Shown here piece after piece: positions 1-64,000 of a stretch of 64,000 nt of DNA. Every line of letters starts with the position of its first letter. Position 1 is the stretch's first letter. Source of the DNA: Takakia lepidozioides (lineage: Eukaryota; Plantae; Bryophyta); contig CM060731.1 in the NCBI GenBank assembly GCA_030704615.1, positions 44,950,001 through 45,014,000 on the forward strand, given 5' to 3'. Both the position numbers and the translations under genes were made by a program. The notes under the pieces were generated by a model, which did not search any database, had not been told where the DNA came from, and saw nothing but the letters and a program-made list of their open reading frames with translations.

Positions 1-2255
1 GCTGCACCGGCAGTTTCAGCAAGCAGCAGTGGGACTAGTGGGACTGGTGGTACCGTAGCTACGACATCCACCCAAGCCACTACCGCACCAGCACCAGTAC
101 CCGTGCCTGCCTTCAACCCTGTTGTGGAGTTCTTCGAAGAGTTGAGAGGGACCTATCAAGGGGTGAGGACAGAGAAGTTGCGGAGCTTGCAAGAGTTCCA
201 ACGGAAGCCTACTAAGAGCTTGAGGGAGGCTTTCACTCGCATGAGGCGCTTGATAAATGTAACCCAAGGGGTTACGGAAGCTCAGGCAGTCCAATTCTGG
301 TATGGGATATTGGACAAGGAGTTGAGGAGAAGGATGCGGGATGCAACTCTCCTACAAGCGGCCCAACCCACCTTAGCAAATGTGTTTTTGCTGGTAGAGC
401 GGATAGAGCTCAACATGGTGGGGGAACGAATGGTCATGGTGGGATTTGCTAAGGAGACACCACGGGGTAGTGATGCTTCTAGCCAACCACTACCTCAACG
501 TGCTCAAGGCAACAAGGGGGCTCAAGTGAAGCTCAGGGAAGGACAGAGAGGACCTCAGATGCACGGGTCTCTCCCTTCATTTGCAAGCCAACAACGGGCA
601 GAGGTGGTGTGTTGGACATGTGGAGGACCCCATGTCAAGAAGGATTGCCCAGAGGGAGGCAAAGGGTCGGCACATGCACAGCCTGCACAGTTGCAGTGTG
701 GGCATTGTGGCAAACACGGGCATGGAGAGGCCCAGTGTTATGGTTTGCATCCTGAGTTGCGCCCAGGCCAGTTCCAAGGGAACAATGGTGGCCGGGGGCG
801 AGGTGGAGCAGCCCAGGGAGGACGAGGTGGCCAGGCACAAGGTGCAGGCCAAAGATAAGCTCAACATGGCCAAGGATGCGGAGGTCAGGGTGTTGACCAA
901 GGCATGGCCAACCGGCTTCAGCAGCTAGAGCAGATGCTCGCTGCCATGGCTACAGCTCAGGTGGTACCGGCTCCAAGGCCGGATGGTCCACCTCTTGCTC
1001 CTGATGGAGGAGATATGGGAGACATGGGATTCATGTACGGGGCAACACTACCACTAGTGCAAGTAGAGTCGGCGGGCGGCAGTAACCCGAGGAGCAGCAC
1101 GAGTTCCTGAGCCACAAGGTTCAAGTGTGGAGTTGGATCCACAGCGTGGGGAGGCAAGCCATCAGGCTAGGCTTCCTCAGTCATTCACATTGGCAGAGAC
1201 AGTGTCGACGCCATCCATGGCACCTAGTTCTCGCCCGACTGTTACCGAGGCGGAGGTTACTATGCCATTGGGAAGAGCTACACGGGCAGCAACACTACTT
1301 AATGTTGCCAAGGCTACGGCAGCTAGTGTACTGCTGGGAGCGGCCATATCTGTGTGCAAGGCTCCATTGTTCTCGACTATCATGATTGCGACGCCGGGGA
1401 TAAGACCAGCTAAGATGTTCAGGCTGGCAGCTACACTCTGTGAGAGTGGGGATGTTACTTCATCTTCTGCGGAGATAGTGGGAGGTGTAGTGCCGGAGGG
1501 ATCCTCGGATTTGAGGGTCAAGACTGCCACGGCGGCGCCATGGCAAGCTATAACTGCCAGGTTGATGGAGCTGCCAGCTAGGCCAGCCATTGAGCGCGCC
1601 ATGGTGACACCTGGAGTTGTCATGTTAGACAACCATGATGACATTTTCTGTTTGAGTGGACCGGCAGGCAAGAGGTACCGGCCACTGCAGGTCTTGTTGG
1701 ACTCAGGAGCTCAGCCATTGATGCTGGGCAGAGCTGCTATTGCAGGCTTGGGCCTCACGGAGGCGGATATGGAGCCTTGTCCTTCCCAGATACAGACGTC
1801 TCTGGGAGGATCGGAGCAGGCTCGGGGCATGACACGGCGTGAATTGGCTATCAGACTACGGCCGGATCACCCTACAGATGGCTTAGTGATGCGAGCCAAG
1901 GCCATTGTGACAGACGCGGTCTCGTACGATGGTTGGTGGGGCAATGTTGTACCCTATGGGCTTCACCCTGGATTTTTGGGAGGAGCCAGCTTCCTATAGG
2001 CCTGGATGGCAGTTAGGGGAGGGTCGGCTTGTGCAGCTCCCTGTGACATTCATAGGAGGAGTTGCGGTTGCCCAGCGAGGCAAGATGCCGACACTAGCAG
2101 CATTCACAGCTGTAGTGAGTTGGCCTGGAGAGTTGCTTGAGGGCAACGCTCATTCAGAGGACGTGTCACCTCTGGGAGAGCAGGATGACATACATGGTAT
2201 GGCGGAGTTGCTTGCCATGATTGCTCAGACTCCATTGTGGGGCACGAGCAAGGAT
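1..2255 (+). mobile_element. Ty3/Gypsy-like gag-protease fragment, degenerate, running off the left edge and truncated at the 3' end
   Basis: ORF 103..858 has a gag-like core (FQRKPTKSLREAFTRM) and two CCHC knuckles (CWTCGGPHVKKDC, CGHCGKHGHGEAQC). ORF 1127..1999 has the aspartic protease motif LLDSGAQ. Stops and frameshifts lie between the ORFs, and no RT follows. Confidence 0.8.
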
Positions 2256-3241
2256 TTGCCTTACGTGAAGTTGGAAACACAACTTCTTGGTCTACCTTCA
2301 GACCAAAAGATCATTTGGCTCATTGATTGTTGGAGTGTGCACATGTTTGCAGAGTTTAAAGCGTACATGCGGGATAATTACCCAAACATTTGTGTGTTAT
2401 ATATTCCTGCCAATTGCACTTCTAAGCTACAGCCTGCCGATGTGATCTTGCAACGACCTCTCAAGTGTGCTTTTGTTGCACTATTCAAGACATGGTCATC
2501 ACGTGAAATCCAATCGCAATTGGAAGCATGTGTGCCCGCTAAAGAGGTAGAGGTGAAGACAGACTTGCCTTCCATGCGTGAACATGTAGCAATTTGGATG
2601 TGGGAGGCTTGGGTGCAGGTGCATATAAACATGATTGTCTCTGGGTGGGAACAATATGGGATTTTACGGGCTTTTGAGCACACTTTCCAGGGAGAAGCTA
2701 TGCGAGCAAATTTTGTTCACAATTTGTTTGCAGTGAATGATGATTTGGTTGAAGTCACTCAGGATATCCTTGATATCTACCTTGACCTTAGTGTAGAGGA
2801 AACTATGTGTAGATGTCTTGCAAATCTGCACATTGAAAATGAGGATGTCCCTAATCTCAATGTGGTGGACGAGGTAGATGGAGAGATCATGATGATTAGC
2901 GAGGAGGATGAATATGATGACATTGTTGAGTCCATGTAGGGGCCTTTTGAAGTTACATGGAGCTCTCCCAAATAGATTGCGATTTGTAGGAAGTTATTTT
3001 CGCACGCATATATTTGTATTGATTTTTGTTCAATGAAACTTTCATCTTTTTTCATCTTATTTTCATCTTATTACGAACAACATGAGAAGAGGCTTGCAAG
3101 TTTTTTGCTGGAAATTTTAGGAATTAGGCACTTTGGCCCAATAGTTTCCGAAGAATTAGGCCAAAATCTGAAAAATTCACAGAATTGGTTAAGCACTTTC
3201 ATTTTGAATTAATTATCACCTAAACGGTTGTCCAGGGACGG
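2256..3241 (+). mobile_element. 3' part of a pogo/Tigger-type (DDE_1) DNA transposon, with a probable right end at ...GGGACGG|TA
   Basis: The C-terminal part of ORF 1929..2939 reads IIWLIDCWSVH...VLYIPANCTSKLQPADV...RPLK, the DDE_1 signature, followed by an acidic tail. AT-rich sequence follows and ends before TA at 3242-3243. The right end is inferred. Confidence 0.75.
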
Positions 3242-3291
3242 TAAAAGCACTAGGTATGGGATATTTCAGGCCCAATGAGATTGCACCATGT

Positions 3292-3462
3292 AGTGGCGAG
3301 AATACTCCACAACTTGCTTTTGACGCCAGTGAACGGCCTGGGCCCGACTCTGCCCTGTGCGCGGCTACAGGGCTCGGCCTAACGGCCTGGCCGCATACAG
3401 GGCAGAATCGGCCCTACCTGGCCCGTTCTCTGGTAATACTAGGGCTATTGCTCCGCACCACT
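3292..3462. repeat. ~170-bp imperfect GC-rich inverted repeat (MITE-like or long hairpin)
   Basis: CCAGTGAACGGCCTGGGCCCGACTCTGCCCTGTGCGCGGC pairs with the downstream GCCGCATACAGGGCAGAATCGGCCCTACCTGGCCCGTTCTCTGG. The outer arms are AGTGGCGAGAATA and TATTGCTCCGCACCACT. Confidence 0.7.
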
Positions 3463-3861
3463 TAGTGAGGACTTTGAGAACAATGTTCTTTTTTGTTGGA
3501 AATATATTTTATTCGAAAAACAATAGGCACAATGTAGCTTTGTGGAGAAAAAAGAGGTACTGAAACAACCCACTCTTAATCCTCCCACATTGTCTACGGC
3601 AGTTAAAAAAGGAGTAGCAGGAGGAAAGGCAGGAAAGGCAGTAGCAAATCAGGGTGCTGAAATGTTAGGTACGCTACCAGGCATATACACAAAAACAGCA
3701 AGAGCTCTGCCCCACTGTTCCTTCCCTTCGAGTGTGTATGACATATGGCTTGGTCAAACTTTTACAATAATTCTCCATCTGTAGATTATAATTTGAAGGG
3801 TCCTGGGATAAGGATGGATACCACATCAAATATAGCCAGTAGATTCCAACGAAGTAAGCAG

Positions 3862-5958
3862 TCAAAGAGGGTACACTTGGATGCCATTGGACTTGGATAT
3901 TGGCCTTTTAAACTTCCTCTCCAGTGGAGGTTCATCCTTCTTCAAAGATATGGCCTCAGACAGCTTGAAGATCCTCTGCAGCCTGTTCCTCGTTGAACTC
4001 TGCACTGAGCAGCTAAATCTCCCTCCTGCAGCCAGACGGCCCCCAAATTCTGTATCATTTGTCGGAGTTTCAGCCATCCCAATACTGTGCTCACCAGTAT
4101 TTTTAGGATTACTGAACTCCACTGTTTGGCTCTTCTCTCCATCGCTGTTTATCGCATGTGACCTCTGTCGGTGAGTTACAATAAAATCTTTCCCAAGCTT
4201 CTGCCCATTCATCGTACTGGATGGCTGTTCAGCTCTAAAGGGTCCGGCGTTTGAAGCCAGATCCCTAGAATGTTGGGTGCCTTCACCAAACCTATGGTCA
4301 CCATGAAGTAGTAACTCGACTGTCGTCCCAATTTCTCCATTTCTGCCTGCCATGTTTGGCTCTGCTCGGTGATCTCTGCCTGACTTTTCAAGGGGACTCC
4401 CTTGCCTCTTTTGTGTATTCTTCAAGCCGATGTGCTCTGGCCTATAATAGTTTGGCTTCTCTGTAGGATCAGTGCAAATCTCTCTCGGGGGCCAGCTCTT
4501 GGTGCTCGCACCAGTCCGATCGTCAGCATGACCTGTTGACCCTATGTCCTTTGGCCTAGCTTGTTTTCCTGCGAGAGTAAGCTCACAAGTCTCAGACAGC
4601 TCTTCCAGTTCTCCTTTTCCTCCATTGGTGTGACCTACCACTGCCAGCCCCACTTTGGAATGTCCCTTCAAGGAGTTCGATTGCCTTTTCCGTTTGTACT
4701 CAGCGCAATTTGGAATTGCTGTGAGAGTTAGACTTTCACCTACAACCTTGTCTGTCCCGGATTTGACGGGCTGTTCATCTTCCTCATCGCTAGTGTCAAG
4801 AATCTGCAAGTACTCTTGACCGTCGGTTGTGGAGCGCTTTACGCAGTACAGTTCCAGAGGCTGTTCTGCCACGGAGGAGGGCTTGGAGTTTTTCAGGCCA
4901 TCTGTTTCGTGTGTGGATATCCCACTACCAGCTTTGAATAGAGCCTTGGCACAGTCCACCTCCTCGGTTATGCTGTCTGTTCGAAATGGTGAGTCGATCT
5001 CCTCGCTCTCCTCGGAGGTTAATCCCATCTTGTTTTCTTGGGAGGTGGTTTTGTGGACAGCATTGAGCCCCTTTTTGTTTGCATGTAGCTTAAGATATTC
5101 AACTTCAGATACATATGGGCCAGAGTTAATCGCATTGCGAGCACTAGCCTTCTCTTTTCCGGCTTTGTCACAGACACGGACGACAAAGTGTGAGGTTGCG
5201 ATGAGCACGAACTCCAGCTCGTCTCCCTTTTCCAGGCCATGGTCAAATGCAAATTCTCTCCAACCTTGGTTGATGCAAGGGTGGGATTTGGGGTAGGGTC
5301 GGACCAAGTTTGCCTGCCATATGCCTCGACTCGGGCCTTGCAAGCTGATATCACCTGGTTGCAGGTCTCTATTATGGTTCGTCATAAACCCAGGCGGTAG
5401 CCACTGTCATGTCAAACGAAGAATCAAATTAGCATCACACCAAAGCCTAGCACATTCCTCTGAACGTTTCACACAGAGAGGAGCCAAAAGGTTAGATTCA
5501 TGGGCCCGGCTGAGGCCATTCTGATGGGGAAGCCACCTGTAGAATGTTGGTGAGCCCGGTAGTTGATGCTGACATCCCAGAGGAAACTCCAGAGGTCATT
5601 CCTTGAAATAAAAGGCCTCTAACATACAAAGGAAAAATCAGCATCAGCCCTTTACTACTCCAGAACCAAAGTTTCGATATAAACTGCAGTCTCATCACAT
5701 ACAGTTGGTTTGTAAGTCAAGAATGAGACGTCCTTGTTATTCTGCGCCTACCACTCGCACCCTCCACTAGGATGGTATACTTACAACTTTGCAGTACTGC
5801 GCAGTGTGCAAATGGCTTTCATTTATTCTCCTGATGAAGCATGGAAATCCATGTCTGTATATCCCCTTCCTTGCTCTCTGTAGCAGTTGTTCGCATATCT
5901 GAGCTGGACTGACGTGTGGAGTGTATTTGTAGTGCACAACGGCCTTGCTGCGCGCCAT
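3862..5958 (-). CDS. B3 DNA-binding domain protein (REM/VRN1-like); exons 5958-5785 and 5403-3862, further exons possible
   Basis: The spliced reading gives ...FPCFIRRINESHLHTAQYCKV|WLPPGFMTNH...ISLQGPSRGIWQANL...INQGWREFAFDHGLEKGDELEFVLIATSHFVVRV, a B3 domain. The donor GTAAGT (5784) and acceptor CAG (5404-5406) join in phase 0. A long low-complexity C-terminal region follows. Confidence 0.85.
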
Positions 5959-6103
5959 CTGCACTTGTAAAAATAGAAAGACTTTTTCAAGTATGCAAAC
6001 AATCCGGAGGAAGTGCGTAACAGTTAGACCTGTGTTTCAGAAGTGTGTAAGTGAGATCTAGCTAGAAGAAAGACGGAAAGAAAGAAGTGTTTTACGTGCG
6101 GGA

Positions 6104-6417
6104 GGCTCAAAGAGAGAGTCTCACTTAGACATCAAGAGGATCGTCCACGACTGGTCCATGTGAACCTCGTGAGTGTACCTCCAAGAGAACTTGTCCTCGA
6201 GCACTGTCAATACTTGTCCTGAGCACTGCATTTGAGACTGAAGGTGTGCTGACCGAGCAACAACCACAAATGGGGCTCAAAGAGAGAGTGTCACTTAGAC
6301 ATCCAGAGGACCGTGCACCACTGGTCAATGTGACACTCGTGAGTGTACCTGCAAGAGAACCTGTCCTGCATTAACACTCAAGGTATGCTGATCGAGCTAC
6401 AACCACAATGGGGCTCC
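6104..6417. repeat. Diverged tandem duplication (~170-bp and ~140-bp units) upstream of the B3 coding exons
   Basis: GGCTCAAAGAGAGAGT(C/G)TCACTTAGACATC...CTCGTGAGTGTACCT...ACAACCACAA(A)TGGGGCTC starts at 6104 and again at 6274. Confidence 0.85.
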
Positions 6418-7939
6418 AAGATAGTTAGGTGCCCCGTGGTTTGGTTCGACTTGCTTACACTTCCCTGGGTCCCAGCATTAAGTGTCATGGCATTTCTCGC
6501 CTGCAGGATTTTGGTCTTTGCCATGGTGAAAGCCTGGAGATCGGGGCCAGCCCTCTATGCTTCACGAGATGAATGAATGATGCGTGTGAGAACCGAGAAG
6601 GGCTCTTCTTCACGTAGCAGTTGCATCACTCCGGGTTGTGATTCTGGCTCGCAAAGGAGCCATTTCTCTGACATGTTCATAAGACACGGCTTTGGAGGTT
6701 GGAGATGGCAATGAAGAGTTTCCAGTTGGCTCTGAAGAACAGGGCCGGAGAGAAAGTAATGATGAAAGAACTGATGGGTTGCCTCGTTGCCTCCACTTTC
6801 TGTATTGTGCAATCCTATCCTTGATCAGCTGTATGTTTAAGACATCTGGCTATCTTCGACTCGTGTAAGATTAAACTCCCATCTGAGAGGCCAGGGAATC
6901 AGCAAGTCTGTGGACTAACTATCAAATGCTAAATGCTGTGAGGTGCATAGTGCCATGTCTTTCTGTACAGGGGGATAGTGAGAAACACTTCCCATTGAAT
7001 ATAACAGGATGTGGTGTAGGAAGAGAGATCCATGTCTTCTGCCTTCAGTCTCACCAAATCTCACAGCCAGTGATATCTGGGCGACCAATGATTGGAAAGC
7101 CACTTCTGGTCGGATGTCTTTGAGATGGAGAGTATACAGGAGAATAGACAGGCTCCTCCATCAAGTTATATATCGCAAAGAAGAGAGATGGGGGTTGGGG
7201 ATTATTTGAGCAGATAGAGTCAGCAGGGAGGCGGTTGGCTTCTAAGTATGTGATTTACTCTGCACGGTTTGACTTTCCGAAGTTCTAAAACCTGATGGTC
7301 CAGACCACCAAACTGAAAAACTCAACAGATCCACGGTAGTTTGCACATGTCTGCATGTGCGGGGTTGCTAACTGAATTGATAACTGGGAAAAAATGCACG
7401 TGTAAACAGTAATAATTAAAGCCTCACCATCCCAAAACAAGGGCCCAATGCTTCAGTTCTGAACTCTTGGCGTACTACCAAAACCACCACCCCTCACTAA
7501 TCACGATAAAAGGTTTTGACCACACTGGCAGAAACCAAGAGTTTTTATCAAACAACTATAAATCAGCCCATCATAAGAGACGCGCATTGAGACGTCACTT
7601 GGCTCTCAAACGCATGTGAGCAAAGAATTGATTCGAAAAAGAACCCCACTTCTTCCCCCAAATTCTTGATCATACTCCATCTCACAACCTCGTGAAAAGC
7701 TGGCCAGTTTAAGCTGGCCCTCCACCACGTTCTCCCTGTTCACCAATGGGAGCCACAGGAAATCCTACCTATAGGTATCGACCTACGATAGTCCACACGA
7801 ATTGCAAATGTAACATGACCTGCTTCTCTCTATCTATCTTTTTCTCTCCACAAAAGAAAATGCTCCAAGGAGAAATGCCCCCAAATGATGAGGTACAATA
7901 ATTTTGCAGTAGAAGATAATTTTACTGAACAGTGTGGCC

Positions 7940-10900
7940 CTAAGCGTAGTACATGTACAAGCTGTTGGATGCGGCGCAGGCAATCACGTTTGCTCCTGGA
8001 TGCCATGCTAAATGCAGCAGCTTTGATGTAAAATCATAGGCCCCACCATTCAGTTCTGTTGATCCTGCGCTCTCGCTTCCTGAAACTGATTCAACAAAAG
8101 AGGATGTAGATCAGTTTCACTACACCTGAGCTCAAAACTGACTTCAATTGCAAGATTGAGACATGTGTTCTTATTTCCTAACAATTTCGTACCATTGACT
8201 ATGATGTACTCCAACCAGAACAGCAACCCTAGCATAGCAAGTCAACAGTGTATGATCTGACAGAGACTGTGTGAGAGAAAAACTAGAAGACAAACCTCGG
8301 CGGTTGTCACGTTTGCCACGGGCAAGACTGACAAGTCTGCTTCCAGGCTTTGAGGGAGGTGTCACAAGCCGCCTTCTGTGTTGACTCCCCCCGCAAAACA
8401 CCCACCCAGATACAACCCACCAGCGATTCATTCCCCCATTTAGTAGGTGCTTTATCAGGTCTACCACTCTATCACTTGCACCAACTATGTGACTATCCAC
8501 TGCAAAGTTGTCTTGAATTCCTCTTTGTATCTTTCTCTCTCCCATGCCCTCTCAGAAATAAAAATCCTCACCTGACTCCCATGGCGCACTACAGACATAA
8601 GAGGTAATGGAAAATGTGAGCCAAGTTCCTGAACACATAAGCGACAAAGGTGAACTGTCCTATGCAAGATAACTAGAGAACAGGAAATGAAGCAATACCT
8701 ATTTGGGCTTTTGCTGGCTTCCAAGGTGGATGCCTCCTCACTGCCAGGAATAGCCCCAAAGACGCGAAACAAGTTGCTGCAGGAACACAGTTCCATCACA
8801 AACAAATTCTTCAATGTAAACCTCACATCAGGACCATATATATTCCCATGCCCACACTCGCTGAGTCCATCATGCACCCCTTCTCTCTGAGCTCTTCGAA
8901 TATCGATTCCTGTACTCAGATCTTATCCACTACTTTCACTTAACTCAACTACCACAATGGAGTTCACAGCGACTGGTCAAGGCATTCGGCATATACAGGA
9001 TAAACATGCATGCTACCAGCCAACTACCAGTCAACCATGCTTAGAGAGTGATCAAAGAAAGAAATAACTCAATTTCTTTAAATGGTTCCATCTGCAACTA
9101 TTTGAAAAACATTGTGCAACTGGCGTGTAGGACAAGAATAGTAGCAAAGGAGGTTACCTGTAAGAACCAGTGGCTACACGCTGGCCATCTCCACTTAGAC
9201 AACACTCGAACTTGTCGAAGATGGAGTCATTCTCATAGAGATCACATAACTGTCAATCCCCCATACAATCCCAATCAATAATCACGGTGCTCCTGACATG
9301 CCCACTCTAGTTTAATATCTTGCTGACGTTGGTGATTTGGCATGCTATACCCTTAGTTGAATTGGACAGAGCCCACTTGAACTATATTTGTTTCAAGGTT
9401 AGACCAGCAGAGAATAAATGGATTAAACTGTAGTGGTAGGGCACAACTAAGATGAACAGCAACCTGACAAAAGGCATGGAACTCACCATATGCTGACATC
9501 ACAAATGGTCAAAAATGTTTTCGTAACATCCAACAATCTTAAAAGACACCACACACAGTAACAGTCCAGGAGGAAAGTTCACACCTTAGGCCGCAAATAC
9601 TCGTGCACTTTGAAAGTGGCGACTGGAGCAGCTTCCATGTTCACATCCCACAACTGCCCCACCATCCCCCCAATGAATGAGTCCTGCAAAATCTTGCCTC
9701 ATTTGACGTGAACGAAACAGTATACTAACCGTGCCAAACATTCCCAAAGATGTGAACATCAGCTTAAGCTGGAACATTGAGTTTTACTAGTGTACCCCTC
9801 AATAGGCTGACCTACGAGTCCTTGCAGCAAAAGGCTATGACACAATAGCTTATGACGATAGCTTGCATAGTTTGCAGAGGGCCCAACCCAGTTGTTGACC
9901 CAACCATAAACTTTTGTTAAATAAAAGATTCGCAACATAGTGAAAGATCTGAAAAATGTGGTGAGCCCAACCCTGGCATAGCATCTTCGGCTCACTTGGC
10001 ATATATCAATTTAACCTGACAGAAGAACGGATGCTAACCTTGAGGGTCATGTAGTCACGGCTGAGAATGTAGCGACCACCTCTAGCAAACTTGATGTCAG
10101 AGATGGATGCGATTATCTCTGTGAAAAAAGATCTTGTCCCAGGTGGCTCTTGCTCCTCAAATCTGAATCCATTGGACAACACCATTCAGTGGTTTGCAAT
10201 ACAGCATCAAAATCTTCAGAAACACGAGAGAGCTTTACCTTAAACACCCTCCAAAACCACTCCCACAATCGCCCTCGACACATCCAGTCACCTGCTCTGA
10301 CTTCACTGGCGTTACTGCTATCTTATAAAGCACCACTGACCACCCTTAAATAGTTGGCCACTAATGAAGGGAAGCAAATCAAACTGGATTTCCTCACTGT
10401 ACCCTCACCACCTATGAGTGAGATCCCTCGACAATCTCAATGAAACCCGGCTGTGGTCAGCAAGTGTCCTCATTGCGGCAATGAGGTTGGGCCCTGTCTA
10501 GCTACACCCAGACAAATTTTGTCCATTTTCTTATTAAAATGTCTCTTGCCCCAAAGTTTCCACGGACAGAAACCCCGGGGAAGGGAACTTTTGAAGACTA
10601 ATCAGTGTGACCCACCAATGCCTGTGGAGGAGCACAATCCATGCTGTGCCAATATAATCCACATGATCTGCCAGTGGTGATCCCAATGGATTTAGATATA
10701 CAAAGCACACAAGGCCTTCTCTGCCAAAGCAAATATTTTTCTCCTCTCACTTTCGAATTACTAACAGGGGAAAAAGAGAAGGAGAGGAGAAAGTACAGCT
10801 TTGAATGTCTGTCACAGAGAGCCGACTGGCGCATATCAATGAGGCGAATTGATCCCTTGCTGCTACTGTATGCCAGCATGTTGCAGTGTGCTGGGTGAAA

Positions 10901-13900
10901 CTCTGCTGACGTGATCACCTCTGCTCTCCCACAGTCATTCACATGCCCCCAAGACTCAAAACTTAGAAACCTCCCCACCACTATAAACCCTTTCTACCAA
11001 CTTATATAAGATTTGGGCATATGTCAAACATCTGTAACACACACCAACTACTTAGGCCCTTTGGTCGCCTGTGGAAGTTAGAAGTTTCTTTCTTTGTATC
11101 TCTTCTCGCACATGTAATAAGTAACTTTATTACTATTCTCTTTCGTTCCAAAGAGGCATATCCAATGTCCAACCTCAGACAGATCCTGCTCCCTCTGAAC
11201 TGGTGTCTGCACCTAACTAGCACATTTTTGTGTGGCCATGCATTTTCCACTGAATAGAGGAATCCTACTACAAGGGGTCAGAGAGAAGGTACCTGTAAGG
11301 TCCTCCATGTTAACAGGTTTGATGTCAACAATATTAAAAATCTGATCGCTAACTTCGAGGTTCCAGAGATTTATTCTCAGGTCGTCCGCAGAAATGTATG
11401 TTTCACAATCACTGCACGACACATCCCACCTTCACAGTTAAATGGAGCACTGCAAGTGAGTGTACTGGCTGAAACCTTTGCATAGCATCACATTTCCCCC
11501 AACGTCCACAAAAAGATGACTGCCTACAACTATGTCCCTGTTTCCCGTCTATAAAATATTCAAATACGCAGGTAAAATCCATGGGCAAACAGCAATTACA
11601 ATAAGTTGTTTTAGCACATTCTCAAACCTATCTGCATTGTGTAAGATAATGCCCTGCATGTTCTACCTGTTATTGGAGATGGAGTTGATGTGGTAGGCAT
11701 GAGCATTGGCATACACTCTCCTACATCTGGCAACCAGAGCAGTCTCATTGCTCCACACCTGAATTGACAACAACATAAAACACAAACCACATTAGTGCTA
11801 CGTACTGTCGCAATAGCATCATGGTCTCTCAAGTAGCCTGAAGTATACTTCAGGAAAGTGGGTGCTTGAAATTCCTCTATGTACTTTTAATGAGAATGTT
11901 GAGATCGAAGAAACACTGTTTGAACTGATGCTTAAGCATTCCTGCCGGATTTGAGCTACCTACAGCAGGGAAGACGAGCGGGAGAGAGATAGATTATGAG
12001 CACGGGAGGGACACAGAGGGACACAGAGGGGGATATGGGACAAACCCCAGTTGTGTGCACAACCTTCAAACCACACTGTGCCATGCCTCCAAGCAAACCA
12101 GATTTCAAATCAAATATTCAACGCAGCCGCGTGGCTAACTTGAATGGGTTCAAAAGTTTTCTCGCAACCTCCTTATCAGTACATACACAAGAAAGTGAAT
12201 ATGGTTGATGGTTAACAATTATGTCTTCAAAGCACATGTTGGTCATAAAGCAATGCAAATTCTTAGGCACAGACGCACCACATTAGTCCCTTGATTCTTA
12301 TCAGACCTTGACTCCATTATCATTGCTCTGCTGCTGCCTGGATACTATCAAGATCTAGGGAGCAGGACTCAAACTGCTCATTAGTGAATTATCCTTCACA
12401 TCCAACTCGTGGACCCATGCGCCTCATACCAAGAAACCGAGTAGCTTATAACCTCAACTAGTATACAAGAAGATAGAAATGCACCTCTTGACTTGGGAAT
12501 TCTGATGTGACATGAAGAAGGAATATGGTGCGACAGTGGTAAGAAAGCAAGTACAACAATTGGATAGAGTGCGCAGCACGATGCAGGTTACAACTACCGT
12601 GGGCAAATGGAGCGTTGGGATGCCACCAGGTGGAAAAGGGAAGTCGCTGCCGATAGGGGGAAGAGACCGCCTCGCAGGCGCACCGTTCATTGCCCGTGGT
12701 GTGAAACCCTTTGGGCTAAGCACCGGACTATTAACCATAGAACTCCTGTTCCCCATTCGCGCAGCCGGATCTAAGTTTAGATTAGATACGTTCTTCAACT
12801 TCTTCTCTGAGACCTGCGAAACAATTTCACAAGCGATCAGAACTACAGGCATATTTCATGTTTGGTTTAGTGCTTTCATGGATGTAAGACTTTGCTTGAG
12901 AAATAAGTGATTTACATCTATGTGTAAATCAAGTAATGTGCAAATAACAGCTCTACCAAGGGAGACCATGAATTATTGATCAACTGACCGAAAAGCAAAG
13001 ATAAAAGCAAAAGCAAAGATAAAAGGTTGAGAGACAGAAAGCAATGCCAAAAGGCTGGCCTTCCATTGGTATCAAACAGCATACTACTACTAACTGGTAC
13101 AATTTCCCAATGCTATAGAGTAGTTAGTCTATTACAGGCGAAACAAGGGGTCAGTAATCATCTGGGAGTTCTAGGTGCCAACAGACATCCCTCCACCATG
13201 CAAATCACAATATGAAGACAAGAATAGGTTTTATGGATACAAATGTGCAAGTCTGTCTAAGGCAGAAACAGAGACACGGAAAAGAGATCTCAAGTAAAGA
13301 TACTATCAAAGATGACCAAGAGGGGTCGCTTCTGGCCTAAGATGACAGTACCTTCCAAAGTTTAATGGTTTTGTCATTTGTAGAAAGCAAAAACCGGGCA
13401 CCATTGGCAGTCTGGCACCACCTGATTTTATTGATCTTCTCTTCTATCTCCAAACTCTTCAAGTAATCAAACTGCATTCCATAAAGCAACATAATGTTAG
13501 CAAGAAAGGCATGTAGGGATTTTTATACAGTTTCCTAATCACAAATTCCTGAAACACAACCAAGAGTTGCCAGATGAAAATCTCCAGGAAAGCAATCTCC
13601 CTCTCTCTGTCTCTCTCTGTCTGTCTCTCTCTCTTGTTCCGCTCAAATTAGGCGAGGGGTCAATGGCCACAAGGCTACAGCAAACAACGTCTTACAGGTA
13701 CATGCTCTCTCTCTCTCTCTAGGTTCCTGTACCTCTGTTTACCAACTTTGGAAATCTCGAGGCTGAGCCAAAAGCCCAGGCCCTTTTGGGGTCTAGTTAT
13801 TTGGGCAAATCACATACAGTAGATTGATGTTTATGTGAAGGGATTTCTAGAGGATATCTGGAAAACTCAGATCAATTCCCTGTTTCAAGGTAAGTCATAC

Positions 13901-16900
13901 TACCGGCATCAGCCACTGACAAAGGCAGTTTCTGTCCCTTTGTGTTCCGCTCAAACTGGGTGTGGGGTCAATGGCCACAAGGCTACGGCAAACAACGTCT
14001 TATGAGTACATTCTCTCTCTCTCTCTCTCTAGGCAGGAGGTCATCAAGGTAAGTAACACTACTGGAGTGAGCCCCTCACAAAGATAGAGCATATTCCCTA
14101 TGTTGCCATCCAAACTGGGCACGGGTCTATGGCCACAAGGCTCCGCCAAACAAAGTCTTATGAGTACATTATCTAGGCAGGAAGAACTGACCCTAGCTGT
14201 GTCTAAGGCTGCATGAAGAATGTCCGAACAAACCAAACTTACGCACAAAACTTCCCTGAACTTGTTTCCAATTTGTGACATGGGTGAGGAGCTTAAGGAT
14301 GGCGTGAAGGCCCTACCTACCCTCGGCACAAGACTGAAAAACTCAGGGCGGGGAGTCTAACCTTGAACAATAAACAGGTGCAACCAGGAAAGGGAGATTG
14401 ATGTTTGGGCGGCCTGAAGACAGTATCCATTTTCTGATACTATATCTGGGGTATTCTCATCAGAGAGTGGCCCACTTCAGGACCATCAAGAACATAGTCC
14501 CTGCTCTGTTCACCAGCTTTCAAAATCTCCAGGCTGAGCCTATAAAGCCCTGGCCCCGTTGGGGTCTAATTGCTGGGCAGCTCACACAGCAGATTGATGC
14601 TTGAGTGAAGGGCTATCTAGAATCTGGAAAGCCTGAACTGAGTGTTTATACCAAAGTAAGTAGCAAACCCCTCCACAAAGGTCGTGTCTGTCTGTTCCCT
14701 TTTGTTTTGCACAAACTGGGTGCAGGGTCTATGGCCAGAAGGCTATGGCAAACGACATCTCACGAGACATTCTCTCTCTCTTTATCTCTCTCATCCCTTT
14801 AAGCATTTGGGCCTCGGATGCAACAGATAATTTTTCCCTTTTCTGCTTTCTTCCTGATGTGTACAAAGCTGACCTTTCTGAATCTACATATACATCTATG
14901 TTCTGTGCATAGCAGCATATAGATCCCAATGGCAAGGTGAAGACTGACCTCTGGCTCATGACTTTGGAATTCAGTTGAGTACCGATATTCTGGATGTCTA
15001 GATATGGACAAATCGGCCCTCTCCAACTCCCTCCGTGCTCGTTGCTGCTCAAAGTGACCAGATCGACATTATTTAATATCTGTTCAAACCACTGACAAAA
15101 AGATGCAGCCTTCTAAGGTGCACAACATGGCCAAGGGTCCAGTTCTTCTCTAAAGAAAGTTCTTTCTTGGTCTTAACCATTACCATCCACTATTGCCAAA
15201 AAGTGGTACATAAGGATGTTATGAATAGTTGCACATATTTGCTTCTTTACTTCACTGCGGAAAGATTTCAAATAAGGTATTACCAAATAAGGCTACCATG
15301 TCTAGCTGATAAAGCAGAATGGGGCCCAAGACTTACACAACTTCGCAGAACTTACATCTTTGCCATCAGTCCTCTCAAATAGTACCACACGACCTCCCCG
15401 ATCACCTGTGGCCAAATGCTCCCCACTCCTATCGAATTCAATAGCCGAGATAATGTCAACTGCCACATACAGGGTAAAGTATTAACAATTTCAGTCACTA
15501 AATCAATTCCAGCCATGTCAATCAACCCACAGACCTATGCATGCCAGCCTCAACTACAAAGCACAACCACGCATGACGTGCTTGTTATAACCTTGTTGGC
15601 TCAGGAACCATCCAGTTCAAGCAGGTCAAAGACCCAGCAGAAGGTGGGGAGCAGATACAGAAGGAGAACCAAAATTGCCTACCTATATACATTGCACATT
15701 ACATAGGTAGTCAAATCCAGTACCAGAGGGTCCAGTGACAAGTTGAAGACTGTTTTCATGGACGAAAACCTGTCCCTATCTTTCATTGTTTGGGCTTTTG
15801 CACTAGTGAGAGGTTATACAAGCTGCTCTTAGCCATCTACCTCTCATTGTGATAACAACCATAAATCCACCATCTGCCACTCTGCTGGCTTATCTTAATT
15901 ACCCTTAGAGAACGGTGCCATCCAACCACACTCAAGTCAGGCACCCCAGGATAACGTTGTTTTCATCAGAGTGGAGCAGAGCTCATTGCTGTTTTGTGTA
16001 TATGCCTGGTAGCGTACCTAATATTTCAGCAGAGGAAGGAGCACAGATCGGGTGATCCAGACCAACCACATATACTCTATTCTCTCTCTTGATCTATTAG
16101 AACTTCTACCCTAAAATTCATTGTTTGCAAACCATGCAGTACTATTCCTTCTGTAACAATCAAGGTACTATCTAGCTGACTCTTAGGCAGAGGAACCTGT
16201 CAGGAAGAGATCCAGACTTAGGCTTCAAAGAGAGGTGAGAACTATAAACTTGGGGACTGGCGCACCAGTCATGTAGGACCAGCTGAAAGAGGGATGGGAC
16301 GGTTTTTGAGACTCAAAATTATCGTGCTTGGGCGTCTTACAGTGACGAAGAAGGGGGGGTGGGAGGAGGCAGTAATAGGATGCAAATGATCTGAGGTGCT
16401 GTACAGGCCTACACCCCAAACTTGCAATAAATATACATTTCTACCACAGCACCATTAAACCCATCAGCACCAATGGGCATTGGTAATTAAAGTTACTAAT
16501 TTGGCTTGTGCTTTGAAACCTTATGTAGACATTGTGACAAAGCTTGGAAATTCCGAGAGAAAGTGCATAGAAAAAAAGGTCTCCTTGCAAATTTTCTTCC
16601 CCATTGAACATACTGCTGAACATCTGCGCCTTTGTCTGAAGAGGCATCCACCCATGGTGAACTTTTGTAAAGCCCTCGATTCCATCTCAACACAGTAGCA
16701 AGAAGAATCCCTACAAGACCAGGTTAAGCCATGTGTCTGACGCATACATCACAAAATTGAGATCCTTGCCATCTCTGGACTCTGACATTACACTTTGCTT
16801 AGCCATGCCGCTGACTTTGGACCGCATACAAGCATCAGAGATATACTAGAGGCCTTTAGAAGGTGAAGAAATCACCAAAAGATGGAAACTCTCTTGTGTC

Positions 16901-17326
16901 ATTGCAAACAGAGACCAGAGGATACAAAAACTGACCCCTGCAGAGTGAAGCTGCTGAACAAAGGGGGAGGATCACAATGGGCCTTAAGCCAATGACGACT
17001 AAGAGCAGTTTACCATATGGAGTGGGGAAAGCACAGAGCCGATCGACCAGAGCCAGTGTAAAAGTCATAATTTCATGGAGCTGGAATGACCATAATAATG
17101 GTGGGAAAGAGGAAGGGCAGAGAGACAAGGAAGACGTAAAAAGAGATAGATAGAGAGTGCAAGAGTTGTCTCCAGCGCAGTGATGAACACAAAATGGGAG
17201 CATACCTTCCTGCACCTCTTCCCCAGCGGCACGCTCGCCAAAAACTTGAGAGAATTTCCACTCAAGAGCTGGCTGGCCAGGGCCTCCGGATGCGGGCGAC
17301 CCGCCTCCGCCCCCTCCACTGATCAT
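7940..17326 (-). CDS. B55: Serine/threonine protein phosphatase 2A 55 kDa regulatory subunit B (B55/PR55, WD40), 14 exons
   Basis: Exons: 17326-17206, 15459-15356, 15044-14949, 13471-13352, 12813-12598 (or 12592), 11758-11667, 11411-11293, 10920-10797, 10162-10039, 9653-9585, 9249-9158, 8776-8699, 8375-8296, 8079-7940. All introns are GT-AG with matching phases. Peptides include [101 protein letters not shown] and [13 protein letters not shown]...SLYMYYA*. Confidence 0.97.
13635..14795 (+). mobile_element. Cluster of four 5'-truncated LINE 3' ends in PP2A intron 3, antisense to the gene
   Basis: The motif GGGTC(A/T)ATGGCCA(C/G)AAGG...CAAAC..(C)GTCTTA..GTACAT occurs near 13655, 13965, 14122 and 14725, and three copies end in (TC)n. 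The longest copy (~14190-14795) encodes TSLNLFP..DMG...LPTLGTRLK and EDSIHFLI, which match the LINE at 54894-57392 and 37831-38028. Confidence 0.9.
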
Positions 17327-20234
17327 ACTCCCTCCTTTCTTCCCTCTACCTGTGTGTACCCGACCTGCCTAACCCTAACCAAATCCAAAACCTAATCAGT
17401 TGGCAACAACAGCCCGGGATTTTCACAGAATCTGCGTAACAAAACACCATCATCAATGCAATTTCCACTCCCCTCACTCCTGCAAGCCTGCACTACACGA
17501 GCACCCGCCATGGCTGCGAGCGGGGCAGATCTCGTCCATGGCCCGAGCTCGCGCTCACATGCTTGCGAGGGATTCTACGCCCCCAACCTCGCCCGCCCTG
17601 CCCTGACCTCACCCTGCCCGGCCCCCTCCCTTGTATTATTTCTTCTGCCTGCCCTGCCATTACAAAACAATCCCCCTGCAGGTTGTACCAAGCAACAACA
17701 CGTCTTTCCTGAAAATGTCCGTACGTAGTTAGTTAGCGAGTGAACATTCCGATCTTTGGTTCTGTATTTACTTGACAATAAAGTTCAACTTATCTTGCTA
17801 ACTATCTTTTTACGATTGTAACTAGGGTCGGTCGTCGCCAGAATGGATGGATGACGTGCTGATGGATGTGGTGTGATTAGAATTTTAGTAAGGTGGCAGA
17901 CGATGGTTGGCCGAAACTAAATAATCACATGGGTGAACCTTTTTACGCTCCTAGCTGGCGCCCAGAGATGAGTATGGAAATATTTACTCTGTGGAAATAG
18001 TCAATTACCTTCTTTAAAATGATATAATAAATAACAAAACGTCCTTTTTGAATTAGAAAAAGAAAAATCGACGGATCCAAGATTCTTTCAAGTTTACGGT
18101 TTATTTTTCGAAAAATACAGGGTTTTACTTATTTATTTATTATCTTTCCGATGGCAGGTAAGCGATCACGGATTTTAGGGTTTCTTTTTCCGGATTCTGC
18201 AGCGGTGGCCACATTCATCCATGTGACAAACCAAGCTGGCAGACCAGATATCATCCGGATCAACGGAGAATGTTCATCCATTCTGATAAACACCAGTCAT
18301 CCATCGCATCCTGGCAGAAAAAGGAAAACATCATTCATCCAACAATCTCCTCATTTTCACGGGCCGGTCGGGCAGATTCTGATATTATTTACACTGCCCA
18401 ATTCGGATAGTCTTGGCATTGTTCACCGACCGTCACGGGCTCGAATCCTGTTTCGATGAAGAAATGACCAGAGCAACGCCGTAACCGCCCATGTCAGCTG
18501 ACAATGCTCATAATGTCGAGTTCGCTAGTGGTCTTCGAAATGTCGCTTTTATTGAATATAAAAGATCGCATATGTTTCCGTTCCGATATTCGTCGTGAAG
18601 CTTTACATGTTATTTGTTTCTGTTTAATTACTTAACTATATATTTGAGTAATTTCAGGGCCGGGCAGCGCAGCCCGAACTGACGCAACAGTCTGACAGAA
18701 ATACGACGATGGATCCAACGTACGGTATTCGTTCGTGCACCTGAGCGACGTCACATCAACGATCTTGTTGATCCAACCACTGTAGGAACAGCCTCATTCA
18801 TCCAATCTGTCTCTCTGTCTCTCTGTCTCTCTCACTTGTTTCTTTTCCTGCCCTCTTATGAGCTCAACTGTCTGTTCCGTGAAGCCCAATCTTCCACAGA
18901 AGTCTTCCATATGAGGATCAGAAATGCTTGGCAGCTTATCTGCTTGACCCCTAGGCAATCCCTTGAGCAGTATTTGCTATTTGGGCTGCTTCTGGCTTCA
19001 CTATGGTGTCTTGTTTCCTTTTGTCACATAAATCTTTGAGCTTTCTACGGACGTTATGAAGTTCCATTTCATTTCTCTTTCTGCGAATTTCCCGTAGCAG
19101 TTCATACGCAGTTTTTTCAAACTTTGAATGAGCTTTAATCCACGCGCTTGCGTGTGCGGAGGACCTTGCACTTTGAGCTTTGGTCACGGCCAGTTTTCCG
19201 GAGGAAGTACTAGTTGTACAATATGAAAAACTTACATTATATATTGCCAGCATATAAAAATTTCTCAAATAAAATCATGGGGGAGTTTCAGATACTTGAA
19301 GCCCAAATCAAGCTTGACTGTCACTATGGGGAAGGGCAATCCGATTGGCATTTTGTTGCCCAATTCTGGAAGTGCCTCGGACTCAGGTTATAAGATTTCT
19401 AAAACAAACAGGTGCATTAAGTGTAACTGAGGGGAGTACTTACTTGAATCTAGAATACATCATGTCACTTGTGTAGATCACTACATGGCGTGCATCATGA
19501 TTGCAGTCTGGAGTTCTGTGGGCGATCTTAAAGAAAACTTAGTAATACATGACCCCGAACTGATGGGTTTTCCGTAAACTTATTGACCGAGCTCCAACCA
19601 CTCAACGGATTCAGGTATTCAAATCGACGCATCCGAGCACCTGGGCACAAAAATTAAGAACTTAGTGCACGGAAAACGTTCGAACTGACCTCGGATGTAA
19701 CTCTGGATCGACCCAGAGTTTGAAGGATTTCAGGACTGACAAGTGTGCCAAGGCTATGACAGAACTTGTATATTACATATATATCCAAGAATTGCAAGTA
19801 CACGAAGGATCCACTACCCACTGTATAGTATACCAAGTGCTACTTGAAGCGAGACAAGTATAGAGAGTCCCAGAAAAGTTGAAGTCGTTTGGATACCTAC
19901 TGATCTCGAACAAATTTATAAGCAGGAGAAGTATGCGTCATACCTATACACGAAGGACTTCGAACGTGGTAGGAAAACTCAGGAGAAACGGAAGGGGCTG
20001 CCTGTGGATGACTTCTCGTTCAAAGAGCCAAGCCGGGCCTTTGTGAGTTCTGGCAGCCTGGAACGATTGTTTAAGCTCAAACATCTGCCTATGATTCCCT
20101 TGACAGGCTGCAATTCCACTACCCAATTGAAGTATCAGTACCGCGACCACTGTAGAGGATTTATTTAGACATGGATGTTCAAACTGACATCTTTTCAATC
20201 ACTGGAGAATATTGCTCTCCAGTAGAGAGCACAT

Positions 20235-22585
20235 TCAGATAATAAGGAGCCAACAGATCCATGGTCCGAATGTACATATGAAGACAAAAATTTTGAAACC
20301 ATCATCAGTTTGAGCTTTCTCAGTACATGTATCTACGAGATTTAGTATGTGATCAGGTTCAAATACCAGACATTGGACACATGAAACCTTGGGATCAGCA
20401 CGTTTCTTGTGGAGAATATTTGAATCCTTCACAAGCCTGAGAAGAACGTCGGGAGTTTTGTCGTTAGCATTCGACCTGCACGCCTTTTGACGTTCCAACC
20501 TGGGACCTCTTTGCAGCTCAATACTGAATCGACCAGACTTATTCATCTCCTGATCAGACCTAGTGATCTCCCAGTACCCACCGAAGACGCGGCTTGAACA
20601 TCCGAGATTAACAGTCTCCATTCCATGAGTCCCCTTGATAAGGTGAAAACTCTTTGTTGGAACCCACTGTTGTTCCTGAAGGACTCCTCCTTCCAGAGAG
20701 TACATGAGGGAGTCCTCACTCGATGCGATGGACGTGGTGTCCCTATATTCATGCAGGTCATAACGTGTCCTTGGAAATTCCTGTACGATCGGGCCTACTG
20801 CCTTGGGGATGCCTTTGCCCCGCGCTGAACACTCAACACCGTTTTTGCCGTCGCCGAAGACGAATGAGGATGCAACCGGAGAGAAGGGAAAATCTTCCTC
20901 GTCCACAATGTGAATCACCTGCACTACTTGTAAAAAGGATTGTTAGCGTCTACAGCCCAACAGACACTCTCTAACATGGTTCAGATATCTTTCTATCGAA
21001 ATGTTAAACCATACATACTCAGACAAGGACTTGCAGGTCACCTTCTCCAATACTACCTGTGTCGTGAATCCATGTGCTGACTAGAATTTTCTGGATGAGC
21101 ACAGCTTGAACCTGACCAGTAATTAATTTGTTCTTCCTTCTGGCCCTGCCATATGTGCTATCAACTCAGAAGTCGGAAGGAAAAGTGGACAGGTCTGGTC
21201 GTGGAATAAAGTTCAAATTGAACACCATTTACCTCCTCTGGCCTGTTGTAAGCTTCAAACTCCATGATCTCGTCCACACAGTCCATGCGTCGGGAAAGCG
21301 AACGATCCGAGTCCCTCTCCCATCTTTGCCGTCCATAAATGTCACCGTTCCTGTCGTATTTCAGAACACCTGAGATCATGGGATCCAGGCAATGATCTCT
21401 GGAATATACGGATTGCCTGGGGGATTCCCGACTTGTCTGATCTTTGCGATGGTTCGCGACTGTCTTCAAAGGTTTTTGCTCTAATGAGAGGTTCCACGAG
21501 CTGCTGTTAGAAGACCACCTCTCATGCGTGGGCGCCGTCGACTGTGAACTAGACCTCACATGGTGATCAGGTCCATAATTCACCATCTGCCACTCTTGGT
21601 GCCAGCCCGGTTGATCTGAAGATTGATCATGTTCTTGAGGATGATGCCCTACCACCGCACTCGGGCCAGGCCACTCAAACATTATGTCGTCTTCATCAGA
21701 AGTGTCGTCATTCATTGCTGTAATAGACAGTAGACAGTGCGCAAGTCGTGAACCGTGTCCGGTTGGGGGTGGCGGAGGAATCATTACATTTTTGTGTAAC
21801 TTGCGCCTGGTATCCTGACAATGTCTCTCAGAAGAGGAGGGAGAAGACAGACTGTTGGGGAGATCCAGAGTGCTGACGGGAGATACATTCTCCTCCTCAT
21901 ACTTTCCACCGTAATTAATGCTGTATTTTCCTAGCTGATTCCCAGAGGAGACCTCGCCTCTTTTCCTCCTGATCGACTTTGACCCTTCCAGTGACATGTT
22001 TTTTGTTGATGGCATCCTAGACTGTCCCACCAATTTTCTGAAGATCTTGAGATCAGAGAGATGGGAGCCAGCGCTGGGCACGGTCACTGGGCCAAGGCCT
22101 CGTTGAAGTTGATTAGAATACATCTGGCCACCACTCTCGAGCCGACTGCCAGGAGGTGGGAGGAGAGGATCACGGCATGGATGGAATTTCGCCGCAGATT
22201 CGATTGGTTTCCCAGGCTCTGTCTCCCACTTGAATGGCACAGTACCAGCAGTTCGAAAACGTGTGCTAGAATTGTTGCTGCAAGAGGGGTTGGAAAGTTC
22301 ACGACTAAAGAACATCTCTGTCTCATCATCTAGATAATGGACCCCCATCAGACTCGCTTTCAGATTGAGCCTCATACTTCTTGTTTCTGGGCCTTCGGCT
22401 TCATCATTGACCACAGCTGAATCTTCTAGACTCTGTCGTGGTGATCTGGGTGTATGACTTATCGGTTTTGGTATCCCTGGCTGTTCTTCCCATGTGAAGG
22501 GGATAAACCCTGCGACCCTCGGGACACTTGAATCGTCAGAGAATTCGGAGAAGTTTGACCGCCTGACCGACTCTGCCTTCATCAT
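20235..22585 (-). CDS. Plant DUF688-like protein with two PFxWExxPGxP motifs; exons 22585-21233 and 20918-20235, 3' structure uncertain
   Basis: The 474-aa ORF has IPFTWEEQPGIPK and VPFKWETEPGKP. A phase-0 donor (GAG|GTAAAT, 21232) and acceptor (TGCAG|GTG, 20919-20921) join it to the 229-aa ORF. Confidence 0.7.
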
Positions 22586-23714
22586 CTTGCTCTCCTGCTA
22601 GGACCGTTGCGACTCGTTCTGTCTGTCTAAGTTGTGACCTCTCTAAAGTATTCCAGATGGAGAGTTTTTCTTCCACAGTCAGGGCCTGTCTAATTTTCAA
22701 GACTTAATACTCTATGGCACCTGAAGTATACTCTCCGCGACGCTGCATTTGACATGTACGAACAAACCTCCCTGCATTGTACTTGCACTCAGGGATGTCG
22801 ATTCTAGACGTAACAATGAACTTATAATAATTTCCATGTAGGCAATCTAAGGTAGTCGTTCCAAGTCGAGTAAGCTTAGCTAGCTTCGGAGCCTCAGCTC
22901 CACCACTGCAGGGGCTCCCACTGTACTAGTTATACGAAGGGTCTAGCTCGCAGACCTGTGTGATCTGAGAGAAAAATGCACTCGTGAGTACGGGTACATT
23001 CTAGAATGGACGTAGGGTTCAACTCAAACAAGCTGCAACTATGATCTCATGATTAGGCCCGGAAAGTAGAAGAGCATTCCTTAGCCGAATGCAGGCAACT
23101 AGGACTCCAGTTCGACGTATATTAAAATGCGGCAACTTGTACGTTGTAGACTCACGAGCTGCCCAAGAATGCCCTGCCAATACTTTACGTACGATCTAGT
23201 TCAAGCACAGACAGATCAAACACGAACGCAACTAGTAGGACCACCGCCGGATCCCGAGGAGAGAGAGAGTACTGACCAGTCACCTATGCGCCTTCACAAA
23301 AATCTGAGCACAATACAAGTGAAGTCCGCAGGAGTGAGAGAATCTCGGGGTACTGGCGCAGCACGACCAGACGTGCAGCAGCAGTTGCTTGCGCTTTGAA
23401 AAAAGCTCTTGATCTTCGACTGTGAGCAGAACAAATGTTTGTGAGGGATGTTTATAGCAACAACGTGCACAAAGTGAGAGAACCGCCCTGTGCCTGTTAT
23501 AAAATATACTTGTAAGATGATCCCCTAGCATGTAAGACCCATAAACCACATTATTCTCTTTCCGGTACCTCACTATGTAACTAACACCGTCATTCATGCA
23601 AACCCGGAATCCCAGACAACGCATTCAAAACATTTGGGGATCCGAGAAAACCCATTTCTCACTTTCCTAGTTGATGGATAACTTAGACTGGTCACTGGAG
23701 ACTGCAGTGAGCGC

Positions 23715-25100
23715 TTGAGTGAAGAACAACAGATATCCGAGGCAAGCACCCGGACCTCCATAGTAATGGCTCATTCAATGCAAAACCCCACTTCAAAGAA
23801 AAGTGAAGGTGGAGTGATTAAGTTTGGCTCTATTTTAAGGCAGCTGAACTTAAGCCATGACCAGCTAACTCCACAGCAGAAACTTGGATCTCTTCGGAAG
23901 TCAGAGTCTAGGTTTAAAGATCTGTTCCTGTTGTAGCAGGATGTGTGGCAGTCAAACGAGCACAGCATATGGAACATTGGAGCTCGCATTCCTGTGGACT
24001 CATCCGACCCCCCACGTCCTCCTTTGTCAGAGTCTCCAATTAGGACATCTCCAGCGTTGATTTAGGAACTCCGATGTGGGAAACTGACTTCAAAGGTGCG
24101 TTAACACTCGCAGACGTTGGATGGGCGTTGTTTTGAATTTTTGACATCCGGTGCATGAACAGAAGAGTGATGCCCCAGTGATGCACAGGGTTGCATGCAA
24201 GCATTGAACCTTCTTCCCTGCAATTGCTTACCAGGCGTGCTGCTACTGCTAGTTACTGTGAAGGGAAGCTTCATTGGTTTCAAGAGGGACAAAGAGTTTG
24301 GATTGTGAGGTGATAAAGGAGTGATTTTGGAGGACCGTCAACTGTGTGCAGAGTGGGCGTTCTGGTTTCTGCGGGGAGCATCGATTCTTGTCAAGATTGC
24401 AACAACTACAAGTTTCAGGACTTTCTGCAAGCATCTGCCATCTGGCTTCAAAGAGCTTGCTAGTCAAGGGTACTCGAGATGTCATGATATCTAGAGTGCT
24501 GGTGTCTGTACACAATTTCCTTACACTATTTGAATTCATGCAGTTCAGATTTAGACCTGAATCAGGTTAGTAGGACTTCAGGGTAAAGCTGCAGCACGAA
24601 GCTCTGGGTTTGCACTTTGAAGACAACCAATTTATGCGAGGCAAGGGAGTCTCTACAACTTCAGAGTTTCCAAGCCGCCTCGTTTCCCCTTCGCATGGGC
24701 ACCCCTTTCAGCTGCCTGGGCGAAGTATGATCCATCCATCTCCGTGGTGCGTTTTCACTCGCCAATGTCTGTCACTGATTTGAGATGTTGGAAAAAGCTG
24801 CCAGTAGTCAGCCATGAATAAATATAGGGTGTAAACGGAAAGCATTCAACAGTTCAGCTTGTCTGGCCAATGCAACCGGCATGATTTGTTTGAAAAAGAA
24901 TATGGAACCTCCAGTTTTCTTATCTCTACATGACTCAATTCTTCAACCCAGTTCTACCCCCACACTGATTGATTGTGCCACACTTCACTGCTCAAACGCC
25001 TCCTGTCAAGGACATCTGAACTGAACTTGTGGCCACCCACTCATTCTTCCAGTTCGCTCACTTGCGAAAACAAAACTTGGTCTGGAACATTGTGTTATCT
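23715..25100 (+). pseudogene. Highly degenerate NB-ARC/LRR (NLR) remnant
   Basis: ILRQLNL...SRFKDLFLL*QDVW resembles the kinase-2 motif LLVLDDVW. Downstream fragments LSRLQQLQVSG, LSASICHL and LHDSILQ resemble LRR units. There are many stops and frameshifts. Confidence 0.4.
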
Positions 25101-25169
25101 TTCGCTAGATCCACTGTCCAGTATTGCCACCAATCATGCAGTCAAAAACAGGGAAGAATGTGCCTATCT

Positions 25170-28100
25170 TCATATTTGAGCCTCTACTCCAGTGAGGAGG
25201 GAGTGGATCCCAAAGATAATAAATAGAATGCCACCACACAGAGCAACCTGCACATCACAACATGCCAACTAATGTTCAAGAGCCCACCTGGACCAGACAA
25301 TACCAACGATCTTAGAAGCCGCCCCCTTGACTTAATAGAGACCACTCAGTCCATTGTGGACGAGCAAATTCAGATCTATTACGGATAGGGTTCTATACCT
25401 GTATCATGCAACGACTGGGAGTCCCTAACTAAAATCTCTGTAAAAGCTGCATCCTCGTTGATCAGCCGTCTCAGTACTACTCCTTTGTCAACTGTAAGAA
25501 GATGTTGCTCAAGCTTTTGATTCAGTTGGGGAATCCTGCGTTTTGTCAGGCTAACTTCAAAGAAACAACTGACTGAAAAAGTGACTTCAAACTGTGATGT
25601 TGGCACAACTCTTTTCAAAGTCTACCTGTTCAAAGAGTCTATGATTGTCCTAGATAATTTGATGAGAAAGGTAAGCAGGACATACTGTTCTCTCAGATAT
25701 CCGAGAAGCAAGGTGTTTGCCTCCAATCACTGCAGCACTTGTGCATAGTGTGTGGCCCCTGATATTCAACAAAGCAAACACTTTTTCCATCAAATAGAAG
25801 CCACTGAATGTGAGGCCTAATTCCAAAAGCCATGCATTTGAATTCCATAATAGAGAGGACTTTCCAAACCTTGTTAAAAAAACAAGCTCAGTTCTGACTT
25901 AACAATGGGGGTACACCAGGGCAGGAATATTACAAGATGCCGCCTAATGTCACCCCTGTAACATTCTCCTGGGTTGCAAGTCCTATCGTAGCAATCTGCA
26001 AAGACACAGACACACAGATTCAAAAACCAAGGGTGTAAACCATTTCAAAGTTCACATCCCTTAGATAGGTTACACACACCAAGCAAAATGCCTTGGGTGT
26101 GTCAGGTAAGCCCGTTGAACTAAAAAATATCGTCTGCTTCTCTCCCACTCACTGGTCGGGATGGCAGCATACTCTGGCGTTCTCCTGCACATGTGGGCTC
26201 CATACCCAAAGCCCTTACTTCTGATTTCAATCATGCTAGAGGCCTCACACTATTCATTAAATTAAAGGGCTGGGCTGTGGAGATTAAATCGGCATCCCAA
26301 GGACCCAGTCCCTTGCAAGTGGTGTCTATGGTCGCTCCCAAGCCTTCAGGTATGCCAACATGACAGGTTTTTCCATTCTTTTATTGGGGTCACCATGTTG
26401 TATGCACCATAACCTATCCGGCAGAAACTAATCTAATATGGCTTAAGAAGGTCACAGGATGGTCATACAAGGGTTAGAAATTGACACCCTGCCCTCTTAA
26501 AACTCTTGGAATATCTGCCATGTAATCATGGAGCATGGAACGGCACTGCTAGGAGTTGTAAAGATCCTTCACAGTGGTGGGACTATGGTGTTTGACACCA
26601 TGCACTTTCTCCAAGTATTTGTGAATCAGTGTCAAGATGGGATTCTAATACAAACAACTAGGGGTACAATCCATGGAATATCATCATATACCGAAGTCAG
26701 TCAAAATCTTTGTTTGTTTTGTGCAAGTGGCTCTTACTATGGTATCCTACGTGGTTGTTCCTAAGTAGGGCATGAAAGTAGGACGCCCAAGTTTTTGTCT
26801 CTGGAGTTTGCAAGGTACTTGGGACGGTTGATGGTTGCGGCTTGGTCAGAGGAAGCTGTGTCAATACACTGGCTCCTCAGCTGCTGCTCCCTGCAGACCA
26901 TCAGCAGTGCAGACAAGAGGTCCTTTGAATTGAGGATTACTTGAATCCTCCTTGGGTGCAAAAAGCACTAATTTTCCATGACATACAGGTCAAGAAAAGT
27001 CTGGTGCTGGTGGAAGGATATGAGCATTCTGGTGGGATAGTGGAGATGAAAGTCGGTATTACTGGCAATGAGCCTGATTAGAAGGGCAACCTTGTCATGC
27101 AAAACATTGTTTAGCATTTTTAAGTTTGGACATGTTTCTCTGTTCCTCCTCACTTGTTGCTTCAGATAGACTTGCAAGAAGGTTGTCAAAGCTACTATAG
27201 CACTCCTCTAATAAGGAACCTTTCAGTTTGACACCCTTGGAAGTCTGGTACGAGGGTCAACGATGGAGCATGTAGTGCTGGCAAGAGTTCTTTAAAGATC
27301 CGTCACAACGGTGGGACCACCGTCTTGGCAAGGTGCGGCTTTCTTCATGATTATGTGAAGAAGACCAATGAGCAAATGGTGTGGAGGGCTAAAAGCCCCA
27401 CCACGTCATGTTCATTTGCATTTGCGCAGCATGTCGCAGCCTGGAAGCACGGGGCAAAGAGGTGCATGCTGACATGATGAAGATGGATTTGCACCACATG
27501 CCAGTCAGGACATTGCTTTGCAGGCATGTATGCCAAATGTGGGCAATGGCCCCATGAGGTGTGGTGTGATGGAGTGTAATGGATATGCCCAGCATGGTTG
27601 TGGATCAAGGGAGAATTAGTAGTGTCATGTGATGATTGCAGATATACACAGCATGGGTAGGATGAAGGCTTTGGAGACCTATGAGCATATGATGCGCGGA
27701 AGGATGACAGCCGACAAGTTTCAGCCCCTGATCAATGGAGTCAAAGCATGCTACATGTTTGATCCTCCTTCTGGAGCAAAAATGTTCTGAAAAGAAAAAG
27801 GAGTTTGGGGATCCAGACACACAACTATGTTAGAAAGTGCTCACCTGGCTGCGATCACCCCACTCTCCTAGAAACGTGAGTGAGAATGCCTGCATCCAGT
27901 GCACCAGCACAAGGTCTTGTAAGAGGGTCTGAATTTATAAGCTAGACAGATAGAACCACAGCCTGTTCCAGCTTCACCTTGGTCTTAGTTTTGGGGGTTT
28001 CATCCACAAGTACCTCCAAAAAAATGGGGGACAGAACAGCCGTGAGACCTCGTCGCTGCTTCTTCACAACTCTCTTTGTCTGCATCATTGCCAACATTGC

Positions 28101-31100
28101 CTGTTTCAACAATGTAGAAATTACACAAAAAACACTAGAACACGATGTCAATCCTTCAATCTGCACCATTTCTACTTTCCAACAACTCAAGGAGAACACA
28201 ATTCTGCGTTGGATTGTTTGCACTGGGTGGTACCTCATTCTTTTGTGAGGACTTGTTTGATGTGGCATCATCATCACGCTTATCATCCCCTCCCTATGAA
28301 TCTCCCACCCATCAACCACCAGGGCAAACAGGGTTCAGCGTATGTTGTGGTAAATGACAATGACATTAGCACTGCTAGAAAAACTAATGGGAAGTAACTC
28401 ACAAGGGGAGACAACATACTACCCTGATCTGTGTGGAAGCTCAATGGTTTCTGGCATACAGATCCCAAAAAATGCCAAGACATCCCCATTCTCCTTAATT
28501 TAAAAAGCAGAAGATTCTCTACATGAACCTGAAGAAACAACAACACTCACCAATTGAGCTTCAACTTCTGCCAATTCTGCTGATTCCCTGCACCAACATT
28601 CATAAAAATGTCTTGAGGGGTCAAAACTATGCTGATGGAAAATCCAAAAGAAGGTGTTGTTCATACTGATACTGGAGTTCATTTAGTAAAGTCAGGTCCT
28701 CTTTGAACTACATCCCTTTCTGGTGGAGTACCCTCAGTCCATGTCCACGTATGTGTGTGCAAGAGAGAGGAAAACGGGGGAAGTGGGCAGAGGTGCTTGT
28801 GAGTAGGAGTAAGAAATGAGATAACATGGCTAGAATCAAGTCTGACGATTAAAGGACAGAACTTCAACAAAGCATAGAGATGACAGAGCTTAATACATCT
28901 CATGTGTATTCCCATCCCCTTATGAACGCAAGCCAGATACAAAAAAGGACGGCACTTCCACAAAGCATAGAGGGGGGTTAAGCATAGACGATGACAAGAG
29001 CTTACCCCCCCTCGTGAGTAATTCCATCCCATAATGAATGCAAGCCAAATACAAAAAACAAGAAGGTTGCCCCATTGTGTGTCCATCTCTGAGATATCTG
29101 GTCACAACCGAAGAATTGTAGAGAGAAGACACATGCAAAGGTCAAAAAATGATTACTAGTTGCTACTGATGGACTGTCTCAAGAATCAAATTCCTGTGAG
29201 CTGTAGATGCAAGAAAAACTTGGGATACTTCTACGCACCACTAACACCTTACAAAAACTAATATCTGAAAATTATCTGCATGGGAATGGGGCAGCCAAAC
29301 CCCAGCAGCGGGCCTCTCAGCGCTAGTATTTAAAGATGGAAAGGTAGAAAAGTGATTCACTTGCTGGTAGCTTCTAGTGGCACAGCACGGAAGGATCCTG
29401 CTTGTGAAATATTTATTCTGGGAACTCATTTCTTGCAGTGAAGAAAAACTATCCCTCCCTTTAGGTATCTCTGCATTTCGGGTCTCTCAGCTGTCCTTGC
29501 TTGTCATAATTGCTATTAAGCACTTTGAATTCTAACAATAAACAGTTTTAGAGAGGTAGGAGAGACAACACTGCTAAAACTGTTGTCATCATCTTCCTTT
29601 ACACAAGTGCCAGGCTGGAATCCTAATGCAAGAAAAAGAGAGTGCCAGGGACAAAGGAAAGAACATACCAAATTTGGGGCAGCCCAACCAAAGAACGCTG
29701 AAAACACAGTCATTACCTGTATCATCACCAATAACGGAGTAATGTTCAATCGTACCTTCAGTCGTACCTTAAGCTTTCTTATCGTTTTCTCTCCTCACAT
29801 ATGCTGACTACTTCAGCTTTACAAATATTCTTGGGTCTCACAGGCAGCAGATGCTAACATACTACACTCCCTTCAACTCTATGCTCTCTGAAGAGTTATT
29901 TCCAGCTACCAGACAACACAAGTTCAACCAATCCAGGAGGGACTGCCATCCCTTATGTATGAAGGCAGGTAGAAAATGCAACACCTTGCAGCTTCCACCC
30001 AGGGGCCATACTAACTTGACATTAGGAATATAGCTTTTTCCTTGTTATAATTGTAAATCACCAGGGGATGTCCAAGCAGAGGTGTGGAGCGTGAGAGTGA
30101 ACAAAACGAACGTGGTTGGTAAAGGCCAAAGAATCCACTTACCGCCAGAGCTCCAATTGCTCCAGCAAAGACTAAACCTCGAGGATGCCTCATGGCCATG
30201 AGCTGCACATGGAATCAGTCTCCTAAATGAGAAGGGCACTGAGAAGTCATGCATGCATATTTGCAAGTGAAGCAGGCATCCTACGAGTGTTTGTATATAT
30301 AGGGTAAGGCTGGAGCTCTTTATCCCAATCGTCCAACTAGCCTGAAACAGCCACCCATGACAGTAGCCTGCGCCAGATCCACTGGTCACACGTACTGCCC
30401 AATCTATTCCTTCTGATAACAACCTAGGCACTATTTTTCATCATATTGCGAGACTGATGCCACACGTCTTTGCAAATATGCCCATATGAGTTCAAAAGAC
30501 CCTCCTGACCAAATGATAGGGGAAGATAGACCATATCCAAGGCAACAATAGATATTCGTTAAACGAAGAGACAGAAGACCCTCTGACACCTAGGGTATAT
30601 CTTCTCTAATCCATATCATAGAAAGTCTGACAAAAATATTACAGACTGAAAGAGCAACCTCTGGAAGGCCTACAGCACACAGACTGAAGCAGTACATTTC
30701 ACAATATACATGTAACCGTGCTATGATAGGCAGTTCTGCCAGTTCACTGAAAAGTTGAGTTGTATGGGTGACCACAGGTAGAAAATATTATTGCGTGACA
30801 GTGAGAGAAGTCCCATTCCTTGACATTGACTCCGACAATATGCTTAAATCGTACCAAAGCTGAAATCTAGCTCTGAATTGCACAAAAGATCGTTTGTAAT
30901 GAAATGTATTCACCACATAGGAGAGTCAGCTTCCAAACACCATATTATAAGAAACTACTTGGCGTCGTATCGCACGCTTCTTCAGGTGACTACCTCAAGT
31001 TCCATACAATATCAGGTTAAGCCTTCTTGTTTCAACCAGTACTTAAAAGGGCATCGATCATGGACCGCATTGCGAGTAGGAATGCTGGCTTGTAATGAGA

Positions 31101-31421
31101 TTGTGCAACTAATGAATGTCAGAAAGAAGGTGAGCAACACAAGATTTGAGCAAGAAAGTATGTGTACCGCAGCGACAAAGAAGGTCTTGTCTCCAATCTC
31201 GGAAACAATAATCATTGCAGTGGACTTGACAAACCCCTGCACCTCACAACAACGCCCAGGATCTATTAGCCCTGAAAACAGCTATGTAATGAACTTGAAT
31301 TTACTGATGCATGGTTCAACCAATTAGGCAAAGGTTGAGAATTTCTAGCAATCTTGTGGCATCTAGCCCCGTAATAAGTGCCGACTAAAAGCTGGGTGCA
31401 TCAGACCTTGGGGGAGTACAT
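25170..31421 (-). CDS. GDT1/TMEM165 family (UPF0016) Ca2+/Mn2+ transporter, GDT1-like 4/5 type; start exon uncertain
   Basis: Exons: 31421-31407 (MYSPK, tentative), 31236-31168, 30202-30143, 29716-29669, 29097-29006, 28587-28551, 28293-28234, 28100 (or 28079)-28014, 27889-27845, 25995-25934, 25758-25686, 25247-25170. Both family motifs are present (SEIGDKTF and GEWGDRSQ) and the protein ends GGILFIIFGIHSLLTGVEAQI*. Splice phases are consistent. Confidence 0.93.
27340..27740 (+). pseudogene. Degenerate PLS-class PPR gene fragment inside a GDT1 intron, antisense to the host gene
   Basis: Frameshifted pieces read GLK/PHHVMFICICAACRSLEARGKEVHADMMK, GMYAKCG, NGYAQHGCG, YTQHG and ALETYEHMMR. These are typical PLS-PPR consensus words (MYAKCG, GYAQHG). 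Confidence 0.75.
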
Positions 31422-32234
31422 ATACAGGGTCCAGCACTGAAAGGACTCCGTATTTAAGCCTTGTTTCCAATGTAGATTATATGCATTTGTGCATTGGGAT
31501 GCACGTGTTACCTCTATAATATTTCAAAATCACCTGTTTCTTCAGGGGCTTGAGAGATGGTGGAAGACAAGAGAAGGAAAAAAAAATGTGGTGTTAGAAA
31601 CTTGTCACTGACGAACAAAATCCAATTCTTCAGGACCGACATGAAGGAGAAGTTGAACTTCAAAAGTAAAAAGCAGGGTACGTAGTATCAACCAGAGCTA
31701 CGGGAAGAGCTGGCAAAACTCACCCTAAACTCTTCCTAACCCGGATAGTCCATGATGTCGTCCTCTTCTGTTATGGGACTTTTCAAGGTGTACTAAGGAA
31801 TGCGCTCACCAATTGTGATGCAGGAAGAGCGCCAAAAGAAACAACTCTATATTCCTCTGAGCGGGAAGTACCCTCCCTTTGACGAGCATTTGCTTTCAGG
31901 TCACATAATCCAATCCTAAACCTAACCGTGTGATTCCTAAACCTGCCTCTTTCACAAACAGGAACACCTTTCATACAATCTGTGACCAGGCAGCATGTTG
32001 CTTTAGCCAGAATGCCACCAACCGGAGAATTTAAAGTTCCAGCAGAACTCCTTGCCAACATTGAGGGAAAAACTACGAAAGAACTTGTTTCCCATCCATT
32101 TTTCCGATGAGCATTACAGTCTAGGTAACATCTCTCGAAATCAGAACGTCTCTGATCAAAATGCAAGGAAACAATGTCACAGAGCACATAATGACCCCCT
32201 GAAAAGGATACCGGCTCTTTGCTGTGTTGGACTC

Positions 32235-32236
<2 letters not shown>

Positions 32237-32319
<83 letters not shown>
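32237..32319. repeat. (CT)n microsatellite, ~41 units
   Basis: Perfect CT run upstream of the GDT1 coding exons. Confidence 0.99.
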
Positions 32320-32325
<6 letters not shown>

Positions 32326-34846
32326 AGGAGCCATCATCTGCAGCCGTAAAAGTATTGTCACTCATAACTACAGCAACCCATACACCTAGACGGATTGAGA
32401 AGCCATACCTCAATGAGTGAAAGGCCCATTGCGCCCTAACGGTAAGAGCCCTCTCTCCACTCCTGTTCCTTCCAGGAGGCAGAGAAAGATACAGATGAAC
32501 TTCCCTTTCTGACACTGCGAGGCCTTGGGATCCGATACAGCCCAGCAAAATAAAACCGGCCAAAGGAAGAAGGAAGGTATTGTAGAGATCCACAGCGACA
32601 ATAATCTCTGCAATTCACAGGGACTGAACGACGACTCGCATGTGCTCAGGCAGGGCGGAGGTGGTTGGAAACTTCGTTAGCGTAACAAGACTCACTTACT
32701 CTAAGTAATTCAATTAACTAAGTACCTTAGCTGACGTACTAAATAGGTCTTCAAAGAGCTCAATACATACCAATACAGTACACCATTACACTACGAATAT
32801 AGGATAAATTAGGCGGGATAGGACATATGACCCTCCACCAAGTTCTCCTGTTCACACATTTTCCATTCTCTTTCTCTCATGGCCAGGCGCATACCCTCTT
32901 GGGCCAGCTAATAGGTTTCTCTCCTATCTCTCGTAAGTAACCATCACTGTTACTTCAAGTTCCTTGCTTCTGGCCAGACTGAGCTAACAATGGTTACAAG
33001 CCTCATATTCATTGAAACTGAGGCTGAGTCTTGCAAGCAGCGAAATCTTAGAATCCTGGGCCAGCTTGAAAACGTTCACTAGGAAAATCAGACTAGATCC
33101 GATTCAAATCTGAAGCTGACTCGGTATGAAATTCTGTGAAGGTTTTCAAGGCAGGATTCAGCTTGAAGAAATCAATGGAGCATGCGTATGGAAAACGAGT
33201 CAATAAATGTGTTAGCACCCGCTGAGTCCGTACGTGAACAACATAAAGGAAAGCAAGTTAAGGGAATATACTTATAGTGTAGCCTTGTAGCCCGCTCTTC
33301 CGGCTTGTCTGTACAGAAAATTTAACGACAATTGAAACACTATCTTGCACTTGGAGAATGTTGAGGGAATGTTCTTGCATGCACCACTATCATGGCTTTC
33401 CTTGATTTCAAGAGAACACGCAAGTACAGCAAGTTCCCTACATAATTAGAGCGGTGTCTAATGGCCCCTGGGCCCCCAACCAAACCATTCACTGGCAGGA
33501 ATAATCTCGGGATCTTCTGCCTCCATCGCCGCAGGACCAATGGACAATGGCAAGGTGACAATGGCGAATGAGGAAGCGGAGAGCAGACGTCGAAACAATG
33601 TGTTATGTTCATGGGACTTGGCCTTTCTTGATCAATCCACACTGCTGCTTGTGACCTATCTTCGTGAGTACACGTCCAAGGATTTTATGCTCTTACATGA
33701 ATCAAACAGCTGCCGATGAAGAATATCCGTACGGTCACACACTTAGTCCATTGGCTTACTCGTATTGGAAGAATCCTACCGTAATGATCCATACCCGGCA
33801 AAGGATCCTTGTACACGAAAGTCTTGGGAAGACGTAGAGAAACGTACGTAGTCGGGTGCACCAGAAGTTGCGGAAGAGACCTTCCGACATTACAAATTGC
33901 CTTGCTCGAGGCGGTGGGACCCTTCTAGAAGGTTGCCCTGCAACACATGTCATCCCTAGGTGACACTTGCTTCCCCCATGACGCATGAACCATCCCCTAT
34001 TTAATAGGTCTCACCTTCCTATTTTTATTTTATATCAGTTATTAATTCCACTCCTGGTGTCGGCCCTCCATATCTCTGTGACCCTGCGTAAGCGTTAAAA
34101 AACTTTATGTGTTAGCATAATTCTTACTCCCTACTTGGGTGAATTAAGCAAGCGTTAAGTGTTTAAAAGTTAAGCAGTGGTTACTCCCCTCGTTGTATAA
34201 CGACCATGTATATGTGTTAAAGTGCTCTTATTCACGAAAGATATGTCTCTAGTTAAGTCTCTGATCAAATCAAGTGGGCATATATAAAGGAGCTTAATAA
34301 TAGAAACTCCAGTGAACAAACATTAAGTGAAAGCTACAGGAAACTAAAGTGAAGCAGCTTAATTGTAGGGAGCTCAAGTGGCAACCATTAAATGAAGCAC
34401 CTTAATCGTAGGGAGTGAATTGGGCTTTGACTGCTTTCAGAAGCACGGTATTTCTCCTTTCAAGAACGCGACGTGAGGTTACTGTGAAGAGTGGAGTATG
34501 AGGGACTCTTTGTTTCATACACATGTTTGCAAGAATTGTATTTGCATAGATTGCACTAGATTGAGATTTGTTTCACACCCTCATAGAAAGTGCAGTTGCA
34601 AACTTTATAATACTCTTCGTTATAGTCTTGGTCTAGATTTTGCTAAAAGGAAAAAGAGATTAGCTTGTAGGTGTAGATTGAGATACAGAATTCTACCCGA
34701 TTATTTCTGTATTTGTGAGCGTATTCCACTAAGAAAGGATGTGACTGACGATTCAAGCGATCGGGATGCGGATGGCGACGAGTGACTTTACTGGACATTT
34801 CCGCAACTTTGTAGTTTTGTATGAAGGTTAAGCTAAGGTGATAGAG

Positions 34847-35476
34847 ATGGGAAAAACTTCAGAATTTAGTATAGCACAGAAGAAGGAAATCTTACTATAT
34901 CATCAAAGTCAATATGAGTCCAGAGGTGGTATTACTAACAGAGCATTGACAAAGTGGGCAAATGATAAGTTTCAAACTTCATCATCTGAAATGAGCATAT
35001 CCAGGCTACTGAAGAGAAAAATTTGTTAGAGGTCGATCATAAGTCAGCAACCCAAAAAAGAGTGAGGAAAGCGTGGTGTCCAGAGGTTGAGGAAGCGACA
35101 TTCTATTGGTTCACAGTGCTGCAGGAACAAAGTGCTACATTATCGGATGACCTCCTCATAGCAGCTGCGAAACGTTTTTATAATACGAGAATGAGAGAGT
35201 CCACCGAGAAGCAACTGCAGTTCTCTCACGGATGGTTGGACGGTTTTAAGAAACGGTTTGGGATCAGAGGATTTACACGTCATGGCGAGGATGCATCTTC
35301 AGATAACTCACCGGAAGTATTGCAACGCATGGAGGAAATCAAGACCATTTGCTCCAGGTACCATGTCTCTGACATATATAACCTGGATGAAACAGGTCTA
35401 TTTTATAGATTGGAGCCCAATTGTACTTTGGCTACGCACCATCTTTCTGGTCGAAAGAAACAAAAAGAAAGACTCA
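34847..35476 (+). pseudogene. Tigger/pogo transposase N-terminal half (CENP-B-type HTH and first catalytic D)
   Basis: CPEVEEATFYWF...LSDDLLIAAAKRF...FSHGWLDGFKKRFGI...IYNLDETGLFYR...GRKKQKERL, with a frameshift near 35023. It is cut by the LTR start at 35477. Confidence 0.92.
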
Positions 35477-36486
35477 TGTTAGAGGACTGTCTGGGACTTA
35501 GACACTTATACGGGATCTGTGGGGTACCCTTAATTTTTGCACAGACTGAGACCAACAGGAGCCTTAGGGGTGACAGCAGCGCACTTTAGGGGGGGGTGAC
35601 ACAGCCCGTCACAGCCAACACAGCCGACACAGCCAGACACAGTCAACACAGCCCGTCACAGCCAACACAGCCGACACAGCCAGACACAGTCAACACAGCT
35701 CGTCACAGCTGACACAGCCCATCACAGCCGACACAGCCCGTCACAGCCCGTCACAGTTTCACACAGCCAGTCACAGCTTGACACAGCTGTCACGACCATA
35801 GGGAACGGATAGCCGGACAGGGAACGACTGTGGGGAACAACACCTGCGAATGGAACATGTTAGTTCACGGACAACGGTTAGTGAGGGAAACGGTTAGAAC
35901 AACGGGTAGGAAGATAAAGCTAGAAGCAAGGACTGAAAAATGGATCATTTTTGGAGCACTTCGGGGGGGGGAATCACTGCTGGAAGGAGTGGGAAGGAGC
36001 ACTTCTTGGAGAGACTTCGGACATCACTGGGGGAAAGGAGGAGAGAGTGTATCTCTGAGCAGAAAGATGGAGAGCACGGAGTAGGAGGAGGATCTGTTGA
36101 TGCTTAATGAATGCAGGCAGTAGAATTGTAATGTAGAGCATATTAGAGACTCCATGGCTTCAGCCTGATACTTGATAGATATTAATCTGATACACACCTC
36201 ATACTCACACTGTGTAGAGAGATCTGAGTGAAGCTGTGGAATGAATTGATGAGTTGATGGAATCCGATAAATTGATGAAGCAAACTGATACTTAATTACC
36301 AGCAGTAAGGTAACTAGCTAACATGAATGCGGGAAGGAAACAATAGGAAACACCCCCATGATACACTAGCTGTAGGTCATGACTGATTGTTCTGAGCGGG
36401 CTGAGTACTTAGAGATTTCCAACTCTTCTATCTTGGAGTTTCCGCCTCGGATAGCGAAGGGATGGGTGAGTAAAAGCTGCGCGACA
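35477..36486 (+). repeat. 5' LTR (1,010 bp) with an internal ~10-bp CACAGCC-type tandem array (~35597-35790)
   Basis: TG...CA termini; near-identical to the reverse complement of 44954-45057 joined to 58094-59051. Confidence 0.96.
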
Positions 36487-37074
36487 TTTGGCGACCATAC
36501 TGGGGATCTGGGTCATGAACAACCAGATGTGACAGGCATCTGGTGGGATCATGGTGGATGGAGAATTAAAGAATTTGATGTGAATCAAATTCCTTGTGAA
36601 ACTGAGAAGGAAAGATTGTCCAAACGATTCTTCCAGAGGTTTTTGGAATTGCCAGACGGTTGTAAAGAAAACATTCTTAAGAGAGTGCATGATGCTGACC
36701 CAGAGTGGGGTCTGGAGAAAGGAGTGATAAAGATTTATCAGGTGGCCTGTAGAGAAAGAGCACGTTGGTTACCAACATTGGTTTATGTGATAGCATTGCT
36801 ATCCATTAAGCGAGTAGAGTTTGAAGGCTGGGAGGAAAGAAAGGTGAATGTTTATACTCATATGCATGAAGAGCTTGTACTGGTAAAGAATTGGATTCCA
36901 AAGGATATTTTGTGGATCAAACTCACACCAAGAACAGTTTTTCAGACTTGTTTGCCATATGGTTATATGGTAACGGAGACTTCAAGTATAGCCAAGGGTG
37001 CATTGAAGCTTGAAAGAAACCCAGGCATATACGAGAGATATTACAGAAGAGAGTTTTGGTTATTGCCACATTAA
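36379..37074 (+). CDS. Extra 231-aa ORF of unknown function upstream of gag; the ATG lies inside the LTR and the real start may be downstream
   Basis: Uninterrupted ORF of globular, Trp-rich composition between the LTR/PBS and gag; no motif recognised. Confidence 0.5.
   Translation: MTDCSERAEYLEISNSSILEFPPRIAKGWVSKSCATFGDHTGDLGHEQPDVTGIWWDHGGWRIKEFDVNQIPCETEKERLSKRFFQRFLELPDGCKENILKRVHDADPEWGLEKGVIKIYQVACRERARWLPTLVYVIALLSIKRVEFEGWEERKVNVYTHMHEELVLVKNWIPKDILWIKLTPRTVFQTCLPYGYMVTETSSIAKGALKLERNPGIYERYYRREFWLLPH
36489..36506 (+). promoter_or_regulatory. Primer-binding site, probably tRNA-Arg
   Basis: TGGCGACCATACTGGGGA lies 2 nt after the LTR end. TGG complements the tRNA CCA, and the rest resembles plant tRNA-Arg 3' ends with a few mismatches (from memory). 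Confidence 0.75.
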
Positions 37075-37175
37075 AAGAAATGAAAGACATGGGACATGAG
37101 TGATGAAAGAAAAGCTAGACGCCAGAGATATTCAGCAAAAAGAGAAAGCTATCTGAAAGCTAATTATCCATATCT

Positions 37176-37830
37176 TTGGGAGAGAGGAATAGACATAGGG
37201 AATCATCTGGACCTCTCACACCACTAAGATCAAAGAGTACATCACCCATACCGGAAGAACTAGAGTTGGATGCCACTCCTTCTGTTTCTTTGCAAGTAAG
37301 ATTAAGGGAATTGGTACAGGAAGAAGATCAATCACGAGGTGAAAGATCTGAGGTACATCCCTGGATAAAAGATTTGACAGAAATCTTTGATAAGAGTTGG
37401 CATGGAACACCAAAAGCAAGAACTCCAGTTTCTGAAGCGGAAGGTGAAGAAGGAGGAGAGGATGTGGCAGAGCCAACGGAGAGTTCAGACTCTCCAACAC
37501 CATTACAGTTGAGTTACATGAGTAAAGAAGAAACCCAAGGGCAGAACTTGGAGGATGAAAACAGAGAGAAGAAATTGGAAGAGGAAGAATATGAAGAAGT
37601 AGACCCAACAGCTGAGGTTGAGACTACAACCAGGACATCCCAACCCGTTGGACCTGGATCAAGTGGAGCACTTGGATCACAGGCCAACGAAGGTGTCGGC
37701 TCAGGGGGATCAGGCGGGCTGCCTGGATCAAGCTCTGGGGGGACAGGGAGTGTGGGAAGTAGTGCAACTGAAGCTGGGAATACTGTGAATATCGTGGGGC
37801 CAGAAGCAGGGAGTGCTCAAGGGCCACCAC
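37176..37830 (+). pseudogene. N-terminal low-complexity part of gag, cut by the inversion breakpoint
   Basis: Acidic and Gly/Ser-rich ORF ending GPEAGSAQGPP. Similar sequence (TTTTTGPEGPAPA) resumes on the minus strand at 54893. Confidence 0.75.
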
Positions 37831-38028
37831 TTGGTGGGGCAAATCACACACAGCAGATTGATGCTTGTGTGAAGGGTTTTCTAGAGGATATCTGGAAAAC
37901 CCGGATTAATTCCTTATACGATGGTAAGTCTTACTACCAACGTCAGCCCTGTTCCTTTTGTTCCCACTGAAACTGGGCGCGGGGTCAATGGCCACAAGGC
38001 TACGGCAAACAACGTCTTATGAGTACAA
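37831..38028 (+). mobile_element. 3' end of the LINE whose body lies at 54894-57392 (-)
   Basis: [30 protein letters not shown] plus the 3' UTR GGGGTCAATGGCCACAAGGCTACGGCAAACAACGTCTTATGAGTACA, which matches the intronic copies. The TSD TCTCATCCTTAT follows at 38029-38040. Confidence 0.92.
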
Positions 38029-38547
38029 TCTCATCCTTATCATCCCTCGCCTTTTGGAAAATTCCAGCCATAATTGAAGGGCAATTGGTTGTTGTACTTA
38101 ACTGCACGAATGTTCCCCTTTCTGTTGGAATGAGCCGCACGTCCTTTCCATGCTGACATACCCTTTCTTCTTCCTGCAGGATCCTTTGCCCAGCCCTGTT
38201 ATTTCTATCATTTGTGCCATCCTCTTGGCGTTTCCACAGCCTCCCCTCATTGCCAGTGAAGTGTTTCTTTCTCTTCCCTTTGTCTTTAAAGACACTCCAA
38301 CTGTTAGCTGCAGTACCCTTCGCTGATTTCTTATTGCCTTTGACCTCATGTATGTTTTCAATCATGTTTGAAGGGTGATCACTTGCTGCCATATGCATGA
38401 CTGTGTCCTTGACTGCTTCTCTTGTCTCAGTATGATGTTTAATTGTTGTCATGTCAGGCTGTGCTCAGCTGCACCGTGGTGTCTTCAAATGGATCAATTT
38501 TTCAGACACGGTCTTGCCAACTGAATGATGCAGGTTCACTTGGGAGA

Positions 38548-39183
38548 GTGCACTCCCCCTTTCCTCTATGCTTCTGTTTCATGTTCAAAGGTAGGCTTCC
38601 TTCCCTGAGTTTAAATTTCAGTCTAGTGCCGAGAGTGGGTGGACCCTTGAGGTCATCCAAGATGTCATCCCCCATGTCACTGACTAGAAACAAGTTCACG
38701 GACGTTTTATGCCTAACTTCATTTTCATCAGACAATCTCATGGCAATAGACATGGCTTTGGACACTACAACCTCTAAGTCTGATTTATCCAGCAGGGTCA
38801 AGACTTGCGGATCCAGGTCCAGGTCCTTGAGAATCTCTTCTACTCTGGCCTTGGGAAAACACCTTTTGATCTCAGTCCAGAAAGTGGTCAGAGGTACCAA
38901 TATCAGTTCTGTCGATCAACACATTGGCACACTGGGGAACAAATTTTTGTCCATTATGATATAGTCCACAATGGAACGTTCCCCAGTTTGGGATTTCTCA
39001 CGAGTCCACTGCACTTGGTCACCTCTTGTCTTGTTAATCAAGGTCAAAAGCTGAAGCTCTTCCAGACAGTTAATTAACCGTCTGCCATTAGAATTCAGCT
39101 CGTCCTCACCAGAAGACCCAATGATATCGTCCTGATGGAGCCCTTTGCCCACTTGGGCATTGAAGTCACCCTACAATAGCACC
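38548..39183 (-). mobile_element. Second, internally deleted fragment of the same LINE family (endonuclease piece joined to the C-terminal piece)
   Basis: GDFNAQVGKGLHQDDIIG...SIVDYII is joined near 38850 to RVEEILKDLDLDPQVLTLLDKS...LGTRLKFKLREGSLPLN, highly similar to 55075-55370 and 56660-56740. Confidence 0.9.
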
Positions 39184-40243
39184 ACAGAGATGAAGAGAAG
39201 CTTTGGAATGAGACACTTTTCTGACCCCAGTCGATGGTGGGACAATGTGGGTGGATGGTCAACTGGAAACAGCAGCGGCAACAGCGCAATTGATAAAGCA
39301 AGGCACTGCTGATGAAAGGTACCTTCTTCAACGTATTTCAGCCTGAGGGCACCTTCTGGTTTGATCTGTTTCAGCCTGTTTTTCCCTCTCATCAGACTCA
39401 GCCCTGAAGCATATGTATTGAATTTTGTAAGTTAGCTCGTTGGGTGGATCTGCGGTGCTCTGGAGTGACTTTGCAAGTTGCTGCCGAGGTGGTAGCATGA
39501 CAGTACCTAAAAAAAGATAATAGATAGAACAAGGGACTGCTAATGAAGGTACCTTCTTCAACACATTTCAGCCTGTTTTTCCCTATTATCAGAGTCGTCC
39601 CTAGATTTCCAGATGGCGGATTCCAAGCTCCAGATTACTTATGATTCCATGTGGAATGATAGCTACAAGAAACCTGGATGGGTAGATGGTCAACTGGAAG
39701 CCACAATAGTAGCTGCAGAGGCATGATGTACGCATTGTTAGTGTGGAGGGAGGGGTAGCTGTTGATGCAGGGAGAGGATCGTGGGTGCAAAATCATCCAA
39801 GAGGGCCAGATTTGGAGCAAGGAACAGCGCTGGCAGGAGTTCTATAAATTTGATCCACAGCGGTGGGACAATATTGTCAACAAGGTGAGCTTTCTTCATG
39901 CAACATCGTAGGGAGTTTGACAGAACTTTGTATTTAAATATGTTAGTGTGGAGGGAGGGCTAGCCGCTGATGCAAGGATGGACTGTGGGTTCAGGATCAC
40001 CCAAGAGGGCTACCAGCAGTGGAAGTAGCAGCATTTGGTCAATAGCAGCAGCAAAAATTAACAACATCAAACTCATCAATCAGGTACTTGCTTCTGTATA
40101 CATTTCATCCTCTTATGAACGTAGTTCCTACTTGGACAGCCTATAGGGTTGTATAAAACAGTTCCAACCCGGGTGCTTTGTTATTGGTCTATCAAGGTCT
40201 GATTTGAAATGTTTTCATTTTGCATTTTGCAGGTGAACTCATC

Positions 40244-43200
40244 ATGGAAGATGAGTTGGAAGTAAAAGTCCTGCTTGTTGGAGGAGATGCATCACCAAAC
40301 AGGCTTGGTTCTGTGTTCACTATGCAAGGTGTCACATACAAATGCATCCGAGCAGAAATTATAGGTGATGAGCTTGTCTCAGCAAAATTTCATTTCCTTT
40401 CCATGGGGGGTAGTGTCCTTTCAGCCAAGCAAGAAGAGAGGATGGTTCTGAAAGGGGATACTGTACACATTAAGATTTCAGACCAAAATGATGGGGACCA
40501 AGGATTGAAAAGACCTCTATCTTCCAGTGGGTCTACGATCTTGCATGAGGACAGACCAGGCGAGGACCCGGCACCAGTGTCTACCAAGATGAGGATGGAC
40601 CCTGATACACCCTTTGCTTGGCGATGGTGGAAATGAAGACCATGCACATGAGCATGCACTTCAGCAGAGATCTGGTAGATTGTGCAGCTCGTTGGCTACA
40701 TCCAACGATATTCAAAAATGGCAGAAAGAGATTAGAGCCGTTGAAAGGCAAATCTCTGCAGAAGGACGATGTGACAAGTTTGAGCTGATGACAAAGGATC
40801 AACAAGGACAAGCAATGTTCCACATATGGTGTGTTGAGTGTGAGGATGTTTATGCACGGTCTGGGAAAAACAAACCATATGATGCATGTGCAAACTTTAT
40901 GAGATCTCATTTGAGGAGTGAGGGGCATCGCATAGCCTATGAGAGGCGTCATGGGAAGGGTTCATCACAATGTGTCATCAGCCCTGTAAATGCAGATGAA
41001 GCATTAGACGCAAAGAAGAACAGGGTGAAGGAGGCATTAGAGGAAGTCACTCGGTTTTGTGAGGACAATCCTGGAAACAGATTTGAGATTGTGGAAGCCA
41101 CAATTGGAGACTATTCGTAGTTGGGTTCCATAAGGATTAGGTGCCCACTGGATTCGAAGTGGCTACTCTTGTTTCCAAGGACAGGTTCTTTGCAATTTTC
41201 TTTGACAGAGCATGTGAAAGGAAAAACTCATGTCGATGCAAAGATTTGCCAGAAGGTTGGAAGTAGTGAAGGACCTTGCAAAAAGAGAGGAAGGCCTCCA
41301 AAGCCTATGATTGCCAAAGATGTAAAGCAACGGGATCTAAGCTCTTTCTTGGTCAGTCAACCTGTGTTGCCGTCCCCACCACTTGACAATCCAATTGTGG
41401 CATCAACAATGGGAGCATCCTCGTCACAAACTCCATATGCTTGTGTTGACGCTGCCCAACGGGGAGATCTGATCGAGGATTGACAATTACAGCAAAGGTC
41501 CCAATGCAACAAAGGAAGAGACAGTTTGTGTTGGGGCCTATGGGATGAATGGTGGGAGTACAACCAGCAGAGAATAAGTCTGAAACCATTCCTTCAAGAT
41601 AGCAAGGGAGGAAAGAAGTGGTATGTCGAGCCGTTGACAAATGCAACCATCACTCTAAACAATCAAGAGCATAAGGTTGTTGGTACGTTTCGGCACGCGG
41701 ATTGTTTTAGAGTGTCATTGGATGGGGAGCCATTTCCAAACTTGAGATGTTCAGCATGTTCTTCCATTCCCTTGGAAAATGACTTCAGAATGAGGGTATA
41801 TAGAGAAAGAGGTACCATGGAATGTAGAGGGGAGAGAGATACTGGCAAGGAAGAAGGTTGTCATATCTTGGAAATGCGGAGATTGTCAAACAAGTTTACA
41901 AAAACAGACAGGAGTTGAGGCAGTTGAGGTTCAAATTGTGGGAGGCCAGGACCAAAGTGGCATTATTGTTTGTGCGATGTAGGAGTTTGAAGGAGTCTGG
42001 GATTGAGGCAATTGAAAGAGGAGATGTTCTCAAATTTTGTCATGATATTGTTGATGCACATAGGAGGGGGGATTTTGAAGGAAAAGAAAGTTTGTGGGAT
42101 TTTCTTGTTGATATGGGCAAGAATATTGACAGGTCTCCACAAGGGAAGAGGTATGGTACTAGCACAAATAATGTTTGAGACTGTGCAGCTTTGGGGGGGT
42201 CCGAGATTGCATCATTTTTTGGCTTCAAATGTGGGGGGTCCTTCTATTGATACTACAAGACGGTCTTTGAGGAAAGGTTTGAAGTATAGAGCGGGAGAAA
42301 CGGATGATATATTTCAGCATGTGGCTGGAATTTACAGAGATGTGATGGAAGATGCAAATATTCCATTGGGAAGCATCCCAGTGATGGTGGCCGAAGATGA
42401 AATTGTTGTGAAGCGATTGGTACGTTGGATTGCTAGGGATGACACCCTTCTCGGGTTTTGTGGGCTTCAAGACAACCATGTATGTATTTCAAATTTTGTG
42501 GTGCAAGTGGGAGAAGGGGAATCAGGGTACCAACATATTGTGGAGGCATTCAAAAACAATGTGGTTGCCCATTATGCTAGAGTGTTGATAGCAAATCCTC
42601 TACATGTACGGTTACCTCGATTGGTATTGGTAATCCAGCTCACTTGCAATAGATTTGACAACAATTTTGTGAGATCACAATGGGAAGTGGTGAGACAGTT
42701 GTGGGACAAATATGTGAGGGACGTGGTTGGGCCTATAATTGGGCATGCTTCAGACGGAGATAGTAGGAGGAGAAAAGTGATGTTAGAAGATTATGCCAAT
42801 GGGGCTGGAAATAGATTTTGCATCCCTTGGGAAGGATGGTTGTTTACAGGTCGAGTGTGCAACGGGGGAGATATATACGGACTCCATGATCAGGACTTCA
42901 TCCACAATGGGAAAAAATTGGTAAATCCCTTGGACAGTGCATCACGGACTTTGGTGTTGGGTGATGAGGTTGCTACATTGAATCATGTGTTATTGGTCTA
43001 CCATTCATTTTCAGTGGACAAGCATGGACTTCAGGAATGTGATATCAAAAGAGAAGATCGACAGAATTGGGCAGCAGCTCAACGACTGGCATCTCGGAAG
43101 GTGCAAGCTTGTTTGAGGGAGTTACAATCAACTGTGAATCATCGAAGAGAGATGACCAAAGGTACTGAAATTTACCTATATATCATTTCATGCTACATCG

Positions 43201-44650
43201 ACATTTTTTTGTCTCCTCACATGTCATTGTGTGAGAGGGTACAATCTGCTGTGAAGGTATCATTTTTTTTCAGATTGTGGAAGTTGTGGCTATTCCAGCA
43301 CAAGGTGTATAATCTGAAATCCTTCTTCATTAGCAGGGAAGCATACTTGGATTTACAAATTTCATGCCACTACGTGGTTCTACTTATCAAATTGTTCAAG
43401 GATAAGTTTAATCATGTGCAAGTTCCTTTGAGCCTTGTTGGTTCAGATGTGTGTGAAATATTCTTCAACAAAGTGGGAGGTATGTCACGGAATGAGAGGA
43501 CATATGACGGGTGTGATTTGATTGAGAGTGCGGGAGCATTAACACGCATATCCGAGTTCGAGGCGAATCCAAAAGGACCCAAGTTCTCAAGAGCTCACAA
43601 GAAACAAGAACACATATGGTCTTCTTTGGAGAAGAAGCCAGGTATCCCCCTTGCTGATTTGTCCGACTTTCTACTGTCCAATCGGATGATTACATTGTGG
43701 AGGCTTTGAAAACTGGATTTCTAGAAGCGCAACTTTTATGCCATAAACTTGGGATGAAACCAAACAAAGCAACAAACTTGGATTGGTGGAATGAGCCATG
43801 GACAATTGAGAGACAAATGGAGGTCGAGCTATTCAAAAGCATGGAAGAGGAGGGTGATGATGTCAATGCCATAGATTCTATTTGTCCTCTTAATGCAGAC
43901 ACACATATTCAAAATGAGGTCGTGGAAGATGAATTGGTGTGCGGGCCTTCGAATTCAATGGAGGATGTTTTGAGCCAACCTTTGGATGATCATGCGGAAG
44001 AGGTACTTGTTCAAAGTGAATTGAGACATACTCTGGATGCTGTCATTGATGAGTTTGAACAAGAGAAAGATGGATCGAAGGCAGTGGTTCCATTTGTCAA
44101 AGTAGACGGGAAGACCATATTCAAAAGCACTTTGGTTAGCCAACTCAATGGCAACCTCTCTATCCAAGGATAGATTGACACGAGTAAGAAGTGCATCGAT
44201 GTTGTTTTGCCGAGAAAACAAACCAACTACCAGCAACAAAGCCACGAGCTTGGGATTGGGTTCGGATTGTGCTGTATTTTTTGTTGATGGGGAGACTGCG
44301 ATCCAAACTACAAACAGGAAAGGTAGACCAGGGAAAACCTGCAGAGGAGCAACCAAAGGCACTTGGTATTTGGGCAGGGTTCAAAGAATGCGGAAGAAAA
44401 TCAATAAGCGGTTTGTAGAATGTAGGGATTCTGTTGATTTATTGGAGCGTCCTTCTCATATGGAGATTGGGTTAGCATGGTACCAAAAATTCGAGGAGGG
44501 GTCTATACGTACGATTTGACGGATAACATGATGGTTGATTTGGATTCCATTATCGCGTTAGCATGTTTAAAGTACAATGTCAAGTCAAACACATATGTTC
44601 TTGATGCAAATGACCGAAAAGTCTTTGACAACTTTATCAAAGGCAAATAA
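40244..44650 (+). pseudogene. P-element/THAP9-like DDE transposase, ~1,470 codons, with several stops and frameshifts
   Basis: Motifs in P-family order: VAEDEIVVK (D at 42396), HASDGDS (D at 42753), DQDFIHNGKKLVN (DxxH..K...N at 42894) and GSDVCEIFFNKV (E at 43455). The N-terminus has CVEC...HLRSEGH and CPLD...HVKGKTH finger-like motifs and the AT-hook KKRGRPPK. An acceptor TTTTGCAG precedes the ATG at 40244, and the frame ends FDNFIKGK* at 44650. Confidence 0.8.
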
Positions 44651-44953
44651 TTTTTTTAATTAATTTGTTAGATTTTATTATGTTTTAAATGAATAAATTC
44701 GATATAATATAAAAACATACATATACATATTGGAGGGTTATTTTTAATGATGAAAAATGAGAATATACGTACAGAAGGGGGTACTTTTCGAAAATTGTAA
44801 ATTTTTGTATATTTACAGGAGGGGATTTTATAATCTTCAAAAAGTATGTACAGAGGGGGTATAAATTATCCAAGGACCCATATACAGGGGGTTTTTTTAT
44901 TAGGCGACGAACGCACGTGATACGCACAGTTTATAAAGAGTGCACCCCCCGGG

Positions 44954-45057
44954 GCTACTGTCACCCCTAAGGCTCCTGTTGGTCTCAGTCTGTGCAAAAA
45001 TTAAGGGTACCCCATAGATCCTGTATAAGTGTCTAAGTCCCAGACAGTCCTCTAACA
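44954..45057 (-). repeat. First 104 bp of the Gypsy 3' LTR (inverted)
   Basis: The reverse complement reads TGTTAGAGGACTGTCTGGGAC...GGGGTGACAGTAGC and matches 35477-35580 with three substitutions. Confidence 0.96.
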
Positions 45058-45060
45058 TTA

Positions 45061-45074
45061 CCCCTTCCCCTCTC
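45061..45074 (-). promoter_or_regulatory. Polypurine tract
   Basis: GAGAGGGGAAGGGG on the minus strand, 3 nt before the TG of the 3' LTR. Confidence 0.9.
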
Positions 45075-45447
45075 AAAAAGCCGTGTCCTCACGGTTTACT
45101 GATTGGGATTAGCAATCCTTTGTGAGCGAGCACCTTTCTGACGTTGAGAGTTTCGTGGCGGACTGTGTGTACGAGCCCGAGGTCTGTCACTGGTTGACGG
45201 AGATGATTGAACACTACCTGGATATGTGAGGCCCTCTGGAGGCTGATATCAAGGTAACCTTTCAAGCATATGAGACCCCCGTCGCTTCTTTTCTGCCATC
45301 TGAATTGCATAGTCTTCTCCCATGTCAAAAGAGTCCGCTGAAGAAACAGTTGTATCAGAATCCTCATCGCCTCTCAGGTGTTTTAATTGTCGAACTTTTT
45401 GTGGAGTCCTCTGGGGCATACAATGTTGTCCTACCATGTCTGGAAGT

Positions 45448-48400
45448 TTATATTTTAAAACTTGCTGTAAACGCTGAATGGCAAATTGGTGAAGACCCTG
45501 AGCTCCTTTCTGTCCAGGTGAGTGGGGTACCAATGACTTGTGAATTGTGCAAGTATTTCCATGCCACATGTCCCTTATAGAAAATATCATTAATGCTGAA
45601 TTTCTGTGTTGACAAATTGTTGCAGGCCACATGAAACCATGAACGAATTTGAGAATCCTTTTGTATCATAACTTTTGCCTCATATAAGTACATATGAGGT
45701 GGCACTGAAGGTAAGACCCAATGATCCCCACTGGAATAACTCACAAAGCGCGATTGCATCTTGTGCTGCTCAATGTGATAACGTACCAGAAAACAAGCAG
45801 CGTAGTATAACCCGCATCCCATGACAATACTTGCTACCTCCTTGGTCTTGGTATAAATGAATCCATGTACAACTTGGAAAGCAATTAATTCCTTCAACAT
45901 GGTACCTGCCTCATGCCAGTACTGTGCAAAGTGATGATCCTCAACTGGTCGATTGTTCAGAAGAACTTTAGTCCTAGTTGCCACTGGCAGCCAAATGCGC
46001 ATGATTTGATAGTAATGTGCGAATGACTGCGAAGGACTAAATTCTTTCCAAACCAAATCCAACACAATGGGAATTTGGTTGAAGGGCATAATCATAGCCC
46101 TATTGTACTCCCTTGCAGCTGGAGTTTTAGGTGGGTTAAAAGCAGCATTGCCCCATACGTCAGGCTGTGGTGGTTGTGGCGTGGCTTTAGTAACAACAGG
46201 GTCAGCTACTGGCACAGTAACTTGTTGTGGTGTTGGTGGCACTGGCTCTTGTATCATTAGCATCTCCTGCACCTGCTGTGAAGAAGATAGAAAAGCCAAA
46301 GTTCTGGCTTGTAAATAAGAAGTCATTAGCTGTTCCTCAGGTATATAGACTCTTTTGTCAATATCTGAAGTTAGGTCCTCCACTTGAGTCTGCAGTCCGT
46401 CTACATCCTCCTGTAACTCCGCTATCCTACTATAGACATTGTCTATAGTAGTTGTGGCAATGTCCTGCACTTGCAATCTGAGCTCATTCATCTCGCTTTG
46501 GGTGAGCTTTCGTGGTGTTTTGCCCTCCACTGGCCCTTGTGCTAACCAGACCTGCATAAGGTGGTTATCCACCAAGTTGCTTGTGGTTCCTCTGAGAGTG
46601 TGCTCCTCTCTGAGTTTGTACACATCTAACTGCTGTTGTAAAGCCTCCATGCACTTCGCATGAGGTTCAACCAAATTCGCATAAGCAACAAGCAGATTAT
46701 TGGCTTCCTTCCAAGCCTTGTTAGTGACCGAGATTTCATTTCTATTGGCCATGACCGTTTGTTGCAACTCCAGGATGTGCTTCTCTTGGTCAGCTTCAAC
46801 CTGCCTGTATTGCTTGAAAGTATCCTCATTGCGACAGATTGTATTCTTCATATTGACAATGAGTTTCATTTGCTCAACATTCTCTTCTTCTGCCTTCGTA
46901 CATTTTTCCGCTTGACTGTTTATTTCTTTTGTAGATTGGTCAAGCATAGTTGTGAGTGTAGCACATTGTATGGCCATCCTGTCATGCACTGTCTGCAACT
47001 CCATATGTAGTGCATTCACTTCTTGCAACTTGCTTTCATGCTTCACCTGCATTTGGTATAGCTGTTGCTTATGTGCTTCGTGCAAATGTTCTTGTGCGAG
47101 GCCTGCCTCAATCAATTGTTCCTTGGCCAATTGCAAAGCCGCTTCTGTACTATCCAAGTTTTGCTGCATTTTGAGAGTGACCTCTTCATCGACCTTGTTT
47201 GCACACTCTGTGGCAAGTCGAGCCTCAAACTCTTGCCTGAGTTCCTCCCTCAAAGCTGCCAATTGAGTAGTGGGAACATGGGATTTGACATAAGTACCCA
47301 ACAAATTCAGTGTCCTGCTTATGGAACTCATAAGCATAGCCTGTTGAGGGTCATCATGGTCAGCTTGCTGCTGTTCTCCCTGATCCTCAACAGTGTGATG
47401 CCTTATGAACCATTCAGGCCATTGCCCCACCAGATTTTCTTCCTGAACCACTTCATCCGTCACTGGTGCTGCAGTGTCTTGGCATTCTACCTGTGGTACC
47501 TCCGTCCATGTGTGTGTATTATATGTGCCGCAGGGTTTCCCTTGGACAATCGTTGCACCTCCGGAATCACTGTGTCCTTGACCATACCAGAATATTCATA
47601 GAGAAGGTCCCCTTCTCTATTTCTGCCACCACCTATTCTGTAGTGGGAATATCTAACCCTTCTTTTTCTAAATCAATTATTTCGGGTTGAACTGCATGGA
47701 CAACTTGTGGTAACCTTGTGACAAGCCGATCCTCTGGCTGTGATGGCTGTGATACTGAAGTAACTTGCTCTTCCCTCTGTGAAGGTCCTGCTTCCAGTAA
47801 TAGCAGTTCTCTGTGCTGCTGTGCCCCTTCCTGCACAAAAACTTGGGAAACATTATCATGCGGATTCCGTGAAGCCAGTGGATCCGCCACTACAGTCTTT
47901 CCCCGCCTCTGTCTCTTATTCTTGGGTTGCCCTGCCAGTCCACCCTCACTGTGTGAAGAGCCTTGCTCTTCCATTGCAGTGGTTTCTGGCTCAAACACTC
48001 CCATCTCCTTTCTTTCTCGCGCATCAAGTATGCCAGAATCAAGAATTATTTGAGCAATGATTGGGCCAGACACTATGATAGGAGACTTTGCGGCAGTACC
48101 CTGTAATCTTTTCATCTCCTCTACCAGTGCGTTGTACATTATGTCCGCCCATTCTACCTCTTCTCCTCTCAGGGCTTTGAGTATTTCCTCTGTGAAGGAT
48201 CTGCTCAAATACTGTTGGTTCTGTTTCATGGCAAACAGAACGTTCAATACCTGGCCTACCTCCTTTAGCCCTGGGTACACGGCCTTGGTACAAGCATAAC
48301 CCTAAGTTTTAAAGAAACTCCCTTCTTGGAATAAGTCCCCTATTTGCAGTCTTGCCCTATGCTCCTCCACATGCACCTGGCCTGCTGGCAATCGAAACAA

Positions 48401-48682
48401 TTGCTGGAGGTATAGGGGAGTAATTACTAATTCAACTCCCTTCACCGTTGTTGCTCCTGTCCTTGGCTCAAAGTTCTGCAAGAATTGTAACATGTACTGT
48501 CTATGGTGCAATGTCCAATCTTTGCTTTGCAATCCTTGCAATCTCAGCTCCTTCAGTATCTGTATCGCCTGTGGGGTAGCAATCGTTTGTTTCTGCAGAA
48601 TTGTGGTGCTCTTCACCCTGATTTCCTCCATTCCTCTCACTCTCTTCATTCTAGACCCACAGAAATGTTTTGGCTGTAACAA
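45448..48682 (-). pseudogene. Large extra ORF between pol and the 3' LTR (plant-transposon-protein-like N-terminus plus long coiled coil), broken into 126, 215 and 671 aa pieces
   Basis: 48302..48682 and 47633..48280 share a frame across one TAG and contain VKGVELVITPLYLQQLFRLPAG and GEEVEWADIMYNALVEEM, which resemble Athila-type extra-ORF domains. 45448..47463 is Q/E/L-rich and heptad-like. All are in the same sense as pol. Confidence 0.65.
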
Positions 48683-49359
48683 CTAAAGAAATGCCTGTAG
48701 TGCACAAAGCATAAACGTATGGTTGCCACAAAAAGCTATGGGTAATTTCTTGTAAGCCTCCGGGGCTTGCAAGCATCACTCAAGAGAAAAGATCCGCTCT
48801 GTTGTTTCGTCCCTATGCCACTGCGTAAGTAATATTGCGAGCGTATAGTCTGTTACTTCCTCCATAGTTTCAAAGCTATAGCATTGATGGTTTGTCTCGT
48901 CGAGACGCCCGTTACTTAGAACGACGCCGACTCTTGCGCTTAATTTCCCTCCAATTTCTTGATCCCTTCTCTGGCTTTCTATTGGCTGTAACCGCTGTGA
49001 CTGGATTTTAGATTTAATTTTCTTTAGTGGACTTTCCCTGCTGGACTGTCCACTAGGATAACACATGTGACAAGAATTTCGCTTTTCTGTACTTGCTGTT
49101 TGTTCTGTTGCCCCTTTTCTGTATTCATTAATGGGCCCGCCATTCATCCAATTTGACGCACTGATTAGGTATTTTGACGGCCATTCTTGTCCCCTTTCTT
49201 GATGACATCCGTTCTTGCACTTCTTTCTCAGTTGTGTGTGGCGCCTTGACTTCCACGTGTCCCTTTGTAAACTGGCTTCCGTCCTTTCTTCCGCCGGCCA
49301 TTTCACTGAAGTTATCCTGCGTCCATCTGTCACTGATTCTATGGATTGTGTAACCCTAG

Positions 49360-49530
49360 TAGGCTGTGTTAAGCTGTGATAGGCTGTGTCATACTGTGGT
49401 ATGCCATGATAGGCTGTGATACACTGTGGTAAGCTGTGATACACTGTGGTAAGCTGTGATAGGCTGTGATGCACTGTGGTAGGTCGTGATAGGCTGTGTT
49501 GCGCCGTGCTGGGCTGTGATAGGCTGTGTC
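49360..49530. repeat. ~10-bp tandem array (GGCTGTGATA / CACTGTGGTA) downstream of the integrase
   Basis: About 16 CTGTG-core units; the reverse complement shares the CACAG core of the LTR array. Confidence 0.9.
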
Positions 49531-49639
49531 TCGCTTGTTCTGCCCGCCCTGGTCATATATGCTCGGCCTAGCGACAAGTGCTCCATACTCCGTTGGTAAC
49601 ACTGGCGCAGCCCGTGACTGCTTTTGCTTTTCAACATGC

Positions 49640-52600
49640 AAATCATGCTGCAATGGTTTGTCATGGATACCACTATACCTCTTCAACTTATTAGCATTGA
49701 CTCTTTCCAGCATCTCTTTGTTAATGGTTTGTAACATGGCGGTGTTGTTATCATACATCTTTTGTATGACATAAGGTCATTTCCATGGTGATTTAAGCTT
49801 AGAAGCTTTAATCTTTCCCTTCTTCTGCAACCATAGAACCAAATCTCTCGTCTTAAAAGTCTTTAACTTGCCTTCATCAAACTGTTCCTTCCTCTTCATC
49901 TGAATTCTGGTCATATTATCTGCTGCATCAGCACGTACTTCTTCCACATGGTATAATTCATGTTTCCTGACTTTAATGGAATCTTGCAATTCCATTCTCT
50001 TTCCCCATTCCGTTCTCATGGTAGGTAACAGGAATTCCACTGGAAGTAAGGCTTCCATACCATAAACTAATTGGAATGGTGTATACTTAGTGGTGACTTT
50101 ATATGAGGTCCTGTATGACCACAAAGCTGTCAGCAGCTTTGTATCCCAATCCGTTCTGTTTGCATTGACTATCTTAGCCAAGATAGTACATAGTATTTTG
50201 TTGGTAGCCTCTGCCTGCCCATTACCCTGTGGGTAATATGTTGTACTCTTCCTATGCACAATCATGAACTCTTTAGTCAACAATTCAATGGTCTCATTGA
50301 TGAAGTGACTTCCTTGATCACTGATAAATTCCAAGGGACAGCCAATCGTGTAAGTATGTTCTCATACAGAAACCTTGCTGTGGACTTGGCTGTGTTGTCC
50401 CTCAAAGCTTTAGCTTCCACCCACTTCGTAGTATAATCAGTGGCTGTAATTATGTACCTGTTCTGTGTATTCTTGGCTGGTGGGTTAATTGGTCCAACAA
50501 AGTCTAGTCCCCATTTCTGAAATGGTTCCGTAGGCATTGTAGGATGCAAAGACATTTTCCCAGATCTCTGCAAAGGTCCCAGCCTCTGACATTCATCACA
50601 GCTCTGACAATACTTGTGTACATCTTTGAACAAAGTAGGCCACCAGTAACCTGCATGTAGTATTTTCCTGCTGGTAGTCTCTTCTCCAAAATGACCTCCT
50701 GCCACTCCTTTATGAACTTCCTCCAAAACTTTATTAACTTCATGGTGGTATAAGCATCGCTTCAGCACTCCATCTGGTCCTAGCTTATACATTCTGCTCC
50801 CTACCATAGTGTAAGGTAGAGCCTTGATAGCAATTCTCTTTCTCTGCTCCCTTCCATAACTTGGTGGGCACTGACCATGAGCAAGGTAGTATCTGATTGG
50901 CCACTGCCAATCTAACCATTCATCTGCACTTCCTTGCACCTCCATTACAAATAAACTCGCATCAGGTAACTGATCCTCTACTCCTGTGGCGGCCTCTCCT
51001 GTTGTTAGTCGTGACAAATGATCTGCCACAAGATGCAAACGGCCAGGCTTGTAAACAACTTCGAACTCAAACTCATGCAAGATTATTAACCACCTCGCTA
51101 TCCTTCCACTTATCAAAGGTTTGTTCACCAGATATATCAGAGCCTGGTGATCCACATAAAACATAAACTTTCTTCCCAATAGGTAATGCCTGAATTTCTT
51201 GATTGCATAAATCATTGCCAGTGCTTCTCTTTCAGTTGTGCTATAATTCCTTTCAGCACTGTTCATCAACCTGCTAGCATAGTACACAGGTGAATCTATA
51301 TTTCCTGTAACATTCTGGGCTAACACTGCTCCTAGTGCTTCTCCAGAAGCATCACAGTGAACATGAAATATTTTCTGCCAGTGAGGACTAATCAGCACAG
51401 GTGTAGTTGTTACTGACAATGTAAGTTCCTCAAAAGCCTGTTGACATTCAGGTGTCCATGCAAACACTTCATCTTTCTTCAGAAGTTTGCTCAATGGTGC
51501 TGCTATCTGTGCATACCGTCTGACAAATCTTCTGTAATAACTGGTTTGTCTAAGGAATCTCCTTAGACTCTTAACATTCACTGGTGGTGGAGAGGCTTTA
51601 ATGGCCTCTGTTTTCCTAGGATCCACAAGAAGTCCCCTCTTACACACAATGTGTCCCAGAAGCACCCCTGAGTTCACACAGAAAGTACACTTCTCTGGAT
51701 TCAGGCCCAGACCTCTCATCCTGCATCTGGCCAAGCATAACTCCAATTTATGCAAGTGCTCATTCTTAGAGCTGTACACAGTGAAATCATCCAGATACTC
51801 ATGAAAAGATTCACTTATCACTCTCTGAAAGGTCGCTGGTGCATTACAAAGTCTAAAGGGCATGACTTTGTATGCATAAGCACCCCAGTCTGTGATGAAA
51901 GCTGTTTTTCCTTGGTCTCCTTCTGCCACTTGCACTTGATTATAACCACTGAAGCCATCCATGAATGAGTACATCTCATGGCCTGCCACAGTGTCTAATA
52001 CTGCTTCTGTGAATGGCAAAGGAAATGATCTTTCTTCGTACAAGCATTCAGCTTCTTGTAGTTCACACAAACTCTTAGTTTACCATTCTTCTTGGGAACT
52101 ATCACAATGGGTGACAACCAAGTTGTATACTCTATTGGGTATATAAACTTAGCCTCAGCCAACTTCTTGATCTCTTCTCCAACCTTCTGTGCGTAGTTGG
52201 GATTCATTCTGTACCTTGCCTGCTTGATTGGTACTGACCCCGGTTCCAGTTCAATCTTATGCTGACAGATTTCAGGTGGTATCCCTTTTAAATCCTCATA
52301 GCTCCAAGCAAATACATCTCTGTATTTGATGAACAAACTCTTAGCTTCTTCAAAGAATTCTGGCTTCAAATCAGCTCCTACCTTCACCATCCTCGGTTCC
52401 TCTTTAGTTCCCACATTCACTTCCCTCACTTGCTCATCAGCTGTGATTGTCCAACCAGTCACCACTTCATCCTGTAAACTCACAGTGGCTGGTTCCTCTA
52501 GGATTTCCATTTCTCCTTCTTTTTCTTCATAGAAATGTGATGGGTAACTGCTGGTTTCCTCTTCAATCGGTGTTGTTGACACTACACCACAGCAGATACC

Positions 52601-54893
52601 CCTTAAACAACTTAGGCCTTCCAGCCGCATCTCTGCAACCTGCTCCCACTCTGGGTGTGCAGCAAACAGGGTAGCTTCCTGCTCCTCATCCAGTCCTCCT
52701 CTCCAGTCATACTCTCTGACTCCTCGAGGTCTTCTCGTAGCAGGTAATCTACTAGATTTCTTTGTGGTAATTTGTATCTCGTGTATCCCATTATGCACGG
52801 TTAGTAACTGAGAATTCTAGTCATGGAATACCCTGGCCTGTTTCAGCCACGGACGTCCCAATAATAAGGAGTAAGCCTCCATGACTTCATCCATCTTCAA
52901 CACAGTTACTGTGATCATAAAGATCATCTTCTGTATCTGTATCTTAACTCCTCTTATTAATCCCAATGGCTGTACACTTCTTTGATCTGCCATTCTTAAT
53001 GTAAATGGGGCTGGTTTCATGTTACTTAGACCAAGCTTCTTCCTTAATTGGTCTGTCATGATATTTACTCCTGAACCTCCATCTATAAGTACATCAGTTA
53101 GTTCTGTGCTTCCAATTCTCAATTGGATTACTGGTATAGAATCATCAAAGTCCATGACTGTTTCTCGCCCTTCCGGCTTCACATTATAACTGGTCACCTT
53201 GCTGTTCAGGTCTGTGTTCCCTATCTCCTGGGCAATTCGATTGATTGCTTGATACAGCCTGTGCCTACAATAAGGTGCCACAGCCAATAGCTGTCCAATG
53301 GTAATCTCTGCTTTGGTCTGGCATATTACTTCAGCCAAAGTCTCTTCATTACTTTGCATGTCTCTTTCTTCCTTTCATCCTCACTCACTTCTTCTTCTCT
53401 ATCAGAATCAGAGGAATCTGCCACAGGAATATCAGTACTCTTCTGCATTTCCCTTATGGTATCTGCCACTTCCTTGTGCAGTTCCTTCTCATATCTCCAA
53501 GCCTCATCATATTCCGGCATATCACTGCCACCTTCATTATCATCTTCTTCCTCTACTACTGGAGGTATTAGTTTGGCTTTTACTTCTTGTTACTATCATT
53601 GTACTTACTTCTGGTACAACACATGGCCTAACCATGTGAGCTGCCACCACTGGGCCCTCATTCACAGGAGCTTTCATCTCATTCTGGTGTCTAATCCAGA
53701 ATGAACAGGCTGCCTTGCGATGTCCTGGCTGATTACAATAATAACATAGTTCTTCACCATTGGGTCCTCGCCCTTGGTCTGCTCTTGGATTATTTCTGTA
53801 ATCCTGATTCCCAGGCTGGTAATTCCCCCTTGGATTACCCTGATAGTTGCCTCTGGAATTTCCTTGGTAATTCCCTCTTGAATTACCTCTCCCTTCCATG
53901 CCATTGTTATAACCACCAGACCTACCATAGTGGTCCTGATCATTGTTTCTTCTTGGCTGGGCTGCACCTGATGCACCCTTACTTGCCTAGGTTCTCTTGC
54001 AACTGTCCTTCTGTTGTAGTAACAATTCTCAGTAGAATGGTTATCCATTTTACAGATAGTACAGTGTTTCTCCTTCATGTGGCATTCTGTGGTGGTATGG
54101 CCTTCATTCTGGCACTTTGCACACCATACACCATTCCTCCAATGTGTTGCAGCCTCTGTGGCATACTTCTTCAAGATTTCTTCCAATCTTTTCTCATAGT
54201 TATCCCTCTTCAACTTCTCCTTTATCTTACTCTTCTTTTTTAGTTCTTGCTCTTCTTCTTCATCTGACTCATCCTCAGAGTCCTCATCATCCCTTTTCTC
54301 TCTCCTGAGCATCCCCAATTGCTCAATTCTGTTTGCAGTTTCAAATGCCTCCTCCACTGTATTATGGGATAACATATCCACTTTCTTTTGCAACTCTGGT
54401 CTTAGTCCACTCACAAACCAAGTCTTCTGTAACCCTGGTGCTGGTACTGCAGCCAGCTTTTTCATCATCAATTCCATCTTTTCCATATACTCCTCAACAG
54501 TTTCATGCTTCTTTTGCTTTAACTGTTGTAAACTTCCATACACTTCATCCTCAGTTTTACTTGTCCTGAATCTATTTCGGAATGCTGTATTCAAGCCATT
54601 CCAGGTTAGGAAATGATTATCAAGGAATCTTGCATACCATTCACTTGCTTTCTTTATAAGTGAACAAGGAAACAATCTCATCTTGACATCATCGCCATTC
54701 TCATTGTTCACTATACACATGTGCTCAAATTGGCTAATGTGTACATCGGGATCCCCTTTTCCTGAATATATTGGAAAAGGTGGTTTTGCCCGTGTTGGTT
54801 GTAACGCCATCTGTGGCCCTACTTTCTGCCCACTGACAGGTGCTGGCACTCTTGCTGGTGCTGGTCCTTCTGGACCTGTTGTTGTTGTGGTGG
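49640..54893 (-). pseudogene. Gypsy gag-pol (gag core, three CCHC knuckles, PR, RT, RNase H, integrase) with several frameshifts and stops
   Basis: gag: PIYSGKGDPDVHISQFE and knuckles CAKCQNEGHTTTEC, CTICKMDNHSTENC, CYYCNQPGHRKAAC. PR: LIDGGSG. RT: [44 protein letters not shown]: [26 protein letters not shown]: H-H-C-C zinc site, [26 protein letters not shown]. Confidence 0.96.
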
Positions 54894-57392
54894 ATTAGGC
54901 CTCAGGAGGGCCTGGGCTTTTGGCTCAGCCTCGAGACTTTCAAAGTTGGTAAACAGGGGTACAGGCACAATTCCCTTGATAGAATTGAAGAGAGCCTCTC
55001 TTTGGTGAGAGAACCCGGACAGCGTATCAGAAAATGAATACTGTCTTCAGATTGCCCACACAACGGACAATTGCACTCTCCCTTTCCTCTCTGCTTCTGT
55101 TTGCTGTTCAAAGGTAGGCTTCCTGCCCTGAGTTTAAATTTCAGTCTAGTGCCGAGAGTGGGTAGACCCTTGAGGTCATCCAAGATGTCCACCCCCATGT
55201 CACTGACTGGAAACAAGTTCAGGGAAGTTCTCTGCCTAACTTCATTTTCATTAGACAATCTCATGGCAACAGACATGGCCTCAGACACTACAGCCTCTAA
55301 GGCAGATTTATCCAGCAGGGTCAAGACTTGCGGATCCAGGTCCAGGTCCTTGAGAATCTTTTCTACTCTCTTCTGCCAGGACTTAGCCTGTTTGACAGGG
55401 CGGTCCTGTTTCCAAGATATAGAGTCAATCAACTTAGGATATCTGGTGTTGGGCATATGTTGCAGCTGACCCCACCATCTGACCTTGAATTCATCTCGTC
55501 GGGAGCTTAAGGATGGAATGCCAAACTCACCCCAAACAGCCACATTGGCTGTTTTGGAGCATGCTGACATACACTCCTTAAGCACCCCCACTTGAATGGA
55601 TTCTAGAGACTTAGCCTGGTTGGAGTTATCAACCCATATAGCAGATCCGTACTCCAAGGCAGGTCTAATAACGCGACAAAGCATGGTTTTCTTAACCTCA
55701 GAGATGACCCCTCTGCAGTGGAAAAATTTAGTGAGCCCCAGAGCTTTGCCCTTGCCAGTTCGAACAACTTTCCGGATATGTGCATCCCAATTACAATTGG
55801 AGGAAAACTCAACACCCAGGTAAGTGTAGGAAGGGAGGACCGGGATCTCTTGGCTACCCCACTGCCACTTAAGATTACTTCCTCCCTCTCCTCTGTCGTT
55901 GAATGCTACCACTGCATATTTGCTGACATTAGCCTCTAGCCCCCAAAGATCAAAGTATCTCTTCGCGCAATTAATAAACTCCTGAGTGTGATGCCACGGT
56001 AGTTCCCCGGTTCTTCTCTGTCACCCTTCTTGTATAGACTGACAATGACCCCCTGTCGCCAGCGAAAGGGGATCATTTCAGTCTTCCAGATAAGGTTAAA
56101 GAGGAGAACTAGGGCCTCTATCATGGGATCGCCACCGTGCTTGATAAGCTCGTTGACAATACCATCAGGTCCACCAGCTTTATATCCATTTAAATGTTCA
56201 ATTGCTTCCACAATCTCAGAAGAACTAATGGGCGCGTTATAAGCCATTGAAATATACTCCAGTTCATCAGGGCTGTTTTGAATCATAGGAACAATTTTTC
56301 CAACTGTGTCCCTCCATTCAGCGGAAGACCCCTCACTGTTAGACCTAGAAGTTCTGCCAAGGATACTGTAGTGATTTTCAAAGGTTTTGACAATGTCAAC
56401 CGATGAAGTCACCACTGCACCTTTAGTAGTCTTCAGCGCTTGTACTTGTTGACCGTTTTTAGGCTTGTACAACGTTGAAGGGCCAACCATAATTTCTTGT
56501 CATTACCACCATGGTGGTTTGAGTTTATTTCACTGTATAACTTATCCCAGTATAATTTCTTCTGAGACCTAACAAGCTGATTGATATCTTTCCGGAGCTG
56601 ATAGTACCTCGCCCACAATTCTCTGTTGGTTTTCAAATTGCAGCACTCTTTATAGAGGGCTCGTCCTCACCAAAAGGCCCAATGATATCGTCCTGATGGA
56701 GCCCTTTGCCCACCCGGGCATTGAAGTCACCCAATAGCACTACCTGACCTTTGGCAAGGAACGAAGCACAGTCCAGCTTTACATCTTCGAAGGCTTTGTC
56801 TGCGTCAGCACTAAGGGTCCCCTCTGTGGGCATGTAAACACAACCCACAAAGAGGTCCTTCGTACTCATGCCGCCCTTCAGATTCAGTTTTAGCCAGATA
56901 CTATGTTCGTACCTCAAACCCTTCTTGATAATTTCACAATTATCAAACAAGAAATCACATTAAGAATCCAACCCCTTTTTGACCGCGTTTGGCAAAGGCT
57001 GCCTTGAGAGTACACATCCTACCTGCCCATTTATAACCATTGACATCTCCAACCAGTTTATCCGAAGTTTCCCATGTTTCTTGCCCAGCACAGATATGAA
57101 TATCATTAGTCCGAAGGACTTGTCCCACTTCGAGTTGTTTCCTTTGGTTAGTAAGCCCTGAGAAGTTGAAAGTGGCCAGCCGCAAGCCAGCCCTTTGCAT
57201 GTGAATTGTTTGTCGTCTAGGTAGCTTGGGATTGCTCCTGGACGCCCAACCGTTCTGCAAAGGGGGGACAGTTACCCCATGTGTAGATTTTGCTCGTCTT
57301 GTGTAAACTCTTGAGTACCAAATCCTTCAGATTCAGGACGTTCAGGTTCTGTACACTTAGGGGCATCTTGTCCCTTTGGCTGTTTGGATTCA
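54894..57392 (-). mobile_element. RTE/RTEX-like LINE body (APE endonuclease, partly deleted RT, C-terminal CCHC)
   Basis: LATFNFSGL, ICAGQETW, VGCVYMP, LLGDFNARVG, KAGGPDGI, LYKKGDREEPGNYRGITL, YTYLGV, IRPALEYGSAIW and [18 protein letters not shown]. The RT core after GITL is missing. The TSD copy ATAAGGATGAGA lies at 57393-57404. Confidence 0.9.
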
Positions 57393-58093
57393 ATAAGGAT
57401 GAGAATAGGCCTGATACAGTGAGTACAACCATTGTGTCACGCCAATCATTATTAGGAAAGAAAATAGGCCTAATGTGCTCATTATCTCTGATGACTGGGA
57501 ATCTTGATGCCCATGTCCTCCTGTCATTGCTACACAACAATCCGCCACCACACCCGCATATCATCACCGATCAGCCCAGGCCTGCCCCACATTCCCGCGC
57601 ACTTACTTCATCCCTTTCGATTCCTGCCCTCTACATACATCACAACCTCAAACCTTCTCCCAAGTCAGTGCCCTCACCACATTCTGGTGCCCTCACCACA
57701 TTGTCCTACCATGCCCTGTGGAGAGGAGGGGAGAGGAGAGGAGGAAAAAGAGAAAGCCCGCGGAAGGGAAGGCGAACGCGGGAGAGGAGGAGAAAGAAAA
57801 GAGAAAGCCGTGGGAGGTCAGGGGAGAAAGATCGTGGAGCGAAAAAAAAAAAAAAAAAAACAAACATACAAAACGACGATTCCACGATTCGATCCCGGGA
57901 TGCATCGCGGCGGAATCGCCATTCTTACCACTACACTATCCCTAAAAACTCAACAACCCCCTCCTGTAAAATTATATTTAAGGTGTTTTAAACCCCCCTC
58001 TGTATGTATAATGTTGTACATGGGGGGGTTTAAAATACCCCCTCCTGTGCACGCACGTGGCTAGTACATTTAATGAGGAGTACACCCCCCGGG
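57393..58093 (-). mobile_element. 5' arm and TIR of the P-like DNA transposon
   Basis: The terminus ...GAGTACACCCCCCGGG at 58093 is followed by the TSD ACAGCAGC (58094-58101). CCCCCT(C)CTGT subterminal repeats lie at 57955-58050. Confidence 0.88.
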
Positions 58094-59051
58094 ACAGCAG
58101 CGCACTTTAGGGGGGGGGGGGGTGACACAACCCGTCACAGCCAACACAGCCAACACAGCCGACACAGCCAGACACAGTCAACACAGCCCGTCACAGCCAA
58201 CATAGCCGACACAGCCAGACACAGTCAACACAGCCCGTCACAGCCAACACAGCCGACACAGCCGACACAGCCAGACACAGTCAACACAGCCGACACAACC
58301 CGTCACAGCCCGTCACAGTTTCACACAGCCAGTCACAGCTTGACACAACTGTCACGACCATAGGGAACGGATAGCCGGACAGGGAACGACTGTGGGGAAC
58401 AACACCTGCGAATGGAACATGTTAGTTCACGGACGACGGTTAGTGAGGGAAACGGTTAGAACAACGGGTAGGAAGATAAAGCTAGAAGCAAGGACTGAAA
58501 AGGGGATCATTTTTGGAGCACTTCGGGGGGGGGGAATCACTGCTGGAAGGAGTGGGAAGGAGCACTTCTTGGAGAGACTTCGGACATCACTGGGGGAAAG
58601 GAGGAGAGAGTGTATCTCTGAGCAGAAAGATGGAGAGCACGGAGTAGGAGGAGGATCTGTTGATGCTTAATGAATGCAGGCAGTAGAATTGTAATGTAGA
58701 GCATATTAGAGACTCCATGGCTTCAGCCTGATACTTGATAGATATTAATCTGATACACACCTCATACTCACACTGTGTAGAGAGATCTGAGTGAAGCTGT
58801 GGAATGAATTGATGAGTTGATGGAATCCGATAAATTGATGAAGCAAACTGATACTTAATTACCAGCAGTAAGGTAACTAGCTAACATGAATGCGGGAAGG
58901 AAAACAAATAGGAAACACCCCCATGATACACTAGCTGTAGGTCATGACTGATTGTTCTGAGCGGGCTGAGTACTTAGAGATTTCCAACTCTTCTATCTTG
59001 GAGTTTCCGCCTCGGATAGCGAAGGGATGGGTGAGTAAAAGCCGCGCGACA
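58094..59051 (+). repeat. Remainder of the Gypsy 3' LTR
   Basis: It matches 35573-36486 with few substitutions and a longer CACAGCC array, and ends GCGCGACA before the TSD ACTCA. Confidence 0.96.
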
Positions 59052-59056
59052 ACTCA

Positions 59057-60026
59057 CCGTTGCACTCTGTAGCAATGCCGATGATACTGTTATGCTTCCC
59101 CCATTTTATTAAGTTCTTGAAACCTAGAGCTTTTACAGTGAGGAACATTGTTAATCCCCAAAACCTTGGGATTATGTGGGCAGCCAACAAGAAGGCCTAA
59201 ATGACTACAGTCTTATTCGAAAGGTTCATGATGGATTTTGAAACGAAAATGGTCGCGCTTGGCAGAGAGAAAGTATTGTTACTGGTTGACAACTTCTCTG
59301 GACATCAAATTCCAAACATAGCATGCAGGTTGCGTGTCACACAGCTCGAGTTTTTACCTTGTAACACCACAAGTAGATTTCAACCTATGGATGCTGGAAT
59401 TATTGCTTCATTCAAGGCTCATCAGATTGATTGTTTGATGGCAAAGAGAGATCCAGAAATTGATGTGTATCAAGCAGTCACAATGCTTATCCAAGCTTGG
59501 CGGCAAGGTGTGACTCGTGCATCAATAGAGAATTGTTGGAATCATACAGGGATCCTCTCCACTTTGAATACAACCCAGGCACTTCATGAGGCTCAAAGGA
59601 CAGAGATTGCAGACATTACGAGTTTATTAGAGCAGCTCACTATGGTATGTGCCGAAAATCCGCAACTGCCACCAAATATGGATGCTCACGAATACATCAA
59701 TTATGAGGCAGAATAACCCATACCAACCAACAGATGAAGAGATACTGGAGATGCTCGGGCCTCAAGCATCTATCATCGAAGAGGAAGAAGAGAGCGAATG
59801 TGTAATTTCTGATCGAAGTGTAACCCCAGTAGATTTTAAAGATGCACAGGTTGCTCTTGAAACATTGCATCATTTCTTGTAGCAGAGGTCGACAGATGTT
59901 ATGCACTTGGTAGACAGGTTACAAAAATTTGCAAAAGGTGTACAGATATTGAGGATGTCACATTCACATCAGACATGTATAGAGTCTTTCTTCCAACCTT
60001 CACTGCCTGCAGATCATCAGCTGTGA
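59057..60026 (+). pseudogene. Tigger/pogo transposase C-terminal half (DDE_1)
   Basis: It resumes as (RLT)VALCSNAD, then KVLLLVDNFSGH and FLPCNTTSRFQPMDAGIIASFK, and ends QTCIESFF...L*. In-frame stops are present. Confidence 0.92.
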
Positions 60027-61809
60027 AGACGAATTTTCCCTTCGTATAGTTCTCTCGTAATTCTATTAACGTGAACTTTTTTTAGGGCTCCCCACGTAAG
60101 AGTTAACTTTATAAATGTTACTTTTCATTGATCCTAAATTTGTATCTGTTAAAGTGTTACAATCCTTTAAGTGTTACAGTTTTTCTTACTCCCAAAGATT
60201 AACACATATGGAGGGCCGACTATACTATAACCCCCGTTTTTTAATTCCTGGACCACCCTCTAATCTTCACACTAACTTCAAACCTGGGGCCCTTATAAAG
60301 TCCAGACAAGAATGAGGGGAGGACAGGACTTGGAGAGAATGTACAGAAAGGGCGCAGGCGTTTAAGAAAATATGAGTTGCTACAAGAATGCATAGACCCG
60401 GCAGCACCTCGCATTAAGAATAAAATAAAATCCATTACGTGCATAAATTCTAGTGACGACTAAAGGTGGGAGACTAGGTGGTAGAGCAGGAATAGGGTGC
60501 CATAATGCCATGTCATGGTCGCCACATCACCGTCGTTAATATTTTTTGAATCTGCCCAGATTTCCCCCCAACAGAGAGAGAAAAAAAAAAAATGATTCTT
60601 GAAAACCGTCATCATCGTCATATTTCATTTCTTAAGCTGCACCGGAAGGGGAAAAATAAATTATATTTAAAAACTTTCTTTTGCAAATGTGCTCTAATAT
60701 TACTTTATTATTTTCTTTTGTTTTCTTGACAATTTTTTAGAGCAATTTTCTTTTTAATTAGAAATATAATTTATTTGAAAAACAATAGGAACAATGTAAG
60801 AATTAGTTTAATATTTAATATTTGACGCCTCCTGAAGAAAGCGTAAATTATGGTGTCTCTTCACCCTGAAGGGTTATTGCCTTCCGCCGCTAGGAAGGTG
60901 GTTGTCCAATGTAAGAACTTAATGCAAGCGTGGGTTTTGACTATACTTTTGTGGGATTCAATTTGCATGGGTCGGCTCTTTTAGCTTGGTTGAAAAAAAA
61001 AGATTACGGGAAACTCTGACTCTTAATCATCTCACATTGCCCTTGTTACAGCCATTAAAAAATGTTTACCTTCCAAATGAAAGGCAGTAGCATTTCAAGT
61101 AAGAGACACCACACCATAAGACAGTTACGAGTGCTTACAACAAAAGTTGGAATTTTTGTTTAAAATTTAGAATATAAGGATATATTTGAACCATATGAAA
61201 AAGAAGGAAGGGAAAAAAATCTTAAAACAATTATATTTTATTATATTTTCAAATTAGAAATATTATTAATTTAAGAATCAAAATATAGTCAATCAAATAG
61301 TGGTATTGTTGATGAAAATCACTTCAGCTAGAGTTGACGAGCTGACATAACTAGCACTATAGTTTTAATTGTCTAAAATATAGACAAGAGATAAAAATCT
61401 AATATTAAGAGTTTTAACCTTTCATCCGCTATTATCATTATATTTATTATGCAATATATTAGTAATTTGAATCTTGTTCATCATAAAACCAAAGGGTTGA
61501 ACTTTTGAGGTTTCGATACATGGATAAACCATTGATTTCTGTTTTGTGGTTTTATTCTAATTAATATATGGAAGTGATGTAACATTTACATTGAATGTGT
61601 GTAGCCCATTAGTACTGCGGAGCTGCAGAGCAATGCACAGCCCTAGTCATTTAGTGTGCACGCGACTATTTGGCAAGTACACAGAGCGCATTTGCTGGAG
61701 GTTTTGGGTTCAATACCTAGTAGGCGGATAGCCCACTAAAGAAGGAAGAGAAGAATGAAGAAAGAAAATATATAAGGGAGCCCCCTGGGGTAAGCACCCT
61801 AGGTTACCT

Positions 61810-62495
61810 CTGGTGATTAGCAGCCTGGAGCCGGCTGATATCCTCACTTTTATCTGGGAGAACACCGTATGAGGAATGGTATAAGCTCAAACCGTTAGTA
61901 ACACATCTCATAGCATTTGGCTCGGATGCATATGTGCACATCCCTAAAGTGCTCAGAAAGAAACTCTTTGCAAAGAGTAGAAAGGGTGTTTTCATGGGCT
62001 ACTCCGCCACAAGTAAAGGATATCGAGTGTGGATCGATGAACTGCGTCGTATTGAAGAAAGCAGGGATATTCTCTTTGATGAGAACTTCAGTGAAGCTGA
62101 TCTCAGCGGGAGCCAATCTGATCCCATGCAATGGCTTCGAGTCGAGGGCGACCTAGTACCAGTCTTCGCACCAATTATTCCACCAGCACCCTGTTCGATT
62201 CAACATGTATACTGTTGTGTGAGCTGCTTCGGCCCAAAACATGATGTATACATGTGCCGCATGTAACATGGTTCTTACAGTCTCAATGATCGTTCTGTTC
62301 TCCCGTTCCGAGGAGCCATTCTGTTCTGGCGTGAACGCGATGGTGAGATCTTGCTTGATCTGCTGTTCATCCAAGGATCCCATGAAGGCTCCATTCGTGT
62401 ACTCTGTACCACGATCACTTCTGAGGATCTTCACTGAGTTGTCTGTCTCACATTTGAGTTGAGCCACAAACCGCTTGAATGCAGCAAGAAACTAC
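61810..62495 (-). mobile_element. Ty1/Copia integrase fragment; core on the minus strand (62189-62495), C-terminal part flipped onto the plus strand (61841-62188)
   Basis: Minus strand: VKILRSDRGTEY, TPEQNGSSERENRTIIE, FWAEAAHTTVYMLNRTG. Plus strand: SGRTPYEEWY..KP...HLIAFGSDAYVHIPK...GVFMGYSATSKGYRVW...SRDILFDE. Confidence 0.9.
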
Positions 62496-62918
62496 TCATC
62501 GTGCATACGACCACGCGGACCTTGACTTCTTGTCTAGTCTTGTACCTCTAGTCTGACCTCTTGTTTGTGTTCAGTCATGTTCTCGTCCTTGACAATGTCA
62601 GCCAAGTTAGCTTCAAGGTGAAGACTCCACATTCAATGTACCTGATACACGCTAAGGAGGGATGAGCACCACACATCAGTATATATAGCTACACTTCCAG
62701 CACTCTTGTATCTTGTATTGGCAACATGGAGTCATAGGAACCAGATACATTAGAGCTGTCGCTTATCCAACTACCAGATCAACCGTTCCGACTTTCACGA
62801 CCTTCAACATCACGCTGACGCTCTCGATACGATGGGCCACCAATGCGACGCGTACTTCCTCGTTTGGACCCCGTACGACGGTAAGTGGAGCCTACTCGAA
62901 GTTGATAATTCTGTTGGT

Positions 62919-63330
62919 GGGACTTAGCCATTTTCGGGCCCAACCAGGGAAAATGGCGCCGAATTTCCAGTGCACAGCCCCGAAAATGGCTAAGTCCCTT
63001 TAGAGGCAGGCACCTCAACTGGAAATTCGACGCCATTTTTCCAGTTCCGGGCCTAGTGAGTTCTGGGACTTAGCCATTTTCGGCCCCAACCTGGGAAAAT
63101 GGCGCCGGTTTTCCAGTGCAGGGCCCCGAAAATGGCTAAGTCCCTAGTGTGGCAGGCACCGAAACCGGAAATTCGGCGCCATTTTTCCAGTTGCAGCCCC
63201 AGTTAGGGAAAATGGGAAAATGGGAAAATGGCGCCGAATTTCCAGTTCAGGGCCCCGAAAATGGCCAAGTCCCTGGAGTGGCTGGCACCGAAACTGGAAA
63301 TTTGGCGCCATTTTTCCAGTTCCGGGCCTA
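62919..63330. repeat. Tandem array (~146-bp period, about three units) of internally palindromic units
   Basis: GGGACTTAGCCATTTTCGG...CCGAAAATGGCTAAGTCCC at 62919-62998 and 63065-63144, with a partial third copy ending 63273. GGAAAATGGCGCC and GGCGCCATTTTTCC recur in both orientations. Confidence 0.92.
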
Positions 63331-63841
63331 GTCATTTTCATTCCCTAAAATTTACCTCGTTCCCGGGACCTCATTCTGTGTGTTTCTTGAATGCAGGTAC
63401 TGCAAGTTGAGGCTTTGGACCCAGATGGCAACGAAATCATGTTTGAAGGTAGCTTCGAAAATCAGAATGCTCAAATCACTGCATGGTCCCAAGTTCAAGG
63501 TGTTGGACACTATCGATGGTTGCATGGACCTAATAATCATTTGAGTCAAGAACGAAGAGCCGAATACTTAGCAAGTACCATTCGTCGGATTTTGGATTTT
63601 CTCCAACTCTAAGCAAGTCCAAGATTTTACCGCTCCCCGAGGACGACGGCGCTAGAGGAGCAGGTGATGTCACGGACAGAGCTCAGAGGAACTTACCAGG
63701 AGTAAATACCAAAAGTTATCATGTTACCGAAAGTTACCATGATTTATCATGATTTATCATTACTTACACTACAACAGATGAGCGTTTTTATGAGTTCACA
63801 TATGACTATTTTTTCAGTCTTATATGCGTTCATGACTACAT

Positions 63842-64000
63842 CACTCTGTAGTGAAAAAAACCCTGTCATAGCGACTAGTCTTTAGGATTGCGTTTTGCAA
63901 GTCATATCCGTGACTGCTTGCGTGGCACCTGGAGTCCTGTTGCAGAGAGGGTTGCAGTCACAACTATATGACTAATATATGACTAATATATGATTACATT
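63842..64000 (+). mobile_element. Possible left end of a CACTA-like element
   Basis: CACTCTGTAGTGAAAAAAACCC is followed by short GTCA(T/C)A / TATGACTA motifs in both orientations. No second end lies in the window and the terminus is not a perfect CACTA. Confidence 0.25.

Follow-up and report, generated by a model that had tools for sequence, protein, structure and literature searches.

P elements are the textbook animal transposon, and in plants 8-bp duplications together with BED-type fingers usually point to hAT. According to a recent review, P-like elements are spread among animal genomes and THAP domains are confined to animals (PMC7776569). Fungal P-like elements (Pucciniales, Allomyces; the P-Fungi class) are known here by their Repbase and RepeatMasker descriptions, and the literature searched contained no account of P-type elements from land plants. 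In the window, i.e., the whole stretch of 64,000 nucleotides analysed, we describe what is very probably an autonomous DNA transposon of the cut-and-paste type, from a P-related lineage that has no THAP domain. Compared with Drosophila P, THAP9 and zebrafish Pdre2, its transposase is predicted to have the same helix-turn-helix (HTH), the same RNase H core split by a helical insertion domain, an acidic triad at equivalent positions and a D-x2-H motif after the second Asp, and the element has in common with the P superfamily the 8-bp target duplication and short terminal inverted repeats with internal subterminal repeats. In contrast, where the P superfamily has a THAP domain this element has two CxxC...H-x5-H modules and an AT hook, its protein of ~1,470 aa is about double the 751 aa of P transposase, its termini start with C[C/T]CGGGGGG and not with CA, the Pfam P models miss its transposase, and its hosts are ferns and liverworts.

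More distant systems agree in fewer respects. hAT elements such as Ac and Hermes resemble it in making an 8-bp duplication, in having an insertion domain within the RNase H core and in a BED-like pattern of their fingers, but differ in the fold match (Z 9.0), in the hAT dimerisation domain, which the protein here does not have, and in their termini. Transib/RAG1 gives the second-best structural match and the same general core-plus-insertion layout; it was rejected, as Transib has different termini and a 5-bp instead of an 8-bp duplication and the match is much weaker (Z 10-12 vs 27 for P). Kolobok, a superfamily defined by its TTAA target-site duplication (PMC9587614), was likewise rejected, the duplication here being the 8-bp ACAGCAGC.

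Termini, target site and history of the insertion

Both termini open with CCCGGGGGGTG[C/T]ACTC, and each has a CACGTGCGT box at position 35, in agreement with the first-pass annotation, which had placed the element ends at 44953 and 58093. The 5' terminus (end B, 58051-58093, minus strand) reads inward CCCGGGGGGTGTACTC..., with the box at its positions 35-43; once the element is restored, it precedes the transposase gene, and it is homologous to the 5' end of an intact relative (L006). The 3' terminus (end A, 44911-44953, minus strand) reads inward CCCGGGGGGTGCACTC..., again with the box at positions 35-43, and is reached 303 bp after the stop codon. At the outer edges, ...GAGTGCACCCCCCGGG finishes at 44953 and ...GAGTACACCCCCCGGG at 58093, and the two ends agree in 15 of their first 16 bases. 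Within the 64 kb, CYCGGGGGG and CACGTGCGT are found just twice each, in every case at the element ends (0.36 and 0.07 occurrences expected by chance, respectively). Motif search also returned seven ACAGRRGGGG repeats (0.5 expected), six of them within 185 bp of the termini, with three at end A (44771-44859, plus strand) and three at end B (57958-58048, minus strand); these are the shared subterminal repeats reported earlier, and in the restored element those of both ends share one strand. The combination of terminal inverted repeats and internal repeats, a trait of the P superfamily, is present as ends, box and three repeats per end. The subterminal 200 bp were found in at least 13 contigs from public runs. 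Neither ARAGORN nor Rfam supported a tRNA-like motif at 57860-57950 (A and B boxes followed up by a T run), which was dropped.

The 8-bp target duplication, which had also been claimed from the letters alone, is proven by its empty site. One copy, ACAGCAGC, flanks end B (58094-58101, plus strand), and the other, ACAGTAGC, is found at 44954-44961 (minus strand) with one transition and with its orientation inverted by a later inversion. The duplication is accepted because a single ACAGCAGC stands at 35573-35580 (plus strand) in the intact 5' LTR of the host retroelement, and the empty site is also seen in many LTR copies from public reads. In the public runs X2 (11 contigs) and X5 (three contigs), uninterrupted LTR copies break off at precisely 44953/44954.

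The host is a Ty3/gypsy element (35477-59051, plus strand), recognised by its LTRs and by the 5-bp duplication ACTCA (35472-35476 and 59052-59056). Its 5' LTR (35477-36486, plus strand) is intact, and its 3' LTR is split into two pieces (45058-44954, inverted, and 58102-59051). A segment of 17,063 bp (37831-54893) is inverted, as revealed by a paralogous repeat that is collinear across the re-joined ends; the junctions carry the 7-mers CCACCAC (37824-37830) and GTGGTGG (54887-54893), one breakpoint lies in the gypsy gag and the other in a nested repeat, and undoing the inversion reopens the gag frame over ~620 codons. The first-pass annotation had treated 38029-58101 as a single element, which we revise: it is not one contiguous element because both termini stand on the same strand, set there by the 17-kb inversion, with ~10 kb of Ty3/gypsy gag-pol between them (44954-54893, comprising LTR piece, pol and gag). 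Its inner boundary at 38029 gives way to the inversion breakpoint at 37831; after a base-level check, breakpoints at 38029 and ~57.9 kb were dropped for 37831 and 54893. Ectopic recombination between two LINE-like pieces was considered as the source of the inversion and rejected, the pieces being direct-oriented and the breakpoints sharing just 7 bp.

Around 4 kb of the transposon consist of a nested, endonuclease-bearing LINE-like repeat with AP-endonuclease remnants (54894-57700, minus strand; weak Exo_endo_phos matches, upper edge of ~57700 approximate), which sits inside the 5' region of the transposon and has paralogues at 13.6-14.8 kb of the window. By comparison with paralogues, it continues at 37831-38032 (plus strand), and a second piece in the opposite orientation extends from 38033 to ~39331. 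The locus thus shows three successive steps, namely insertion of the transposon into a young Ty3/gypsy element, at position 98-105 of its 3' LTR, insertion of the LINE-like repeat into the 5' region of the transposon, and the 17-kb inversion that parted the two ends. Because the transposon is inserted in the LTR of a single gypsy element bounded by its own target-site duplication, it moved after the gypsy element had arrived, as originally proposed, and the lineage is recently mobile. The window copy is no longer excisable as a unit because the inversion separated its ends.

Transposase gene and predicted fold

The transposase gene of ~1,470 codons (40244-44650, plus strand) runs from the ATG at 40244 to the TAA at 44648 and is collinear with intact relatives of 1,423-1,530 aa. 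Its window copy contains frameshifts near 40618, 41848, 42165, 43667, 44154-44157 and 44484 and stops at 41118 (TAG) and 41481 (TGA). The description of the ORF as decayed holds for this copy, with its six frameshifts and two stops, but not for the copy found in two public DNA studies under the same organism label, which is ~1% different and is without the six frameshifts and one of the stops. The gene of the window copy may still supply transposase. All motifs listed in the first reading were located, i.e., AEDE at 42390, SDGD at 42750, DQDFIHNGKKLVN at 42888 and SDVCEIFF at 43443, and the proposed catalytic triad comprises the D of AEDE (42390-42401), the D of SDGD (42750-42761) and the E of SDVCEIFF (43443-43466), with the D-x2-H motif of the core at 42888-42926 (plus strand).

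Towards the N-terminus, residue patterns delineate two CxxC...H-x5-H zinc-finger-like modules (40830-41231, plus strand), the second of which has lost one Cys in the window copy, followed on their 3' side by an AT-hook RGRP (41286, plus strand). The claim that the protein is THAP-less was borne out: no THAP domain (PF05485) was found in the window pieces, and neither THAP nor any other Pfam family at E<=0.1 in six intact relatives, whose N-termini instead carry the conserved CxxC...H-x5-H pattern twice. The two-finger region had no Pfam match, and its AF2 model (pLDDT 79) reached a best Foldseek E of 0.07 and no fold match.

The transposase gene had no hit in Pfam. The Pfam P models (PF21787, PF21788, PF21789, PF12017 and PF12596) remained below threshold on the window ORF and on the six full-length relatives, which is why the label of a distinct lineage is apt, and Pfam searches with all ORF pieces and the full-length relatives returned no family. 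The family profile retrieved no P transposase chain among PDB sequences, and PDB sequence and profile searches gave chance matches only. Weak links at E ~1e-3 were obtained for PF12017 in three and for PF21787 in two of 40 family members, and one Nymphon protein (P0267) passes PF21787 solely through a matching segment repeated three times.

Structure prediction gives a far more specific answer. The catalytic core (42060-43709, plus strand), delimited by the AF2 model (pLDDT 91), fold matches and invariant columns, is modelled as an HTH, a split RNase H fold and a helical insertion domain. VIA-align superposed it on Drosophila P transposase (6p5a_A) with Z 27.2 and rmsd 5.7 over 411 of 442 modelled residues, which take in the HTH and the insertion domain, compared with Z 12.4 for Transib, 10.4 for RAG1 and 9.0 for Hermes; Foldseek gave E 1.9e-11 for 6p5a and 2e-4 for RAG1. 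The model thus supports a specifically P-type fold, and the comparison with P transposase and hAT that had been suggested as a check comes out for the P-related reading. Structural neighbours in the ESM Atlas include THAP9 and P transposase clusters (TM 0.66-0.80), with which the neighbours by language-model features agree. Across an alignment of 40 sequences D113, E114, S231, G233, H282, K286 and E466 never vary and D232 and D234 hardly do, and these conserved residues lie on strand 1, just past strand 4 and in the helix after the insertion domain of the model. In the P superfamily the insertion domain binds GTP, which the enzyme requires as cofactor; the helical insertion domain here aligns with that of 6p5a, and PF21788 found no match.

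From these features a course of transposition can be proposed. A transposase of ~1,470 aa would begin with the two zinc-finger-like modules and the AT hook, continue with a P-type HTH and an RNase H-fold DDE core split by the helical insertion domain, and end in a long C-terminal tail. Judging from residue patterns, the N-terminal modules would probably bind to the conserved CACGTGCG box, to the ACAGRRGGGG repeats or to both, the core would cut at the C[C/T]CGGGGGG termini, and the cut ends would be joined to target DNA with an 8-bp stagger.

Relatives and competing readings

The family comprises 2,056 cluster representatives at E<=1e-3. Its full-length relatives (1,423-1,530 aa) are without THAP and have two CxxC...H-x5-H fingers; those with named hosts come from one fern and two liverworts, and the plant proteins of the family are all annotated as hypothetical. 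Two inverted copies (L007 and L008, 99.86% alike) have CTCGGGGGGG termini, a ACGTGCGAACA box and an intact 1,423-aa ORF, and their 8-bp duplications, TGTAAAGG and GCTTTGAG, are swapped between them. In L006 both ends were found in inverted orientation 6.3 kb apart, flanked by the 5-bp repeat AGATC. An 8-bp duplication in further copies is seen in L007 and L008 but not in L006, and the contigs L001-L004 have no 5' end and stand outside this comparison. L002 and L004 share an end and differ in their flanks. A CCCGGGGGG match in L009 is not accompanied by a box and is probably fortuitous. Between lineages with the shared terminus design, core identity is ~45-50%. In a quick tree, which included no named fungal sequence, the window and the named plant sequences form their own clade (SH-aLRT 99).

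It is a serious possibility, which we put somewhat below even, that the lineage belongs to an already catalogued, divergent fungal branch of P (Repbase entries of rust fungi and Allomyces; P-Fungi in RepeatMasker), so that nothing but the host would be new. In the ESM Atlas the closest clusters, with TM 0.91 by structure and 0.96 by features, consist of unnamed Basidiomycota proteins, which are also without Pfam P domains, Repbase holds fungal P entries from Pucciniales and Allomyces (PMC5751038), and a 'P-Fungi' class appears in the repeat tables of rusts, a legume and Daphnia. Against this stand the plant clade, which holds among the sequences available in a tree free of named fungal ones, the filing of all plant proteins of the family as hypothetical, and the silence of the literature searched on P-type elements in land plants. 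A separate superfamily of a rank like Kolobok or Transib, outside the P superfamily and joined to it by an old common ancestor only, is unlikely: sequence profiles do not link family and P, N-terminus and termini differ, and ~47 extra residues lie between the first two catalytic residues, yet 411 of 442 residues align with P transposase, HTH and insertion domain included, the duplication has the same 8 bp, and rotifer THAP9-like clusters with P Pfam domains are structurally intermediate (TM 0.80).

Membership in the hAT superfamily, to which the 8-bp duplication and the BED-like spacing of the N-terminal CxxC...H-x5-H pattern could point, is highly improbable given the gap between Hermes and P transposase (Z 9.0 vs 27.2), the P-like E-helix motif and the P-like HTH ahead of the core; moreover, neither the hAT dimerisation domain nor any other hAT Pfam family was found in the window pieces or the six full-length relatives. 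Equally improbable is a domesticated host gene that is not part of a mobile element. The single gene variant in the DNA runs looks open and may be transcribed, but the gene is flanked by recognisable termini and a target duplication and sits in a young LTR, the subterminal sequence recurs across contigs, and the relatives show several insertion sites.

The P-related reading thus places a structurally unmistakable P-type transposase, missed by standard domain models, in ferns and liverworts, with a terminus design kept across lineages, with signs that the element moved recently and with hints that its gene may be expressed. The P superfamily gains hosts beyond those known so far, and a set of plant proteins at present filed as hypothetical finds an explanation. 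The lineage also indicates that the DNA-binding head of the enzyme is exchangeable while the 8-bp integration geometry stays, and it lets one ask whether enzymes with the P fold depend on GTP in general. Going further, we tentatively suggest, at close to even chances, that non-seed land plants (ferns and liverworts) carry their own old and still active P-type branch, in which another zinc finger stands in for THAP, the G-rich terminus and the CACGTGCG box are conserved, and which is missing from current family models. If true, the P superfamily would be an old component of eukaryotic genomes that seed plants have apparently lost, and a plant-derived P-type transposase would be at hand for study.

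Public-read copies and probable transcripts

Across the public DNA runs one sequence variant only of the transposase gene was seen. Two probable RNA runs (X6 and X7, their RNA status guessed by tool) cover the copy of the gene, and a joint in a contig of X7 marks a 149-nt GT..AG intron in the 5' UTR (40084-40232, plus strand; splice letters checked), which ends 11 nt before the ATG. The probable RNA runs contain spliced pieces of the frameshift-free version.

Host retrotransposon, inversion and the restored element

The first-pass annotation was largely confirmed in its observations and corrected in its architecture, since the single P-element-like transposon that it had drawn at 38029-58101 has both termini, at 44953 and 58093, on the same strand, Ty3/gypsy sequence between them and an inverted segment at 37831-54893. 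Self-comparison of the window recovered the LTR at 35477-36486 as two further pieces, the first 105 bp in inverted orientation at 45058-44954 (97% identity) and the remainder in direct orientation at 58093-59051 (94% identity), with the gag (53674-54849) and RT-RNase H-integrase (50277-52070) regions of a Ty3/gypsy element on the minus strand between them. A polypurine tract stands before the inverted LTR piece and a 5-bp duplication, ACTCA, borders the gypsy element at 35477 and 59051; the Ty3/gypsy element is one insertion. The transposon lies inside the 3' LTR of this insertion, which upholds the proposal that it moved after the LTR element had arrived. The host gypsy family (assessed over 45000-45900) is very abundant; in both DNA studies it is sequenced roughly 100 times as deeply as the transposase gene. 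Between the two LTRs, the poly-G tract directly after the insertion site differs in length (8 G at 35589-35596 versus 13 G at 58110-58122), and a short tandem repeat of the CACAGCC type differs in copy number (35597-35793 versus 58124-58347).

The inversion junction was checked against the array at 13600-14800, where a paralogous repeat (13700-13900) proved collinear and nearly gapless with a join of 54990-54894, in reverse complement, to the sequence from 37831 onward. At the other junction, a gag frame of about 620 codons opens again once 37823 is connected to 54893 in reverse complement, a 1-nt offset being allowed. The 7-mer CCACCAC at 37824-37830 and its complement GTGGTGG at 54887-54893 mark the junctions, an inverted duplicate that fits either a filled-in staggered break in gag or microhomology-mediated joining. 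The order of events is gypsy insertion, transposon insertion into its 3' LTR, insertion of a repeat into the 5' region of the transposon, and inversion of 37831-54893. This repeat is LINE-like, with weak AP-endonuclease matches, and the restored transposon, read from 58093 down to 54894 and onward from 37831 up to 44953, measures about 10.3 kb; the transposon's own sequence makes up about 6 kb of this. In the array itself, two units of the LINE-like repeat alternate, one with homology to 37837-38032 and one with homology to 54908-55242 in reverse complement.

Termini and target duplication

The paired termini were confirmed at both positions. On the plus strand, GAGTGCACCCCCCGGG finishes at 44953 (end A, the 3' terminus) and GAGTACACCCCCCGGG at 58093 (end B, the 5' terminus); read inward, 15 of the first 16 bases are identical, and both ends carry the box CACGTGCGT at positions 35-43. 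Across the 64 kb, CYCGGGGGG and CACGTGCGT each have two sites, in both cases the element ends, where 0.36 and 0.07 are expected by chance, and ACAGRRGGGG, for which 0.5 sites are expected, has seven, with three copies at 44771-44859 and three at 57958-58048, as had been claimed for the subterminal regions. The frequency of the terminal motifs, box and repeats at these ends is well above chance. Once the element is restored, the ACAGRRGGGG repeats at its two ends fall on one strand and are therefore direct, not inverted, repeats.

The target duplication is present as ACAGTAGC at 44954-44961, in reverse complement, and as ACAGCAGC on the plus strand at 58094-58101. In the intact 5' LTR the empty site (GTG ACAGCAGC GCA) holds the octamer once, at 35573-35580, and contigs of uninterrupted LTRs from the public DNA runs (11 in X2, 3 in X5) match up to exactly 44953/44954 and then continue into LTR sequence. 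The empty LTR site and these contig breaks together make the claimed 8-bp duplication, and the element boundary, firm. At end A, the subterminal 200 bp (44728-44924) reach about six times the gene depth in X2 and appear in 13 contigs; this points to additional copies of the ends and suggests non-autonomous derivatives sharing them. Inside end B, a tRNA-like A-box/B-box arrangement (57860-57950, minus strand) precedes a T run of about 21 nt and then a CT-rich stretch; neither ARAGORN nor Rfam reported a tRNA at 57860-57950, and a similar CT-rich stretch lies at equal distance from the 5' end of L006, a related element.

A P-related transposase lineage in land plants

The protein of the window gene (40244-44650, core 42060-43709) matched no Pfam family, and PDB chains gave no real match by sequence or by a profile of 40 sequences. 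An exhaustive homologue search returned 2,056 cluster representatives at E<=1e-3, 205 of them at E<=1e-30. In the alignment of 40 sequences, D113, E114, S231, G233, H282, K286, G461 and E466 are invariant and E112, D232, D234, D279 and D463 nearly so, and they form the motifs AEDE, SDGD, D-x2-H..KK and SD.CE..F. In the AF2 model of the core (pLDDT 91), an RNase H fold carries the first motif on its strand 1 and the second directly past strand 4, and the last sits on the helix after a helical insertion domain some 150 residues long.

For the identity of the protein, comparison of the modelled structure was decisive and indicates a P-type transposase. Foldseek ranked the Drosophila P transposase first (E 1.9e-11; RAG1 2e-4), and its VIA-align superposition covers 411 of 442 residues at Z 27.2, against 12.4 for Transib, 10.4 for RAG1 and 9.0 for Hermes, so that the P-related reading of the transposon is supported. 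By shape, unnamed Basidiomycota clusters were closest in the ESM Atlas (TM 0.91), followed by rotifer THAP9-like, echinoderm and arthropod P transposase and chordate THAP9 clusters (TM 0.66-0.80); neighbours by language-model features agree. PF12017 matches 3 and PF21787 2 of the 40 members, at E of about 1e-3, weak sequence echoes in the same direction, although the Nymphon striatum protein P0267 passes PF21787 solely through a threefold copy of the matching segment. This protein has its first core segment triplicated and a C-terminal domain resembling YqaJ/viral alkaline exonuclease, and the family protein P0018 ends in a PTM/DIR17-like Tudor domain; these extra domains could be gene-model chimeras.

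Six intact relatives have neither THAP nor any other Pfam domain in their N-terminal 600 residues, in line with the first-pass description. Conserved there are two CxxC...H-x5-H modules, an AT hook, a Cys/His-rich block and a P-type HTH; the module spacing is BED-like by residue pattern alone, and a model of the modules gave no fold match. The transposon resembles the P element in fold, acidic triad, 8-bp stagger and the combination of short inverted ends and internal repeats, but lacks THAP, one classical membership feature of P element/THAP9. Because THAP is absent and sequence profiles are blind to the relationship, we file it as a P-related THAP-less lineage and not as canonical P/THAP9. 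THAP is confined to animals, among whose genomes P-like elements are spread (review, PMC7776569), and P entries for fungi in Repbase come from Pucciniales and Allomyces only (survey, PMC5751038). RepeatMasker has a class 'P-Fungi', and since Basidiomycota proteins are the nearest structural neighbours, the lineage may be the plant counterpart of the fungal P branch. In the literature searched, P-type elements are not described from land plants; counting this variant of the known P kind as new is uncertain, a prior entry in repeat databases being the chief doubt.

Related elements, reading frame and transcripts

Named relatives, every one annotated as hypothetical, occur in a fern (Adiantum nelumboides), two liverworts (Riccia sorocarpa and Calypogeia fissa) and a sea spider (Nymphon). 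A quick tree (short search, midpoint root, few named rows), which leaves vertical versus horizontal descent unsettled, unites the window, all named plant sequences and many unnamed ones in one clade (SH-aLRT 99), with the related sequence L005 closest to the window, then the fern group, and the Nymphon group as sister of the plant-containing clade.

The same terminus design is found in three other lineages. L007 and L008, both 7.74 kb long and 99.86% alike, each carry an intact ORF of 1,423 aa, CTCGGGGGGG ends and the box ACGTGCGAACA at the 5' and GGTGCGAACA at the 3' end; L002 and L004 share the end CTCGGGGGGTTCACTCC...CACGTGCG with two differing flanks; and L006, structurally intact at 6.3 kb, has ends that start with CCAGGGAG (5') and CAGGGAG (3'), the box CACGTGCGTGCA, with both boxes in inverted orientation, and the end-B homologue upstream of the gene. 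The expected 8-bp duplication holds for L007/L008 and not for L006, which is flanked by 5-bp AGATC (6190-6210, 12520-12540) with two terminal bases ambiguous. The L007/L008 flanks, GCTTTGAG...TGTAAAGG and TGTAAAGG...GCTTTGAG, are swapped as by inverted-copy recombination acting on two 8-bp duplications, and thus represent two more 8-bp events. These copies (L007:5147-12887, L008:5148-12886; ENA ERZ25073694 ctg132431) are inverted about 43 kb apart, and since their duplications are exchanged, the DNA between them was probably inverted, via inter-copy recombination or aberrant transposition.

Intact relatives of 1,423-1,530 aa are collinear with the window over 40524-44647, the gene starting with ATG at 40244 and stopping with TAA at 44648. 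The reported decay of the reading frame applies to the window copy, with six frame changes and two in-frame stops; the variant recovered when contigs from four public runs were placed on 40000-45900 lacks all six frameshifts and one of the stops. X2 and X5, from two DNA studies, share this single variant, which is about 1% off the window with transitions predominating, has an indel at all six frameshift sites, each of a size preserving a single frame, and reads CAG at 41118 where the window has TAG (its other stop lies at 41481). As most of the six sites touch short homopolymers, the window frameshifts may be real decay of another allele or assembly errors.

X6 and X7 are RNA runs by the tool's guess. 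A joint in X7 leaves out a GT..AG-bounded stretch of 149 nt (40084-40232) that lies 11 nt upstream of the ATG, and a 1.6-kb X6 contig spans 42953-44480; with the RNA status of both runs a guess, this points to a spliced transcript of the gene. Another X6 contig fuses the gene, at 44480, with the terminal 39 bp (44915-44953) in opposite strand orientation, and in a further contig the terminus runs on into unrelated DNA; the former could represent a self-insertion or a rearranged copy, the latter an additional site of insertion.
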